This document shows positions 1-64,000 of a stretch of DNA of 64,000 nt, piece after piece. This DNA comes from an uncultured Phycisphaerales bacterium (GTDB lineage: Bacteria; Planctomycetota; Phycisphaerae; Phycisphaerales; SM1A02). The first letter of the stretch is position 1; the number at the start of each line of letters is the position of its first letter. The stretch covers positions 58 to 64,057 of the forward strand of contig CAJQQE010000016.1 of NCBI GenBank assembly GCA_905480395.1, read 5' to 3'. The position numbers were made by a program, and so were the translations under genes. Below the pieces are notes generated by a model. That model was given only the letters and a program-made list of their open reading frames with translations, ran no database searches and had not been told where the DNA came from.

Positions 1-1157
1 CCATCGCGCCGACCAGGATCGGATACTGCGGCGCCAGTCCGGCCAGGATGCCACCACCGAAACAAAGCAATGCCGACCCAAACACTCGGACGGAGTGCGC
101 GATCCCCAACATCCTCCCTTGTGCCTCGGGGTCGGCCGTATCAGAGAGCAAGGCCGACATGTTCGTGGTCGCGATCGCCATGCAACAACCGACCAGGGGT
201 AGAAGCACGCAGAGCCACTGCCATTGATCCGGCATGATCATGAGGGTGAGGAGAACTCCGAGCGTGATCGCGGCGCCCGCCGTCACCACCCGCGGCGCCC
301 ATCGCTTTCCGACCGGCTTGATCAACAACCACTGCGTCGCCACCATTGAGGCGCTGGTATACGAGAGCAACCAGCCCACCTGCGACGACGTGAATTCCCA
401 CTTCTGTACGAAGTAGACCGGGTTGAACTGAAACACAAAATCGATACCGATGTAGATAAAGAAGTTGACCATCAGGAGCGAACGGAAGGGCCCGGCTCGA
501 AAAGCCTGACCGAGTTCCCGGAACCCCTTCGCGAGCTTGATTGGCTCGCGGATCGACGACGTGGCCGGCGACGATGGGAATCGCCACAGAATCAGTAGGA
601 CGCACGCGAGGCAGATCCCGGCCGCGGTGTAGAACGGCAGTGAATACGAGGCCCAGCTGAAGTACTTCTGGTCGGCAAGGTGTCCCCCGATCACTGGTGC
701 GAAGACATATGCCAGACTGCTCGCCAAGTAGATGAAGCCGAATCGCTGGGTCTTTGCCACACCATCGGATCGATTGGCGACTTCCGCCATCGCCAGCACC
801 AGCAGCACACCGGCGAAACCGATGAAGAATTGACCGACGATGATGATCCAGACCAACTCGACCTCGATCGCCAATCCGATCGCGAGGTTCCCCGCAGCCG
901 TCACGAGGATTGCCAGCGCCAGCGTTCCTCTCCGTCCGAACCGATCGGAGAGCTGTCCGAGAATGGGGGACCCGATGAATTCACCAAACCGCATCATCCC
1001 CATCGCAACGCCGAGCAGCATGGCTCGGGTCGCCACACTGGTTCCATCAGGCAGCACGCCATGCTCGGTCGGATGCAGGAACATCGGCGACAGCACGGGG
1101 GAGACCAAGGCTCCGGCGAAGAAACCAAGGAAGACGATGGTGTAGATCAGCAGCATG
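1..1157 (-). CDS. MFS transporter (DHA1/TetA-like), partial: C-terminus lies beyond window start
   Basis: Absent from ORF track because there is no stop inside the window. My translation of the minus strand from the ATG at 1157-1155 gives MLLIYTIVFLGFFAGALVSPVLSPMF...GEFIGSPILGQLSDRFGRRGTLALAIL (MFS motif A, GxLSDRxGRR). Uninterrupted hydrophobic helices continue to position 1. In-frame stop upstream at 1205-1203. Confidence 0.8.
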
Positions 1158-1244
1158 AGAATGACAGACGACGGTCCGAACGATTCAGACCGTACGTCAA
1201 GTCAATCGTGCTTGTCGAATGCCCGCTCAGCCGCAGGCCGGGAA

Positions 1245-2918
1245 TCAACTAGGTCGGCCACTGGGCTTTCCGGATGGCTTCGCCGGTGCTGCCGCGGGCT
1301 TCCCGCTTGGTTTCCCGCTTGGAGCGCCCGCCGGACGGCCGCCACCCGTCCAAGATTTCTTCTCACCGCCGGGAGTCGTCGCCGCCATTTCAATCTCGAA
1401 ACTGATCTCGCCCGGAGTCGGTCGCCGCAGGAGCACACTTTCTCCCGGTTCGAGCCCCTTGATCACTTCGACTTCCATCTCACTCGAACGGCCGATCGTC
1501 ACTTGGCGTTGAGCAAAGCCGCCTTCATCCGGGACGTAGACGAACGCGATCGGGCCCTTTCGGAAGACCGATTGGATCGGCACCGAGACGGCATTCTCGA
1601 CCTTGCCGAGGACGATCTCGCCTCGGCACCGCATCGATGGCTTGAGCCCCATGGAAGGATCGGTGTCGAGTAGGACTCGGACGGTGTAGTCGCGGCGATT
1701 GGGATCCCGCCATCCACCACTCTCTGCCAGCACGCTCACGCCGAGCACCGATGCCGGAATGGCCGTGCCGGGAAGGGAGTCGCTGTAGATGACGGCGGGT
1801 TGACCCTCACGAACCCGACCACTCAATGCCTCTCCAACCTTGAGACTGGCAATCATCCGACTGGTGTCCGGAAGAATCATCACCAGTTCGTTCTGGCGGA
1901 GTTCGGTTCCGACCTGCGGCGGTGGCTCATCGCCTCGTCCTCGTCGCTCACCACTGGAGAGACTCGATGCATAGACCACCAGTCCGTCACTCGGGGCGTT
2001 GATCTTGCAGGACACAAGCTGGTCCTTGAGATCCTGAAGTCGCTCGCGAGCAGACTCCCGCTTGAATCGGACGCTCTCGACGTCGGCTTCGATCTTCACG
2101 ATCTCGGCCTCGTGTCGCTGTCGAACTCGTCCTTTCTCAGCCAAGCTCTGGTTGACCGCGGACTCGTTGGTGGCCGAATCCATTTTGATCGTGTAGTCCT
2201 CGTAGACCTTCTTCGCGAGTTCTGCTTCCTTCACCCGCGCTTCTGATTCGATCATCGCGATTCGATCTCGTTCGTATTCATCCAACGCGAGGAAGCCCTT
2301 CGCGACGAGTTTGCGGCCGTCCTCGGCACGTTTGACGAGTCGATCTCGGTTGATCGTCGCGGTCTGAATCTCCAGGTCGAGTTTCTGTCGGGCGGTGACG
2401 ACGCCGCCCTCCTCCCACGCCTTCATGGCGAGTTTCGCAATCACGATCTGCAAATCCGCCTTATCGAGATCGCTGGCCATCGTCGATTTCCGGATCGCAA
2501 GCGATTGTTCCGCTGCGATGACCGAACTCTCCGCGGTCTGAACCTTGTCCTCGCCATCCTTGATCTGGTTGATCAACTCGTCATCCGCGATCCGAAGAAC
2601 CACATCGCCCTCGTGAACGAATGTGCCCTCGCCGACGATCTCGGTGATCACCGCGCGGGTTTCGAGGAGATTCCTGATCTCCACCTGGCGTTCGGTGGTC
2701 AGTTCGCCGCTGGCCGGGATGACGATCTGGAAGTCACCACGAGCGACGGTGTGGATCTGGGATGCATCGATCGAAGATTCGGTCGATTCCGCGCCGCCCA
2801 TGGAGAGGGTGACTGCCGTACCGATGCCCACCACCGCCACAACGGCGATCACGGTCGACAAGACTTTGCCTTCACGATGGAAGACGGCGGGAGAATGAAT
2901 CGAAGTTCGGGGGAGCAT
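1245..2918 (-). CDS. HlyD-family membrane-fusion / periplasmic adaptor protein
   Basis: ORF 1245..2990. Internal ATG at 2918 precedes a TM anchor (VLSTVIAVVAVVGIGTAVTL). This is followed by barrel-sandwich, long coiled-coil (KADLQIVIAKLAMKAWEE...) and beta-barrel segments typical of HlyD/EmrA adaptors. Low-complexity (KPSG)n C-terminal tail. Lies 87 nt upstream of the MFS gene on the same strand. Confidence 0.8.
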   Translation of the reverse strand: MLPRTSIHSPAVFHREGKVLSTVIAVVAVVGIGTAVTLSMGGAESTESSIDASQIHTVARGDFQIVIPASGELTTERQVEIRNLLETRAVITEIVGEGTFVHEGDVVLRIADDELINQIKDGEDKVQTAESSVIAAEQSLAIRKSTMASDLDKADLQIVIAKLAMKAWEEGGVVTARQKLDLEIQTATINRDRLVKRAEDGRKLVAKGFLALDEYERDRIAMIESEARVKEAELAKKVYEDYTIKMDSATNESAVNQSLAEKGRVRQRHEAEIVKIEADVESVRFKRESARERLQDLKDQLVSCKINAPSDGLVVYASSLSSGERRGRGDEPPPQVGTELRQNELVMILPDTSRMIASLKVGEALSGRVREGQPAVIYSDSLPGTAIPASVLGVSVLAESGGWRDPNRRDYTVRVLLDTDPSMGLKPSMRCRGEIVLGKVENAVSVPIQSVFRKGPIAFVYVPDEGGFAQRQVTIGRSSEMEVEVIKGLEPGESVLLRRPTPGEISFEIEMAATTPGGEKKSWTGGGRPAGAPSGKPSGKPAAAPAKPSGKPSGRPS

Positions 2919-3348
2919 GGCGTGGTCGACCTCTTGGTGGGGTGGGAGAATGATTGGACGGCCCCGCGATGGCGGCAGGCGGCCGAGCATTATTATTCAG
3001 GTGTTCTTACCGAGCCACCGGATCGACGATGCAGCCGGTTGGCGTCTTCCAAAGGCCCGAATCAGACCCTGAAGCGTACCGAAACTGGACGTGGTCTTCG
3101 GAATTCGTACCAAACGATGGCTGGATTCAAGGGGAGAGAGCGACCTCGCTCCCAACTCAATCGGACCGCAGAGAAGTCGGCATTGATTTTTCATCGGTTT
3201 GGATCTGAGGACAGCGACACTCCGCCGAGGCCTGGTGTCGGCCTCCATATTCCTCAATAACCCCTCTATTTGATATGAATCGAGGAAAACGGCGTCGATC
3301 ATCAACTCTGAGACGTCCAGACAATGGTGCGGACGCTACCGTTCGCTG

Positions 3349-4287
3349 ATGCGCCTGACGCCTATCACCGCAGACCTCCTGATGCTCCTCGCGGCCGCGA
3401 TCTGGGGTTTTGGATTCATCGCCCAAAAAGAGGCCATGGACACGGTGGGACCGCTGACCTTTACGGCGCTCCGATTTGCGATCGGCGCACTCGCGGTCGT
3501 GCCCCTCCGGCTCTTCTTTCCGCGGGTCCATTCTGCTGCCTCTCCCAAAGATCGGGCGAAGCAAAGGGTGATCCTCATTCAGGGATCGATCCTGATCGGA
3601 CTGGTGGTCGCCCTCGCGTCGGCCCTCCAACAGTATGGAATTGTCGGTACCGAAGCAGGCCCGGCGGGCTTCATCACCGGCCTCTACGTGGTGTTCACGC
3701 CGCTGGTCGGTTTATTGATCGGTGTGCGAACGGGCCTTGCGACCTGGATCGGATGCGGCTTGGCGGTCGTGGGAATGTGGTTTCTTGGTGTCAAGACAGG
3801 CGATACTGGCTTTCAGATTGACATGCCCGCGCTGCTGGTTCTGCTCGGGGCGATTGGCTGGGCCGTTCAGGTTCAGATCATTGGGCGATATGCGCCCAAG
3901 ACCGATCCGATCGAACTGGCCGTACTCCAGTTCTCGATCGTTGCCATCACAACCTTCATCGCGGCCATTCTGATCGAGGGACCAGAACAGGCCTTCGGCA
4001 TTGGCCGGGCCCTACGCGAGGCGACCTGGGAGATCCTGTACTCCGGAATCCTCGCGATCGGCGTTGCGTTCTTCCTTCAGATCGTCGCCCAGCGGAAGTC
4101 TCCCCCCGCGCATGTCGCGATCATCCTGAGCCTTGAGGCGGTCTTTGCCGCACTTGGTGGATGGTGGTTACTGGGCGAGAGCTACGACGGGCGAACCATG
4201 ATCGGGTGTGGGTTCATGCTGGCCGGGATTCTTGCCAGCCAGCTTCCCCGATTGGTCCGCCGAGGACCCTCAATCTCCCCGCGGTGA
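3349..4287 (+). CDS. EamA/DMT-superfamily transporter
   Basis: 312 aa and about 10 hydrophobic helices. N-terminus LLMLLAAAIWGFGFIAQKEAMDTVGPLTFTALRFAIGALAVVPL is a typical EamA repeat, with a second repeat in the C-terminal half. Confidence 0.85.
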   Translation: MRLTPITADLLMLLAAAIWGFGFIAQKEAMDTVGPLTFTALRFAIGALAVVPLRLFFPRVHSAASPKDRAKQRVILIQGSILIGLVVALASALQQYGIVGTEAGPAGFITGLYVVFTPLVGLLIGVRTGLATWIGCGLAVVGMWFLGVKTGDTGFQIDMPALLVLLGAIGWAVQVQIIGRYAPKTDPIELAVLQFSIVAITTFIAAILIEGPEQAFGIGRALREATWEILYSGILAIGVAFFLQIVAQRKSPPAHVAIILSLEAVFAALGGWWLLGESYDGRTMIGCGFMLAGILASQLPRLVRRGPSISPR

Positions 4288-4547
4288 AGCCTTCTCGTCG
4301 ATTCGGGAGCAAGAAATTCCGACCCAAACCACTGGTATGCCATGGCTTACGTTTATCGACCCGCATTTTTCTGGCTTCTCCATGCCAATCCCGATAACTT
4401 TTAAGTGTTCACATACAATCGAACGTTTGATTTACTGTGAATGGGTACTTACAACGCTCTGACCTGAGCAGTTCGTCGGAGATCTTTTCTTTGACTCGTG
4501 GATGATGTCGCGAGACGCCTGACCGCCTCAAAATCTGGAGAGATGAG

Positions 4548-5291
4548 ATGAATCACGAGAATCATGAATCGAGGAGGTCTTCACGACTCGACGCGTACGC
4601 GCGAATCAGCACGCACGCGAGTGCCTTCGGCATCGCTGCCATCGCGGTGACGGGAGCCGCCAACGCCGCACTTCAGACCTGGACCGTCGGCCAGAACTTT
4701 GGATACAACAACACCGCTGGCACCAACGGCGCGGATCTCGCCCTTTCGGCGACGTTCAACACCGCATTCAAGGTCAACTTCTTCAACACCGCCACGGTCA
4801 ACGGCGCCAATCAACAAACCAGCAACCAGGTCCTCTGGGCGCCGAACAACAATCTCTCGTTCATCAACTGGGGGACCGCGAACTCCGTTGGAGCGAACGA
4901 CCCCGCCCAATGGCGCGGGGCTCAGACGTTCGGAGCCAACGCCTTGAATGGCGTCGCCTCGGCATTCGGGGCCTCGTACACCGTGCACAGCTGGTACCAG
5001 GCGGCGAATAGCCACACCACCAGCAACGACATCGCCTGGACCACCTTTGGTGCCACACCTCAGGGTTCGCTCGCGATCGGCATCCGCTTTGATGCCGGGG
5101 CAGGCAACTACCACTACGGCTGGGTGGAGATCTCCAACGACGCGAACGGCGCCTATTCGGTCGAACGCTGGGCGGTCGAGACCACCGCGAACACCGCGGC
5201 GTCCTACGCACCGGTCCCCGGTCCGATGGGTCTGACCGCACTGGCCCTCGGGGCCGCCGGCGTCCGACGGTCACGGAAACGATCGGCCTGA
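4548..5291 (+). CDS. secreted Asn/Thr/Ala/Gly-rich protein with PEP-CTERM-like sorting tail
   Basis: N-terminal signal-like segment (AFGIAAIAVTGAANAA). C-terminus APVPGPMGLTALALGAAGVRRSRKRSA is a Pro-rich motif + TM helix + basic cluster, as in PEP-CTERM domains. GGAG-type SD (ctggagagatgagATG). Confidence 0.65.
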   Translation: MNHENHESRRSSRLDAYARISTHASAFGIAAIAVTGAANAALQTWTVGQNFGYNNTAGTNGADLALSATFNTAFKVNFFNTATVNGANQQTSNQVLWAPNNNLSFINWGTANSVGANDPAQWRGAQTFGANALNGVASAFGASYTVHSWYQAANSHTTSNDIAWTTFGATPQGSLAIGIRFDAGAGNYHYGWVEISNDANGAYSVERWAVETTANTAASYAPVPGPMGLTALALGAAGVRRSRKRSA

Positions 5292-5342
5292 TTCCGCCTC
5301 TAGATCCCGGACGATAGACATTCGATATTCGCTGATCCCCAC

Positions 5343-5369
5343 GAGGGTCGTCCACTTTGGACGGCCCTC
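5343..5369 (+). terminator. putative intrinsic terminator hairpin after the PEP-CTERM gene
   Basis: GAGGGTCGTCC-acttt-GGACGGCCCTC: 11-bp stem with one G-U pair, followed by ttgtcattc. Lies 52 nt after the stop at 5291. Confidence 0.45.
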
Positions 5370-5450
5370 TTGTCATTCGGCGAGCTGTTTTCGTGGGCCA
5401 CCCGCCCGATTCAGTTTCGCCCACTGCCGTCTTACCACTACAGTGATGAC

Positions 5451-8400
5451 ATGGAAGTCGGTCGTGTTCAGCCTCGAAGGATTCGCCGATGGGCCCCTGC
5501 CCTGATCTTGCTGGGGACCGCATCGGTGTGGGCTTCCGGATTCACTCAATCCGACGATGCGCCGGTTCCAGACGATGCCATCCACGCCGGTGTTCCATCC
5601 GCGAGTGATTCGGTCGACTTCAATCGCGACGTGCGACCGATCCTGGTCGCCCGATGTTTCGTCTGTCATGGCCCCGATGAATCCACCCGGAAGCGAGGAC
5701 TTCGGCTCGATCTCCGAGATGGTGCCATCGCGCCTGCCAAGCCGGGACGTGATCCCGCGATCGTTCCCGGCGATGCCGAACGAAGCCTGCTCATCGAGCG
5801 GATCACCGATCACCTCGATCCGATGCCGCCTTCGGGGGAACCACTGACCGCGGCGGAGATCGAGACGCTTCGTCGTTGGATCGATGACGGTGCGGAGTAC
5901 GCCGGCCATTGGTCCTGGGAGCCCGTCGGCGATCCGACTCCGCCCTCGATCGCACCCGAACGCCAGAGACTCATCCGAACCGACATCGATCGTTTCATCC
6001 TCAGCGCCTTAGAGAGTGTCGGACTCGAACCCGCCGACGACGCCACGCCCGCCCGCCAGGTGAGGCGACTTTCCTACGACCTGGTCGGCCTGCCGCCGGA
6101 CCCGACGATCGTCGCCGCCTTCGAAGCCGATCCGAGCGAGGCGCATTGGGAACGTCTGGTCGAGATGTATCTCGCATCGCCCGGTTTCGGCGAACGCTGG
6201 GGGCGGCACTGGTTGGACCTCGTTCGCTACGCCGAGACCTGCGGCCATGAATTTGACTACCCCATCCGCGAAGCATGGCGATATCGCGACTGGGTGATTC
6301 GCGCCTTCAATGATGATGTTCCCTACGACCGCTTCATTCGAGAGCAGATCGCCGGTGATCTGCTCGAGCCTCGGATCAATCCAACCGACGACACCAACGA
6401 GAGCGTGGTGGGCACCGGATTCTGGTACTTCCACCAAGCGGTGCACGCACCCACCGACGTCACCCAGGATCAATCCGACCGCATCGCGAACCAGCTTGAA
6501 GTTCTTGGGCAGGGTTTCCTCGGCCTCACCGTCGCGTGCGCCCGTTGCCACGATCACAAGTTCGATGCCATCTCGACCCGCGACTACTACGCGCTCTCGG
6601 GATACGTGCAGTCGATGCATCAGGGGTATGCGTACCAGGATCCGGGCGGGGTGATCCGGGCCGCGGTCGCCCGGCTGGCCGAAGACCGATCCAAGCCAAA
6701 AGAGCCGGACCACGTCGAACCAGCAGTACTCGCTTCCTATCTCAACGCCGCCGCGGATGCTCGGGAACTTGAATCCGCTTCGTCGATCGCCATCGAGCAA
6801 GGGCTTGACCCCGAACTCCTCGCGCGATGGATCGCCGTGCTGCAGGAAGACGCGTGGCAGACGCCCGAACATCCGTGGCATCCTTGGGTCGTCCTCGGTT
6901 TTCAGCAGGGCATCTCATCCGAAGACGTTCGAACACCGTTACTGGCCAAGTTCGACCGAGAGATCGACGAATCGGCGACCGTCCTGGAGTCATTCGATCG
7001 GTCAACGCCTGACTTGCGGTGGTATCCGACGGGGTGGGCGTGGAATGGTCACGGCGCCGAGCCAGCATCACCCACCGAATTTGGCACCCTGACGAGTGAC
7101 GCACTCGAACCTCGCCTCCAGGGAACCTTGCGCAGCGAGACCTTCACGCTCGACCATCGTTTCCTTCACTGGCGGGTCCGCGGCACCGGCGAAGGCGCCC
7201 GAATCCGCTTGGTCGTCGAAGGCATGATGATGGATGAGTTCAACGCACTGTTGTTCTCCGGTTTCCGACAGGACGTCGCCACCAAGAACGGATGGCGTCA
7301 CGTGGTCATGGACACCCGGCTACAGCCGGGCTGCCGCGCCCACTTGGAGTTGATCGATGATGGCCCCGGCCGCCTCGAAGTCGATGCGATCTGGATGAGT
7401 GATCACGCTGGTCGTGTTCCATCGATCATCGACCGGCCCGAGTGGATCGATCCCGCCCGCGACAGCGACCGAGATCAATTTACCCTTGAATTCGCACGAG
7501 CCACGTCGGCGAAGACCAATCGCCAGGTGAATGGCGTCGCGCTTCGTGAACCGCTGATTGCCGCCGGGCTTTGGGGCACCGACCTCGCTGCCGCTGATGC
7601 CGCGAGAGATCGACGACTCCACGCCATCGAGGCACGACGAAAAATCGCCGACGCCCTACCAAATCCCCGCCGCATCCTCGCCGCCAACGAAGGAAGTGGC
7701 GTCGACCAACCAATCTATGTTCGAGGGGGACATCGAGCACCCGGCGAAATCGCGACGCGTTCATTCATTGATTCCATTGCGAAGGATCAGCCCTCACCAC
7801 CCGCCGATGGCTCCGGTCGAATTCAACTGGCCGACGCCATCCTCGACCCGTCAAATCCACTGACCGCGCGGGTCATGGCCAATCGCGTGTGGCACCATCT
7901 CTTCGGCCGCGGGCTGGTCACCACCACGGACGACTTCGGCGGCTTGGGCGCCATGCCCTCGCACCCGGCGTTACTTGATCATCTTGCCACCCAGTTCCAA
8001 TCCGACTGGTCCATCAAGAACCTGATTCGCTCGATCGTGACGTCGAGCGTGTATCGGCGATCGAGCATGGCGACGCCCGAGACGGCGGCACGCATGCTGA
8101 CGGTCGATCCTCAGAACGAGCTTCTCGCGATCGCGCCGATCCGACGGCTTCAAGCGGAAGCCATTCGAGATGCACTCCTCGCGGTCAGCGGCCGACTCGT
8201 CGACCAAGTCGGTGGGCCACCCGTCGCGACGCACCTCACCCCGTTCATGACCGGCCGGGGCCGGCCCGGGGGAAGTGGGCCGATGGACGGTGGCGGGCGG
8301 CGCAGCCTGTATCTCGAGGTTCGGCGAAACTTCCCCGATCCCATGCTGACCGCGTTCGATCAGCCGCCGCCGAGCACCACGGTCGGAACTCGGAATATAT

Positions 8401-8675
8401 CGAACGTTCCGGCCCAGTCGCTCGTATTCCTGAATGACCCACTCGTGCATGAGCTGTCCGGAATCTGGGCGGCTCGAATCCTCGACGATTCGTCGCTCGA
8501 CTCTGATCGCTCCAGAGCGGATCAAATGTGGCGAGTTGCGTTCACTGTCGAGCCCTCGGAAGAAGATCTCGATGACATCGTCGCCTTCGTCGCCGCAGGA
8601 GATGATCAACGTGAGCGCTGGGCCGACGTCGGTCATGCACTCTTCAATACCAAGGCGTTCATCTACCTCGACTGA
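5451..8675 (+). CDS. PSCyt1 + DUF1549 (PSCyt2) + DUF1553 (PSD1) domain protein
   Basis: Planctomycete cytochrome-C motif CFVCHGPDESTRKRGLRLD. DUF1549-type segment (RRLSYDLVGLPP...FGERWGRHWLDLVRYAET). DUF1553-type C-terminus (NRVWHHLFGRGLV...FDQPPPSTTVGTRNISNVPAQSL). ATG at 5451 gives the signal peptide MEVGRVQPRRIRRWAPALILLGTASVWA. The longer ORF start at 5370 would include the upstream terminator hairpin. Confidence 0.9.
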   Translation: MEVGRVQPRRIRRWAPALILLGTASVWASGFTQSDDAPVPDDAIHAGVPSASDSVDFNRDVRPILVARCFVCHGPDESTRKRGLRLDLRDGAIAPAKPGRDPAIVPGDAERSLLIERITDHLDPMPPSGEPLTAAEIETLRRWIDDGAEYAGHWSWEPVGDPTPPSIAPERQRLIRTDIDRFILSALESVGLEPADDATPARQVRRLSYDLVGLPPDPTIVAAFEADPSEAHWERLVEMYLASPGFGERWGRHWLDLVRYAETCGHEFDYPIREAWRYRDWVIRAFNDDVPYDRFIREQIAGDLLEPRINPTDDTNESVVGTGFWYFHQAVHAPTDVTQDQSDRIANQLEVLGQGFLGLTVACARCHDHKFDAISTRDYYALSGYVQSMHQGYAYQDPGGVIRAAVARLAEDRSKPKEPDHVEPAVLASYLNAAADARELESASSIAIEQGLDPELLARWIAVLQEDAWQTPEHPWHPWVVLGFQQGISSEDVRTPLLAKFDREIDESATVLESFDRSTPDLRWYPTGWAWNGHGAEPASPTEFGTLTSDALEPRLQGTLRSETFTLDHRFLHWRVRGTGEGARIRLVVEGMMMDEFNALLFSGFRQDVATKNGWRHVVMDTRLQPGCRAHLELIDDGPGRLEVDAIWMSDHAGRVPSIIDRPEWIDPARDSDRDQFTLEFARATSAKTNRQVNGVALREPLIAAGLWGTDLAAADAARDRRLHAIEARRKIADALPNPRRILAANEGSGVDQPIYVRGGHRAPGEIATRSFIDSIAKDQPSPPADGSGRIQLADAILDPSNPLTARVMANRVWHHLFGRGLVTTTDDFGGLGAMPSHPALLDHLATQFQSDWSIKNLIRSIVTSSVYRRSSMATPETAARMLTVDPQNELLAIAPIRRLQAEAIRDALLAVSGRLVDQVGGPPVATHLTPFMTGRGRPGGSGPMDGGGRRSLYLEVRRNFPDPMLTAFDQPPPSTTVGTRNISNVPAQSLVFLNDPLVHELSGIWAARILDDSSLDSDRSRADQMWRVAFTVEPSEEDLDDIVAFVAAGDDQRERWADVGHALFNTKAFIYLD

Positions 8676-8687
8676 ATCACCGATCCC

Positions 8688-10136
8688 ATGACCACCGATC
8701 CTCAAACCTCGCACCACTGTGGACGATTCATCGCCGGTCCGACCAGCCGACGGCAGATGCTCCGTCAGGTCGCCGGTGGTTTTGGACTCGCGGCATTTTC
8801 CGCGCTGCTGCACGAGGATTCGGTCGCCGCCGCCAGCCCGTATCGCATCGCCCGAGACGGCATGCTCCCCGAGCCGCACCATGCGCCCAAGGCCAACAGT
8901 GTCATCTTCCTTTACATGGACGGCGGCCCAGGCCAGATGGACACCTTCGACCCGAAGCCTGTGCTGACCGACCAACACGGCCAACCGTTTCCGATGAAGA
9001 AGGAAGTGACGCAATTCGACTCGAATGGCAACTGTCTCGGGACACCCTGGAAGTTCAGCCCCGGGGGAACCTGCGGCACCCCAGTGAGCGATCTGTTCCC
9101 GCACGTGCGAGAGATGGCCGATGAGCTTCTGGTGGTTCGCTCGATGACTTCACCGTTCAACGAGCACACCAACGCGAACTACTTCCTTCATACCGGCCTG
9201 GGACTCGCCGGTCGACCATCGATGGGTGCCTGGGCGACCTACGGACTTGGCAGCGAGAACCGAAATCTCCCCGGCTTCGTGGTCCTCGACGGCGGCTTGA
9301 CGCCACCCGGTGGTCTCCAATGCTTCGGCAACAGCTTCCTACCGGCAACCAACCAGGGTTCGGTGCTCCGGCCCGCCGAGGAAGTCCTCGCGAACGTTCG
9401 ACCTCGCGACAGCGTTGATCAGCAACGTCGAAAACTGACCCTCGTCGAGGCGCTTGATCGACGGAACCGAGGGGCCTCGGACGACCAAATCGAGAGCGCC
9501 ATTCGAAACCAAGAGCTCGCCTTCCGCATGCAGTTCTCGGTTCCCGAAGCGACCAGCATCGACGGTGAGTCGGAGTCGACTCGCCGCATGTACGGCCTTG
9601 ATGCCGAATACGAGCAGACCAAGATCTTCGGTCGCGAGTGCCTGCTCGCCCGCAGGCTCGTCGAGCGCGGCGTTCGATTCATCGAGTGCACCTGCCCTCA
9701 TGTCGGCGCGGACCGATGGGATCAGCACGGAAAACTCAAGGAAGGCCACGAGAACAACGCCCGCGCCGTCGATCAACCGATCGGAGCGTTGCTCAAGGAT
9801 CTGAAACAGCGCGGACTACTCGAGACGACGCTGGTGATCTGGGGCGCCGAGTTCGGCCGAACCCCGTTCAGCCAGGGTTCCGACGGCCGTGATCACAATC
9901 AGTATGGATTCAGCATGTGGCTCGCGGGTGGCGGTATCGCGGGCGGACGAACCTACGGTGCCACCGATGAGTACGGCTACAAGGCCGTCGACCAGCCGGT
10001 CGAAATTCATGACCTGCACGCGACCATGCTGCACCTTCTGGGCATTGATCACGAACGGCTCACGAAGCGTTTCGGTGGCCGAGACATGCGACTCACTGAT
10101 GTGCACGGCAAGGTGATGCACGATTGGATCGCCTGA
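8688..10136 (+). CDS. DUF1501 (sulfatase-fold) protein with twin-arginine signal
   Basis: TSRRQMLRQVAGGFGLAAFSALL Tat-like leader. Also VIFLYMDGGPGQMDTFDPKP and GRDHN motifs typical of DUF1501. Starts 12 nt after the PSCyt gene, which is the canonical pairing. Confidence 0.9.
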   Translation: MTTDPQTSHHCGRFIAGPTSRRQMLRQVAGGFGLAAFSALLHEDSVAAASPYRIARDGMLPEPHHAPKANSVIFLYMDGGPGQMDTFDPKPVLTDQHGQPFPMKKEVTQFDSNGNCLGTPWKFSPGGTCGTPVSDLFPHVREMADELLVVRSMTSPFNEHTNANYFLHTGLGLAGRPSMGAWATYGLGSENRNLPGFVVLDGGLTPPGGLQCFGNSFLPATNQGSVLRPAEEVLANVRPRDSVDQQRRKLTLVEALDRRNRGASDDQIESAIRNQELAFRMQFSVPEATSIDGESESTRRMYGLDAEYEQTKIFGRECLLARRLVERGVRFIECTCPHVGADRWDQHGKLKEGHENNARAVDQPIGALLKDLKQRGLLETTLVIWGAEFGRTPFSQGSDGRDHNQYGFSMWLAGGGIAGGRTYGATDEYGYKAVDQPVEIHDLHATMLHLLGIDHERLTKRFGGRDMRLTDVHGKVMHDWIA

Positions 10137-10334
10137 GCGACGCTGGATGATTCCGATAGAGCCGCAGGAAGAAGATGGAGGCGATCGGGAAAATCCCGAG
10201 TAGCTTCGCCATCGCGCCAACAACATCGAAATCGTGATACCGATCTCCCGGTGCGCTTTCCTCCTATACGATTTTGTGGTCGATGGACAAGCCGACTCAC
10301 CCGATTTTTCAACCGGGCGACGGTCTGATCCAAT

Positions 10335-11006
10335 TCACGCTGAGCCTTTACCAGACCGTCGCTGACGCAGCCAGGCCATTTTCGCTCGGGGGATATGCAC
10401 TCGACCGGTGGCAGACCGACGCCACCAGATGATGATTCCGACAAGAATGGTCCCGACCAAGAGGGCGCCAACCCCGATGGTGACCCAGTGCAACGGACCG
10501 CTGGTCGAGAGCCCCCGCTGGGCGGCGAACCCGAGACCGAGCTGGAATCCAACGCTTAGGATCGCGGTCGAAAATTCAACCAGCAGGAACACCCCCCAAG
10601 AGAGATGCACCAAGCCACCGACTGCAACGCCGACCGTTCTCGATCCGGGAATGAACCGGGAGACGAGCAGTACCCACGTGCCATGACGGTCGTAGAGCGC
10701 CTTGACTTGGAGAATGCGTTTCGGATGCGCCTGCTTCCGGAACCAGTGCGTACCGACCAGCCGACCACCAAACTTCCGGCAGACCAAGAACCAGATCGTG
10801 TCGCCGCCGGTCACGCCAAGGTATGCGGCGAGAATGGTCCAGAACATCGGAAACTGACCGGACGCAATCTCCCAGCCGGCGGGAATCACGATCAGATCCT
10901 CGGGGAGATGGAGACCCACGCCGGCGATCACCAGCAACCCAAAAACCGCGATCGGACCGTAAAGGTCAAAGAGGTGCTGAACGAAATGATCTGCGGTTTC
11001 GTGCAT
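10335..11006 (-). CDS. DedA / VTT (SNARE-associated) family membrane protein
   Basis: GPIAVFGLLVIAGVGLHLPEDLIVIPAGW...YDRHGTWVLLVSRFIPGSRTV matches the DedA core. Confidence 0.85.
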   Translation of the reverse strand: MHETADHFVQHLFDLYGPIAVFGLLVIAGVGLHLPEDLIVIPAGWEIASGQFPMFWTILAAYLGVTGGDTIWFLVCRKFGGRLVGTHWFRKQAHPKRILQVKALYDRHGTWVLLVSRFIPGSRTVGVAVGGLVHLSWGVFLLVEFSTAILSVGFQLGLGFAAQRGLSTSGPLHWVTIGVGALLVGTILVGIIIWWRRSATGRVHIPRAKMAWLRQRRSGKGSA

Positions 11007-11210
11007 GGGAATCGCGCCCAGTATCCACGGTTCAGCCTCGATCTGCTCGGAATCGAGGCGGTTTTCGATCGTGACCGCAAAAATGGATCATCGGTGCCGG
11101 AACTCTGCGACTTCCATCCCGTTTGAGCCGAAACAATGTTATCGCGGAGATACCCACTTCGCATGCAACCTTCAATCGTCGGAATCCTGCCAAGCCAACA
11201 CGAGGCTCTG

Positions 11211-11876
11211 ATGCTCAATCTCTTTCGGACCCCATCGAACCGTCTTCTCTTCCTTCTCCTGATCACCGACATGGTGTTCGTCGTCATGCATATCGTGCTA
11301 CTGCGACTCGGATGCGATCCCTTCCTCTTCTCGCTTCAGGCGGATCTGGGTTTGTCCGAGATCTTCCAGTACGTCAAGGAATTCTGGATCGTCATTCTTC
11401 TCGTCATGGTCGCCATCGGACAGCGAAAATGGGTGTACGGATCATGGGCCTGTCTCTTCCTGTACCTGCTACTCGATGACTCTCTTCAGATCCACGAGAA
11501 TCTCGGGGTGTGCCTCGCCGAGCATTTCTCCTTGGAGCCCTTGCTCGGATTGAGAGCAAGAGACTTCGGAGAGATCGCGGTCTCCGCGTTCTTCGGAGGA
11601 ATCCTGTTTTCGCTCATCATCGCCGCGTACTTCTTCAGCGATGCTCGAGCAAGACTTGTCTCGAGACACCTGTTTTTTCTCGTCCTCTGCATGGTGTTCT
11701 TCGGAATCTTTGTCGACATGCTCCATGTCGCACTCCCCGATGTTCCGGGTCTCGCGGTGCTTGAGGACGGTGGCGAGATGGTCGTGATGAGCCTAATCGT
11801 CTGGTACATGTTCAATCTTGAGTGGGCTCGATCACCTTCCGAAGTTGGCGGGGAGGAAAATGACCAGGTCTCGTGA
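11211..11876 (+). CDS. hypothetical polytopic membrane protein
   Basis: ORF 11136..11876. The ATG at 11211 begins MLNLFRTPSNRLLFLLLITDMVFVVMHIV. About 6 hydrophobic helices. No family recognised. Confidence 0.5.
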   Translation: MLNLFRTPSNRLLFLLLITDMVFVVMHIVLLRLGCDPFLFSLQADLGLSEIFQYVKEFWIVILLVMVAIGQRKWVYGSWACLFLYLLLDDSLQIHENLGVCLAEHFSLEPLLGLRARDFGEIAVSAFFGGILFSLIIAAYFFSDARARLVSRHLFFLVLCMVFFGIFVDMLHVALPDVPGLAVLEDGGEMVVMSLIVWYMFNLEWARSPSEVGGEENDQVS

Positions 11877-12009
11877 TTCCTGGCGACCGGACCAATCCGT
11901 CTTGATCGTGTGACACAACGCAGAATCGGTGAGAAACGAAGGGTCCATGTTGGTATGGTCGCCTGTCATCTCAAGCGATTCGTCGTCTCCGTTACAATCC
12001 AGCACCCTC

Positions 12010-13020
12010 ATGCTGACTCTCGCCGAAGCCTATGTTCACGACCTTTCGCCATTCGCCCTTCGGCTTGGCGATGGATTCGGTATTCGCTGGTACGGACTCG
12101 CCTACCTCGCGGGATTCGTCGGCGGTTGGCTCATTCTCCGATGGATGGCTCGGACCGGGCGGGGCCTTCTTCGGCCTGAGCAGGTCGGCGATTTCATGAC
12201 TTGGATGGTCATCGGCGTGTTGATCGGCGGACGACTGGGATATGTCTTCTTTTATTCGATCGATCTCCTCTGGACGTTCTCGGGATCGTTCCCCTTCTGG
12301 GGCGTGCTCGAGATTCACAAGGGCGGCATGGCGAGCCACGGTGGCATCCTGGGCGTGATGGGGGCCTGTATCTTCTATGGTCTGCGCCACCGAATCACCC
12401 CATGGCACTTGGTCGACTGCGTCGCATTCTGCGCCCCGATTGGGCTGGGCCTGGGTCGACTCGCCAATTTCGTGAACGGTGAACTCTGGGGCCGACCGCT
12501 GTCCCCCGAACGACAAGCCGACGCGCCATGGTGGGCCGTGAAGTATCCCGACGAGATGCTCGACCCCGGATTCCAGAACGGCGCGAACGTCGACGGCCTC
12601 GCGACGATGGTGTCCAACCCGAACGGCGAATGGGGTCGACAGACCCTTCGCGATGCGGTGTACGCCGGCCGGTCGGATGTCTCGGAGGCGATCGCGCCGT
12701 ATCTCACCGCGTACTACCCAAGCCAGTTGTTCCAAGCCTGCACCGATGGTCTCTTACTGTTCGCGCTGCTCGCGATCGTGTGGTGGAAGCCGCGAAAGCC
12801 CGGAATCATCGGTGGCTGGTTCATGATCGGCTACGGCGTGATGCGCATCGCCTCGGAACAGTTCCGAGCCCAGTACCTGACCAACTGGGGCGTCTCCAGC
12901 ATCTGGCCCGCGGCGGGCCTTAGTGCTGTCATGATTGCGATCGGGCTCGGGATGATCTGGTGGTGTATTCGTCGGAACGATAATCCGATCGGCGGACTTC
13001 GTCGCCCCACGACCGCCTGA
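12010..13020 (+). CDS. lgt: prolipoprotein diacylglyceryl transferase
   Basis: GIRWYGLAYLAGFVGGWLIL, GGMASHGGILG and GLGLGRLANFVNGELWGRP are Lgt signature segments. ORF opens at 11929, but the ATG at 12010 (MLTLAEAYVHDLSPFALRL) fits the usual Lgt N-terminus. Confidence 0.9.
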   Translation: MLTLAEAYVHDLSPFALRLGDGFGIRWYGLAYLAGFVGGWLILRWMARTGRGLLRPEQVGDFMTWMVIGVLIGGRLGYVFFYSIDLLWTFSGSFPFWGVLEIHKGGMASHGGILGVMGACIFYGLRHRITPWHLVDCVAFCAPIGLGLGRLANFVNGELWGRPLSPERQADAPWWAVKYPDEMLDPGFQNGANVDGLATMVSNPNGEWGRQTLRDAVYAGRSDVSEAIAPYLTAYYPSQLFQACTDGLLLFALLAIVWWKPRKPGIIGGWFMIGYGVMRIASEQFRAQYLTNWGVSSIWPAAGLSAVMIAIGLGMIWWCIRRNDNPIGGLRRPTTA

Positions 13021-13125
13021 CCGCGATCACTTCCAGTCTGGTTTACGCGACCTCCCGAGCCATCGATTCGCACCAATCGGGGGATCGACCTCGTACCAGC
13101 GATCACCACGCCACCATCAAAGACA

Positions 13126-13149
13126 CCGCCCGGTCGGGGGACCGGGCGG
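13126..13149. terminator. perfect 10-bp hairpin between convergent lgt and the B12-binding gene
   Basis: CCGCCCGGTC-gggg-GACCGGGCGG. Only weak T tracts on either side (cgtttcgg on +). Confidence 0.5.
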
Positions 13150-13200
13150 CGTTTCGGAGGGCGTGAACCCTTCGCTTCGTTTGAGTAAGGGTTGAGCGAA

Positions 13201-13902
13201 TCAGGCGGCGCGAGTTGCCTTGCCGCGTCCCACGGTTCGATCGTCGAGGTTCGCGCGGACTTCGGGATACTCCTCGAGTTGCTCAAGCAGGTCGTCTGGA
13301 CCAGTTGCCCAGAGATCTGCCCCGATCTCCTCGGCCAGTCCCGCGGCACGATTGAAGATCCCGCCACCCACCACAATCTGCATCTCGGGGAACGCATTGA
13401 TTCCACGGATCTGATCGATCAGCTGGCGGATGCCTGGAGCATCATTTCCACCCGAGCTAAACATGAGCAGGACGTCGGGCCGTCGCTCGTGGACTTCCTG
13501 CATGATGTCGTCGTGAGCGATGTTTCCACCGCCGTAGGTGACGTCATAACCGTCAGCCTCAAGAAGATCGACGATCACTCGTGCCGCCAGGTCATCAAGT
13601 TCGGTCGGCCCACAGAACATGCAGATTGATCGATTGCGTGCGTCCTTCGGCTCGTATCGACTCTGGTTCTGTGCAATCAGGCCGGAGAGCGTTCGCGTGG
13701 CGTACTGCTGTGCGAGCCGAGTCATCTGATCGTTTCGATAGAGCGTCGTGATGTTGTTGATGGTCGGCCAGAAGACTTCGCGGGCCAGCGTCTCGGCGTT
13801 GATGTCATGATCGGCCGCGGCGTCCACCATCCGGCGGGCGGCATTGCGATCGCCGGAGATGAGTGAGGCGAACAGGCTTTCGATGAAGAGGTCGGTATTC
13901 AT
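13201..13902 (-). CDS. stand-alone cobalamin (B12)-binding-domain protein (B12-binding_2 helical cap + Rossmann B12-binding domain)
   Basis: From the ATG at 13902: MNTDLFIESLFASLISGDRNAARRMVDAAA...LAQQYATRTL (cap). Then ICMFCGPTELDDLAARVIVDLLEADGYDVTYGG...DVLLMFSS...IVVGGGIFN (B12-binding Rossmann fold). The ORF track start at 14088 adds 62 non-homologous residues. Confidence 0.8.
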   Translation of the reverse strand: MNTDLFIESLFASLISGDRNAARRMVDAAADHDINAETLAREVFWPTINNITTLYRNDQMTRLAQQYATRTLSGLIAQNQSRYEPKDARNRSICMFCGPTELDDLAARVIVDLLEADGYDVTYGGGNIAHDDIMQEVHERRPDVLLMFSSGGNDAPGIRQLIDQIRGINAFPEMQIVVGGGIFNRAAGLAEEIGADLWATGPDDLLEQLEEYPEVRANLDDRTVGRGKATRAA

Positions 13903-14194
13903 GTCTATTCCTACTTTGTGGCCCGGTGTGGGCGAGGCGATCCCGTACGGCGCCGGTCCTTCGGCGTCGAAAAGCGGTCTCTGGAAGCTGATGGAGTCGA
14001 GATCCTCTCGACGGTGATGATTTCTCTGACGGGCATACTCCCGTCGCTGAAGAGTTTTTCGACTCAATCGCCACCCGCACCACACCACACTTGTATTTCG
14101 AGTTACCGGATCTGACTCAGTCGGTTATTGACCGGTGATTTCACCAAATGCCATGGATACCGTTGATTATCAACCACTCATAAAGAGGGGTTGA

Positions 14195-14698
14195 TCAAGA
14201 CGTTGGGGGAAACGCCATCATCCATTGGAAGACGCTGCTCTCTGGGAGATCTCCCACCCCCAATTGACGAAGCATATTGAGGCACTGGGCTCGATGGTGC
14301 ATCGAGTGCGTCATCACATGAGCGCAGATTCCACCCCGGGTAAACACCAAGACCTTGTCTTCACGCTCACGATTCATGGTGTCCGTGAACTGCCCGGAGA
14401 GCACGGCGGCTTGGAATTCCTGGCTGGCTCGTTTCTGAGCGGACCGCAATTCCTCGATCGAATTGGCGGTCTCCCTTTGCATGGCGGCGAACGGATCTTT
14501 GGCCTCCTGCAAGACCCCGGTCCAGCCGATCATGGCGCCCAGATTATGAACCAAGGATTTTCGAATCGAGCCGAGGCCCATCTCGAACTCTTGATCCAGC
14601 GCCGCATCGTCGAGCGCAGCGCACGCATCAAAGAGACGATCATTTGCCCACGCGTCAAAGTCGAGCATCACGAGGTCTGGTCGAGTGGGCGTATTCAT
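14195..14698 (-). CDS. DinB-family (four-helix-bundle, metal-binding) protein
   Basis: DFDAWANDRLFDACAALDDAALDQEF...SIRKSLVHNLGAM...HVMTHSMHHRAQ is the DinB pattern. The start overlaps the stop of the upstream gene by 1 nt (TGATG). Confidence 0.8.
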   Translation of the reverse strand: MNTPTRPDLVMLDFDAWANDRLFDACAALDDAALDQEFEMGLGSIRKSLVHNLGAMIGWTGVLQEAKDPFAAMQRETANSIEELRSAQKRASQEFQAAVLSGQFTDTMNREREDKVLVFTRGGICAHVMTHSMHHRAQCLNMLRQLGVGDLPESSVFQWMMAFPPTS

Positions 14699-16260
14699 CA
14701 GAATTTTTCCAGTTCAGATTGATCGACAGAAGATGGCATCGGCGCGAGATCTTGATCCACGCCTTCCGATGCTTGAGAGACGAGGAACACCGCCAGAGTC
14801 GAGATGATCGCCACGCCGATCAGATTGAGGATGAATCCTTCTCGAATCATGCGATTAATGGGGACTTCTTCGGTTCCGTAGATCGCGGCGTTTGGCGCGG
14901 TTGCCACCGGAAGCATGAAAGCGCAGCTCGCGCTCATTGCTGCGGGGGCCATGAGGATGACCGGATCGATGCCCATCGCCATCGCGGTTGCACCAAGAAT
15001 CGGCATCATCAGCGCGGTCAAGGCGGTGTTACTCGTGATCTCGGTCAGGAAGGTCGTCAGCAAACAGACCAAACCCACCATCACCGGAATCGGTATTCCC
15101 CGCATGCCGGTGAGACTACCGGCGATGACTTCGCTCAATCCGGTGGACTTGAATGCTTGTGCCAATGCGATGCCGCCACCGAACAGAAGAAGTACACCCC
15201 AAGGAATCGTGCGGGCATGGGCCCAGTCGAGCAACCGCGCTCCGCGGCCATCCGGAAACGCGAACAGCGCTACGACGACGAGCGCAGCAACGGTCGCCGA
15301 TCCGGATCCTCGAGCATCGATGGCACCGGCCGATGCGAGACGGAGCAGGCCGGTCCATCCGCCACCGCCATCTTCGAGGCCGCGGGACGTGAACCAGTCG
15401 ATTGGAATCGCGGGGTACTTCTGAAAGATCCACAAGCCCGCCGCCACCGCAAACATGATCAAGACTCGGCGTTGTCCCGGCGTCCATGGCTCGCCCTTCG
15501 GGAGATTGAAGGTCTCTTTTCCGGAGAGGCCCCGAGTGAGCCACCACCAGGCAATCGGAACGAACAGAACGACCACCGGCACGCCGGCCTTCATCCACTC
15601 GAGGAATCCATACGATTCATTGCGGACCCCGAGTTTGTCGAATGCACCCATGAAAATGATGTTTGGGGGGGTTCCGATCGGCGTACCGATTCCGCCGATA
15701 TTGGCGGCGTAAGCAATGCCGAGCAGAAGTGGGATGGCGAAACGCCTATCACTAGTACCGCTGATCACCGCGAGCGCCACCGGGAGCATCATCAGCGTCG
15801 TCGCGGTATTCGAGATCCACATGGAGAGCGCCGCGGTTGCGATCATGAAACCGAGGATCACGCTCCGTCCACCATGCCCTCCCAGACGAGCCACGCCTTG
15901 GACGACTGCAATCGCCACCTTCTTATGCGCCCCGGTGCATTCCATGGCCCGACTCAACATGAATCCACCCATGAGGAGGAGAATCAGACTGTCACCGTAC
16001 GCGTGGGCGGTCGACTTGTGATCAAGCAGACCAAGCGTGGGAAGGAGTGCCAACGGAATCAAACTGGTCGCCGGAACAGGTACCGGTTCGGTGACCCACC
16101 AGATAGCGCACCAAAGCGTCACGCCCGCCAGCATCGAATCGTCAAGCTCGAGGCCGCCGGCGCGGAGGGCCATGGCAAAAGCCACCGCCAGAATCGGCCC
16201 GAGCGGCAGTGCGATTCGCTTCACCCTGGAACCCTGTGGTGCCTGTTCTTGATGACTCAA
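14698..16260 (-). CDS. DASS/SLC13-family anion:Na+ symporter
   Basis: 520 aa, polytopic. Twin hairpin motifs SNTATTLMMLPVA and SNTALTALMMPI are characteristic of DASS transporters. Confidence 0.9.
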   Translation of the reverse strand: MSHQEQAPQGSRVKRIALPLGPILAVAFAMALRAGGLELDDSMLAGVTLWCAIWWVTEPVPVPATSLIPLALLPTLGLLDHKSTAHAYGDSLILLLMGGFMLSRAMECTGAHKKVAIAVVQGVARLGGHGGRSVILGFMIATAALSMWISNTATTLMMLPVALAVISGTSDRRFAIPLLLGIAYAANIGGIGTPIGTPPNIIFMGAFDKLGVRNESYGFLEWMKAGVPVVVLFVPIAWWWLTRGLSGKETFNLPKGEPWTPGQRRVLIMFAVAAGLWIFQKYPAIPIDWFTSRGLEDGGGGWTGLLRLASAGAIDARGSGSATVAALVVVALFAFPDGRGARLLDWAHARTIPWGVLLLFGGGIALAQAFKSTGLSEVIAGSLTGMRGIPIPVMVGLVCLLTTFLTEITSNTALTALMMPILGATAMAMGIDPVILMAPAAMSASCAFMLPVATAPNAAIYGTEEVPINRMIREGFILNLIGVAIISTLAVFLVSQASEGVDQDLAPMPSSVDQSELEKF

Positions 16261-16958
16261 CGTGAATTCTCAGTGGTTAAAGGCGACGGGGAATCGCGGG
16301 TGGCCATGGCCCAGACGGTCATCGGAAAATTGGGTTCATTGCGAAGGGAGTGAAGACGGCTTCGATAGCCCATCCAACAGGAGAAGTTTGCCTTCACGCA
16401 CGCCCGATTCCCCCATGATCCGGTTTTGATGCGGTCGAGTGGGAATCCCGCCTCGCCGAGAAAGTGACGGAGGCCATCTTCCGTCCACCTCGTGCAGTCG
16501 ATCGGAAACTCGTGGACCCGGACCAAGAAAGGCGTCGAAATCAGAAATCGACCGCCGGGCCGTAACATCGACAGAACGTTTCCCGCGGCTCGATACGGAC
16601 GGTCAAGATGTTCGAAGACCTGGTCGGCGATGATTAGGTCGAATCGTTCCTCCAGCGGCTGGTCGCAGACGTCGAATGCTGGAAAATTTGCGGTTCGATG
16701 CGTCTTCCAAGGCCGGGCATCACGCCACTCGTCACCCGAGATTTCCAGGACGTCAAGGTCTTCCGCGGGGAGCTCGTCAAGCCAAGATTGAATCTCCTGT
16801 TGCTGGATCACACGAAGCCACTGGATCGGCTCGAGACCGATCATCTTCTCGATAAGCGCGCGAGCGCCCGTGGCCCCAACCAGCGCGCTCAACGCACGAT
16901 GCCAGGCGGGTCGGAGATTCTTAGCGGCGGTTTCGCCTCGCGCCACTTTGGAATTCAT
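16257..16958 (-). CDS. class I SAM-dependent methyltransferase
   Basis: VLEISGDEW...FDLIIADQVFEHLDRP...LRPGGRFLIS (Methyltransf_11-like). 4-nt overlaps with both neighbours. Confidence 0.8.
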   Translation of the reverse strand: MNSKVARGETAAKNLRPAWHRALSALVGATGARALIEKMIGLEPIQWLRVIQQQEIQSWLDELPAEDLDVLEISGDEWRDARPWKTHRTANFPAFDVCDQPLEERFDLIIADQVFEHLDRPYRAAGNVLSMLRPGGRFLISTPFLVRVHEFPIDCTRWTEDGLRHFLGEAGFPLDRIKTGSWGNRACVKANFSCWMGYRSRLHSLRNEPNFPMTVWAMATRDSPSPLTTENSR

Positions 16959-18142
16959 TGGCCAGACTCCTTCGAAACACTGGCGGACAATGCGGATCGC
17001 AGCACCGGCTCGAACACGTCGGCATGTCGCATGAATCCAAGATCGGTGGGATGTGAGGAATCGACCGTGGCGTCGCCGTCGTCCCCGAGCAAGCGGTCAC
17101 CTTCTATATAGAAGAGACGTTCAACACCCTCAGCCGTCAGTTCGTCTCGAGCCGCCTTCAATGCGGCTCGGTTTTCGTGATTACGAGCCGCCTTACCGGC
17201 GTTGAAAATCGCGTCGGCGTAGGTCCGATCCTCGACCAGAATGATCGGTACATCAGGCCGAAGCGACCGAAGACGGCGAACAAAGGGTGCCGCTCGTGCG
17301 GCCACCAGCTCACCACGAAGATTCGGAAGGCAGTCGATCACGTACGCCGAAGCATCGATCTCCGCCATCAGGTCGGCGATCTCTATGTCCAGTGTTCCGC
17401 TCCCGCTGAAACCGAGATTGACGACCGGAACATCCAGACGGCGACCAAGAATCGCCACGTGCGCCATTCCAGGCCGAGAAGCACAGGCGCCGTGGGTGAT
17501 CGAGGTGCCATAGAAGACGATCGGTCGATCCCGGCGTTTCGCTGGTTCGATGGAGGCGCCTTCCGCCGTACCGATCTCGATCGACTCCGCACCGTTGTAG
17601 AGCGGTAGATAAAGCAACCACTCCCGCACTTCAGGATCCAGTCCGTTCGCGAGCCGTTGCTCGTTCTTGACCGAGGCAGGGCGGCCATTCCCGACCCATC
17701 GCCAACCCGTATTCCCAGGGACCGCCGTCCGGGCGTAGAGATCCACACCGCTCACCCCGGTCGCGGGCATGTGCGGCATTTCTAATCGGTCGCTGGTTAA
17801 ATTCCAGCGCACCTCGATGGACGGGGAGTCCGAAAGAAATCGAATGGCGATTCCAGCCGAATGACGCGAGTTTCCCCAGACCGGCGGTCGAACCACATCC
17901 TCGGCCCGGGCGGGGAAGCGATCCCAAGGAGACTTTCGATCGTCGAACGCCCGGCCTTCGACCATCAATGAACCGGCGTCAGTCCAGGTTGTTTCTGCCG
18001 TGACGTGATTCGCATGGAGACCGAAGGTCGCCGAGATCAGCAGCAAGGCCGGAAGCATGCCGATTGGCGTGATGAGGCGTATCCAGATCTTCATCATCAT
18101 GATCCTGCTCTCAATTCGAATTGGAATACCACACCGATACAA
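16955..18142 (-). CDS. SGNH/GDSL-family hydrolase with N-terminal beta-sandwich domain
   Basis: Signal peptide (MMMKIWIRLITPIGMLPALLLISATFGLHA). Block I IVFYGTSITHG (Ser nucleophile), NLGFSGSG, and C-terminal DSSHPTDLG (D-x-x-H). Confidence 0.75.
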   Translation of the reverse strand: MYRCGIPIRIESRIMMMKIWIRLITPIGMLPALLLISATFGLHANHVTAETTWTDAGSLMVEGRAFDDRKSPWDRFPARAEDVVRPPVWGNSRHSAGIAIRFLSDSPSIEVRWNLTSDRLEMPHMPATGVSGVDLYARTAVPGNTGWRWVGNGRPASVKNEQRLANGLDPEVREWLLYLPLYNGAESIEIGTAEGASIEPAKRRDRPIVFYGTSITHGACASRPGMAHVAILGRRLDVPVVNLGFSGSGTLDIEIADLMAEIDASAYVIDCLPNLRGELVAARAAPFVRRLRSLRPDVPIILVEDRTYADAIFNAGKAARNHENRAALKAARDELTAEGVERLFYIEGDRLLGDDGDATVDSSHPTDLGFMRHADVFEPVLRSALSASVSKESGQ

Positions 18143-18185
18143 TCCCCCGAAGGGTGGCGTTGATCACTGATGATAAGGTGCCGCC

Positions 18186-19451
18186 ATGCGAACTACCAGA
18201 GTGTGCTTCTTCAGCCTGATTCTCTTGACCGGATGGGGTTCCGCCGCGGGGCAGAGTGACGAGATTTCCACCGAGATCGCGGCCCTTCGTGCGGAAATCG
18301 ATCAATACCGAGAGACGGCACACCGAGAATCGCTCGATCTGGTTCGGCGAGCGGAAGTCCGAAACATCATCGTGGACGCCTTAGAAGATTCACGAGGCCG
18401 GACTTCGTTTGCGGAAGGGCCATGGAATCAAGTCGCTTCAGCGGACGGCCTCTTTACCCTCGAAGTCGATGTGTTTATTCAATATGACTGGGTCTTGAAC
18501 GCCACTCCAGGCGAGCATACTCAGTACGGAACCGATCTCAATATGGCCTGGATCACGCTCAGCGGAACGGTCTTCAGTCCGGCATGGAGTTACGGAATCG
18601 CAACGTCTATGTACTCGGACGGAATTCCCAGCCCCGAATATGCATTCTTGCAATACGAGTTTGAAGATGGCCTCTTCCTTCAAGCAGGAATCCTCCCCGA
18701 AGCTTTCTCGCTTGAGCAGGCCATTTCCCCCACCGAACAACTTGGCGCATCTCTCTCGTATGCCGCTGGACAATTCGACGCGGGTCGTCCCGAGGGCCTG
18801 CTGGTCGGAAAACAACTTGATGATCATCGTTTCTGGTTGACCTTTTCCAATGGCTGGGGACAGAGCGACATTGACTCCCTCAAAAATCAGCGGATGGGCG
18901 TCATGGGTCGCTTTGAATTCAAGCCCTTCGGCGATTGGGACTCTCTTTACAGTTTCAATCCCTATCCCGAATCTGTGACCGACGGCCTACTGCTTGGAAT
19001 CGGAGGCGCCTATGACTGGGGTGATTACGACGTTAATGGACCGTCCGCAGTTTCCGGTGACGCCACCCGAGCGACCGTCGATCTCTCTTGGCAGCGGTCC
19101 GGGCTTGGGCTGATGGCGACCGGCTATTACCAAGACGTTCCCAGCGGTGGTGGTGAGGGCGGGAGGCGATGGGCCGGCGTCGGCCAAGGTGCCTTCTTCT
19201 TGACTCCGAACTGGGATGTGTATGTGCGGGGCGAGTGGGGAACGATTCTTGATAGCCAACAGGACGATGTCGTGATGGCCACCATCGGTACCAGTTGGTT
19301 TCCCGCTGGCAATTCACAGGTGAAGGTGACCGCAGAGTTCATCCAGTCCTGGGGATCAACCGTCGACTGGTTAGTCGACGGCGATCTCGGCGTACTCCAG
19401 GTCGACGAACCTCAGTCGATCATTCGCGCTCAAGTTCAACTGGCCTTCTGA
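18186..19451 (+). CDS. putative outer-membrane beta-barrel porin (OprO/P-like)
   Basis: Signal peptide, then an N-terminal coiled coil (EISTEIAALRAEIDQYRE). Alternating amphipathic strands follow, and the protein ends in an aromatic residue (RAQVQLAF). Family assignment is tentative. Confidence 0.5.
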   Translation: MRTTRVCFFSLILLTGWGSAAGQSDEISTEIAALRAEIDQYRETAHRESLDLVRRAEVRNIIVDALEDSRGRTSFAEGPWNQVASADGLFTLEVDVFIQYDWVLNATPGEHTQYGTDLNMAWITLSGTVFSPAWSYGIATSMYSDGIPSPEYAFLQYEFEDGLFLQAGILPEAFSLEQAISPTEQLGASLSYAAGQFDAGRPEGLLVGKQLDDHRFWLTFSNGWGQSDIDSLKNQRMGVMGRFEFKPFGDWDSLYSFNPYPESVTDGLLLGIGGAYDWGDYDVNGPSAVSGDATRATVDLSWQRSGLGLMATGYYQDVPSGGGEGGRRWAGVGQGAFFLTPNWDVYVRGEWGTILDSQQDDVVMATIGTSWFPAGNSQVKVTAEFIQSWGSTVDWLVDGDLGVLQVDEPQSIIRAQVQLAF

Positions 19452-20089
19452 GACTTACTGGGAATTTCACGGGGACGTTGCTTCAGGAACTCTTTGAATT
19501 CTTGGATGAGCTTGTATTCCGTTGGATTGTCTGGCAGAACCCAACTCGTTCCACTCTCCGCGAATACCGAAATCGCATTCGTGCTCACGACAATACCGAG
19601 CACCCAGAAAGTCAGTTGTGACACCACCTTTGGACGTTCAAACTTCGTCTTGATCACCATGAGACGACTCATCACTAACGTGATCCCACTGACCAGTAGG
19701 ATTGTGGCGAAGACAATAAATGCCCACGAATAGAGATGCAGACCGAGCACTTCGCCGCCATAGCCCGGGTCGCCGGGGAGGATGTGGAGCAAGACCTGCC
19801 GCCCACTCATCCATAAGCCCAAGACAGCCGCCAGAATCGACATGCCGAATCCGATGGCGAGATCGATTTTGGGATCAGAATCAAGAATCGAGGACCGATT
19901 GATAATGAACATCGGTCCCGCCGCCGCCAAGAGCATGGCCATGCGTTGAAGAATGCAGAGCGGGCAGGGAAGTTCCTTCCCTATGAACTGAAACCCAAAC
20001 GCCCCAAGCACCACGCCACAGACGCCTAGGACGTAGACATGGAGTAGGACGAATGAGACTCGGTGCCATCCACATAACTTGGTCATCAT
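19436..20089 (-). CDS. DsbB-like disulfide-bond-formation membrane protein (first CxxC only)
   Basis: ELPCPLCILQRMAMLLAA matches the DsbB first-loop CxxC-x2-(Q/E)R motif. 4-5 TM helices. SD-like GGAAGG before the ATG. Its 3' end overlaps the convergent porin gene by 16 nt. Confidence 0.7.
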   Translation of the reverse strand: MMTKLCGWHRVSFVLLHVYVLGVCGVVLGAFGFQFIGKELPCPLCILQRMAMLLAAAGPMFIINRSSILDSDPKIDLAIGFGMSILAAVLGLWMSGRQVLLHILPGDPGYGGEVLGLHLYSWAFIVFATILLVSGITLVMSRLMVIKTKFERPKVVSQLTFWVLGIVVSTNAISVFAESGTSWVLPDNPTEYKLIQEFKEFLKQRPREIPSKSQKAS

Positions 20090-20117
20090 AAAACCCTTCC
20101 TTGAACGCAGACCGAAA

Positions 20118-20276
20118 TCAGAAACTCAGGCCAAGCTCGTCACTTGCGTGATGGAGAAAAAGAAGGGTCGCACAGGAGAGAGAGACAAAGAAGAAGATCA
20201 ATGTCATTTTCGGCTTTGCCCGCCGCATCGTAAGTAATGTGGCCAAGATGAAGATAAAGATCAATGCTGCGATCAT
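20118..20276 (-). CDS. 52-aa two-helix membrane peptide
   Basis: Internal ATG at 20276 of ORF 20118..20438, preceded by gacAGGAGaagccATG. Product is MIAALIFIFILATLLTMRRAKPKMTLIFFFVSLSCATLLFLHHASDELGLSF. It sits between the M48 peptidase and the DsbB-like gene on the same strand. Confidence 0.45.
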   Translation of the reverse strand: MIAALIFIFILATLLTMRRAKPKMTLIFFFVSLSCATLLFLHHASDELGLSF

Positions 20277-20331
20277 GGCTTCTCCTGTCGAATCGGTGCG
20301 ATGTCTCGAAGAATCGAATGGTGTGCTTAGC

Positions 20332-22335
20332 TCAAGAAGATACCCGACCCGGAAGCACTGGTGGCATCGGACAATCGAGGGTCGATGCAAGGGCTCGTAA
20401 TAGTTCAACCTCGCCGATGGTTGCTTGGCCGTCCGCACAAATCACATCGACGGCCGCATCGAGCAGGATCGAGCGATCTTTCCAACGAAGCCGCTTCAGT
20501 CGATCCAATGCTTGGTCAAGCACTGAGACCGAGCAATCATTCCGCCCCGGAAGATCAATGTCGCCAAGATTGGTACGACGGGCGCCTGCCCGGAACGCAG
20601 CCAATGCCTGATTGTCGTCTCGGGCACCACTCCAGGCAATCATCGCCAGCACGATCCGCGCGGGCTCCGCAAGCAAGGTGATGGAACGATTCGTTTTGAG
20701 TCGACGCGTCGATTTCCCACCCATCAACCGATCGAAGTGAACCGAGAGAAGTCGACCAAGCAACCACTCGAACCGATCAATCCGCCCATCGGCACGTTGC
20801 ATGGCCGCCACCGCCTCCACAAACACCTTGGAATCGGATTCACCCATTCGGGCCAATGCGGGCATGGCAAGGTCGACGAGAACCAGTCGTAACTCGGGGT
20901 TTCCGGATACCAGTTGGGCGACCGCACTTCGAAGTCGTTGGATTTCCTGAAGCGTCGACGAATCCATGCTTCCAGAAAGTTCGGTGGCTTGCGCCTGGCG
21001 GACATCTTGATCTGAATCAACCAGAAGAAGAAGGCAAACCGCCTTAGCGCCGATCGTGTCGTGGACCGCGTTTCGAATCGAGTCTGGAAGCGAGGAGATC
21101 AGCACCCGTGCGTATGCCAGATGGTCGGCGTCGGCATCCCCAAGGTGCGAAAGGCTCTCTCGGACCTCGTCTGCTTTGCGAACCTGGCGGCTTGCGGATC
21201 CGGCGACGCCTGCCGCCGCAGCGCCTGCAAACCCCGCGGCCTGTCCGTGCATTCCTGTGGTATTCGAAACGGGTGGTGCCGCGGCGGATGTGGAATCTTC
21301 GATCTGCCGTTTGAGCTCATCTGAGGATCGATTTTCGATCCTCGCGATGCGCTCAACGAGCGGCGGATGGGTCGCGAATGACGTCGATAGGGCGGATGTG
21401 AAAAAGAAATGTTGAAACTCACTGGCCGCCGCTTGCTCAAGATTATTGGTTGGGATTCCACCGATCTGCCGGAGTGCCCCAGCAATCCCCGCGGGATTCC
21501 GTGTGTAATCAACCGCCGCGGCATCGGCCAGAAATTCTCGCTGCCGGCTCACCGCGGCCTGAATCAACCTCGCTGCCAACGTACCCACCGCGCCGATGGC
21601 CATCAGGAGAAGTCCGGCGACCATGACCCCGAGCCCGATCGCTGGACCAGAGTTGTTCTTACCACCACTCCGAGTATGCAGCAGTACAGGTCCGATGAAT
21701 CGAAAGGCGATGTAACCAATGAAGCCGATGGCCATGATGCCGAAAATCAGGCCGGTCAGCCTGATGTTTAGCTTCATATCTCCATGCACGATATGACTAA
21801 ATTCGTGCGCGATAACACCCTGTAATTGATCGCGCGAGAGTTGTTGGATGCAGCCCCTGGTCACACCAATCACCGCACTGTCAAAGCCGAATCCGGCCGC
21901 GAATGCGTTGATTGATGGATCTTCCATGACATACACCGGTGGGACCGGGCATCCAGAAGCGATCGACATTTCTTCGACGACGTTGAGGAGTTTTCGGAGA
22001 TCCGAATCCCGTTCATCTGGATGGACCAGTACCCCTCCGAGGGATTCGGCGACGGCCTTACCACCAGACGAGAGTTGCGCCATCTTGACCAGAGACCCGA
22101 TCAGAATGACCAAGATCGATCCACCACCAACCGCCAAGAGGAGTTCTGGAATCCACCATCCGAGTGGAATCTCCTGCTCTTGGGAAGAGAAGACCGCGAC
22201 CGAGGCCGCGACGAAGTAGATCGCTGTCACCGTTCCAAGGACGGCCAGGAGAAACAGAAAGATCAATCGACCAGTCTGGGATCTGGCTCGATCCTGATCA
22301 CCGATGAAGTCCATCACCATGAAGAATCGTTCCAA
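20332..22335 (-). CDS. M48-family (HtpX-like) zinc metallopeptidase with ~330-aa C-terminal extension
   Basis: HEFSHIVHGD (HExxH) flanked by TM helices, with REFLADAAAVDYT downstream. The C-terminal half carries two ADG-x5-E helical motifs (MQRADGRIDRFEWLL; ICADGQATIGEVELLRAL) reminiscent of TerB-like domains. Confidence 0.85.
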   Translation of the reverse strand: MERFFMVMDFIGDQDRARSQTGRLIFLFLLAVLGTVTAIYFVAASVAVFSSQEQEIPLGWWIPELLLAVGGGSILVILIGSLVKMAQLSSGGKAVAESLGGVLVHPDERDSDLRKLLNVVEEMSIASGCPVPPVYVMEDPSINAFAAGFGFDSAVIGVTRGCIQQLSRDQLQGVIAHEFSHIVHGDMKLNIRLTGLIFGIMAIGFIGYIAFRFIGPVLLHTRSGGKNNSGPAIGLGVMVAGLLLMAIGAVGTLAARLIQAAVSRQREFLADAAAVDYTRNPAGIAGALRQIGGIPTNNLEQAAASEFQHFFFTSALSTSFATHPPLVERIARIENRSSDELKRQIEDSTSAAAPPVSNTTGMHGQAAGFAGAAAAGVAGSASRQVRKADEVRESLSHLGDADADHLAYARVLISSLPDSIRNAVHDTIGAKAVCLLLLVDSDQDVRQAQATELSGSMDSSTLQEIQRLRSAVAQLVSGNPELRLVLVDLAMPALARMGESDSKVFVEAVAAMQRADGRIDRFEWLLGRLLSVHFDRLMGGKSTRRLKTNRSITLLAEPARIVLAMIAWSGARDDNQALAAFRAGARRTNLGDIDLPGRNDCSVSVLDQALDRLKRLRWKDRSILLDAAVDVICADGQATIGEVELLRALASTLDCPMPPVLPGRVSS

Positions 22336-22362
22336 GCCAGGGCTGGTGGATCTGAGATCGAA

Positions 22363-25134
22363 TCAGAAGTTGATCGTCACTCGGGAAGGATCGGCACCGG
22401 CTTCATCGAACAGGAGCAACTCGATCGGGCCCTCGCCGAGAAAAGCGTTGGCGGGGATCGGCAGTTCGATCGACGCAGTACCTCGGGTGGTCCGTCCACC
22501 CGGTTCACGGAGAGCGTACCCGCCAAGCTCAATTCCATTCACTTTGACACGTCCGCGAGTGACTCCTTCGAGTCGAAGTTGCCCTGAATGGACCTCTTTC
22601 CGACGTGCCACAGGGACCTTGAACTCCCCTCGAAGCCAACGAGGGGCTTCCACCGGGGCCGCCATCATGGGAACCCAGGCACCGATTCGGGGGTCCGGGG
22701 TCGTCTCCCAGCGACGAATCCGCCATGCCTCCGCAGAGACAATCTCCTCGACAACCTCGAACAGCTGGACCTCCATCTCAACCGCCTCATCGCTCACATG
22801 CTCCAGGGGCACGATCTGGAACTGATTACCGCCCGCCTTAAAGTTGTCGTCGACCTTCGAGGAGAACAACCGGCGATAGCCCGTCCGGCCGAAGACGTCG
22901 ATTGGGGTGCCATTGAGAATGATGACCCCTGCAGAACCTGCCGCGATCTCCAGTACCACTGGTGTCTTTCTTCGATGGGTGAACGCGAATTGCAGCCCGT
23001 CCTCGCAGGTCAGCTCTCCTTCGGCCGCACCTGGAATGTATGGCTGGAGAAGGAATGGATTCAGCGGATCCACACGGACCTTGCTCGACTCCACATCGGA
23101 CAATGGAGAAATGGCAACCAACGATCCTGGTCGATCACCGTCTCCAGGCGACCGGATGCCCTCCACGGTTCTCGGTGCGTGCCTGGCGAAAATCGCGATC
23201 TGGTGCTTTCCTTTGATCGACGGCATGGTGATTCGTGCTTCTGCAACATGATTCATCTTCCGACCATCGAGCCAAAAATCACCTGACCGGAGTCCACCGA
23301 GCAATCGGTATTCCTGATCGGCCGCCGTGACCTTGGAGAAGCTCGTATCCGCCGTGAACCACGCATGATCCAGACCAGCTCCGATCGCCGCGAGTCCGAG
23401 ATCGCCGTCGACCGGAATCGATCGAGGGTGATTTGGGTTCAGACAATCGGGCTCCTCCCAACTCCACCAATTCTTGATTCGACGGCTTCCCCGGCCTGTC
23501 GAATCCATGATCATTGGTTTGGATCTGGTTCCATCGAGCGCGATTTGAATCGGCAACATGCCGTCTCGGGGAACCACCGAGCCATCAGATCCAACTCGGC
23601 TCGCGCCGATGATGATCGACTCACCATCGTCAATCAGGGTGGCGGCCTGACGTTGATTCAGAACCACGATGGTGAACCCCGCATGTTCCTGGATCACCGG
23701 ACCGGAACCGTCTTGACGATCTCGAGGCGCCGAGGTGGTCAAGGGGCGTTCGTCGATCGAGAGTTCAACGGCCTCCCCCGACGGCGCCGAGACGACCAGC
23801 ATTCGGCCCGCAATCAGGGCGAGGGGCATGGCGGTCAGGTAGTCGAGGCGGCCGCGCCCCTGCAGATCCGCATCAAGCAGGGTCCACGTAAATTCTTGAT
23901 CTCCGAAGCGAACAGGAATGCGCCGTCCCGTCTGATCGATGACATGGGTTGACGCCGAATCACCTCGACGAAAGAAGAAAATCGCCGTGCCGGCGCCACC
24001 GGATCGGGGAACCGCAATCACGCCGTCAGAAGCATCGTCTGGATCCACCACAATCGGCTGGTCATCGGGGTCCAGATCGGCGAGGACGCCACCGAAATCG
24101 CGGGCAAAACGAAGGACCGGAGCGGCCTCCCGCCCAAGATCGGTTGGTTGGCCTGATCCATCGAGAAGCGGGGCGGCAAAGGCATTGGGTGCGATCGCCC
24201 CAAATTCATCACAACCGGCCGCCCCGGCTGGAAGAACTCCACCCACCGCATGAGCGATCATGGGTTGCGCACCGGCGGCCAAGACCCGAACCAGACGACC
24301 TGCAAGCTCGCCAGCAACCGGACCGATCGATTCCACACCTGGCCTTCGAAAGGCGTCCGCAGGTGATCGCTCAAGCAGGCAGAATCTCGGTTTTCCGGAT
24401 TGAAGCGTGCCGACCTGGCGTAGGTTCGAGAAGAGATGATCCCAGCCACTCCAGGTCTCGATCGCTCCTTCGGTTTCCTGCCAAAATCCATTGGCGGTGA
24501 GGATTGGGATTGTGATTCCGCACTCTCTCGCGTATCGAACGAGTTCGATGAGATATCCATCAGCCGAAGACTTGGAACCACAATTCCAACCGTGTTCGAC
24601 CTGAACGCCGACCAGCGGGCCACCCCCATCACGATCTGCTTGATGACGCTTGATCTCAGCCGTGATTCGACCGAACCAAGTAGACGCCAATTGAAGGAAT
24701 GCTGGGGTTCCAGTCCTCGACGCGACCTCTGGACGATCCCCGAGCCAAGTTGGAAGTCCACCTCCGTCGAACGGGGCGCCAATGACCGGGCCGAGTCTGA
24801 GAATCACTTTAAGACCTACCGATTGGGCTTCGGTGAGGAATTCCGAAGTGTTCAGATCACCCTCAAAATCAAAGTGACCAGCGATCGGTTCATGGAGGAA
24901 CCAAGGGCATGACGCGATGACGGTGTTGCAACCGAGTTGGGCGATGCCACGCAGTCGGTCGATCCGCTCGGCCCGGGGGAGCATCGAGTACTCACATCCC
25001 GCGCCGACGAGGGTGGTTCGCCGTCCGGCGATGAGTAGGCTTCGACCGTCAAAGGTAATTGGTGGCATAAGGGGGTGTTCGCACCAGACCGCAACAGGAG
25101 GCGGGACATTCCGTGAATGTTCTCCAATCGCCAT
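22363..25134 (-). CDS. glycoside hydrolase family 35-like protein (beta-galactosidase fold), large C-terminal beta-sandwich region
   Basis: ITFDGRSLLIAGRR...RIDRLRGIAQLGCNTVIASCPWFLHEPIAGHFDFEGDLNTSEFLTEAQSVGLKVILRLGPVIGAPFDGGGLPTWL parallels the GH35 N-terminal TIM barrel. IETWSGWDH resembles the nucleophile motif E(F/Y)WxGWFD. Start may be the internal MPPITFDG. Confidence 0.7.
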   Translation of the reverse strand: MAIGEHSRNVPPPVAVWCEHPLMPPITFDGRSLLIAGRRTTLVGAGCEYSMLPRAERIDRLRGIAQLGCNTVIASCPWFLHEPIAGHFDFEGDLNTSEFLTEAQSVGLKVILRLGPVIGAPFDGGGLPTWLGDRPEVASRTGTPAFLQLASTWFGRITAEIKRHQADRDGGGPLVGVQVEHGWNCGSKSSADGYLIELVRYARECGITIPILTANGFWQETEGAIETWSGWDHLFSNLRQVGTLQSGKPRFCLLERSPADAFRRPGVESIGPVAGELAGRLVRVLAAGAQPMIAHAVGGVLPAGAAGCDEFGAIAPNAFAAPLLDGSGQPTDLGREAAPVLRFARDFGGVLADLDPDDQPIVVDPDDASDGVIAVPRSGGAGTAIFFFRRGDSASTHVIDQTGRRIPVRFGDQEFTWTLLDADLQGRGRLDYLTAMPLALIAGRMLVVSAPSGEAVELSIDERPLTTSAPRDRQDGSGPVIQEHAGFTIVVLNQRQAATLIDDGESIIIGASRVGSDGSVVPRDGMLPIQIALDGTRSKPMIMDSTGRGSRRIKNWWSWEEPDCLNPNHPRSIPVDGDLGLAAIGAGLDHAWFTADTSFSKVTAADQEYRLLGGLRSGDFWLDGRKMNHVAEARITMPSIKGKHQIAIFARHAPRTVEGIRSPGDGDRPGSLVAISPLSDVESSKVRVDPLNPFLLQPYIPGAAEGELTCEDGLQFAFTHRRKTPVVLEIAAGSAGVIILNGTPIDVFGRTGYRRLFSSKVDDNFKAGGNQFQIVPLEHVSDEAVEMEVQLFEVVEEIVSAEAWRIRRWETTPDPRIGAWVPMMAAPVEAPRWLRGEFKVPVARRKEVHSGQLRLEGVTRGRVKVNGIELGGYALREPGGRTTRGTASIELPIPANAFLGEGPIELLLFDEAGADPSRVTINF

Positions 25135-25442
25135 GAGGCTGGTCCACTGGATACGCTTTCTAGGTCCCCGGGATCGGCGAATTCACAGCCTTTCCCATGG
25201 GAAAACCCAGCCCCTCTGATCTTAAATCTTGTTTTAGGCCCCATTAGGGCGGTTTATCACCCTGAAGGACGACCCTGATTCGGGGGATCCAGCAGGCTCC
25301 AGCCTGATGTTGATCATGGGAAGACCCTTCAGACGATTGAAACCAATCATCTCTGAGGGAAGAACCCGAGGTCCACTCACCGGTTTATTGATCCCGACCT
25401 GCCGCCGAAATCTGCTTCGACTCACGACACCGGAAATGACCA

Positions 25443-27173
25443 ATGTCCTCTCGCCTCCTTCTCTCCTGCAATGTGATCGCCAACGGGCTCCTGATCGGCC
25501 TCCTCGGATGCGGTGAGCAGATTCGCCAAGTCGACCTCCGAACGGATGATCTGGTGAAGGAACGTAATGCCGTCCTCGCCTCTGGAACTCGCCCCGCCCC
25601 GACCCTTTCCACTGATTCGTATCCGGAGGGTCATCCCTTTCCGAAGGACACTCCAGAGCTCAACGAACCATCAACGGTCGACCCAGCGGCGGATGAGCTG
25701 GCATTCACTGGCCGAACCGAAGCCGAGAGCGAAGCTGAGGCGATCATCGCGCGGATCCGGCGACTTGCCGATACCCCAGCCGATGCAGAACCTTTGACGC
25801 TGGACTATGCCATCGCCTTTGCCCAACAGAACGCCACCGAATACACCGGGGCGGAAGAAACCTACCTGCTTTCGGCCTTGTCGCTGATCGTGCAGGAGCA
25901 TCTCTTTGAACCACGGTTCTTCAACGAGACCAATATTGATGCCGGCGAAGGCATCGGTCGCTACGACGCAGCCCTCCGAGTCGCGAACGATTTTGGGGTC
26001 CGGCAGCGTCTGCCATACGGTGGTGAGGTCACCGCTCGATTCCTCGCTGGTTTGACCCGGAATATCGATGACGCGTCGACCGAGGGTGGGGTACAGAACG
26101 CGGGTTTCATCGTCGAAGGTCGACTCCCGCTCCTCCGAGGCGGCGGCATTGTCGCCAGAGAGAGCCTCATTCAAGCCCAGCGAAACCTCGTCTATGCCTC
26201 TCGATCCTTCGAGATCTTCCGACGGGATTTTTATGTCGCGATCGTCACCGACTATCTCGGACTCGTACTGCAACTTCAGGCGATTGCGAATGCGGAACGA
26301 GGCTTGGCGCTGAATCGGCAGATCGAGGAGCTCGAGACGGCGTTGGTCGAGACCGGACGATCACAACCCTTCCAAGCCGATGAAGCCCGAAAAGACACGC
26401 TCGATGCCGTTGATGACCTGGCGTCTCGTCAGGAGGCGTATCAACTTTCACTCGATCGGTTCAAGGTTCGGATTGGCATGGATCCCGAACAACCAATGCT
26501 GATCATCCCCACCGAGATCCAGATTCCAATTCCGGAAGTTGATCGAGATCAGGCGATCCACTACGCCATGGAATATCGACTCGATCTCCAGACCAATCGT
26601 GACCAGCTCGAGGACGCTCGGCGGCAGATTGATCTCGCCCAGAACGGACTGTTGCCAACCCTCGACCTCAAAGGTGATTTGCGGGTGGGTGGAAATGATG
26701 TGGTTAATGGTGTCGACTTCGGAGACACTCGAGCGAGTGGTGGAGTTTTCTTGAGTCTCCCGCTTGACCGGGTTGATGAGTCGGTCGCCCTCCGCCAAGC
26801 TCAAGTTCGGTTCGCTCAGGATGAACGCCTCTATGGTCGATCGCTTGACGACGCCGCGGTCTCGGTTCGTCAATCGATCCGAGACATCGACCGTGCCCAG
26901 TTCTCAATTCTGTTGCAGGAGCGAAGCGTGGAGATCGCGGAGAATCGGATCGCTTCCATCGACGCCGCGCCCGATCGTGCCACAGCGAGAGACCGAACGA
27001 CGGCCGTCGCCGGTCTGCGGACCGCGGAAGATCGGCGTGATACTTCCAAGCGTGACCTCCAGGTTGCGGTGTTGAAGTATCTCAACGCAGCGGGAATTCT
27101 CCGGCTCACCCCGGAAGGTCAAATCCAACCCCTACCAAACATGCCGGTTGGTGAAGTCATCGGGAAGCGTTGA
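25443..27173 (+). CDS. TolC/NodT-family outer-membrane efflux protein (lipoprotein)
   Basis: Lipobox LLGCG after a hydrophobic leader. Two tandem OEP-type repeats with long helical segments (LSALSLIVQEHLFEPRF...; AMEYRLDLQTNRDQLEDARRQIDLAQNGLLPTLDL). Confidence 0.85.
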   Translation: MSSRLLLSCNVIANGLLIGLLGCGEQIRQVDLRTDDLVKERNAVLASGTRPAPTLSTDSYPEGHPFPKDTPELNEPSTVDPAADELAFTGRTEAESEAEAIIARIRRLADTPADAEPLTLDYAIAFAQQNATEYTGAEETYLLSALSLIVQEHLFEPRFFNETNIDAGEGIGRYDAALRVANDFGVRQRLPYGGEVTARFLAGLTRNIDDASTEGGVQNAGFIVEGRLPLLRGGGIVARESLIQAQRNLVYASRSFEIFRRDFYVAIVTDYLGLVLQLQAIANAERGLALNRQIEELETALVETGRSQPFQADEARKDTLDAVDDLASRQEAYQLSLDRFKVRIGMDPEQPMLIIPTEIQIPIPEVDRDQAIHYAMEYRLDLQTNRDQLEDARRQIDLAQNGLLPTLDLKGDLRVGGNDVVNGVDFGDTRASGGVFLSLPLDRVDESVALRQAQVRFAQDERLYGRSLDDAAVSVRQSIRDIDRAQFSILLQERSVEIAENRIASIDAAPDRATARDRTTAVAGLRTAEDRRDTSKRDLQVAVLKYLNAAGILRLTPEGQIQPLPNMPVGEVIGKR

Positions 27174-27212
27174 TGTGCGAATCCGATTCGATCCGCCTCT
27201 AAGCGGATGAAT

Positions 27213-29789
27213 TCAATCCTCGAATTCTTTGAGTTCTTCGGGTGACCAAGGCTGCACTCGGCCTTTGGTCTTTTCGCGGACCTTGGCGACGAATTCTGGT
27301 TCGATCACATCCGCAGCGTTGTCCCACGCTTGGCGGATATAGCTCATCACGGCCGCAAGATCGATGTCGCTGGAATACGGCGCCGCGGGCATTGACTGGT
27401 TGTAGACGCGACCATCAACTTTGATCCGCCCTTGAAGACCGTGCAACAAGATTCGAGTTAATCGTTCTGGATCGCCCGTGACAAAGGGGCTCTCATCGAG
27501 TGGGGGATAGACCGGTGGAAGGCCACGGCCGGTTGCCTGATGACAAGTCATGCAGTGTCCATAGAGTCGCCGACCTCTTGCGACTAATCCGTCTGGCGAG
27601 GTATCGATTTTGGTCGTCGTCGTAGTTCCTGGTCGACCGACCCATCGTAAGGTGGTATCCACTGCACGAGCGGTCTTGATGATTCTTGGATCGCAATCCG
27701 CGGGATGTGAATTCAAGACCGCGTCCCAACCTGTAGGACTACCGAGCAGCATCATTGACTTTGCGTTCTTCGCACCAGGTCGCATCTTCGCCGACACTCG
27801 GTCGAGAATAAGCAGGCTGGTACCCGGCGCATCGTTCTTTCGATCCGCGGCCGTGGCGAGCAACATGGTGACCTCATCCGGGCGGCGTCGCTTCAAGACT
27901 GGATCAATGAGTTCGCGGATCACTTGGCGCTGGGCGGGACCATCCCCGCCCAGCCAACCACCATTCCGGGGATGGCCTTGGCTGCGCAGCATCGCGACCT
28001 CTCGACCAGCCAGTCCACTCATGACGGCATTTCGAATCGCGGAATCCTCGACCTGGTCGGCGAGAATCGCATCAAACAAGGGCATAGCCTCGCTGGAGGG
28101 AAGTTCGCCGATCGAAAGTACCGCTTGAATCCGCACCCGATCAACCTGGTCAAACGCAAGAGTGCCCAATGGTCCGGATCGAAGACGAGGAGGGAGCGAC
28201 TCAGAAACCCTCGCAACGTGTTCGCGAATCACTGGATCTGAGTCGACGACCAGCATTTCGATGAGCGATGAGTCAATCGAGTTGATGCCTTGTAGTGTCC
28301 AGAGCGCATGGAGGCGATGCTTCGTCGCCACGGTCTCATCCACCGTGATTTTTCGAAGCTGGTTGCTCACGTCCGACGCATTTCGTTCGACCAGTAGGCG
28401 TTGGGCGGTGTCTCGGAGTGCTCCATTTTGATTTGACGCCATCAGTTCAACCAGCTCGGCGTTTTCCATACCCGCGAGATGAGGTTGAGTATTTCCCGGT
28501 GCCGCGTCTTCATCAACGATTCGCCAAATTCGACCCATTCCAACCGGCGCCGCGAGACCACGCTCCTCGACCTGTTTTCGGAGCCATGACGTCATATAGA
28601 TTCGATGCTGAACGATTCCCCGTGCGAAATCGACAATGTACAAACCACCGTCCGGTCCAGTGAGAAGATTGACCGGCCGAAATCGCTCGTCGGTCGACGC
28701 GAGAAACTCCGACTGGTCATGAACCGGGGTTGCCTTTGGAACGCCATTTTGATCTTGAAGGTCGTATCGCTTGACGAGGTTCCCAGCGGTCTCACACACA
28801 AAGGCATCTCCATCTGCACCTTCGACCAAGGTTCCTCGAAAAATCTCTGGGCCGCACGCCGCCGTGAAGGTTCGAAGCGTGCCATCCTTCCGAAGGGTCG
28901 ATTTCTGATAACCGCGATTGACCCCAGGGTTGATTCGAATCGGCCAAGTAGAACGGTCGGTGGCTACCCGCCGTGGCACGCCAGAAATTCCACCCGCTTC
29001 AGGGTTGCGCGCGGAGTAGTGCTTGGGGAATGAATCCCCAATCAGTGGATCGGAATTCGGCGAGTAATAGAGACGGCCAAGATCATCTCGTGCGACCCCC
29101 CATTGGCCATGCCGTGGGACCATCCTGGTCTCAACCTCAAGGTGGCCATCGGGTTGCTGGTGAAATCGGAATGATTGATGGTGCTGTGAAGTCTCGTAGA
29201 AATTATCAATTCCATAACGAAGACCGTTACCCGCATGCTCTGGGTTCTCTAAACCAGCAAAGCCTGCGACTAAAACTTGAGTGTCATCGGCGCGACCATC
29301 CCCATTGGTGTCCCGGCAGTAGAGAAGGTTGGGGGGTTCGATCAACAACAGGCCATCAAACGCTGGTGCAATTCCTCGGGGAAGAACGAGATGGTCAAGG
29401 AAGACGTCAGCTCCGTCCATGATTCCATCGCCGTTCTGATCATGGAGCTTCAGTACCCGGCCGACTGGTTTCATCTCTCCAGTTCCATTGGCGTCGGGCA
29501 TGTACCCCCGCATCTCGACCACCCAAAGATCGCCATGGGCATCGAAGGCAATCTGGACCGGATCACCAATCAGTGGTTCACTGGCCACGAGATCGATCCG
29601 GTATCCCGGCTGGAGTTCAAAAGCCTCTTTCGATTCCTCGGGAGAGAGTGGGGGCGATGGTGGGAGGCGCCACTCTTCTGGGAGGTCCCGTTGAATTTCG
29701 CCGGCACGATCACCGTTCTGGGCAGTGGCGGTTGAGACACCTAGAACCAGAGTGGCGGTGAGCAGGATGGATGGTCGGATCAGAATCAT
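27213..29789 (-). CDS. PVC-type haem-binding CxxCH protein (membrane-bound-dehydrogenase-like beta-propeller + HEAT repeats + cytochrome c)
   Basis: Signal peptide. The segment LVASEPLIGDPVQIAFDAHGDLWVVEMRGYMPD is typical of the putative membrane-bound dehydrogenase domain. C-terminal CMTCHQATGRGLPPVYPPL. Confidence 0.85.
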   Translation of the reverse strand: MILIRPSILLTATLVLGVSTATAQNGDRAGEIQRDLPEEWRLPPSPPLSPEESKEAFELQPGYRIDLVASEPLIGDPVQIAFDAHGDLWVVEMRGYMPDANGTGEMKPVGRVLKLHDQNGDGIMDGADVFLDHLVLPRGIAPAFDGLLLIEPPNLLYCRDTNGDGRADDTQVLVAGFAGLENPEHAGNGLRYGIDNFYETSQHHQSFRFHQQPDGHLEVETRMVPRHGQWGVARDDLGRLYYSPNSDPLIGDSFPKHYSARNPEAGGISGVPRRVATDRSTWPIRINPGVNRGYQKSTLRKDGTLRTFTAACGPEIFRGTLVEGADGDAFVCETAGNLVKRYDLQDQNGVPKATPVHDQSEFLASTDERFRPVNLLTGPDGGLYIVDFARGIVQHRIYMTSWLRKQVEERGLAAPVGMGRIWRIVDEDAAPGNTQPHLAGMENAELVELMASNQNGALRDTAQRLLVERNASDVSNQLRKITVDETVATKHRLHALWTLQGINSIDSSLIEMLVVDSDPVIREHVARVSESLPPRLRSGPLGTLAFDQVDRVRIQAVLSIGELPSSEAMPLFDAILADQVEDSAIRNAVMSGLAGREVAMLRSQGHPRNGGWLGGDGPAQRQVIRELIDPVLKRRRPDEVTMLLATAADRKNDAPGTSLLILDRVSAKMRPGAKNAKSMMLLGSPTGWDAVLNSHPADCDPRIIKTARAVDTTLRWVGRPGTTTTTKIDTSPDGLVARGRRLYGHCMTCHQATGRGLPPVYPPLDESPFVTGDPERLTRILLHGLQGRIKVDGRVYNQSMPAAPYSSDIDLAAVMSYIRQAWDNAADVIEPEFVAKVREKTKGRVQPWSPEELKEFED

Positions 29790-29874
29790 GTCTCAAGTGT
29801 AGATCCGAGCGGCTCCGGATCGAACGGTTCATTTTCAGAATCCTCCATCTTCCTGACGGGTATGCTCCGGCACC

Positions 29875-31116
29875 ATGATCAAGATTCTTCTTCAATCCGC
29901 CGTCCTTGTGTCCCTCCTGCTCATTAGCTCGCCGATCGTGAGTTCTGGCCAAGAGCTCGATACAGAAGTTCAACCTTCTTGGTGGTCATCACTCCCCATG
30001 ACCCCCCTGATGACCGCCCCCGGGGTGGGAGAAACCCTTCCAAAGGGCTGGACAGTGGTGGGGGGACCGGCAAACTTCGAGTTCACCACCAATGCCAAAG
30101 GGCAGGTAGAGGTGCATGGATACGGATCTGCACCACAAAATGCGTTTCTCACCAGCGCCGCCACCTACGGCGACTTCCTTCTTGAATTCGAAGTCTTCAT
30201 CGACAAGGACGGCGGCAACTCCGGGGTGCAAATTCGGAGTGCGATCGATGGATCACGGATGTTCGGCTACCAAATCGAAATCGATCCCTCAGATCGTTCG
30301 TGGTCCGCTGGTCTTTATGACGAAGGACGTCGAGGCTGGCTCGCCTCACTCCAAGACAATGTGAATGCACAAGAGGCGTTCGCGCCTGGGGCTTGGAACC
30401 ACTACAAGATTCTCGCGATTGGACCTCGAATCCGAACTTGGATCAATGGTGTTCCAGCAGTCGACCATGTTGACTTTGCGGACGCCCGAGGCCAGTTTGG
30501 ATTCCAGGTCCACTCTGGGAAGTGTGATGTTCGTTGGCGAAACATCCAAATCGCCGACCTTGGTGAGCGAACCGAAACGGTTCTCCTTGACGCTTCACAG
30601 CATCTTGGATTTCACGTCACCCCAGCAGATGGCCTCTCAACCCAAGTTGATGGCTGGAGAATGAACCAAGCCGGTGTTCGAATTGAGAGTGTTCATTCGC
30701 TCGCGGATATCCCAAGCGTTCTGACGATCAAAGTGAACTTTGGCCAGGGAACATTATTTATAGAGCTTGGTGATGTTGTCTCAGGCCCTGGATACAGCCT
30801 TAGGATCCCTGGGCCACTTGGTTCACCAGAAACGCCCGGGACAATTCGCGTCCTTCGTTTCGCTGATCAACTTCGTGTCATGGTTGATGACGTCCCATTG
30901 ATACCTGGTCCGCCAGACATTGATGGTGCCTTACCGATGATGCTTTCTGGCGCGCTTGATACGAACGCGGTGATTCATCAGGTAACCATCAATCTTCCAT
31001 CAACGATGGTGTCGGCGTGGATGAAGAAGACTCAAGCCGCATGGTTGAAGCAGTCAAAATCTTCGGCGATAGAAAATGGTCCGACCAAGACCGAGACTCA
31101 AAACGTCGAGCCATGA
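29875..31116 (+). CDS. DUF1080 (3-keto-disaccharide hydrolase-like) domain protein with extra C-terminal domain
   Basis: GWTVVGGPANFEF...YGDFLLEFEVFIDKDGGNSGVQIRS...GYQIEIDPSDRSWSAGLYDEGRRGWL...WNHYKILAIGPRIRTWINGV...FGFQVHSG...VRWRNIQI. Confidence 0.85.
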   Translation: MIKILLQSAVLVSLLLISSPIVSSGQELDTEVQPSWWSSLPMTPLMTAPGVGETLPKGWTVVGGPANFEFTTNAKGQVEVHGYGSAPQNAFLTSAATYGDFLLEFEVFIDKDGGNSGVQIRSAIDGSRMFGYQIEIDPSDRSWSAGLYDEGRRGWLASLQDNVNAQEAFAPGAWNHYKILAIGPRIRTWINGVPAVDHVDFADARGQFGFQVHSGKCDVRWRNIQIADLGERTETVLLDASQHLGFHVTPADGLSTQVDGWRMNQAGVRIESVHSLADIPSVLTIKVNFGQGTLFIELGDVVSGPGYSLRIPGPLGSPETPGTIRVLRFADQLRVMVDDVPLIPGPPDIDGALPMMLSGALDTNAVIHQVTINLPSTMVSAWMKKTQAAWLKQSKSSAIENGPTKTETQNVEP

Positions 31117-31133
31117 TTTAATTAGTTGATTGA

Positions 31134-32069
31134 TCAGCCAGTTGCTGAACGGGGCCATATCTGGACATCAGCGCCGACAACTTGGTTTCGACCAGAATTC
31201 TTGGCTCGATAGAGTGCTTGATCCGCCACCATAATGAGCTTCTCTGGAGTTGGGGTTCCTGAGATGCAACTGAGATCTGCCACTCCGAATGACGCGGAAA
31301 CATGGACACCTGGGCGCTCCGGCCATTGAATCTCTGAGATCCGGACCCGATGACGGTCCGCGACTTCTATTGTTTCTTGCAGATCTGTTCCGGGCACGAT
31401 CAGCGCGAATTCCTCGCCTCCGTATCGGCACGCAACGTCGGGTGATCGGCCGCTCCCCAAGATCGCGGCTGTTCGTTCAAGTACTTCATCGCCAAAGGGA
31501 TGGCCGTAGGTATCGTTGAGATTCTTGAACCGGTCGAGATCACAGAGCACCAGAGACAAGGGATTTCCATAGCGAATCGCCGATGCGGTCTCTGCTTCCA
31601 GACGATCATCGAGATAGGCACGGTTCCAAAGCCCGGTGAGCCCATCAAGTTGAGCCCGCTGTGCAAGCATCTTCACTAATCGTTGCATCCGAAGTGCGGA
31701 CCGAACCCTCGCTTTTAACTCGCCGACATCGAAGGGTTTTCCGACGAAGTCGACCGCGCCCAGATCAAGACCGCGGACCCGATCCATTGTTTCATTACTG
31801 GCCGATACGAAAATGACTGCGATATCACGGGTGCTTGGATCGGCCTTGAGACGAGCAAGTACCTCGAATCCATCCAAGTCTTCGAGGTCGATGTCGAGGA
31901 GAATAACCTCGGGTTGAAGCTCTTTGGCCGCCGCGATTCCTTCGTCTGCGGTGTAGACGGAATGAAGGTCGATCCGCTCATGGCGCAAACGTGCCCGCAA
32001 AAGTCGATGAACGAGATCCGAGTCATCGATCGCGAGTACCCGCGGACGCATCGGTTCATCCTGAGACAT
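31134..32069 (-). CDS. response regulator receiver + GGDEF diguanylate cyclase (PleD/WspR-like)
   Basis: REC: VLAIDDSDLV...ILLDIDLEDLDGFEVL...KPFDVGEL. GGDEF: active-site RYGGEEF with intact I-site RSPD five residues upstream. Confidence 0.9.
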   Translation of the reverse strand: MSQDEPMRPRVLAIDDSDLVHRLLRARLRHERIDLHSVYTADEGIAAAKELQPEVILLDIDLEDLDGFEVLARLKADPSTRDIAVIFVSASNETMDRVRGLDLGAVDFVGKPFDVGELKARVRSALRMQRLVKMLAQRAQLDGLTGLWNRAYLDDRLEAETASAIRYGNPLSLVLCDLDRFKNLNDTYGHPFGDEVLERTAAILGSGRSPDVACRYGGEEFALIVPGTDLQETIEVADRHRVRISEIQWPERPGVHVSASFGVADLSCISGTPTPEKLIMVADQALYRAKNSGRNQVVGADVQIWPRSATG

Positions 32070-32090
32070 ATTGAACCCCGAAAATCAATT

Positions 32091-32525
32091 TCAAGAATCC
32101 GCCGGACGCACCGCGGCCCGGCAGTTGTTGATCAGGTCCTCGACCCGCTCGGTCAAATCAGAGATCATGGCTTCGTCGGTGAGGAGGTCGTATTCCAACC
32201 TCGCGGCTGAATCTCCGATCGAATCAAAACCATATCCACCAGCGGCACCCTTCAACTGATGGGAGATGCGCTGCAATGCGGCCGCATCCTCTGAAAGAAA
32301 AGCCGATCGGATCGTCTCCACCCGTTGGTCTAGTTCATCAACAAAGTGAATGACCAGATCCCGGAGTTCGGGATCACATTCATAGCTACTGTGAATTGGG
32401 GGTGTTCCGCCGGTATCTGGAAGATGGTCCATGACAGAATCATCGGCAGATCGATCACCTCCCTTTGCGATGTCGGTGTTGGCCACGTGGTGATCGGACG
32501 GACACGAGCCAACCGGTTGATACAA
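32091..32525 (-). CDS. Hpt (histidine phosphotransfer) domain protein
   Basis: ISHQLKGAAGGYGF phospho-His motif in a helical bundle. 21 nt upstream of the REC-GGDEF gene. Real start may be the ATG at 32432 (MDHLPDTGG). Confidence 0.75.
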   Translation of the reverse strand: MYQPVGSCPSDHHVANTDIAKGGDRSADDSVMDHLPDTGGTPPIHSSYECDPELRDLVIHFVDELDQRVETIRSAFLSEDAAALQRISHQLKGAAGGYGFDSIGDSAARLEYDLLTDEAMISDLTERVEDLINNCRAAVRPADS

Positions 32526-32628
32526 CCCTCACAAGTAGTATTCCTCAACCAAACTGGTCGATCGCCGAGTATCATTCCGAATCGCCTTGTCCGACGTCGG
32601 GGACGCCCTCGGCTTCTGGAGTTTCAAT

Positions 32629-33609
32629 ATGATTCCCAAGCAACCACCCCGTGATGGGCAGTCTGGTTTCTTGTATCTCCCGCCCTACCGAATCCATGGG
32701 ATTAGCGTGGCGGGTGAGTACACCACCATCACCGTTCCTGAATTTGGAATCACCTTCGACATGGGTCAATGCACCCGGGCGTCGTTGACCAGTGACCTGA
32801 TCGCCCTGAGCCACTCCCATATGGACCATGTGGGTGCGATTCCATATTGGTTCAGCCAGCGTTACTTTCAGAAGTTGGAGGGTGGCCGCATCCTCTGTCA
32901 TCCCGAAATCGCTGGGCCGTTGCGACGAATGCTTGAGTCGTGGGTCGACCTTGAACGTCAAAAGACGCCCAATAAGGTCGTAGAAATCGAGCCCGAGGCT
33001 GAGATTGAACTCCGGCAGAATGTGGTTCTTCGGGCCATCGAAACCAGGCATACATGTCCCAGCCTTGGTTATGCCGTGATCGAAAATCGGCACAAATTAA
33101 AGGCGGAGTATCAGGATTTCCCACAGGGTGAATTGCGACGAATCCGGGGTGAAGGGGAGGAGATCACCGTCAAGACCGAGATCCCTTTGATTGCTTACAC
33201 CGGTGACACTGATCGGGGTGACTTCCTGGAGCGGGATGAATTTGCAAAGGCAAAAGTCGTCGTCGCCGAGTGCACGTTCTTTGATGAAGATCATCGTGGA
33301 CGAGCTCGAATTGGTAAACATCTTCACCTTGACGATATCGCTGATCTCCTTAAAGAATGGGAGGCTGAACATGTTGTCTTGGTCCATCTCTCTCGAAGAA
33401 CACTTCTTTCTGACGCGCGAGATCGACTTGCAACGCTTGGGCCAGATGCCGATCGAGTGCACCTTTTGATGGACCATCGAACGAATCGGCGGCGTTACGA
33501 AACACAACTCGCGGAAGTTGCTGGGGAAGAGGTATCGGATATCGCAGATGATTCAACGAAAAAGTCAAGCGGTTCCCTAACTTCAGAAGGACTTCAAGAG
33601 AAAGGTTGA
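32629..33609 (+). CDS. MBL-fold metallo-hydrolase (RNase Z / beta-CASP-less type)
   Basis: HxHxDH motif LSHSHMDHVGA, with later GDTD and HLS motifs. The ORF track opens at TTG 32587; the first ATG is 32629. Confidence 0.8.
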   Translation: MIPKQPPRDGQSGFLYLPPYRIHGISVAGEYTTITVPEFGITFDMGQCTRASLTSDLIALSHSHMDHVGAIPYWFSQRYFQKLEGGRILCHPEIAGPLRRMLESWVDLERQKTPNKVVEIEPEAEIELRQNVVLRAIETRHTCPSLGYAVIENRHKLKAEYQDFPQGELRRIRGEGEEITVKTEIPLIAYTGDTDRGDFLERDEFAKAKVVVAECTFFDEDHRGRARIGKHLHLDDIADLLKEWEAEHVVLVHLSRRTLLSDARDRLATLGPDADRVHLLMDHRTNRRRYETQLAEVAGEEVSDIADDSTKKSSGSLTSEGLQEKG

Positions 33610-33615
33610 CGAGCC

Positions 33616-33640
33616 CCCCTCTAAGGGGTTAGATTCTTGT
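33616..33640 (+). terminator. short hairpin + T-rich tail after the MBL-fold gene
   Basis: CCCCT-cta-AGGGG followed by ttagattcttgttctcg. The stem is only 5 bp. Confidence 0.35.
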
Positions 33641-33755
33641 TCTCGATCACGGTGGGCTTCGTTGATCGAGAGTTCCAGAACGAAAAACATCAGGAATGCC
33701 GTTGTTCCAGATCTTCCTGATTCACGAGCGATAAAGCCGCGTGGAGGCTGTCGAT

Positions 33756-35132
33756 ATGTCGAGACCAGATCCGGAACTCCGTAGAGATCTCATCGCACAC
33801 CTGAGGTCTCATCACCCAGAAATGTGCCGTGCGTGGTTCGATGACATCGAGCCCGTTGATTTTGAGGGTGGTGTTCTTCGACTCTGTGTTCGAGAGCCGG
33901 TGCAACTCCGCTACCTCCAACGGGCGTGTCTCGATCCATTCAAAGAAGCTGCTCAAGCGGTCACCGGGATGCTTATCTCGGTGCGATTCATCGCACCTGA
34001 AGAATGTGAGCAACCCGAACCAAGTGAGTCGACCATCAATAATGGCCTTCAGAAGGCTGTTTCTCGCAACGAGGGAATTGATCTCGCAGCCGAGCAGATG
34101 GTTCTGAGCCCTGATTATGTCTTTGATAATTTCATCGTCGGACCCGGCAATCGCCTCGCCCTGATGGCGGCATCGGCCGTCTCTGAAAAGCCTGGGCGAG
34201 CCTACAACCCGTATTTCATCCATGGTGGTGTTGGACTGGGGAAGACCCACCTTCTGCAGGCGATCTGTCAGTTGATTCTGGCTGATCAACCCGACGCCAA
34301 CATCTGCTACATCTCATGTTCCACGTTTATGGATCTCTTCCACGAGTGTGTGAAGGCTGGTCGAATGCAGGACTTCCGGCACCACTTCCGCACCGCTGAC
34401 GTGCTGGTGATCGACGATATTCACTTCTTGTCCAAGCACGATCGGAGCCAAGAGGAGTTCTTTCACACCTTCAACGCCCTGTATCAGTCAGGCCGACAGA
34501 TCGTGTTGAGTTCTGATGCCGCCCCAGCAGAGATCCCAGACCTTGAAGAGCGACTGACAAGCCGTTTCAATTGTGGGCTTGTGGCCAGAATCGAGCGTCC
34601 CTGCTACGAAACACGGGTCGCAATCATCAAGGCGAAAGCCATGCTCCATGATCTGGAGCTTCCAGATGACGTCCCCGCCTATATCGCGGCCAGGTTAGAC
34701 ACCAACATCCGCGAGTTGGAGGGCGCCCTCTCCCGAATCAGAGGGTTTTCGCTCGCTGAGAACGAGCCGATCACGCTTGAACTCGCCAAGAAAGCCCTGG
34801 CGGATGACCCCTCACGGGGTGGTAGTGAGGGTGGGGCGGCTCCATCGATCCAGACCATCATCGAATCTGTCACCCGTTATTACGACGTGAAACTCACCGA
34901 TCTACTCAGCAAGCGACGCCACAAGTCGATCACGGTGCCTCGACAGATCTGTATGTGGTTGGCTCGGCGTCACACCCGGTTTAGCCTTGAGGAGATCGGT
35001 GGCTACTTTGGTGGCCGCGACCACACCACCGTCATGCATGCGATCCGGGCTGTCAATCGCCGTCGTGATGAAGATTCCTCGTTCTCAGATGCCCTCGATC
35101 GGCTGGAAACGAACGTTCTTGGTCCTGGTTGA
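33756..35132 (+). CDS. dnaA: chromosomal replication initiator protein DnaA
   Basis: Walker A GGVGLGKTHLLQAI, Walker B VLVIDDIHFL, sensor SDAAPAEIPDLEERLTSRF, C-terminal DNA-binding helix GGRDHTTVMHA. The ATG at 33756 has GGAGG 8 nt upstream. The ORF track uses GTG 33741. Confidence 0.95.
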   Translation: MSRPDPELRRDLIAHLRSHHPEMCRAWFDDIEPVDFEGGVLRLCVREPVQLRYLQRACLDPFKEAAQAVTGMLISVRFIAPEECEQPEPSESTINNGLQKAVSRNEGIDLAAEQMVLSPDYVFDNFIVGPGNRLALMAASAVSEKPGRAYNPYFIHGGVGLGKTHLLQAICQLILADQPDANICYISCSTFMDLFHECVKAGRMQDFRHHFRTADVLVIDDIHFLSKHDRSQEEFFHTFNALYQSGRQIVLSSDAAPAEIPDLEERLTSRFNCGLVARIERPCYETRVAIIKAKAMLHDLELPDDVPAYIAARLDTNIRELEGALSRIRGFSLAENEPITLELAKKALADDPSRGGSEGGAAPSIQTIIESVTRYYDVKLTDLLSKRRHKSITVPRQICMWLARRHTRFSLEEIGGYFGGRDHTTVMHAIRAVNRRRDEDSSFSDALDRLETNVLGPG

Positions 35133-35587
35133 AACTGGATTCCAAGCCGACCGACCTCGTATTTGTAAAAATGACAAACCCCATCGAGGGCCCAATTTTG
35201 GACCTGAGGTGCGGTTCTCTCGTCCTATCCAGGGCGCGGTTTTCTCCACAATGAGTGTGGATGAGTCCTTCGAGAAGCGCCGGTAGAAACGGGTCTGCCT
35301 CATTGTGGGCGACGGCGAACATCCGATCAGCCCAACATCAACCCGTGAACACCCGAAACACCGACCTTCAACAGCGCGACCCGACAGCCAATTGACAAGG
35401 CGCTATCAAAATATAACAGCCACAAACCCCTTCTTTACAACGGCTTACGTTTTTATGGTCTAGGTTTTCCACAAACCGGCGCCTCTTTTCTAAGAGAGAA
35501 GAGATAAAGAACTCTTTCCTCTCTAGAAGAGACCCTCCGACAACATCGTGAAGGGTGTGTTTTCGTTGTGGAAAAGTGTTGGGGGTG
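35133..35587. other. putative chromosomal replication origin (oriC): DnaA-box cluster + AT-rich segment
   Basis: One-mismatch matches to TTATCCACA: TTCTCCACA 35242-35250 (+), TGTGGATGA 35256-35264 (= TCATCCACA on -), TTTTCCACA 35465-35473 (+), TGTGGAAAA 35567-35575 (= TTTTCCACA on -). My hand count gives 40% and 42% G+C for lines 35401-35460 and 35461-35520, against 62-77% in counted coding lines (56401, 61801, 6001, 21181). Confidence 0.6.
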
Positions 35588-36445
35588 TCAGTGCTGGCAA
35601 GTTGGGCAAAAAGTCGTGGTGCGAGCAGCGATCGTGAGAACCTCGAGCGGACCTTGGCAGCCAAGGCAGGGGAATCCTCCTCGACCGTAGACCCGGTGGT
35701 TCTTGATAAACCCCCCCGATGAGCCGTCGGGCAGGATGTGATCCCGCAAGGTGCTTCCACCAGCCTCGATGGCGACCCGGAGCGTTGACCGAATGGCGGC
35801 CGCCAAGCGGGTTGATTCGGGTCGCGAGATCGAATCACCGGTCCGGGCGGGATGAAGACCCGCCCGATGTAGGGCTTCGTCAGCGTAGATATTCCCTATT
35901 CCCGCTAAGACAGACTGGTCAAGAAGGGCAGCCTTCAGAGAACGCCTGGTTCCCCCCAGAAGGTCGTGGAGACGGTTCCCTCGGATCGAGGTCGCCTCTG
36001 GTCCGAGACCCGTTAGAAGGCGACTCTGACAGTCCTCGACCGAATCAAAAAGGTAGACGCCGCCAAATCGCCTCGGATCAATGAACGACATTTTTATCTG
36101 TTTTTGGGAGCTCTTTGGTGGGGTGATCGTCCAGACCAAATGCCTGTGGGGCGGGACTGGATGGCGGTTCAAACCCTCTTCGATCGTGATTCGCCCAGAC
36201 ATTCCCAGTCTGATGATCATTCCGCCACTACTGGAGAACAAGACCACCAACTGTTTTCCCCTTCGGTCCACAGATTCGATGACCTGGTGTTGGCCAACAT
36301 GGTCCACAGAGAGGCGCCCTTTTCGACGAGCAGACCGATCTCGAACCACGTCTCGGCGGTGGACCCGAACCTTTTCAATCAAGCCACCAGCCACCACCTG
36401 TTGGACCTGCCGGCGAATCGCTTCAACTTCCGGAAGTTCTGGCAT
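35588..36445 (-). CDS. mutM: formamidopyrimidine-DNA glycosylase (Fpg/MutM)
   Basis: The ATG at 36445 gives MPELPEVEAIRRQV (catalytic Pro2/Glu3). H2TH region present. C-terminal zinc finger CLGCQGPL...FCPTCQH. Confidence 0.9.
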   Translation of the reverse strand: MPELPEVEAIRRQVQQVVAGGLIEKVRVHRRDVVRDRSARRKGRLSVDHVGQHQVIESVDRRGKQLVVLFSSSGGMIIRLGMSGRITIEEGLNRHPVPPHRHLVWTITPPKSSQKQIKMSFIDPRRFGGVYLFDSVEDCQSRLLTGLGPEATSIRGNRLHDLLGGTRRSLKAALLDQSVLAGIGNIYADEALHRAGLHPARTGDSISRPESTRLAAAIRSTLRVAIEAGGSTLRDHILPDGSSGGFIKNHRVYGRGGFPCLGCQGPLEVLTIAARTTTFCPTCQH

Positions 36446-36628
36446 TGAGCTAAATCTAAAAAAGAGTTTTTGACCATTCCGACGCACCGCCGCGCTCATC
36501 AGAAAGTGCAAACACCGGAATCAAGAGGGGGGCCGACTATACTCAAAGAGTTCAAATCCAATTCGCTGCGAGGGCATGCTGTAAGCCCCTCAACCATTTC
36601 CCACCGCGATACACGATACGGAAACACG

Positions 36629-37690
36629 ATGACCGATCCAAAGTTGCATCAGGATGACCCCGCCGCCTCCGCTTCGGAGGTTCAGAATGTCTTCAATAGG
36701 ATTCGAGGTGAGGTTCAGAAGGTAATCGTTGGTCAGGAAGATGTTGTCGAGGAGGTGCTGATTGCCATCTTCTGTGGCGGCCATGCGATTATCGAAGGGG
36801 TGCCGGGGTTGGCGAAGACGCTGCTTGTCCACACCCTCTCAAGCACACTCAATCTCCACTTCTCCCGGATCCAGTTCACCCCCGACTTAATGCCGTCGGA
36901 CATGACCGGAACCGAAGTGATCGAGGAAGACAAGTCGACCGGACAGAGAAGCTTGAGATTCGTACCCGGTCCAATCTTTGCGAACATCATCCTCGCGGAC
37001 GAGATCAACCGCACGCCACCAAAGACCCAGGGCGCGCTTTTGGAAGCGATGCAAGAACGACAAGTCACGGCGGGGGGTGAGTCCCACCCACTTCCCAGCC
37101 CGTTCTTTGTCCTTGCCACCCAGAATCCAATTGAGCAAGAGGGAACATATCCGCTTCCCGAAGCCCAGCTCGACCGTTTTATGTTCAACATTAAGGTCGG
37201 CTATCCCACCGAAGAAGACGAGTTGGCCATCGTCCAACGAACCACCACCGACGAATCTGCTTCCGCAGATCAAATTCTCACTGGCGAAGACTGCCTCCGA
37301 ATCCAGAACTTGGTCCGCCAAGTTCCGGTGGCGCCCCACGTTGCCCGGTATGCACTCCGAATCGTGCGCTCAACCAGAGTTCGCGAGTCAACAGATGACA
37401 AACCAGAGATCGTTCGCAACTACCTTTCGTGGGGTGCGGGTCCTCGCGCGAGTCAATTCCTGGTTCTCGCGGCAAAGGCAAAGGCGTTGATCAGTGGGAC
37501 ATCACATGTCACTCCAGAGCATATTCGCTCGGTGGCACTCCCCATTCTTCGACACCGGTTGATCACAAACTTCAACGCAGAGGCGGACAACATCAACACC
37601 GATGACATTGTGAAGCGGCTTCTGGAGATCACCCCGATCGACGAATCCAACACAGAGACCAGAACCACGCTCGACTCTGTAACCCACTGA
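36629..37690 (+). CDS. MoxR-family AAA+ ATPase
   Basis: From the ATG at 36629: IVGQEDVVEEVLIAIFCGGHAIIEGVPGLAKT (Walker A), ILADEINRTPPKTQGALLEAMQERQVT (Walker B / AAA_3), ATQNPIEQEGTYPLPEAQLDRF. Confidence 0.9.
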   Translation: MTDPKLHQDDPAASASEVQNVFNRIRGEVQKVIVGQEDVVEEVLIAIFCGGHAIIEGVPGLAKTLLVHTLSSTLNLHFSRIQFTPDLMPSDMTGTEVIEEDKSTGQRSLRFVPGPIFANIILADEINRTPPKTQGALLEAMQERQVTAGGESHPLPSPFFVLATQNPIEQEGTYPLPEAQLDRFMFNIKVGYPTEEDELAIVQRTTTDESASADQILTGEDCLRIQNLVRQVPVAPHVARYALRIVRSTRVRESTDDKPEIVRNYLSWGAGPRASQFLVLAAKAKALISGTSHVTPEHIRSVALPILRHRLITNFNAEADNINTDDIVKRLLEITPIDESNTETRTTLDSVTH

Positions 37691-37793
37691 TTCTTATGGT
37701 TCTTTGGTTGATTCAACCATTTTTAAGCACCAACCAGCCCCTGACCCAGAGACGGAGAACCCGTTGACCGATTCGAACCCGGGATCCGCCGGC

Positions 37794-38750
37794 ATGCGTG
37801 CCGAACAGTATCTCGCTCCCGAGACGATCGGGCAGCTGACGTCATTTGAGTTTCGAGCTCGAATGATCGCCGAGGGTGTGATGAGTGGAATGCACCGTTC
37901 GCCGTATCAAGGTCTTGCGGTTGAATTCGCGGAGCATCGACAATACGTTTCTGGGGACGACCTCAAGCATCTCGACTGGAAGGTCTACGGCCGAAGCGAC
38001 AAGCTTTATCTCAAGCAATATCAACAAGAAACCAACCTTGATGTGGTCATTCTTGTCGACGCGTCCGCGTCCATGAGGTTTGGAACCCTCAAGGTGAAAC
38101 AAGGGTGGGGCGGCACCGACGCATCCTCGCGGATTAACACCTGGACTAAATTTGATCACGCCACCGCGATTGGCGCGGCGTTGTGCTACTTGGCACTTCA
38201 ACAGCGAGATCGCGTCGGGCTTTCGATGTTTGCCGACGGAATCCAAGCCCAAGTCAAACGATCCAATGCGAAGACAACTTGGCGAAACGTCGTGCGAACC
38301 CTTGCGACCGAAACCGTAGACAGCACCACTGATTTCAAGAAAGTCGTCGAGCAAACTTTGGCAACCGTGTCTAATCGTTCACTCTTTGTCATCGTGAGCG
38401 ATTTTCTTGTCCCGACCGAGACGGTCCGGGCGGGGCTCGCTCGACTCCGGCACCGTCGTCACGACGTCATGTTGATGCAGGTGTTGGATCGACAAGAACT
38501 CCAATTCGATCTCGATGAACCCTCGCCATTCGAGGGTTTGGAAGGGGAGGGCCGAGTCAACATCGACCCAAGGGTGATTCGGGAAGATTATCTTTCCGCC
38601 CTCACCAATCACTGCAATACCCTCGAGAAAACCGCGCGAAGCCTTGGCTTTGATTACCTCCGATTCGATTCCCACGGGTCGGTTGGGCCGGCACTTGCCG
38701 CACTGTTGGGCCGCCGAGCACTTCTTGCCCGCGGAGGGCGGGCGGGATGA
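37794..38750 (+). CDS. DUF58 protein (vWA-like, MoxR partner)
   Basis: HRSPYQGLAVEFAEHRQYVSGDDLKHLDWKVYGRSDKLYLKQYQQETNLDVVILVDASASM (DUF58 core plus DxSxS). The ORF track opens at TTG 37704; the first ATG is 37794. Confidence 0.85.
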   Translation: MRAEQYLAPETIGQLTSFEFRARMIAEGVMSGMHRSPYQGLAVEFAEHRQYVSGDDLKHLDWKVYGRSDKLYLKQYQQETNLDVVILVDASASMRFGTLKVKQGWGGTDASSRINTWTKFDHATAIGAALCYLALQQRDRVGLSMFADGIQAQVKRSNAKTTWRNVVRTLATETVDSTTDFKKVVEQTLATVSNRSLFVIVSDFLVPTETVRAGLARLRHRRHDVMLMQVLDRQELQFDLDEPSPFEGLEGEGRVNIDPRVIREDYLSALTNHCNTLEKTARSLGFDYLRFDSHGSVGPALAALLGRRALLARGGRAG

Positions 38751-40915
38751 CCTTTGTCACCACATCACTCGCCGTCGCAGGCGTCATCGCCGCCGCGATC
38801 CCGATTCTGATTCACATCCTTCTTCGTCGCCGCCGAAAACCCATGCAGTGGGCCGCGATGTCACTCCTGATTGAAGCAGCTCGCCGACATCGACGGAAAG
38901 CGAGGCTTGAACAGATCATCCTCCTGACCGTTCGAGCGGTCATGCTCATCCTGCTTGGGGCGGCACTCGCTCAACCACTCTTCGGAGATCGAGTCGGTGT
39001 GGCGGGGTTGAGGACGACACACATCATTCTTGATGACGGAATCATCAGCGGACTCATTGAAGCTGACGGAAGAACTTCCTTTGAAAGGCAGGTGGCCGAC
39101 GCAGTCACCTTTATCGATTCACTCCCCAGTGGCGATCAGGTATCGGTCATCTTGGCCGGAGCGCCGGTTCGATTCCTTATTGAATCACCCACGACTGACC
39201 ACCGGTCGGCAATTCGTGCCATCGAGACACGACAGAGCCGAGAAGGCGCCACCGACCTCGCATCCGCGCTGGAACTTGCCGACACCACCCTCGATCGCGA
39301 AGGGGTTCAAGGGGTACGGATCTTCAGTGACTTCAGGCGGGGCAGTATCGATGATCGTCGCCGACCACCAATTCTCCACGGACCAGCAGGATCGCCGATT
39401 GAACTCACTGCCTCGATGCCGATCAACGAACCCGCAACCAACATCCAGGTGACCTCAATTAAGACGGCCCGGAGCCCACTTTCCACCATGGGAACTGGTG
39501 ACCTCCTCCTTGTTGAAGTAAAACTCCGCCGGACCGGACTCACTCCCGCCATGGTTTCGAACGTTCGTCTCGAGGGCGACGCGATGTCTGGAGTGGAAAC
39601 CCGAAAAGTCGAATGGTCACCAGGCCGCACCGAGATACAAGTTGATTTTCAAGTAAGAGTCGACACTGATGGTGGGGTGCTTGAAGTGGTGGTCGATCCA
39701 GACGCACTCCCCCTTGACGACCAACGGTTCGTCACGGTTGATGGTCGTGAACCAACCCGTGTTCTCTTGGTTGACCGAGATGAACTGGCAGGCTCAACCA
39801 GGCTTGATCGACTTCGCGGAACTGATTGGTTCGAACGGGCGTTACTTCCGTTTCCAGAGGCCGCGATCGCAGAAGCAATCACGATTGATCGAGTCGACCC
39901 AGCAACCATTAATGATCGTGATCTTGAAGGAACATCAATGGTCGTGATTGGACGACCAGACTTGCTTCCTCTGGAATTCAACCCCACACTCGCGAACTGG
40001 ATCCGCCGGGGCGGAATCGCAGTGGTACTTCCTCCTGGCGAAGTGACGATTCGTCCTTGGGCCTCACCACTGCTTGAAGAACTCAACCTTCCATGGTCGG
40101 TCTCACTCGAACCTTCTCGGGTCGATCCACCCCGGTCACTCTCCGCCGAACAACCAAGCGCCGCACTGACCACACTCCTGGATGCTGAACTCGTCGAACT
40201 CGCGCCGAGTGTGAGAATTGATCAACGATTGCCAGTCACCGACGTTCCTGACGGCGACGTGGTACTCCTTGACGACCAAGGGGACCCAGTCGTCTTGGAC
40301 GCACCCATCGGGGCGGGAAGAATTGTCTTCTTCGCGGTCAACCCAGAACTAGAGTGGACAGATCTTCCAGTAAGACCACTCATGGTTCCCCTGGTTCAAG
40401 AGATCGTTCGACAAGGGTCCGCGCTTTCGAAGCGTGACATTGATGGTGTGGTCGGCATTCGGCCACCCATGGTGCGTCAGTCGAGTGTCGCAACAGTCAC
40501 CCTTCCTGGATCGGCCTCACAAACAGTCACTGGCACCGAACTCCCGATCCCAGATCGAACCGGAGTGGTGGAGGGTTATGACCTCAGTGGCAATCTCGTC
40601 GAACGAATGGTGGTCAATCCCGATACCGATGGTGGTTTCGTCGATCTTCTTGCCCAAGAGGCGGTGGCGGCGTGGCTTGAATCATCAGGGTCCTGGCAAT
40701 TCACCGGACCCGACGCGGTGGTCGTCGAACAAATCGATGAGCGAAGCAGCATGGCTGTGATACTCATGGCCATCGTGCTCTTCTTAGCGTTTCTCGAGAC
40801 CTTGCTGGCACGGTGGTTTACCCGTGGTGGTCTTCGGAGCAGTCGATCAGCCGGCCTGACCGGCGCGAATGCTGATTCTGAACAAGATCGTTTTGGGAGA
40901 GGGGCCGCCGCGTGA
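38747..40915 (+). CDS. BatA-N (aerotolerance-regulator N-terminal, double-TM) domain membrane protein
   Basis: LAVAGVIAAAIPILIHILLRRRRKP...ILLTVRAVMLILLGAALAQP is the BatA N-terminal double-TM signature. Degenerate vWA-like start (HIILDDGIISG). C-terminal TM (MAVILMAIVLFLAFLETLLARWF). ATGA overlap with the DUF58 gene. Confidence 0.8.
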   Translation: MTFVTTSLAVAGVIAAAIPILIHILLRRRRKPMQWAAMSLLIEAARRHRRKARLEQIILLTVRAVMLILLGAALAQPLFGDRVGVAGLRTTHIILDDGIISGLIEADGRTSFERQVADAVTFIDSLPSGDQVSVILAGAPVRFLIESPTTDHRSAIRAIETRQSREGATDLASALELADTTLDREGVQGVRIFSDFRRGSIDDRRRPPILHGPAGSPIELTASMPINEPATNIQVTSIKTARSPLSTMGTGDLLLVEVKLRRTGLTPAMVSNVRLEGDAMSGVETRKVEWSPGRTEIQVDFQVRVDTDGGVLEVVVDPDALPLDDQRFVTVDGREPTRVLLVDRDELAGSTRLDRLRGTDWFERALLPFPEAAIAEAITIDRVDPATINDRDLEGTSMVVIGRPDLLPLEFNPTLANWIRRGGIAVVLPPGEVTIRPWASPLLEELNLPWSVSLEPSRVDPPRSLSAEQPSAALTTLLDAELVELAPSVRIDQRLPVTDVPDGDVVLLDDQGDPVVLDAPIGAGRIVFFAVNPELEWTDLPVRPLMVPLVQEIVRQGSALSKRDIDGVVGIRPPMVRQSSVATVTLPGSASQTVTGTELPIPDRTGVVEGYDLSGNLVERMVVNPDTDGGFVDLLAQEAVAAWLESSGSWQFTGPDAVVVEQIDERSSMAVILMAIVLFLAFLETLLARWFTRGGLRSSRSAGLTGANADSEQDRFGRGAAA

Positions 40916-43311
40916 ACACCGACTTTGGCCGATGGCTCCTGGGAATTCGTGATCTCCCCGTCGATGCGGGCAACCTTCAGATCGCTTGGGAACGACCACT
41001 TCCAGGGTGGATTTGGTTCTTGGCGATCGCGGTCTGCGTCGGGATCGCATTTTGGTCCTACAGCAGGCTCGACGCGAGCCGGCGAGCGCGGGGAATCCTC
41101 GCCACAACTCGGATCGGAATACTGGTTCTGCTCGTGGTGGCCATCGCTGGACCAATGATCGAGCTTCCGAGGGAACTGGTTGAGCCCGACTGGGTCGCGG
41201 TTCTGGTCGATCGAAGTCGCAGTATGCAAGTTCGGGATGGCCTTGAGGATCCCGAGGGACGTCGAAGTCGTGAACAGGATCTACAGCGCATTTTGGAGGA
41301 GGCAGGTCCGGCGTGGCGAAACCCCGGTGATACCCGCGAGATCCTTTGGCTTGGGTTCAGCGATGGTGTCTTTGATCTTGAACTTTCGAAAGAGGAGACG
41401 GTCCCCGGCGAAACATCTTCATCCGAAGAGATTGTCTCACCAGCGCTTCCGGGATCGACTCCAATCATCAATAGTGGTGAGGCTGATGGTTGGCGGACAC
41501 GGATCGCACCCGCATTTGAAGAAGTACTTCGACGAACGGCTGGTCGACCACTTGCTGGTGTGGTGCTCATCTCTGATGGGCAGACAAATTCACCACCGGA
41601 TCGAGACCTCATTCGTCGGATCGTTGGTGCTGCCGCCGGGGTGCATACGATCCCTTTAGGTGCCGAGATTCCCATGGGGGATACCGGAATCAATCGGGTT
41701 GAAGCACCCCGACGTGCGTTCTCGAAGGATGCAGTTCCAGTCGCCGTTCGACTCAGTAACCGAGGCCGGAGCGGGCTGGTCAAAGTTTCGCTGGTCGACG
41801 ACCGTGATGGGACGATCTTGGATTTCACCGAGATTGAGCTCGATCCAGATCAGGAGATCATGGACACGGTATTGACCGCGGCACCCTCAAGATCTGAGGA
41901 AGACACAGGGTCTCGCCAATGGTCCGTTCGGATCGAGGGTGAGGCAGACCTTGTACCTGAGAACGACACGATCACGCTCGATATCGAGTTTGTCGATCGG
42001 CCACTTCGAGTCTTGTACATCGAGGGATATCCCCGTTGGGAATACCGGTATCTCAAGAACCTTCTGGTTCGCGAACCATCCATCGAGAGTTCAGTGATGC
42101 TTCTCTCGGCCGATCGTGATTTTGCTCAAGAAGGAAACACACCGTTGGCAAGACTGCCACGGACCGCGGAGGAATTCGCGGCTTTTGACCTGATCATCCT
42201 CGGCGACATTCCTTCGGGATTCCTCACCGATTCAAGACAAGAGTTGATTCAAGAACAGGTCGCTCGACGTGGTGGCGGACTGGTGATGATCGCTGGACCG
42301 CGATCGATGCCTTCAAGTTGGGGCGGAACCCCACTCGCAGATCTCCTGCCTTTCACCGGAAATCTCGACCTCGATCGTCATGACCGGCCAATGCTCGCTC
42401 GCCCCACCGATGTCGCGACCCGACTGGGTGTCTTGCGGCTTGTGGTCGGGGATGATTATGGCTGGCCCGAGGCTTTGATCGATCCAAGTTATGGATGGTC
42501 CCAATTGCAGTGGGTGCAGAACATTAATCTCGACCGATTGAAGCCAACCGCGGAAATCCTCGCGGAAGTGATTCCAGCCGACGGTGATCAGATTGATGCG
42601 ACTCCGTTGGTCTTGGGCATGCGCTATGGTGCTGGTCAAGTCTTATATGTCGCCACCGACGAGATTTGGCGATGGCGATACGGTCGAGGTGAACTTCTGC
42701 CCGAGCAATTCTGGGTTCAATTGCTCCGCCTTCTTGGTCGTGAGGCCGTTCAAGGTGATCAACCCGTCCGCTTGCTTGTCGAACCGAGACAAGCGGTCAT
42801 CGGTCGTCCCGTCAGGGTCACCGTCGATTTGCTCGATGCAATCTCGGGACTCCTTCCTCCTGATTCAGTGGCAGTCGAAGCCTTTGATGACCAAGGTGTC
42901 TTGGTTGGAACGGTGGAGTTGCCAGCCAGCGGCGAGGCGTCGTGGGCAGGAACTTGGATTCCACCAGAAGTCGGAACCGTCGAGTTTCGAATCGCCCAAC
43001 CCGGGCTCTCAGCGCTGGCGGGTGGGATCACATCCTCGATCGAGGTGCTTCGACCCGACGACGAACTTCGTGATGCGGATGCGGATTACGACTTCCTGGC
43101 CACGCTTTCTGAAGAAACAGGAGGTCTCGTGCATCTTGTAGATGGAACACCTGGGCTCCTTGATCGTGTTCACGAACAACTACCGAATCGAGCAATCATC
43201 ACCGAACAGCCGCTCCGGGAGCGGATCTGGACCTCACCCCTCTTCTTTGCGCTCTTTTTACTCTTAGCGACCCTCGAATGGACGGGCCGTCGACTCGCTC
43301 GACTTGACTGA
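40912..43311 (+). CDS. vWA-domain membrane protein with GATase1-like (DUF4159/ThuA-like) module
   Basis: Two N-terminal TMs. MIDAS VAVLVDRSRSMQV (DxSxS) and VVLISDGQTN. Also VLYIEGYPRWEYRYLKNLL...FDLIILGDIP...GGGLVMIAGP. C-terminal TM. GTG start in a GTGA overlap with the upstream stop. Confidence 0.75.
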   Translation: MNTDFGRWLLGIRDLPVDAGNLQIAWERPLPGWIWFLAIAVCVGIAFWSYSRLDASRRARGILATTRIGILVLLVVAIAGPMIELPRELVEPDWVAVLVDRSRSMQVRDGLEDPEGRRSREQDLQRILEEAGPAWRNPGDTREILWLGFSDGVFDLELSKEETVPGETSSSEEIVSPALPGSTPIINSGEADGWRTRIAPAFEEVLRRTAGRPLAGVVLISDGQTNSPPDRDLIRRIVGAAAGVHTIPLGAEIPMGDTGINRVEAPRRAFSKDAVPVAVRLSNRGRSGLVKVSLVDDRDGTILDFTEIELDPDQEIMDTVLTAAPSRSEEDTGSRQWSVRIEGEADLVPENDTITLDIEFVDRPLRVLYIEGYPRWEYRYLKNLLVREPSIESSVMLLSADRDFAQEGNTPLARLPRTAEEFAAFDLIILGDIPSGFLTDSRQELIQEQVARRGGGLVMIAGPRSMPSSWGGTPLADLLPFTGNLDLDRHDRPMLARPTDVATRLGVLRLVVGDDYGWPEALIDPSYGWSQLQWVQNINLDRLKPTAEILAEVIPADGDQIDATPLVLGMRYGAGQVLYVATDEIWRWRYGRGELLPEQFWVQLLRLLGREAVQGDQPVRLLVEPRQAVIGRPVRVTVDLLDAISGLLPPDSVAVEAFDDQGVLVGTVELPASGEASWAGTWIPPEVGTVEFRIAQPGLSALAGGITSSIEVLRPDDELRDADADYDFLATLSEETGGLVHLVDGTPGLLDRVHEQLPNRAIITEQPLRERIWTSPLFFALFLLLATLEWTGRRLARLD

Positions 43312-43455
43312 TCGGAGAAACCTCGCCGATTCGAGCTCGAATCAGCGATTCCGGTCGAAACTATCGAAGATCCTCTGTTTTCTAGGCGTCAGGCCTCAGA
43401 TTGAAGCGAATCTTCCACAGGTGACTGACACCTATAGCTGGAGCACACCACCACG

Positions 43456-46400
43456 ATGTCCGCGATCGACGAACTCATCCCAAGACTTCACCGAGTCAGA
43501 AGAGCCTTACAACGAGCTGTGCTGGAGCGACGAATCGCGACCACGGTTTCGGTCGTCATCCTCTGTTTCGTGGTGATGGCGATGGCGGACCGAACCCTCC
43601 GTTTCCCGGTGGGCCTTCGGTGGACGACGTTGATTCTGGGTCTGGGGTGGCTTGGTTGGTCAATTCGGACTCATCTCTGGTCGGCCATCCGATTTCGTCC
43701 GACCCTGGTTGATGTGGCGCTTCGAATCGAAACATTGGCACCGCCGCTCGCGGGTCGTCTGGCGAGTGGTGTTGAGTTTGCGACCTCCGACGTCGGCAAT
43801 GCCAATCCACTTGCCGCAAGAGCGCTTCGGGATCTTCAGCATCGAGTCTCAACCGTGAAATTTGAAGAGATTGTTGATGCCAGGCGGGCTCACCAATTAC
43901 TCGCGGTCGCAATTTTCGCTGGGTTGATGCTGACCTCTCTGGTGTTGTGGCGGCCGGTCGACGCATCCATTGCGACCAAAAGAGTCCTCGCACCCTGGAC
44001 CGACGCCCGATGGCCAGCTCGCACCGAGGTGGTCGGTCTTCTTGATACAGATCTGGTTCACGCCCGAGGTGAACCACTTGCAATGGCCGCCGAACTCGTC
44101 CGGGGGGATCTTGAAGGAGATCGAGTCTTCCTCAATATTCGAAACATTCGTGACGGGGTCAAAGGTGATTGGCAACGGTTGGTGCTGACTCGGCAACAAG
44201 GCCGCCGCTTTGAGCGGGTCATTGATACCGATGCTGATGAGATTGAGTATTCGTTCGCGACCGACGAGGTTGAGACAGACTCTTCAACGATCCGATTGTT
44301 TCCGGCACCACAGATCAGTACCGCGATGGCGATTGTCACACCGCCGACGTACGCATCAAGCCGCGGCGAGATTCAGGCGGAACTCGGATCGGGAACCGAC
44401 CGTCGGTCCCGTCTGACCGAACCCGCCCTTGAAGGCTCGCGTCTCAAACTTGATCTCACCTTGACCAGGCCGGTCCCAGTCGACCGAGCCGAAGATGGCG
44501 GGGTCTCCCGATCATTCATTGAGAAGACCCTCATGGTTCCGGATGAGGCGAGGGTTGATCTAGAGATTGATCCAACCAATTCGACTCGTTGGCAGATCTC
44601 GGTCTTGTTGGAGCGTGGTGGCGATATTGGTTTGTCGCTTGTTGACGAGTACGGTCTCCAGAACATCGATCCCATCCGGTATCGAGTGGACACGATTCCT
44701 GATCGCGCGCCGACCACCACCATCAGCCGACCAGCAACCGACCAAACTGTTTCGATCGATGCGGTGGTGGAGGTTCAGGCGGAAGCTCGAGACGATGTCC
44801 GCCTTCAATCGTTCGAGATCGAAGCAACTTTGGTTCGAGGTGGCGTCGACTCACAAGTCGAGTTGATCGCGGAGTTGGAAACCGGCACCGCTCTAAAATC
44901 TGTGGCAGATGCGACTTTGCGAGTGGAATTTGGGGTGACAGATCTCAAACCGGAGATCGGTGATGAGATACTCCTGGTTGCGATCGCGTCCGATGAGTAT
45001 CAAGTCTCCGGAGTCCCACGAGATTCAGTTCGAAGTGCCGCCAGAAGACTCCGGGTCGTTTCCAGTATTGAGCTTGCGGAGCAGCTTCAATCAGCACTTT
45101 CTTCGATCCGGCGATCAGCGATTCGGCTTGACCAAGACCAAGGCGGCATCTCTGATGCGGTTCGCCGGGGCGGTCCTTCGCGGAGTTCGGTTCGGGAGCA
45201 GGGACGACTGGGCGATCGGATTGCGAGTGCTCGTGATGCCCTGGAATCAATCGAACAACGTCGAAATGAAAATCGCCTCGACGATGCGATGCTTGAAGAG
45301 ATCATCGATCAGGCTCAAGATCTCTTAGAAGCGGCCGGCGAGGCGTCGGAAAAAGCGGTGGCGTCCTTGGACGAAGCGGCCCGCGAACAATCATCGACGG
45401 GATCCAGTGGCAAGTCGACCACATCGACGCCATCGAGCACTGAGGCCGGCCCCCAATCTGAAGATCAAGCCTCGAATGATGGGTCGTCCGAGGCTTCTGC
45501 GTCATCTGAAACAAACCAGGCAGAAGAAAACCAAGGCGAATCCACATCCTCTGAAGCTTCAAATTCAGAGGGGAAGGCTTCAGAAAATTCGCCGTCGGCC
45601 GAGCCACAACCCGGTACTGATTCTTCGGCTGGCACCCCCTCTGAGAACGCTGGGGAATCGGCGTCGTCTTCAGAATCAGGGCCGTCAGGAGACTCCAGCG
45701 AGCCAGGGAGTCCCAGTGATCCAAGCGATCCAAGTGATCCAAGTGATCCAAGTGATCCCGGTGATGCAGGCGAATCGGGCGAACCACAACCATCGAGTTC
45801 CACAACCCAAGCGGAACAAGATGCCATCGACGCACAGGAAGAAGTTCGGGCGGAGTTGGCTGACCTTGCGGAACTTCTCGATCGCGGCGAGGACGCGTGG
45901 GTGGTGTCCCGACGAATTCAGCAGATGGCGGAGGATCTCGCCGAACTCCAAGAACGAACCAGCGAACTCGCGGAAGATTCAGTGGGTCGCGATCGCTCAG
46001 AGCTCACCCCCGAAGAGCGCCGTGAACTCGACGACATCGCCAGGGAACAAGGTGAGTTGGCGGAGGAAGCAGACGACCTCGTTGCAGAACTCGAAGAACG
46101 CGGCGCCTCACTCGATCAGATCGATCCAGCGCAAGCCGCTGGCCTTCGTGCGGCCGCTCGGGACGCTCGCGATCAAGGCCTCGAAGAGAAAATGAGAGAG
46201 GCTGAGGAAGGAGCGAGAGAAAATCGTTTGCAGCAGGCTGGCGAAGCACAACAGCAAGCGGCCGAAGCACTCCAGCAAATGCAGGAGACCATCGAAGAAT
46301 CTCGAAAGGCGGAAGTGGCCGAGCTTCAACGACGAATCGCAAGCCTCGTTGAAAGCCTCACTGGTTTGATCGAAACCAGCGAGACCGAAATAATAAACCT

Positions 46401-47406
46401 TGCTCGCGTCGAAGGCCCAGATGATCTCGAACGAATCGCCGCTCGCGCTAGTGCGTTGGTCACCTTGAATGGAAACACCATCGCGGTCGCTGCCGAAGCT
46501 GCGGCAGCAGGCTCGGGTGGCGAACGTATCTCAAGGTTGATTGAACGGGCGGGTCGAAACCAGGGTGCGGCCATCGGCGATCTTCGAGCGGATCCGGTTC
46601 GGATCGAGGATTCCCGAGCCAATCAGGAGCGAGCCCTCTCCGCACTTCGTGAAGCATTGGTGATCGCGGAAGAAACCGCGGAGCAACTTGCAGAAGAACA
46701 AGCTGCCGAGCGGCGATCGGAATTGTTGGCCGCCTATGCGATGGTGCTGGAGACCCAGATTGGAATTCGCATCGAGACCGAGAAGATCCGGCCGCCGGCC
46801 GGAGATCGGCTGAGTCGTCGGGGACTGGTGACGGCCCGTCGTCTGGCCACAGATGAGCGACAACTCGGTTCAGCGCTCGAGTCGATGCAAGATGAGTTTG
46901 AGGAGATCACCGACTCACTGGTCTTCTCGATGACCCATCGAAACCTCGATCTCTGGGTCGAATCCGCCGCCACTCGCCTTCGTGAGGGTCGTCCAGATCT
47001 TGAGACGATCGAACAACAGACCATGATCATTGACGCGATTGCAGGCCTTGCCGCGGCGCTTGATCAAGAGCAGCAAGACGACGATCCATTCGCGGAACCC
47101 GAAGACGGGGGTGGCGGTGGTGAGCAGGCTGGAGGCGAGCAGGGTGAGCAACCACCAGAGCCATTGATTCCTCCGATCGCAGAACTCAAGATGCTTCGGT
47201 CAACCCAGCAGCAGATTCTGGATGCGACTCGTCGACTCGATGCCGTTCGGGCCTTGGACCCATCTGTGGAATCTGGAGATCGAATCACCGATCTGGCTCG
47301 GCTCCAAGCAGACCTCCATGCGGTGGCGACCGCCTTGCTCGACCAACTTCAACCAGCCCCTGTGGCCCCACCGGAAGGTGGCGCCGAAAGAGGACCTGAC
47401 CGATGA
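43456..47406 (+). CDS. 1316-aa membrane-anchored protein with acidic low-complexity linker and long Glu/Gln/Ala-rich coiled coil (DUF4175-like by recollection)
   Basis: Three N-terminal TM helices (IATTVSVVILCFVVMAMA; WTTLILGLGWLGWSI; LLAVAIFAGLMLTSLVLW). About 450-aa beta-rich region. Ser/Glu/Pro-rich linker with (PSD)5. About 550-aa helical region (EELAEEADDLVAELEERG...). Confidence 0.75.
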   Translation: MSAIDELIPRLHRVRRALQRAVLERRIATTVSVVILCFVVMAMADRTLRFPVGLRWTTLILGLGWLGWSIRTHLWSAIRFRPTLVDVALRIETLAPPLAGRLASGVEFATSDVGNANPLAARALRDLQHRVSTVKFEEIVDARRAHQLLAVAIFAGLMLTSLVLWRPVDASIATKRVLAPWTDARWPARTEVVGLLDTDLVHARGEPLAMAAELVRGDLEGDRVFLNIRNIRDGVKGDWQRLVLTRQQGRRFERVIDTDADEIEYSFATDEVETDSSTIRLFPAPQISTAMAIVTPPTYASSRGEIQAELGSGTDRRSRLTEPALEGSRLKLDLTLTRPVPVDRAEDGGVSRSFIEKTLMVPDEARVDLEIDPTNSTRWQISVLLERGGDIGLSLVDEYGLQNIDPIRYRVDTIPDRAPTTTISRPATDQTVSIDAVVEVQAEARDDVRLQSFEIEATLVRGGVDSQVELIAELETGTALKSVADATLRVEFGVTDLKPEIGDEILLVAIASDEYQVSGVPRDSVRSAARRLRVVSSIELAEQLQSALSSIRRSAIRLDQDQGGISDAVRRGGPSRSSVREQGRLGDRIASARDALESIEQRRNENRLDDAMLEEIIDQAQDLLEAAGEASEKAVASLDEAAREQSSTGSSGKSTTSTPSSTEAGPQSEDQASNDGSSEASASSETNQAEENQGESTSSEASNSEGKASENSPSAEPQPGTDSSAGTPSENAGESASSSESGPSGDSSEPGSPSDPSDPSDPSDPSDPGDAGESGEPQPSSSTTQAEQDAIDAQEEVRAELADLAELLDRGEDAWVVSRRIQQMAEDLAELQERTSELAEDSVGRDRSELTPEERRELDDIAREQGELAEEADDLVAELEERGASLDQIDPAQAAGLRAAARDARDQGLEEKMREAEEGARENRLQQAGEAQQQAAEALQQMQETIEESRKAEVAELQRRIASLVESLTGLIETSETEIINLARVEGPDDLERIAARASALVTLNGNTIAVAAEAAAAGSGGERISRLIERAGRNQGAAIGDLRADPVRIEDSRANQERALSALREALVIAEETAEQLAEEQAAERRSELLAAYAMVLETQIGIRIETEKIRPPAGDRLSRRGLVTARRLATDERQLGSALESMQDEFEEITDSLVFSMTHRNLDLWVESAATRLREGRPDLETIEQQTMIIDAIAGLAAALDQEQQDDDPFAEPEDGGGGGEQAGGEQGEQPPEPLIPPIAELKMLRSTQQQILDATRRLDAVRALDPSVESGDRITDLARLQADLHAVATALLDQLQPAPVAPPEGGAERGPDR
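45712..45768 (+). repeat. in-frame 9-bp tandem repeat (ccaagtgat)n encoding PSDPSDPSDPSDPSDPGDA
   Basis: ccc agt gat / cca agc gat / cca agt gat / cca agt gat / cca agt gat / ccc ggt gat, read directly from the sequence. Lies inside the 1316-aa CDS. Confidence 0.9.
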
Positions 47407-48173
47407 TTTTCAAACCCTCGATGACCAGACCAGAAGAGGTTCGAAGGGTTCGGTTCGGCGTTCCCTTTCTCGCCTTCGCGATCGCAGGATCAGCGTTTTC
47501 CTTTCAAGAGGCGCCCATCGCACCACCCGAGCCGGTTGCTGATTCCCCAGCCACCGATGTCCCAGCGGACCCGCCGTCTCTTGACGATCTACTGGATATC
47601 GAAGGGGATGCTGATTCGGGCGCCGCGGAGGCAGCAGCCGAAGCGGAACGTCAACGGTCACTCGATGCTGCACTGGCGGAACAGGAACCGGAACAGGCGT
47701 TTCGGGCCGCCGTCACCGAGATGCTCCAATCGGTCGACCGTCTTCGTGATAACCAAGCTACCGGACTGGGGACCCAACGATTGCAAGCGAGAATCGTCGA
47801 TCGCCTTCAGGTACTGATTGACAGCGCCAAGAAACAACAGCAGCAGCAACAACAACAGCAACAGTCCAGTTCAAGCTCCAACCAAGAACAAAAAGACCCG
47901 GGCCGTCGAAGCGAAGGTGAACCACAACAGCAACAACAACAGGATGCACAGCCACGTGATGGGGATGGAGAGAGTACGGATTCAATCCAAAACCCCCCGC
48001 CACAATCCGCGGACTTAGAAGGTGTTCTTGACGAGAGCCGGATCGAATGGGGTGGTCTTCCACCTCGGGTCCGGGATCTCATCACTCAAGGTATGCGTGA
48101 CCAGGTCTCGCAGCTCTATCGTTCATTGACTGAGGCGTACTACCGACGGATGGCGGAGGAAGCGGGCGAATGA
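47403..48173 (+). CDS. secreted low-complexity protein with poly-Gln tracts
   Basis: Signal-like VRFGVPFLAFAIAGSAFSFQEAP. KKQQQQQQQQQQSSSSSNQEQ and PQQQQQQD tracts. Conserved-looking C-terminus WGGLPPRVRDLITQGMRDQVSQLYRSLTEAYYRRMAEE. ATGA overlaps at both ends. Confidence 0.65.
   Translation: MIFKPSMTRPEEVRRVRFGVPFLAFAIAGSAFSFQEAPIAPPEPVADSPATDVPADPPSLDDLLDIEGDADSGAAEAAAEAERQRSLDAALAEQEPEQAFRAAVTEMLQSVDRLRDNQATGLGTQRLQARIVDRLQVLIDSAKKQQQQQQQQQQSSSSSNQEQKDPGRRSEGEPQQQQQQDAQPRDGDGESTDSIQNPPPQSADLEGVLDESRIEWGGLPPRVRDLITQGMRDQVSQLYRSLTEAYYRRMAEEAGE
47835..47864 (+). repeat. (CAR)10 trinucleotide tract encoding Q10; a second Q6 tract lies at 47925-47942
   Basis: caa cag cag cag caa caa caa cag caa cag, read in the CDS frame. 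Confidence 0.9.
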
Positions 48174-49273
48174 GATCGAATCGACGACAACCAGGAATTC
48201 TTGCGGGCATGCTCATTGGGATGACCAGTCCACTCTTGTTGGCCGGGTATGCCCAGGCACAGGAAGACGCTGATCGGGTGATCCCCGGGGAAGCGGCAGA
48301 TCGACCCGGTGCCGAGAGTGCGCCGGCCAATGATGAGATGACGCCGGAATTAGATAACTCAGTTCGACGTGGGCTGGCCTCACTCGCCGCGATCCAGAAC
48401 ACAGATGGTTCCTTCGGTCGAGGTCGATACGGCCGCCACGTCGGAATCACCGCCCTATGCGGTCTGGCATTCATGGCGGACGGTCATGTTCCAGATCGAG
48501 GCCGCTACGGGACGGTTGTTTCTAAAGCGTTGCAGTTTGTGCTCGATAATGCGACTGAGACGGGGCTACTGGCCGCCGAGACGTCGCATGGTCCGATGTA
48601 TGGCCATGGTTTCGCCACGCTTTTTCTCGGCGAAATCTACGGCATGAATCCCACTGACGAGCGGGTGCGCGACGCACTTGGTCGAGCCATTCAGCTGATT
48701 GTGAACAGTCAGAACGACGAGGGCGGTTGGCGTTACAACCCGGTGCCATTCGATGCGGATGTCTCCGTCACGATCTGTGAAATCATGGCGCTCCGGTCCG
48801 CTCGGAATGCCGGGATCAAGATCCCCCGAAAGACCATTGACAAAGCGGTTGAGTACGTTCGAAAGTGCCAGAATTCCGACGGTGGATTTCGCTATATGAG
48901 TCAGCAGGGTGGCTCGGCTTGGCCACGAACGGCCGCGGGTGTGGCCAGCCTCTTCTACGCTGGAATCTATGAGGACGATGCGATTGAGAAGGGGCTCGAC
49001 TATCTCGTCAAGGTGGCGTCTCCGGGTCGACCAGGCATGGGACCGGGAAATGCGCACTACTACTATGGTCAGTACTACGCGGTTCAAGCGATGTATCTGG
49101 CAGGCGGGGAATGGTGGGAACAGTGGTGGCCGGGAGTTCGCGGCGACTTACTGACTCGTCAGTCCGCGGATGGACTCTGGGTCGATCATCAGATCGGTGA
49201 CGCCTATGCCACCGCGATGGCGTTGATCGTCTTACAGATGCCCAAGCGATACCTTCCAATCTTTCAGAAATGA
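48170..49273 (+). CDS. secreted prenyltransferase / squalene-oxidase-repeat (alpha/alpha-toroid) protein
   Basis: Signal peptide (MLIGMTSPLLLAGYAQA). Recurrent repeat motifs: QNTDGSFGRG, GPMYGHGFATLFLGE, QNDEGGWRYNP, QNSDGGFRY, QSADGLW. Confidence 0.75.
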   Translation: MRSNRRQPGILAGMLIGMTSPLLLAGYAQAQEDADRVIPGEAADRPGAESAPANDEMTPELDNSVRRGLASLAAIQNTDGSFGRGRYGRHVGITALCGLAFMADGHVPDRGRYGTVVSKALQFVLDNATETGLLAAETSHGPMYGHGFATLFLGEIYGMNPTDERVRDALGRAIQLIVNSQNDEGGWRYNPVPFDADVSVTICEIMALRSARNAGIKIPRKTIDKAVEYVRKCQNSDGGFRYMSQQGGSAWPRTAAGVASLFYAGIYEDDAIEKGLDYLVKVASPGRPGMGPGNAHYYYGQYYAVQAMYLAGGEWWEQWWPGVRGDLLTRQSADGLWVDHQIGDAYATAMALIVLQMPKRYLPIFQK

Positions 49274-49277
49274 CGCT

Positions 49278-50543
49278 GTGGAGCACCTGTTGACGCGACG
49301 CATCGATCATCCTCCGACCCATCGCCTTCTCGCGGTCATTCCTTTGGCCCTCGCGATGGCCATTGACGTTCAAGCCCAGGATGATCGGGAACCACCGAGA
49401 CCGGTCGGAGGTTCCATTCCAGCACGGATTCTTGACCAAGATCTGAATGAACACCCCGCCGATCCAATTGTGATTGATGCGACCAAGATCATCGGCTGGG
49501 ATCATCCCGGGGGAATCCCCAAGGCGCTTCCGATCGATTCAGCACTCACGGTGATGGTGGGACCGGCGACCGAACGAAGTTCAACGCCGGAATGGCGATT
49601 CATTCGCAAACGTGCGGGCGATCAAGATGAGCTCCGTGGACCATATATTCGGTTTGTAGACGGCCAATTGATTCCCGGCAGCCTCTTTGCCGACGGTACA
49701 ACGCCCCGGTGGCGAAATGCGTGGTTGCATGATCTGCCGATCGATCTGGATCGCATCTCAGAAATGCGATTGATCGATGGCGCTGAGATTCCTCTGGTCG
49801 AGGATGTCGACGAGGTGATCCTCGCGAACGGTGATCGAATACGGGGCTTGATCGAATCGATCGGCGCCGATTTGGTAATCGACCGTATGAAAGAAACAGG
49901 TCCGAGCCTCGCACGGATTCCCCTCGACCGGGTCGCCTCTTTCGCGATGGTGAATCCCAATGAAGCACCTCAGGGTATGAACGTTTGGTTCTTGGGTGGC
50001 CATCGCATCGCGGGTGCGGGCATCCGAATCGGCGATGATGGATATGTTCGGATTGATCACCCGGTTCTCGGTGGTGACATGGCGGAAGTACCGCTCGAGT
50101 TCCTGCGGGGAATCGTATTTAACGCAGAAAACGTGATTCCACTCGCTTCGATTCCGGTGACCATCGACGCGGGCGTGGCGGCCTGGCTTCGGCCATGGAT
50201 CCCCGAACCCACGATAAGTCTTGGCAATTGGCCCCTCGACGCGGCCCCGATTCGTCTGGATGGTCCGCTTTTGGCCACTTGGCAACTTCCGGTTGCCGGA
50301 TGCACGCTTCGTGCGATTGTCGAACTCCCCATTGATTCAACCCGAGGCCGTTTTGATCTCATTATCCGCGACGATCAGCGGGAGATTCTTCGGGTATCGA
50401 TCAATCCAGAAAATCCGGTCGAGGAGATTATGGTGCCCTTCACCTCTGATCGGTTGTCGATCGAGATTGAGATGGGGGATGACGGTCCCTTTATGGATGT
50501 GGCCACGCTGCGCGAGGCGATCATTATTAGGCCAAGGAACTGA
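49278..50543 (+). CDS. hypothetical secreted protein
   Basis: GTG start 4 nt after the upstream stop. Signal-like LLAVIPLALAMAIDVQAQ. No family recognised. Coding-like composition throughout. Confidence 0.6.
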   Translation: MEHLLTRRIDHPPTHRLLAVIPLALAMAIDVQAQDDREPPRPVGGSIPARILDQDLNEHPADPIVIDATKIIGWDHPGGIPKALPIDSALTVMVGPATERSSTPEWRFIRKRAGDQDELRGPYIRFVDGQLIPGSLFADGTTPRWRNAWLHDLPIDLDRISEMRLIDGAEIPLVEDVDEVILANGDRIRGLIESIGADLVIDRMKETGPSLARIPLDRVASFAMVNPNEAPQGMNVWFLGGHRIAGAGIRIGDDGYVRIDHPVLGGDMAEVPLEFLRGIVFNAENVIPLASIPVTIDAGVAAWLRPWIPEPTISLGNWPLDAAPIRLDGPLLATWQLPVAGCTLRAIVELPIDSTRGRFDLIIRDDQREILRVSINPENPVEEIMVPFTSDRLSIEIEMGDDGPFMDVATLREAIIIRPRN

Positions 50544-50547
50544 CCGT

Positions 50548-51264
50548 ATGTCGACGCTTCGCGACGAAGCCATCTGTGTGCGGCACTGGGATTTCAGTGA
50601 GACGAGTCAGACCGTCTCACTTTTCCTTCGAGATCACGGGATGCTTCGAGGACTTGCCAAGGGCGCCCGGCGTGAGCGAGGCGCCTTCAGTGGCGGATTT
50701 GATTTGTTCACCAAAGGCGAAATCGTCGCCATCGTGAAGCCTGGCCGCGAACTTGCAACCTTGACCGAGTGGACTCTTCTGGAGACGTATCCAGTCCTCC
50801 GCCGACAGGCTCCAGCAAATCGATGTGGTTGGTATCTCGCGGATCTGGTCGGGCGTTTCTTACATCAGCCGGAACCACATCCGAAGACTTGGGACGCGAT
50901 GGTCACAGCGCTGCAAGAGCTTGAGTCTGGGTGTTCGACGGATCGGGTGATTCTCGCCTTTCACTGGCGGTTGCTTTGTGATCTCGGTTACCGGCCTCGG
51001 CTTGATCTCGAAGATATCTCCGGAGAGACGGTGGCATTTAGTTCCGACGCGGGCGGTGTCGTGGCGGACACTGGCGCTTCAGATCGCTGGAGAGTTCGAC
51101 GCCCAACGATCGAACTCCTGGCGGAAGTCGCCGAGGCCGACGGGGTGATTCCAGAAACCGCGGATCCAGAGGCGACGACGCGGGCGAACCGCCTGCTGGC
51201 GACGTGGATTCGAGAACTGCTTGGTGTCGAAAGCGTCTCGATGCGCCTCTTGTTCGGGTCGTGA
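50548..51264 (+). CDS. recO: DNA repair protein RecO
   Basis: The ATG at 50548 gives MSTLRDEAICVRHWDFSETSQTVSLFLRDHGMLRGLAKGARRERGAFSGGFDLF (RecO OB-fold N-terminus). The ORF track start at 50221 overlaps the upstream gene. Confidence 0.85.
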   Translation: MSTLRDEAICVRHWDFSETSQTVSLFLRDHGMLRGLAKGARRERGAFSGGFDLFTKGEIVAIVKPGRELATLTEWTLLETYPVLRRQAPANRCGWYLADLVGRFLHQPEPHPKTWDAMVTALQELESGCSTDRVILAFHWRLLCDLGYRPRLDLEDISGETVAFSSDAGGVVADTGASDRWRVRRPTIELLAEVAEADGVIPETADPEATTRANRLLATWIRELLGVESVSMRLLFGS

Positions 51265-51403
51265 GGTGCGAAGGTCGGTTTTCGGACCCCTTGGCCAACG
51301 GCTCCGGCTTGATATCTCTTCACCCTTGGCGATTGCGAGTCGAAGTTGCTGGTGCGTTGGCCTGTTTCTCAGTGACTCAGGCGTTCGCGGGGAGGAGCAG
51401 GAG

Positions 51404-52879
51404 ATGAACGACACCGCTTTTGCGCGGATCATGGAGAGTCCCCAGTTGCCCACGCTTCCAGCCGTGGCAGTCCGGGTGCTGGAACTGACCAGTCGGCGGG
51501 ACGTGGAACTCGGGGAGATTGCGAAGGCGGTCGAGCACGACCCCGCCATCGCGACCCGAGTCCTGAAGACGGTTAACTCGAGCTTCTACGGACTCACCCA
51601 ACGAGTGGGAAGTATTCGTCAAGCCTTGGCTTATCTCGGTCTCGAGACCGTCAAAGGTTTGGTGCTTGGTTTCAGTCTTGCGCAAGCATTCAAAGGTGAG
51701 GAGGAAGTTCTCTTTGACTTTGAAGATTATTGGCGACGGAGCATCTATTCCGCCAGCGCTGCTCGAGCCCTCGCTTCGATTGTGAAGTGTGGTGATGCCG
51801 ACGAAGCATTCTTGGCGGCATTGATCCAAGACGTCGGCATGATTGCACTGTGGAAGCACTATGGCGACCGTTTTATTCAGGTGCAAGACCTGGCCGATGC
51901 CAACCATCAAGCCCTCCCGGAATTAGAGCGACGACACTTCGACGTCGATCATGCGGAGATTGGCGCGGCCATGCTCGAGGGGTGGAAGTTCCCAACTCAC
52001 ATTGTGGATGTTGTACGGCTCCATCATTCTGGACCAGAAGCCCCCGCCCAGGACGAGGACATGCGTCGAATCGTGCTCTTGGCGGCCATGGTCGCCGAGA
52101 GTCTCGACGCCGATCAAGAGCGATCACAAGAGGCATTGCGTCAATACGAAGAGTGTGCCGCGAACTGGTTTGATCTCCGTCGGGGGACCGCCTTCGCCGT
52201 GCTGAAGTCAATCACCCAACACGCAGATGAACTCGGTCGGATGTTCGACCTTAAGACGAGTTCAAACCCTGACGTCGACACGATTCTCGAGGAGGCCGAT
52301 CGTCTTCGACGAGAGAATCGAGTGAGTGCACCGTCACCCGAGTTCGCCGAGAACACCGATCAGCTCACCGGATTTCCGGATCGAAATGCGTTTCAGAAAC
52401 AACTCTTGTCGGTCTTTGAGACCGAGACCCCGGTGGCGATCCTGCTGGTTGGAATTGATGGGATGCGAGAGCTCAACCGCGAAGGAGGACCCGGCAGCGG
52501 TGACGCCGCCCTCGCTAAGGTTTCTGATGCGGTGCGCCGAACCTGTCGAGAGGCGGTCGGCGCCCAGGCAAGCATCTTCCGATTCGTCGGGGCGGAATTG
52601 GCGGTGGTGCTTCAGGGAGACAGTGTCGGGCGTGCGGGCCTGCTTGCGGAACGACTTCGGGCTTCGATCCGACTGGCGCCCCTCGCAGACGAGCGGCTCG
52701 GTCTGCTCAAGCTCGGTGCCTCATTGGGTATCGCGACCAGGCTCGAGGGCACCCGAATCCTCGAAACGCCGGATGAACTCTTGCGGGCGGCGATGATGGC
52801 GATCAGCGAAGCTCGACGGAACGGCGGAGACTCCATCTTTGCATGGGGTGATGGCGAACCAGTCGCACTCGCCGCTTGA
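51404..52879 (+). CDS. HDOD domain + degenerate GGDEF domain signalling protein
   Basis: The ATG at 51404 is preceded by GGAGGAGCAGGAG. HDOD: LPTLPAVAVRVLELTSRRDVELGEIAKAVEHDPAIATRVLKTVNSSFYGL. GGDEF fold: DQLTGFPDRNAF..., but the signature reads RFVGAELAVVL. Confidence 0.85.
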   Translation: MNDTAFARIMESPQLPTLPAVAVRVLELTSRRDVELGEIAKAVEHDPAIATRVLKTVNSSFYGLTQRVGSIRQALAYLGLETVKGLVLGFSLAQAFKGEEEVLFDFEDYWRRSIYSASAARALASIVKCGDADEAFLAALIQDVGMIALWKHYGDRFIQVQDLADANHQALPELERRHFDVDHAEIGAAMLEGWKFPTHIVDVVRLHHSGPEAPAQDEDMRRIVLLAAMVAESLDADQERSQEALRQYEECAANWFDLRRGTAFAVLKSITQHADELGRMFDLKTSSNPDVDTILEEADRLRRENRVSAPSPEFAENTDQLTGFPDRNAFQKQLLSVFETETPVAILLVGIDGMRELNREGGPGSGDAALAKVSDAVRRTCREAVGAQASIFRFVGAELAVVLQGDSVGRAGLLAERLRASIRLAPLADERLGLLKLGASLGIATRLEGTRILETPDELLRAAMMAISEARRNGGDSIFAWGDGEPVALAA

Positions 52880-52904
52880 GACCGCGGCCAGTGGGGATCT
52901 CGGT

Positions 52905-54134
52905 TCAACCGCCGCCGCGGACCGCGAGGACGTCATCGATTGGGTGAGCATCGAGGTAGGCGTGGATGTCGGCGAGGCCGACGGCCCCGATCTTCTCAAT
53001 CTCGTCGTCGAGGGTGGCATAGGGAAGTTGGTAACTCCAACGAGAACCGAGACGGGTCATTCGCCCCATCGGTCGCTCGCTGGCGAGCATCGCGGCGGTC
53101 GCGATCTTCGCTCGACTTCTCACCAGAGCATCTTCGTCAACAGTTTCGGCGAGTCGGCACATTTCCTTTCGGGCGATGGCTTCGACTTCTTCAGCATTTT
53201 CAGAACTACACACCAGCGTCGCGATCGCTTCGCCGCACCCGTCATGACTCTGCAGATGCATCGACGCTTCCTCGGCCAGGCCAGTCTCGACGAGTTCCCA
53301 GAAAAAGGTTGATCCCTCGCTGTCACCAAGCGCACGGAAGGCCTGAGCCACCGCATACTTTGAGGGGTCGGCAATGCCAATTGAAGGGGTCATCAGCATG
53401 ATGTACCGCTGCTGAGTATCCGGAAGATCAACCTCGAGTTCGCCTGGCGTGAAAATGGCATTCTCATGGGTTCGGCCTGGCTCACCCTTGGGCCAGTGAC
53501 CACAGAGAGCCTCAGCGCGAGCGACCAGATGGTCGAAGTCGATTCGACCCGATGCCACAAGCACGCCGTTATCGGCGGAGTAGCGCCGGTCAAAGTAGGC
53601 CCGCATTTGTTCTGGTCGAAGATCGGCGACGGTCTGCTTGGTTCCCAGAACGCGATGCGCGAGTGGATGACCACCAAAGTACCGCTCGAGTCCCTGCTCG
53701 AAGAGAACCCAGAATGGCTGATCGTCATACATCGCGATCTCTTCGAGGATCACACCTTTTTCTTCGTCGAAATCTTCGGTCCGGAGCGATGGCCGGAGGA
53801 TGTCCGCCAAGATATCGAGGGAATCATCAAGGGCATCGAAGGGAACATGGGCGTAGTAGGCGGTGATTTCGGTGGTCGTAAAGGCATTGTGATTCGCACC
53901 CAGATCGTCAAATCCTCGGTTCACATCCTCTGCAGTACGGGTTTCGGTGCCTTTGAACATCATGTGTTCGAGGAAGTGGCTGACCCCCATCACCGCGGGA
54001 TCTTCATCCCGGGCTCCAGTCCGGAAGAAAAACCCGGAGGCCGCGGTGAGGGCTCCGGGGACGATCTCAGCCTGAATGGTGAGACCATTGGAGAGGACGG
54101 CTTCTTTGAATTCAACAGCAGTGGCGGTGGTCAT
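52905..54134 (-). CDS. M16-family (pitrilysin-like) zinc peptidase
   Basis: Inverted zinc motif HFLEH in GVSHFLEHMMFKGT, with downstream E in NAFTTTEITAYY. Confidence 0.85.
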   Translation of the reverse strand: MTTATAVEFKEAVLSNGLTIQAEIVPGALTAASGFFFRTGARDEDPAVMGVSHFLEHMMFKGTETRTAEDVNRGFDDLGANHNAFTTTEITAYYAHVPFDALDDSLDILADILRPSLRTEDFDEEKGVILEEIAMYDDQPFWVLFEQGLERYFGGHPLAHRVLGTKQTVADLRPEQMRAYFDRRYSADNGVLVASGRIDFDHLVARAEALCGHWPKGEPGRTHENAIFTPGELEVDLPDTQQRYIMLMTPSIGIADPSKYAVAQAFRALGDSEGSTFFWELVETGLAEEASMHLQSHDGCGEAIATLVCSSENAEEVEAIARKEMCRLAETVDEDALVRSRAKIATAAMLASERPMGRMTRLGSRWSYQLPYATLDDEIEKIGAVGLADIHAYLDAHPIDDVLAVRGGG

Positions 54135-54209
54135 ACGAGGAGAATAGGGGAGTCGGAGCGATCAGGAGGTCGATTCGTCCCAAGTCGATGCTAGAATCAG
54201 GGACGCGCT

Positions 54210-55352
54210 ATGAGTATTGATGCCTCTTCCAACCCGGATCCCGAGATCGCCGCTGGCACCGCCAGCGCGACGGGAAATGCCAATGTCGCCAGTCCGGCGG
54301 CGATCGGTCGAACGCTGGCCCGGCATCCACGCCCCCTTGGGGGGGATACCGCCCGATCGACGCTCGGGACGTCGAGCCTCTCACTGACCGGAATGGTCCT
54401 CGACAATCAGTCCTCCGCTCAACAGATGCGGGTTGGCCGCAAGCCTGATTGGCTTCGAGCCAAGGTCCCGGGTGGCGAGCGGTATCTGAAGTTGAAGTCG
54501 CTCATCAACGAACACCAACTCCACACCGTCTGCCAGGAGGCGAGCTGTCCGAACATGGGCGAGTGCTGGGATCGCGGCACCGCGACGATCATGATTCTCG
54601 GTGACACCTGCACCCGGAGCTGCGGCTTCTGCAACGTGAAGACCGGGAAGCCAATGCCGGTCGATGACGATGAGCCGCGTCGGGTCGCCGAAGCGCTCGC
54701 GCAGATCGGACTAAAGCATGTGGTGATCACCAGTGTTGACCGAGACGACCAACCCGACGGTGGCGCGCGGATCTGGGCCGAGACGATTCAAGCAGTTCAT
54801 GAGATGTGTCCAGAGACCAGCGTGGAAGTCCTGGTCGGCGATTTCAAGGGCGTCGAACGCGATATCCAGCTGGTTTGTGACGCGCGGCCCGAGATCATCA
54901 GCCACAACATGGAGACGGTGAACCGCATGCACCCCGCGGTCCGCCCCCAGGCCCGCTACGACCGGAGCCTGAAGGTGCTTCAGCAGTTCAAGGCCAACGG
55001 TCTGGTCACCAAGACCGGCATCATGCTCGGAATCGGCGAACACGAGCACGAGGTGCTGGAGCTTCTCGATGACGTCCGCGCCTGGAGCGATTGCGACATT
55101 CTCACCATCGGCCAGTATCTCCAACCGACCCGCAACCACCTTCCTATCGATCGCTGGGTCCACCCGGACGAGTTCGCTCGTCTTCGGGACGCGGCGTTGG
55201 AACGCGGTTTTGAAGTCTGCGAGAGCGGGCCGCTCGTGAGGTCGAGTTATCACGCCGAAGAGCAGGCTGAAAAGCTCAGCCCCGAGCGGGCCGACGTGCA
55301 TGGCCGTATGAAGAAGCTCATCGCGCAGGCTCGGGATCGCGGTTCGGCCTGA
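54210..55352 (+). CDS. lipA: lipoyl synthase
   Basis: CQEASCPNMGECW auxiliary cluster motif and radical-SAM CTRSCGFCNV. The first ~60 residues are Ala/Ser/Gly-rich, so the alternative start is the ATG at 54393. Confidence 0.9.
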   Translation: MSIDASSNPDPEIAAGTASATGNANVASPAAIGRTLARHPRPLGGDTARSTLGTSSLSLTGMVLDNQSSAQQMRVGRKPDWLRAKVPGGERYLKLKSLINEHQLHTVCQEASCPNMGECWDRGTATIMILGDTCTRSCGFCNVKTGKPMPVDDDEPRRVAEALAQIGLKHVVITSVDRDDQPDGGARIWAETIQAVHEMCPETSVEVLVGDFKGVERDIQLVCDARPEIISHNMETVNRMHPAVRPQARYDRSLKVLQQFKANGLVTKTGIMLGIGEHEHEVLELLDDVRAWSDCDILTIGQYLQPTRNHLPIDRWVHPDEFARLRDAALERGFEVCESGPLVRSSYHAEEQAEKLSPERADVHGRMKKLIAQARDRGSA

Positions 55353-55355
55353 GCA

Positions 55356-55395
55356 TCAAAAAACATCAAGGCTCCCCTTCATGATGAAGGAGCGC
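55356..55395 (-). terminator. putative intrinsic terminator for the metalloprotease gene
   Basis: Hairpin GCTCC(cc)TTCAT-g-ATGAAGGAGC at 55371-55393. On the minus strand it is followed by cttgatgTTTTTTgatg. Confidence 0.5.
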
Positions 55396-55444
55396 CTCGA
55401 AGTTCTCTGTTTCTGCGCCCAAGTGCGTTGATCGTGTTTCGCGG

Positions 55445-57817
55445 TCAGGGACAGGGGCCCCAAACGCTCAGAAGCAGGCCCAAGTCTCCGCCGCCGACGA
55501 GGTTGTCTCCGTCGAGATCGAATTCGGGGTTCGTGGTACCGAATGAGGCAAGCATGAGACCGAGATCTCCGCCTCCGACCATACCGTCGCCGTCGAAGTC
55601 ACCACCGCATGATCCGTCAGAGCAACTATCTGGCGTGCCATCGTCATCATTGTCGCCACATGAATCACTGAGACAATTGCCACCTTCATCGGACCATGGT
55701 CCGCTGATGGGATCTGGGCCGTTCGAGCAAAGCACCGAGAGGCCGATTTCTGGGTTGGCAGATCCGAAGTTTGCGAGCACAGACCCCGACTCGCCAGCCG
55801 AGTTATTCCCAAAGATGGTCAGACTGAATCGGGGAGCGTTGGCTTGCCGGACATACACGGCACCGCCGCGATTCTCGGCGGTATTTTCCAGGAAGAGGCA
55901 GGCGAGGAAATCGGCATCACTACCGTTGCCACGAATGTAGACCGCCGCACCACTATCCGCGGTGTTACCCTCGAACCGGCAGTTCACCACGGTTGGTGCG
56001 GCGTTATTGATTTCCATTCCGCCCCCGCTGGCCGCGAAGCCGTTGATGATGGCGAGGTTCTCAATTCGGGTTCCCGCGCCTTCACCACTGTTGCAGATCA
56101 GCACCCGAACCGCGCCGCCTCCGTCGAGTACGGTGGCCGGCCGGTTATCAGCGCCGAGCGCACCTCGAAGCGTAATGGCCTTTCCGAGCAGATCAATGGT
56201 ATTGGTGATACTCCGCGTCCCTTCCGACACGTTGATGATGGCGTTTTCGGGTGCGGCATCGATCGCATCCTGGATGGTGGCGAAATCTTCGGGGACGTCG
56301 AATGCACCATCAAGGCAGTCGGGTGTCCCATCTCCGTCCGCGTCGGTGTCCTCAACGCCGCAGCCACAGACACCAGGCGCGATCTTGAGCGGATCGTTCG
56401 GACACCCGTCGCAGGCGTCGCCGACACCGTCACCATCAACGTCCGACTGATTCGCGTTCGGATCAGCGGGGCAGTTGTCGTCGTTGTCCCCAACCCCATC
56501 AAAATCGGTGTCGATACCCGAGCATTCGGTATCACTCACACACGATCGTCCGGCGAGATAGGTCGAGATGGTGTTCTGGACGGTGGGATGGAATGCGAGT
56601 TCAATGTTGTTCATGCCGCCCGAACACTGGTGGCAGTAGCTCATGATGGTTCCGCCGAACGCATCAGAACAATCACCAGTGCCGCAACCGTCGAGCTGAG
56701 GGTTGTAACTATGGGTATGCGGCGAGTTGAACAGGTGGCCCAGTTCGTGGGTGAAGACCATGATGTCCCAGTTTTGAGGACTGTGAGCCTCTAATGGTGT
56801 GGGAAAGAAACCGTTGAGGTTGCCGGAGACGGCGTAGCTTGAATTCGTACTGCACACCGAACCGATGGTGTACGCGACGCCACCACCGAGATTCTCCGAA
56901 GAAAGCAGGTGAGCGGTATCTCGGCTGACGCCACTCATGTTGGCCCGCCAGTAAGTGCGAAACTCTGAGAGTCTGGCACCTGAGCTCGAGCCGGACCACG
57001 GATCCGCGTCGGCCCAAAGGCGGGTGTAGACGATATTGAGTTGCGCGCCAGTGTCTCTGGCGTAGATGATGTTGGCGCCAGCGATGAGCGTCTCGATGTA
57101 TCCCTGGGCTTGCGATTCGTCCCCTCCAAAGGTATTCAGAAACGCATTATCGGTATCGATGGAGATATCAACGGTCATGCAGATGTCGCCCGCGACGCCA
57201 CCACCGGATTTTGTTGCCGGACCTTCAAACTCTGGGTCGACGCCACCTTGAGCCACCGTTTCGCATTCGAACGGCGACCATTCGATCAGACCCTCGGCGA
57301 GGCCGGTGGTGTTGTAGATGATGGTGGTTCGATCGCCCTTCGGGTCGCCGGAGGTCAGGACCCAACGATCGCCTTGGGTTGCGATCCAGCCGTACACGCC
57401 GGCGGCGGAGTCGGCGATGAATACCTCGGAATCCGGGTCGCCCACGACGTGTCCCGTCCAGATCGAGGCCGCTTCGGTCCTGACTGGCCGAGTGATCCCG
57501 CGTCGAGCGACGATCACGGTTTCGGCATTTGCGTCGAGGACGTTCTGACGTTGGAGCTGTAGATCGACATCCCCAAAGAGCCCGAGGGGGACTTGTTCCA
57601 GCGTGCACGATGCTCGGTTTTTCATCGCGGCCAGTTCACCGAAGTCGACGGCGAGCGCCTGGCTCTCCACGAGAAGCGCATCACGATGCGCGATCCGTGT
57701 GAATGGCCGGAGCGATTCCTTCTCTGGAGCGGCATCAGGCTCGATCCCCGCAATGGCGGAAGCGGAAACCATCAGGACGGTGGCGAGGGACGCGGCGATT
57801 CTCTGGTGGATCTGCAT
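55445..57817 (-). CDS. secreted metzincin (reprolysin/ADAM-like) metalloprotease + TSP type-3 repeats + right-handed beta-helix + C-terminal dockerin
   Basis: The ATG at 57817 gives the signal peptide MQIHQRIAASLATVLMVSASAIAG. Zinc site HELGHLFNSPH with Met-turn IMSY. DTDFDGVGDNDDNCPADPNANQSDVDGDGVGDACDGCPNDP. PbH1-like GGGMEINN / GAAVYIRG / GGAVYVRQ. Dockerin loops DFDGDGMVGGGD and DLDGDNLVGGGD, ending WGPCP. Confidence 0.8.
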   Translation of the reverse strand: MQIHQRIAASLATVLMVSASAIAGIEPDAAPEKESLRPFTRIAHRDALLVESQALAVDFGELAAMKNRASCTLEQVPLGLFGDVDLQLQRQNVLDANAETVIVARRGITRPVRTEAASIWTGHVVGDPDSEVFIADSAAGVYGWIATQGDRWVLTSGDPKGDRTTIIYNTTGLAEGLIEWSPFECETVAQGGVDPEFEGPATKSGGGVAGDICMTVDISIDTDNAFLNTFGGDESQAQGYIETLIAGANIIYARDTGAQLNIVYTRLWADADPWSGSSSGARLSEFRTYWRANMSGVSRDTAHLLSSENLGGGVAYTIGSVCSTNSSYAVSGNLNGFFPTPLEAHSPQNWDIMVFTHELGHLFNSPHTHSYNPQLDGCGTGDCSDAFGGTIMSYCHQCSGGMNNIELAFHPTVQNTISTYLAGRSCVSDTECSGIDTDFDGVGDNDDNCPADPNANQSDVDGDGVGDACDGCPNDPLKIAPGVCGCGVEDTDADGDGTPDCLDGAFDVPEDFATIQDAIDAAPENAIINVSEGTRSITNTIDLLGKAITLRGALGADNRPATVLDGGGAVRVLICNSGEGAGTRIENLAIINGFAASGGGMEINNAAPTVVNCRFEGNTADSGAAVYIRGNGSDADFLACLFLENTAENRGGAVYVRQANAPRFSLTIFGNNSAGESGSVLANFGSANPEIGLSVLCSNGPDPISGPWSDEGGNCLSDSCGDNDDDGTPDSCSDGSCGGDFDGDGMVGGGDLGLMLASFGTTNPEFDLDGDNLVGGGDLGLLLSVWGPCP

Positions 57818-58113
57818 GGGAAACCTTCTCTTGGATGAGCGATTGACGGGCATTTCTGATCCCTCCCGACTGACAGGAGGCATTGTTTCTTACTTGAAAA
57901 CATACGACGACGATCTCAAAACTCGCGACCGAATTCCGGTATTTCCGGTCAAGAATTGAGACTTGTGATCCAGAGGCCTGTTCCCTTGGATTTGCGGATA
58001 ACCCCTCAGATACCTGAATTTTGCAGGTGGAACCTAGATATTCCACGCCAGCCACCGACCAGCGAGTGCTCATTCCGGTAACGATGACGACCACTTTTTG
58101 AGCAGCCCATCGT

Positions 58114-60363
58114 TCACTTGGTGCAAGGTCCCCAGTGGGCGACGAGATTGGCGAGGTCACTGTGGTCGACTCGGTTGTTTTCGTCGAAATCAGCAGACAT
58201 GATTTGATCGGACTCGCCCCACGCTTGCAGTAAGAGCGAAGTGTCATTGGCATCGACAACGCCGTCGAAATCAAGGTCTCCCCAACAGTACCCCGACTCC
58301 TGACGCTCGACTTCTGAAACTGGTCCAACAAATTCTTCGGGCTGATTTTCAGAGACCAGAGTTCGGCGAGTGATGGGGCCCCGGCTTGATTTCTGGCTCA
58401 AGATTCCACCACCATCGATGGCGGTGTTCTGATAGATCAGACAGTCGACGAACTGCAATTCGGCTGGCTCAGATTCGAATTCCACAAAAAAGACTCCGCC
58501 ACCTCTCTCGCTCTGATTCTTATCGACGACACACGATACGAATTCGTGGCATCCACTGGCGATCTTGATACCTCCACCAGTACCGGTCGTGAAGCCACCG
58601 CTGAATCGACTCCCCAAAACCACGGCTTCACCACGAAAGAAAAATGCATTGCCGCCCTCCGCATTGGCGTAGCCTTGGGAAAAGAGGCAATCATGGATGC
58701 TCCCGGTATATCTTTTTGCATAGATATTGCCACCGAAAGTCGAACGGTTTTCGATGAAGTGGCAGTTCACGATGGATACCGCATTGAGCCGAAGGTAGAT
58801 GCCTCCACCAACCCGGAATCCCTCCGGACTTCGGCTTCCGGTCTGGCCTCCAGTGACCGTGAATCCTTCGAATCTCGTTCGATCATCAAATTTTTTTCCG
58901 ATGAATACCACGCTCTCTTCTTCGTTTGATCCATCGATCACAGTGACCAAAGGGCCATCGGTAGAAGTCAGCACGAAGTTCCGGTTCACACTGCTACCGA
59001 AATCGATGTTCTCGTGGTACGTCCCAGGGCGGACCAGGATCATGCCGCCATCAGCGATGGCGTCGATGGCGGATTGAATGGTGGAGAAGTCATTCGGCAC
59101 CATGATCAACTCTGGGGCAACTTCAGTCTTGGGAGTCGCGATCCAAGTCCAGTACATCATCGTCATCAGGAGGGTGGCGGCGGTGATTCCGACGATCGGG
59201 GCATAGCGGCGAGGCCGTGATCGTTTTTCAATCTCCAGCGCTCGCCGTAATTCTGATGCGAAGACGATGGCATTAGCCGGTCGACGTTTGGGTGTTTTCT
59301 CCAGAGATCGTTCAATGATCGCCACGACCGATTCTGGAATGTCTGGGAGGAAGATTCGGAGGTCTGCTGGGGGGACATGTCGGATGACTTGCACTGCCGA
59401 AAGCAGGTTGTCACCGACTTCGAAGGGCATTCTGCCAGCGAGCATCTGAAACACAATCACGCCGAGCGCGTGAACATCTGTTCGAGGAGAGACGGGTCCC
59501 AGAGACATGTCAGCCTGTTCTGGAGCCATATACGCCGGCGTTCCCACCATGAGTTCATCATGGCCGCGAAGTCCAACGTCATTGGATTCATCCTGAGTGG
59601 ATCGCGTGATTCTGGAAACTCCAAAGTCGATAACGTGCACCACTCCCTCTTTGTCCACGAGCAGATTTCCCGGCTTCAAATCGAGATGGAGGATCTCCTT
59701 CATGTGGACCACGCCAAGGATGTCGCAAACATCCAAGAACATACTCATTGGGGTCGGTGATTCTGATTCTGAATTCACGCTCCAGACCGGATCATGGTTG
59801 GAGCAGAGCGCATTCGCTTCGGTAATCCAAACGGAATCTTGGACGAGCTCTAAGGCGATCCAGTGTTCGCCATTTTCTTGCCTCGGGTGATCGAAGCAAG
59901 TATCTAAGATTTTCACCACGCCCGGATGATTAATACTTTGGAGTGCCTCGACTTCACCGCGGAAGCGTGCGACATTGTTCAGTGACGCGTTGCGTCGGTG
60001 GAGAACTTTGATGGCGGCGAGCACCGATTTTGAAACGCTTGAGTCACTGATCCAGATCGCGCGATAGACGCTTCCAGATCCACCGGTGCCGAGCCACTCT
60101 TGAATCTCCCAAGCCCCATCCTGGGAAGGAATAACCGTGCCGATCCGGCGGTCGGGATCCTCCGGATCGAGCGGACTGTTTTGGTCGGCTGCTTTGAGGA
60201 GCGAGACCAGAGTCTCGCGAAGCGCATCATTGCCGCTACAGGTCTCATCGAAGAAGCGTTCTCTTTCAGCAGGTGAACGCGTGAGCGCATGATCAAACAA
60301 CTGTCGAATTCCTCGACCATTCGCGACCGCGTGCTCGGGGAGAGGTTTTTTCTTGTGCGTCAT
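58114..60363 (-). CDS. transmembrane Ser/Thr protein kinase with extracytoplasmic right-handed beta-helix and C-terminal dockerin
   Basis: Kinase: GTGGSGSVY, AAIKV, HLDLKPGN, DFG, APE. Single TM IVGITAATLLMTMMYWTWI. Ectodomain repeats GGGIYL, GGNIYA, GGNAFFF, GGGIKI, GGGVFFV, GGGILS. Dockerin loops DLDFDGVVDAND and DFDENNRVDHSD, ending WGPCTK. Confidence 0.85.
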   Translation of the reverse strand: MTHKKKPLPEHAVANGRGIRQLFDHALTRSPAERERFFDETCSGNDALRETLVSLLKAADQNSPLDPEDPDRRIGTVIPSQDGAWEIQEWLGTGGSGSVYRAIWISDSSVSKSVLAAIKVLHRRNASLNNVARFRGEVEALQSINHPGVVKILDTCFDHPRQENGEHWIALELVQDSVWITEANALCSNHDPVWSVNSESESPTPMSMFLDVCDILGVVHMKEILHLDLKPGNLLVDKEGVVHVIDFGVSRITRSTQDESNDVGLRGHDELMVGTPAYMAPEQADMSLGPVSPRTDVHALGVIVFQMLAGRMPFEVGDNLLSAVQVIRHVPPADLRIFLPDIPESVVAIIERSLEKTPKRRPANAIVFASELRRALEIEKRSRPRRYAPIVGITAATLLMTMMYWTWIATPKTEVAPELIMVPNDFSTIQSAIDAIADGGMILVRPGTYHENIDFGSSVNRNFVLTSTDGPLVTVIDGSNEEESVVFIGKKFDDRTRFEGFTVTGGQTGSRSPEGFRVGGGIYLRLNAVSIVNCHFIENRSTFGGNIYAKRYTGSIHDCLFSQGYANAEGGNAFFFRGEAVVLGSRFSGGFTTGTGGGIKIASGCHEFVSCVVDKNQSERGGGVFFVEFESEPAELQFVDCLIYQNTAIDGGGILSQKSSRGPITRRTLVSENQPEEFVGPVSEVERQESGYCWGDLDFDGVVDANDTSLLLQAWGESDQIMSADFDENNRVDHSDLANLVAHWGPCTK

Positions 60364-60599
60364 GAGATCAAATTCTTGACCATGAGAATTGCGGAGGAGG
60401 CCACGATACGCGATTGGAATCCGTGTTCCCCATGAATTGAACCGGGTAGCACTCTGCCTCGATGTGAATCACTCTATAGATGAAGCTGGCTTTTTCGTGC
60501 AATGACAATTTGGGTTGGCATAATGGGATTCGATCAGGAATCTATCCTGTGAAGCACAGGAGATCCATTTCCATCCCTCGATAGAGATTGGTTACTCAA

Positions 60600-63500
60600 T
60601 TGAAGATTTGCCTACTTTCGAGTTTTGTTTCTCTTGTTTCTCTTGGTCTTGGGGCGACTTCGGTTGCGGCGGTCGATCCTCCCTCACTTGATCTTCAGAA
60701 CGCACGGCTTGAGATGCCATCGTTGACACCGTCGGATCGTTCAGCACGTTTGACATCGTTGATCGACGGTGACTTTGAGCGACATGTGGTGGTCCGGCTG
60801 CAGGCAGATCTTTCCGAGGCCGATCGATCTGAACTCGCGGATGGAGGCATTCGGCTTTTAACTTGCCTCGGGCCTCGGGTGTGGATTGCATCTATTGGCG
60901 TCGCGGCGGTCGACGCGGTGGCTCGCCCTGATGGGCTCTTGGATGGCATCGCTTGGATCGGAAATCTGCCGACAAACGCGAAACTTCACCCGTTCTTGGC
61001 GGCTGGCCACGTTCCGACTTGGACGGTTGATCGAACTGATGTGAACGCGTTTGTCGAGGGTCGTGAATTCGATTTGCAGCGGCTCGCGAATCAGGCGGCA
61101 GGCGATGCCGATCCGAAGGTCGTTCTCTATGTGCTCGCTCAAAGAGACGTCCCGCTGCCTGACCTCGCAGACCTCGTGGACTTCACGGGTGCTGAGGTTC
61201 GATCAAAGATTCAAACATCCCACGGCCTGGTGGTCAAGGCTCGCATGTCGTTGATCAATCAGCTGGTCGCGATGGACGAGGTGCTCTGGATCGAACCAGC
61301 ACTTCCGGCCTTCGAAGCGAACAACGACTCAAATCGACAGAACACTCAGGTCGACGAGGTTCGTGAGTCGCCGTACGGTCTCGATGGCAGTGGGGTAACG
61401 GTCATGGTGTACGACGGCGGATATGCCGATGCGTCCCACCCGGATTTCGGCGGTCGGTTGACGGTTCGGGATTCCAGCGGTCAGTCAAGCCACGCCACGC
61501 ATGTCTCGGGAACGATTGGTGGGGATGGTGCCAACTCCGGCGGGGTCAACGCCGGTATGGCGCCGGGAGTGGAGATTCAGAGTTACGGATTCGAGCAGGA
61601 AGGCGGCCTTTCAGAGGGCTTCCTCTATACCGATCCCGGCGATCTGGAAGCGGACTACTCGGACGCCATCTTGAACTACGGCGCCGTCGTAGCGAACAAC
61701 TCGATCGGTACCAATACGGCGCCGAATGGTTTTCCTTGTGACTGGACGGGAAACTACGGCGTCACCAGCAACTTGATCGACGCCGTAGTTCGGGGCGATC
61801 TCGGTGGCGACATCCGCATCGTCTGGGCAAACGGCAACGAACGGCAGACAGATCGTTGCGGGGAGTTCTTTAACACGACCGCACCACCAGCGTGCGCGAA
61901 GAACCACATCACGGTGGGTGCGACAAATTCCAACGATGACTCCATCACTTCGTTCACCAGTTGGGGCCCGAGTGACGACGGCCGTATCAAGCCAGACATC
62001 ACCGCGCCGGGCTGTCAGAGCGATGGCGACAACGGAGTGACCAGCACCACGCCTGGCGGCGGGTATTCGAGTTACTGCGGAACATCGATGGCGTCTCCGA
62101 CCGTCACAGGAATCGCGGCCTTGATTATCCAAGATTGGCGACAGCAGTTCCCCGATCGCGGAGATATTCGAAACAGCTCCCTGAAGGCATTGCTCGCTAA
62201 CTCCGGTGACGACCTGGGAAACCCCGGACCGGACTGCATGTACGGATTCGGAACCGTCCGCGCTCGACAGGCGATCGACGCGCTCCGAGACGATTCGGTG
62301 ATCGAAAACGAAGTCGCGGATGGTGCGATGGCAGAACATCTGGTCATCGTGCAGCCCGGCGACACCGAGCTTCGAATCACTCTGGCGTGGGATGATGCAC
62401 CCGCGTCGCCGCTTCCGCTGGCGGCGCTGGTCAACGATCTTGATCTGGTCGTCACGGATCCGGCTGGCGATCGTTGGTTTCCCTGGACCATCAACCCCGC
62501 CGATCCCGGGGCGCCTGCGACGCGATCCAGCGAAGACCACTTGAACAACATGGAACAGGTCTCCGTGACAAACCCCATGACCGGGGCGTGGCGAGTCCAG
62601 ATTCGTGGAACCGCGGTTCCCATTGGTCCTCAGGAATACGCGCTCGCCGCGACGCCAAGTCCGATCGCCTGCAGTTCCACTGGCATCGTGGGATTCGGTG
62701 GCTCGGCGTTCCAGCCAGAGATGATCGTGCCGATCACGGTGGTGGACTGTGATCTCAACACCGATGACACCATCACCGACACCATCGCGGTGGATATCTG
62801 GAGCGATGACAACCCTTCCGGATTCCAGACCGTCCTGACCGAAACAGACCCTGCAGCATCAGCCTTCGCGGGTTCCATCGAACTCAGCTCAGACCCCAAC
62901 GGATTTGGGTTGTACGCCGTCGATGGGTCCACGATCTACGTGCGATACGTCGACGAGATGGATGCGGCCGGTGGTGCAGAGGTCGAACGCATTGCCACCG
63001 CGGTGGTGGATGGCACGATCTCGGCGCCACTTTCGGTTGACGCGGTCGAGTTCGGTCCGGATTCCGCGACGATCAGGATCGTGAGCGAGGAGCCGGTTCG
63101 GGTGTCGATCAGTTACGGCCTGTCGTGTGATGCACTCTACGAGACCTACGACAGTCTCGCGATGGGCACCGATCAATCCGTGACCATCAGTGGCCTTGAA
63201 GACACCTTTACCTACTTCTACCGAATTCAACTCACGGACGCGGCAGGCAACACGAGCGAGTACGGCGACGGCGCCGGTTGCTTCGAGTTCACAGTGCCGG
63301 ATGCCGTCGACTTCTTTGCGGAGCAATTCTCTGGCAACTTCGATCTTCAGAACACGGCGGTCCAATTCACTCGGATCGAGACGGCGGATGTGTTCGCGCC
63401 GTGCGCGGAGGAGATTACCAGTCTCCCGGTCGATCCCGCAGGCGGTTCGGCCATCTCCCTTGGCGACGACGCTTCGAGTGCAATTTCGATTCCGTTCTCG

Positions 63501-64000
63501 TTCGAGTTTTACGGAGAGACTTGGACTTCGGTCTACGTGGGAAGTAATGGTTACTTGACGTTTGGAACTGCGAATACGGAATACAACGAGTCACTGAACG
63601 CTCACTTCGCGATTCCGCGAATCTCGGGCCTCTTCGACGACTTGAATCCAACGGCCGGTGGCACGGTGTCGTATCGGGACCTTGGTTCGCGGCTCGCAGT
63701 GACCTGGCTTGATGTGGCGGAGTACGGAACGAGTAACAGCAATACGTTCCAGATCATTCTCGATTCGAACGGCGAGATCACCATCGCGTGGCTGGATATC
63801 GACGTGCAAGATGCGGTCGTGGGGCTCTCACCAGGTACCGGGACAGATCCTGGCTTCATCATGGCGGACTTCTCGGAAGCCATCGCCGGATGCCTTCCCC
63901 GACCACCCTCGGCGAGTGACCTTTCGTATTCGATGGCGCCCGGCGGGTCGGTTGCGATCACGCTTTCAGCGAGCGATGACGGTCCGATCGAAGCACTGAC
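60600..64000 (+). CDS. secreted subtilisin-like (S8) serine peptidase with long C-terminal extension; partial (runs off window end)
   Basis: Absent from ORF track (no stop in window). My translation of the frame with codons starting at positions divisible by 3: TTG 60600 (or TTG 60588) gives (M)KICLLSSFVSLVSLGLGATSVAA. Catalytic triad VMVYDGG (D), HATHVSGT (H), GTSMASP (S). P-domain-like LRITLAWDDAP...NDLDLVV...GAWRVQIRG. Open to 64000. Stop at 60582-60584 upstream. Confidence 0.85.
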   Translation, partial: MKICLLSSFVSLVSLGLGATSVAAVDPPSLDLQNARLEMPSLTPSDRSARLTSLIDGDFERHVVVRLQADLSEADRSELADGGIRLLTCLGPRVWIASIGVAAVDAVARPDGLLDGIAWIGNLPTNAKLHPFLAAGHVPTWTVDRTDVNAFVEGREFDLQRLANQAAGDADPKVVLYVLAQRDVPLPDLADLVDFTGAEVRSKIQTSHGLVVKARMSLINQLVAMDEVLWIEPALPAFEANNDSNRQNTQVDEVRESPYGLDGSGVTVMVYDGGYADASHPDFGGRLTVRDSSGQSSHATHVSGTIGGDGANSGGVNAGMAPGVEIQSYGFEQEGGLSEGFLYTDPGDLEADYSDAILNYGAVVANNSIGTNTAPNGFPCDWTGNYGVTSNLIDAVVRGDLGGDIRIVWANGNERQTDRCGEFFNTTAPPACAKNHITVGATNSNDDSITSFTSWGPSDDGRIKPDITAPGCQSDGDNGVTSTTPGGGYSSYCGTSMASPTVTGIAALIIQDWRQQFPDRGDIRNSSLKALLANSGDDLGNPGPDCMYGFGTVRARQAIDALRDDSVIENEVADGAMAEHLVIVQPGDTELRITLAWDDAPASPLPLAALVNDLDLVVTDPAGDRWFPWTINPADPGAPATRSSEDHLNNMEQVSVTNPMTGAWRVQIRGTAVPIGPQEYALAATPSPIACSSTGIVGFGGSAFQPEMIVPITVVDCDLNTDDTITDTIAVDIWSDDNPSGFQTVLTETDPAASAFAGSIELSSDPNGFGLYAVDGSTIYVRYVDEMDAAGGAEVERIATAVVDGTISAPLSVDAVEFGPDSATIRIVSEEPVRVSISYGLSCDALYETYDSLAMGTDQSVTISGLEDTFTYFYRIQLTDAAGNTSEYGDGAGCFEFTVPDAVDFFAEQFSGNFDLQNTAVQFTRIETADVFAPCAEEITSLPVDPAGGSAISLGDDASSAISIPFSFEFYGETWTSVYVGSNGYLTFGTANTEYNESLNAHFAIPRISGLFDDLNPTAGGTVSYRDLGSRLAVTWLDVAEYGTSNSNTFQIILDSNGEITIAWLDIDVQDAVVGLSPGTGTDPGFIMADFSEAIAGCLPRPPSASDLSYSMAPGGSVAITLSASDDGPIEAL

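Follow-up and report, generated by a model that had tools for sequence, protein, structure and literature searches.

A conserved eight-gene cluster extending a MoxR-vWA operon type in an uncultured Phycisphaerales bacterium

Described MoxR-vWA operons

Operons combining a MoxR ATPase of the MRP type with DUF58 and vWA proteins are widespread; examples are the Bat and Cmd operons and loci in Francisella and mycobacteria. They influence virulence as well as stress tolerance and the integrity of the envelope. The cmdA-D genes of R. leguminosarum reportedly encode two large membrane proteins besides a MoxR protein of the MRP subfamily and a DUF58 protein. A mutant in this locus (RL3499-RL3502) lost envelope integrity and showed altered morphology (Vanderlinde et al. 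2011, J Bacteriol 193:2684, as cited in PMC5700661 and PMC3893208). The first-pass annotation of the DNA described here, made from the sequence alone, had called the molecular job of the core genes unknown, but their role is not wholly so, given the envelope-integrity link of cmdA-D. In the Bat operons of Bacteroides fragilis (BatI), spirochaetes and Riemerella, MoxR comes first, DUF58 follows, and BatA_N-anchored vWA membrane proteins come next, with the TPR proteins BatB/C/E and BatD encoded after them. For the BatA-like protein BB0173, an inner-membrane location with a periplasmic vWA domain has been described (PMC5700661). The role of Bat in oxygen tolerance is disputed and published phenotypes conflict: L. 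biflexa with all bat genes deleted had no oxidative-stress phenotype (PMC3557215), whereas deletion of batA reduced peroxide survival in R. anatipestifer (PMC11834572). A MoxR AAA+ gene also lies beside a vWA/MIDAS adaptor gene in the RavA-ViaA, NorQ-NorD, CoxD-CoxE and CbbQ-CbbO pairs (background in PMC3893208), where the known client is a single enzyme, soluble or in the membrane.

Anatomy of the cluster and its predicted products

The window, the whole 64,000-nt stretch analysed, comes from a marine Phycisphaerae genome and carries eight genes (g1-g8) that form a real and conserved, functionally uncharacterised, extended version of this operon type; a literature search found no paper describing the extended g1-g8 set. 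The features are as follows.

36629..37690, + strand: g1, MoxR-type AAA+ ATPase of 353 aa with AAA_3 and AAA_lid_2, predicted cytoplasmic
37794..38750, + strand: g2, DUF58 vWA-fold protein; alternative TTG starts at 37764 or 37704
38747..40915, + strand: g3, BatA_N double-TM hairpin, vWA-like domain and C-terminal TM helix (profile matches, TM scan)
40912..43311, + strand: g4, two N-terminal TM helices, vWA domain, GATase1-like domain and C-terminal hydrophobic anchor (profiles, TM scan)
43309..43357, + strand: imperfect hairpin just 3' of the g4 stop, within the g4-g5 gap
43456..47406, + strand: g5, 1316 aa, N-terminal TM helical bundle, three Ig-like beta-sandwich domains, acidic linker and helical C-terminal region (AF2 model, composition)
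47403..48173, + strand: g6, small secreted protein with N-terminal signal-like segment and low-complexity Q/S/E middle
48170..49273, + strand: g7, secreted alpha/alpha-toroid protein with the terpenoid-cyclase/prenyltransferase fold (Pfam, PDB sequence matches)
49278..50543, + strand: g8, secreted all-beta protein with NPCBM/CBM51-like C-terminal domain (AF2, Foldseek, family profile)

Re-derived from the window sequence, the ORF coordinates and junctions lie where the first-pass annotation had placed them, except that the g4-g5 gap, given there as 145 bp, is 144 nt long (43312-43455). ATGA overlaps occur at 38747 (g2/g3), 47403 (g5/g6) and 48170 (g6/g7) and a GTGA overlap at 40912 (g3/g4), and g7 and g8 are 4 nt apart. 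The genes are indeed eight consecutive ones on the same strand, but the run continues past g8 with recO, which starts 4 nt beyond the g8 stop, and then an HDOD-GGDEF gene. The overlap pattern is more than chance, given that -4 overlaps are conserved among orthologous loci, where the estimated junction is <=10 nt in 45/68 loci for g2/g3 and in 67/76 for g3/g4 (median -4 in both cases). In orthologs the g4-g5 gap is positive as a rule (median about 89 nt). The hairpin in the window (dG -23.7 kcal/mol; z-score only -1.84) recurs, with two compensatory base pairs, in four close relatives, and may be a sub-operon boundary or an RNA-stability element. The 144-nt gap shows no T-run terminator; the gap and the conserved hairpin could divide the cluster into two transcription units.

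A Pfam profile search of the eight proteins upheld the earlier MoxR, DUF58 and BatA-type/vWA domain calls. The AAA_3 core (2.4e-63, 212 bits), the AAA lid (AAA_lid_2, 1e-17, 64 bits) and the Walker A (GVPGLAKT) and Walker B (ILADEINR, DE invariant) motifs, which are kept across 45 aligned orthologs, identify g1 as an MRP-type MoxR AAA+ protein, and its nearest solved structure is 2R44 (8.5e-84). Its neighborhood is also of the MRP type, with g2 and g3/g4 immediately downstream. Against bpMoxR, the profile of the MoxR-vWA-beta-propeller ternary system, g1 scores 42 bits, far below AAA_3, and the window cluster contains no beta-propeller gene. The g2 protein matches DUF58 (PF01882) at 1.9e-37 (129 bits, cut-off 23.4) and has an intact MIDAS DxSxS motif, invariant in 68/68 orthologs. 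A hydrophobicity scan of g2 gave no TM helix, signal peptide or hydrophobic segment, and the protein is predicted to be cytoplasmic; the earlier statement that TM helices or a signal peptide are present in all products downstream of the ATPase therefore applies to g3-g8 but not to g2. Because MoxR-vWA pairs encode the ATPase beside its adaptor, we propose that g1 and g2 may remodel a specific client. In contrast to the RavA-ViaA type of pair, the candidates here are structural-looking membrane and periplasmic proteins, with no evident enzyme target.

The next two products are paralogous (hhalign probability 95.9%). In g3, matches to BatA_N (4.7e-11, 43.4 bits, cut-off 25.9), VWA_2 (1.3e-9, 39.1 bits, cut-off 27) and TIGR02226 (7e-18, 64.6 bits) accompany TM helices at residues 8-26, 57-75 and 669-687, and the MIDAS is degenerate, the position reading D-[DN]-G-x-x-S. 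The vWA MIDAS of g4, on the other hand, is intact (DxSxS invariant in 74/74 orthologs); its GATase1_like match is weak (9e-4), and the family profile finds the GATase1-like structures 3SOZ, 2GK3 and 3RHT. The two N-terminal TM segments of g4 come from the scan, whereas its C-terminal hydrophobic segment, below the scan threshold, was picked out by eye in the translation. By the positive-inside rule, g3 and g4 are predicted to be inner-membrane proteins with large periplasmic vWA/GATase1-like domains.

The g5 protein belongs to a family of 5688 50%-identity clusters at E<=1e-3. Residues 1-640 are modeled at a pLDDT of 93.3, followed by an S/E/P-rich acidic linker (~631-810, densest at ~660-780) and then by ~500 aa of helical C-terminal sequence. 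Foldseek finds nothing beyond generic matches to tandem Ig/MG domains, at TM-scores of about 0.15, in which the Ig domains match MG domains of complement C3 and alpha-2-macroglobulin. DUF4175 proteins (PF13779) resemble g5 in that N-terminal TM helices precede a long extracytoplasmic part containing helical and low-complexity stretches, but the window protein itself has no DUF4175 match. Among its relatives, 2/30 and 2/37 give sub-threshold matches with E values around 1e-5 to 1e-6, over a helical stretch that may score on composition alone, and the best of all, a Gemmatirosa homolog, reaches 26.1 bits, below the cut-off of 27.3.

The three remaining products carry plain signal peptides. No meaningful Pfam match was found for g6, whose orthologs share the C-terminal motif W-G-x-LP-x-R...YY and whose family profile finds, at 3e-18, a syntenic protein of 182 aa on plasmid pPL62-3; its earlier description as a poly-Q secreted protein fits the window protein but not the family as a whole, the poly-Q run being present in only 20/48 orthologs. 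The prenyltransferase-like toroid assignment of g7, on the other hand, is confirmed by SQHop_cyclase_C (32.1 bits, cut-off 26.1), by Prenyltrans (27.9 bits, cut-off 26.5) and by PDB sequence matches to squalene-cyclase-like proteins at about 2e-7. The DxDD acid motif of class II cyclases is absent from g7, the aligned position reading D-A-D-V-S-V-T and being nearly invariant in orthologs. The window g8 has no Pfam match and does not reach the NPCBM/NEW2 profile cut-off, and its orthologs give weak NPCBM matches in 5/36 cases (best E 0.01). Its AF2 model (pLDDT 86, pTM 0.82) nevertheless aligns by Foldseek with the CBM51 structure 2VMG (target TM-score 0.68, rmsd 3.5 over 157 columns), and its profile finds, at 1.4e-11, residues 570-900 of a syntenic pPL62-3 protein with DUF1583_C+NPCBM architecture, in which residues 756-895 are NPCBM at 2.3e-34. 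The C-terminal domain of g8 thus combines a CBM51 jelly-roll fold with homology to a bona fide NPCBM protein, so that g8, previously regarded as an orphan secreted protein, is a divergent NPCBM/CBM51-like one.

Gene order in relatives and competing readings

The Phycisphaerales survey was anchored on g4, with 52 loci informative for g5-g8 and 64 for g1-g3. In 58/64 loci g1-g3 precede g4, and in 48/52 g5-g8 follow it in window order; the four downstream genes thus co-occur with the MoxR/DUF58/BatA core, as the first-pass annotation had proposed. They are missing after g4 in 4/52 genomes, L081 has the set split, and five loci lack MoxR beside DUF58. Among broader metagenome loci with full flanks (n=30), g7 lies near the core in 28 and g5 in 26, and three orders occur: g7-g1-g2-g3-g4-g5N-g5C-g6-(g8), g1...g8, and g1-g4-[insert]-g7-g5. 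For example, plasmid pPL62-3 of Planctomyces sp. SH-PL62 (Planctomycetia) has the first of these, with MoxR preceded by g7 and with g5 in two parts. Staying linked despite rearrangement is the usual mark of functional linkage, and the retention of the set in three gene orders suggests that it is probably one machine. PQQ-type propellers occur in only some related loci. In one related arrangement, a TPR and beta-propeller giant lies inside the cluster, so that any replacement of TPR partners is lineage-specific.

Outside the phylum, the g1-g4 profiles match four consecutive ORFs of the alphaproteobacterium Azospirillum in order (1e-118, 3e-26, 1e-19 and 6e-21), giving MoxR-DUF58-BatA_N/DUF4159-GATase1_like, the Cmd-type order of MoxR, DUF58, a BatA_N membrane protein and a GATase1-like membrane protein; the tie to cmdA-D runs through this homolog and the reported composition of those genes. 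The third Azospirillum protein has DUF4159 and not, as in g3, a detectable VWA_2, and the cluster comprises four genes only, with no adjoining counterparts of g5-g8. The four-gene core is widespread, and its Cmd version is genetically tied to envelope integrity in R. leguminosarum.

We lean, by a modest degree, toward a single cluster in which a four-gene envelope operon, Cmd type and Bat-related, is joined in Planctomycetota by four further proteins. It is unlikely that two unrelated units lie here, a complete Cmd/Bat-like module (g1-g4) and a separate periplasmic set (g5-g8) adjacent through local synteny near the replication origin. Such a division would agree with the hairpin after g4, the typically positive g4-g5 gap, the core standing alone in Azospirillum, and the unrelated or opposite-strand genes found 3' of g4 in L017, L022, L044 and L059, but g5 and g7 remain with the core in rearranged clusters, whether g7 precedes MoxR or precedes g5, a linkage surviving rearrangement of the kind that usually signifies function, the g5 homolog of Gemmatirosa, likewise outside the phylum, directly follows g3 in a g1-g2-g3-g5-like run, and the only g7 homolog among 72,556 plasmids is the one on pPL62-3, beside the same type of cluster. 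Less probable still is that the cluster is simply the Planctomycetota Bat operon, protecting against oxidative stress. The BatA N-terminal double-TM domain does stand on a vWA protein (g3) after MoxR and DUF58, as at the start of Bat operons, and peroxide survival does fall on batA deletion in R. anatipestifer (PMC11834572); yet, as the first-pass annotation had noted, the TPR-type Bat partners are absent, the eight proteins containing no TPR (BatB/C/E) or BatD domain at E<=0.1 but GATase1-like domains and g5-g8 instead, the nearest four-gene homologs, which carry GATase1-like/DUF4159 domains, belong to the Cmd type, and the L. biflexa all-bat deletion lacks the expected phenotype (PMC3557215).

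We also consider it improbable that the MoxR-vWA core does no more than mature a periplasmic half working as an enzyme or a capture device, whether g7 acts on a glycan or a polyprenyl/hopanoid lipid and g8 is its carbohydrate-binding partner, or g5, the toroid and the jelly roll mimic a trap of the alpha-2-macroglobulin type. The median identity of g7 in the Phycisphaerales loci is 69%, equal to that of the ATPase g1 (versus 44% for g4) and typical of enzymes, and its cyclase/prenyltransferase fold, the CBM51-like domain of g8, the complement-like matches of g5 and the known role of MoxR-vWA pairs as maturases of specific enzymes (background in PMC3893208) all point in this direction. Against it, g7 has DADV where cyclases have DxDD, the CGEQ thioester motif is absent from the sequence, the g5 matches are to generic tandem beta-sandwiches at low TM-scores, and the cluster has no substrate-related genes.

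A proposed layout and its implications

For the single-cluster reading, sequence and models suggest the following layout. A MoxR hexamer and the DUF58 vWA adaptor would lie in the cytoplasm; g5 would be held by its N-terminal helical bundle, with its three Ig-like domains and acidic/helical tail in the periplasm, and the small helical g6, the toroid g7 and the beta-sandwich g8 would be exported. ATP-driven remodeling by MoxR-DUF58 of the short cytoplasmic parts of g3, g4 and g5 may then assemble or switch a periplasmic scaffold, in which the intact MIDAS of g4 would bind partner proteins and g7 and the CBM-like module of g8 an envelope lipid or glycan, the outcome being support of cell-envelope integrity or organization rather than of oxygen tolerance as such. 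The cluster is predicted to be anchored in the inner membrane and to face the periplasm; the earlier term envelope-spanning is not supported, since all membrane anchors look inner-membrane, g6-g8 have plain signal peptides and no outer-membrane component was found. Against the single-cluster explanation as a whole, a cytoplasmic ATPase would have to act on mostly periplasmic proteins.

A more daring version, to which we give a small chance, is a Planctomycetota-wide inside-out machine, somewhat integrin-like, in which MoxR-DUF58 would spend ATP to switch the periplasmic MIDAS of g4 and its paralog g3 via their TM hairpins and so control assembly of a g5 coiled-coil/Ig stalk with g7 as a toroid binding lipid or glycan and with the CBM-like g8, setting periplasm architecture or wall anchoring in bacteria whose envelopes are unusual; if this were true, the clients of MRP-type MoxR systems, Bat and Cmd included, would at last be identified. 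Under the single-cluster reading, the locus provides a fixed set of conserved candidate partners for the MoxR-vWA module, retained through three gene rearrangements and including a periplasmic toroid conserved as strongly as the ATPase, and thereby turns a vague question about the clients of this module into testable protein pairs in genetically tractable planctomycetes.

Gene layout and genomic setting

Re-derivation of the ORF coordinates returned the eight plus-strand genes (g1-g8) exactly at the positions of the first-pass annotation. The ATGA and GTGA overlaps of 4 nt that it described are real, as is the gap of 4 nt ahead of g8, and an intergenic gap does separate g4 from g5, although it measures 144 nt and not 145. 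The same-strand run, taken there to comprise eight genes, extends past g8 into recO and then an HDOD-GGDEF gene.

Plus-strand features of the cluster and its 3' flank
36629-37690, +, g1, ORF (MoxR)
37794-38750 (possible TTG starts: 37764, 37704), +, g2, ORF (DUF58)
38747-40915, +, g3, ORF (BatA-type)
40912-43311, +, g4, ORF (vWA)
43309-43357, +, imperfect 19-bp hairpin directly 3' of the g4 stop, in the 144-nt g4-g5 gap
43456-47406, +, g5, ORF (1316-aa membrane/Ig protein)
47403-48173, +, g6, ORF (small secreted protein)
48170-49273, +, g7, ORF (alpha/alpha toroid)
49278-50543, +, g8, ORF (beta-sandwich protein)
50548 (ATG), +, recO, starting 4 nt past the g8 stop
51221-52879, +, HDOD-GGDEF gene, overlapping the end of recO

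Among the loci of comparison, recO and the HDOD gene lie behind g8 only in closer relatives (L001, L003, L005-L009, L012 and L041) and do not follow it in more distant ones. Four close relatives keep the hairpin in the g4-g5 gap, two of its pairs being compensatory, and it has a dG of -23.7 kcal/mol with a z-score of only -1.84; a terminator scan of the gap found no T-run terminator, and no T-run follows this hairpin. The strongest terminator-like hairpin (50596-50621) was ruled out as the operon end, as it sits inside recO. Promoter scanning gave signals at shuffle level, and an Rfam search of 33-53 kb returned no match. As a single operon, g1-g8 may be co-transcribed through the 144-nt gap.

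Directly upstream of the cluster are dnaA (+) and the divergent fpg (-) (33741-36511), and the dnaA-fpg-MoxR synteny is retained in most Phycisphaerales loci. Because of these two genes and a cumulative GC skew minimum at ~38-40 kb of the window, the cluster is placed next to a probable replication origin. Homologs of g4 and g8 are from marine Phycisphaerae and Phycisphaerales MAGs. Elsewhere in the window, 5370-10136 encodes a 1101-aa PSCyt1/PSCyt2/PSD1 protein and, behind it, a DUF1501 protein of 482 aa, both typical planctomycete genes and together a planctomycete-typical pair discussed in Kamneva et al. 2012; a "PVC-specific MoxR operon" attributed to that paper was dropped, as the paper makes no mention of it.

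Conservation and rearrangement of the gene set

The census was anchored on g4, the middle gene, and the co-occurrence test is therefore blind to g5-g8. A scan with a single genome for each GTDB species yielded 80 Phycisphaerales-type loci (g4 identity 87-40%), in which tblastn placed g1, g2 and g3 upstream of g4 in 58 of 64 loci, and g5, g6, g7 and g8 in window order in 48 of the 52 loci with enough downstream sequence. The four downstream genes thus co-occur with the MoxR/DUF58/BatA core in relatives, one of the points on which the first-pass annotation had made its proposal depend. In loci with g4 below 50% identity, median identities were 68% for g1, 62% for g2, 69% for g7 and 44% for g4, followed by g6 (38%), g5 (34%), g3 (32%) and g8 (29%); by this measure, the predicted periplasmic toroid g7 is as constrained as the ATPase g1.

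The cluster stops at g4 in four loci (L017, L022, L044 and L059), and in one locus 3.4 kb of inserted sequence separates g4 from g5. MoxR is absent beside DUF58 in five loci (L016, L017, L021, L032 and L072), where the several kb preceding DUF58-g3-g4 do not contain it; the ATPase gene can thus lie elsewhere. At L081 (6067-17266, on a 3.6-Mb contig), a TPR-sulfotransferase gene on the opposite strand separates a g3 homolog from the g4-g5-g6 homologs behind it, with an aminotransferase in the place of g7 and none of MoxR, DUF58, g7 or g8 within 10 kb.

Searching plasmids by tblastn, g4 matched Planctomyces sp. SH-PL62 plasmid pPL62-3, Gemmatirosa and alphaproteobacterial chromids, and g5 gave no match; across 72,556 plasmids, g7 has its only homolog at the pPL62-3 locus. 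Profiles from Phycisphaerales orthologs, run on six-frame ORFs of pPL62-3, recovered the order g7 (2e-71), MoxR, DUF58, g3 (6e-37) and g4 (4e-84), behind which lie the g5 N-half (7e-20), the g5 C-half (2e-24) and g6 (9e-17). Against the annotated pPL62-3 ORFs, the g8 profile matched a 912-aa DUF1583_C+NPCBM protein (1.4e-11) across its NPCBM domain. Plasmid DUF58/MoxR copies are apparently broken across frames (L082, on pPL62-3, 551-1386; L085, 3787-4623), the pPL62-3 DUF58 being annotated as two short CDS and apparently frameshifted, and the plasmid g7 homolog is matched in two frames and seems to be cut short; the cluster may be in decay on the plasmid, or these may be sequence errors.

With the pPL62-type g4 as anchor, a metagenome scan returned 80 loci at 92-27% identity, 30 of them with full flanks, among which g7 was present in 28 and g5 in 26, in three gene orders.

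Gene orders in metagenome loci
Order A: g7-g1-g2-g3-g4-g5N-g5C-g6-(g8)
Order B: g1...g8, as in the window
Order C: g1-g2-g3-g4, insert, g7-g5

Membership persists through these rearrangements, which speaks for functional linkage and against inherited synteny. An order-C insert (L137:12204-16718) encodes a 1504-aa TPR + PQQ/BamB-like beta-propeller protein, and PQQ-like beta-propeller and SIMPL-domain proteins are encoded just upstream of the g7 homolog on pPL62-3 (NZ_CP011276, 76433-79509); such propeller/TPR partners may be optional members. Azospirillum has the core alone, as MoxR, DUF58, BatA_N/DUF4159 and GATase1_like, and Gemmatirosa has g1-g2-g3 and then a g5-like 1298-aa protein, with a g4 homolog 6.5 kb upstream.

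Core and added proteins

The first gene encodes a MoxR AAA+ ATPase (Pfam AAA_3 at 2.4e-63, with lid domain) with Walker motifs invariant in the ortholog alignment and 2R44 as its closest solved structure. The g2 product is a DUF58 protein of vWA fold with a DxSxS MIDAS motif invariant in orthologs; the earlier statement that every product after the ATPase is membrane-bound or secreted fails here, as a hydrophobicity scan found no hydrophobic segment in g2. In g3, the double-TM hairpin of BatA_N (TIGR02226) is combined with a vWA-like domain, in which the MIDAS motif is degenerate, and with a C-terminal TM helix. The g4 protein carries two TM helices at its N-terminus and a hydrophobic anchor at its C-terminus, together with a GATase1-like domain and a vWA domain whose MIDAS motif is invariant; the g4 family profile matches structures 3SOZ, 2GK3 and 3RHT. 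The g3 and g4 proteins are paralogous over ~490 columns (hhalign probability 95.9%). Both have an Arg-rich loop between helices 1 and 2 and acidic sequence past helix 2, and on the positive-inside rule their large domains would therefore face the periplasm, in agreement with the topology that experiments gave for the BatA-like BB0173 (PMC5700661).

Residues 1-640 of g5 were modelled at pLDDT 93: residues 1-178 form a bundle of helices in the membrane, residues 190-535 fold into three Ig-like beta-sandwiches, and long helices follow. The remainder of g5 comprises an acidic S/E/P-rich linker (~631-810, densest at ~660-780) and a helix-prone Ala/Glu/Leu/Arg-rich region. A word-index search with the N-terminus gave 4 matches only and was replaced by an exhaustive profile search, which gathered 5688 50%-identity clusters at E<=1e-3. 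The relation of g5 to DUF4175 is sub-threshold, and a Pfam scan of 7 orthologs found no DUF4175; NCBIfam gave compositional noise only for the family. PDB sequence searches were uninformative for g2, for the g8 profile and for the g5 profile, which matched only a designed helical bundle. Foldseek matched g5 to generic tandem Ig/MG folds only, at TM-scores of ~0.15, including complement C3, alpha-2-macroglobulin, invasin and GldM; an alpha-2-macroglobulin analogy is of low probability, given the generic nature of these matches and the lack of a thioester motif.

The g6 protein has a signal-like N-terminus and, across orthologs, a conserved LDDLL motif and a C-terminal W-G-x-LP-x-R...YY motif; the poly-Q run by which it was first described occurs in only 20 of 48 orthologs. 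In g7, an AQA-type signal peptide precedes an alpha/alpha toroid with Pfam scores above the cut-offs and PDB matches to squalene-cyclase-like proteins (~2e-7), and DADV stands at the cyclase DxDD position. The g8 model is all-beta (pLDDT 86), and its C-terminal domain superposes on the CBM51 structure 2VMG (TM-score 0.68 on target); with this fold and the match to the plasmid NPCBM protein, g8 is not the orphan it was taken for. Like that of the g5 N-terminus, its fold is a confident prediction. The N-terminal beta domains of g8 hold two short invariant motifs, DGQ..PG at residues 128-134 and D...L.NGDR..G at 178-190 (window ~49659-49847), for which no family match accounts.

Relation to known operons and predicted architecture

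The first three genes are alike in Bat (Bacteroides aerotolerance) operons and the window cluster, whereas Bat operons also encode TPR proteins and BatD; because Pfam finds neither here, the cluster falls short of a full Bat operon. The oxygen-tolerance role of Bat is itself contested (PMC3557215, PMC11834572). Literature searches found no paper on g5-g8 or the extended cluster, and nothing relevant on MoxR/DUF58/BatA in Planctomycetes or on DUF4175/DUF4159. The closest characterised system is cmdA-D of Rhizobium leguminosarum (RL3499-RL3502), reportedly described by Vanderlinde et al. 2011 as a four-gene operon composed as the MoxR-type core. As cited in two papers, cmdA-D mutation causes envelope and morphology defects (PMC5700661, PMC3893208).

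In the arrangement that we infer, a cytoplasmic MoxR-DUF58 motor would act with g3, g4 and g5 facing the periplasm and g6-g8 exported, the g4 MIDAS being a candidate protein-binding site and g7 and g8 putative lipid or glycan binders. This predicted layout is inner-membrane/periplasmic and does not support the envelope-spanning machine first proposed. Together, the proteins would form one complex supporting envelope integrity, and the cluster, which is real and conserved, extends a known type of operon in a way that is uncharacterised.
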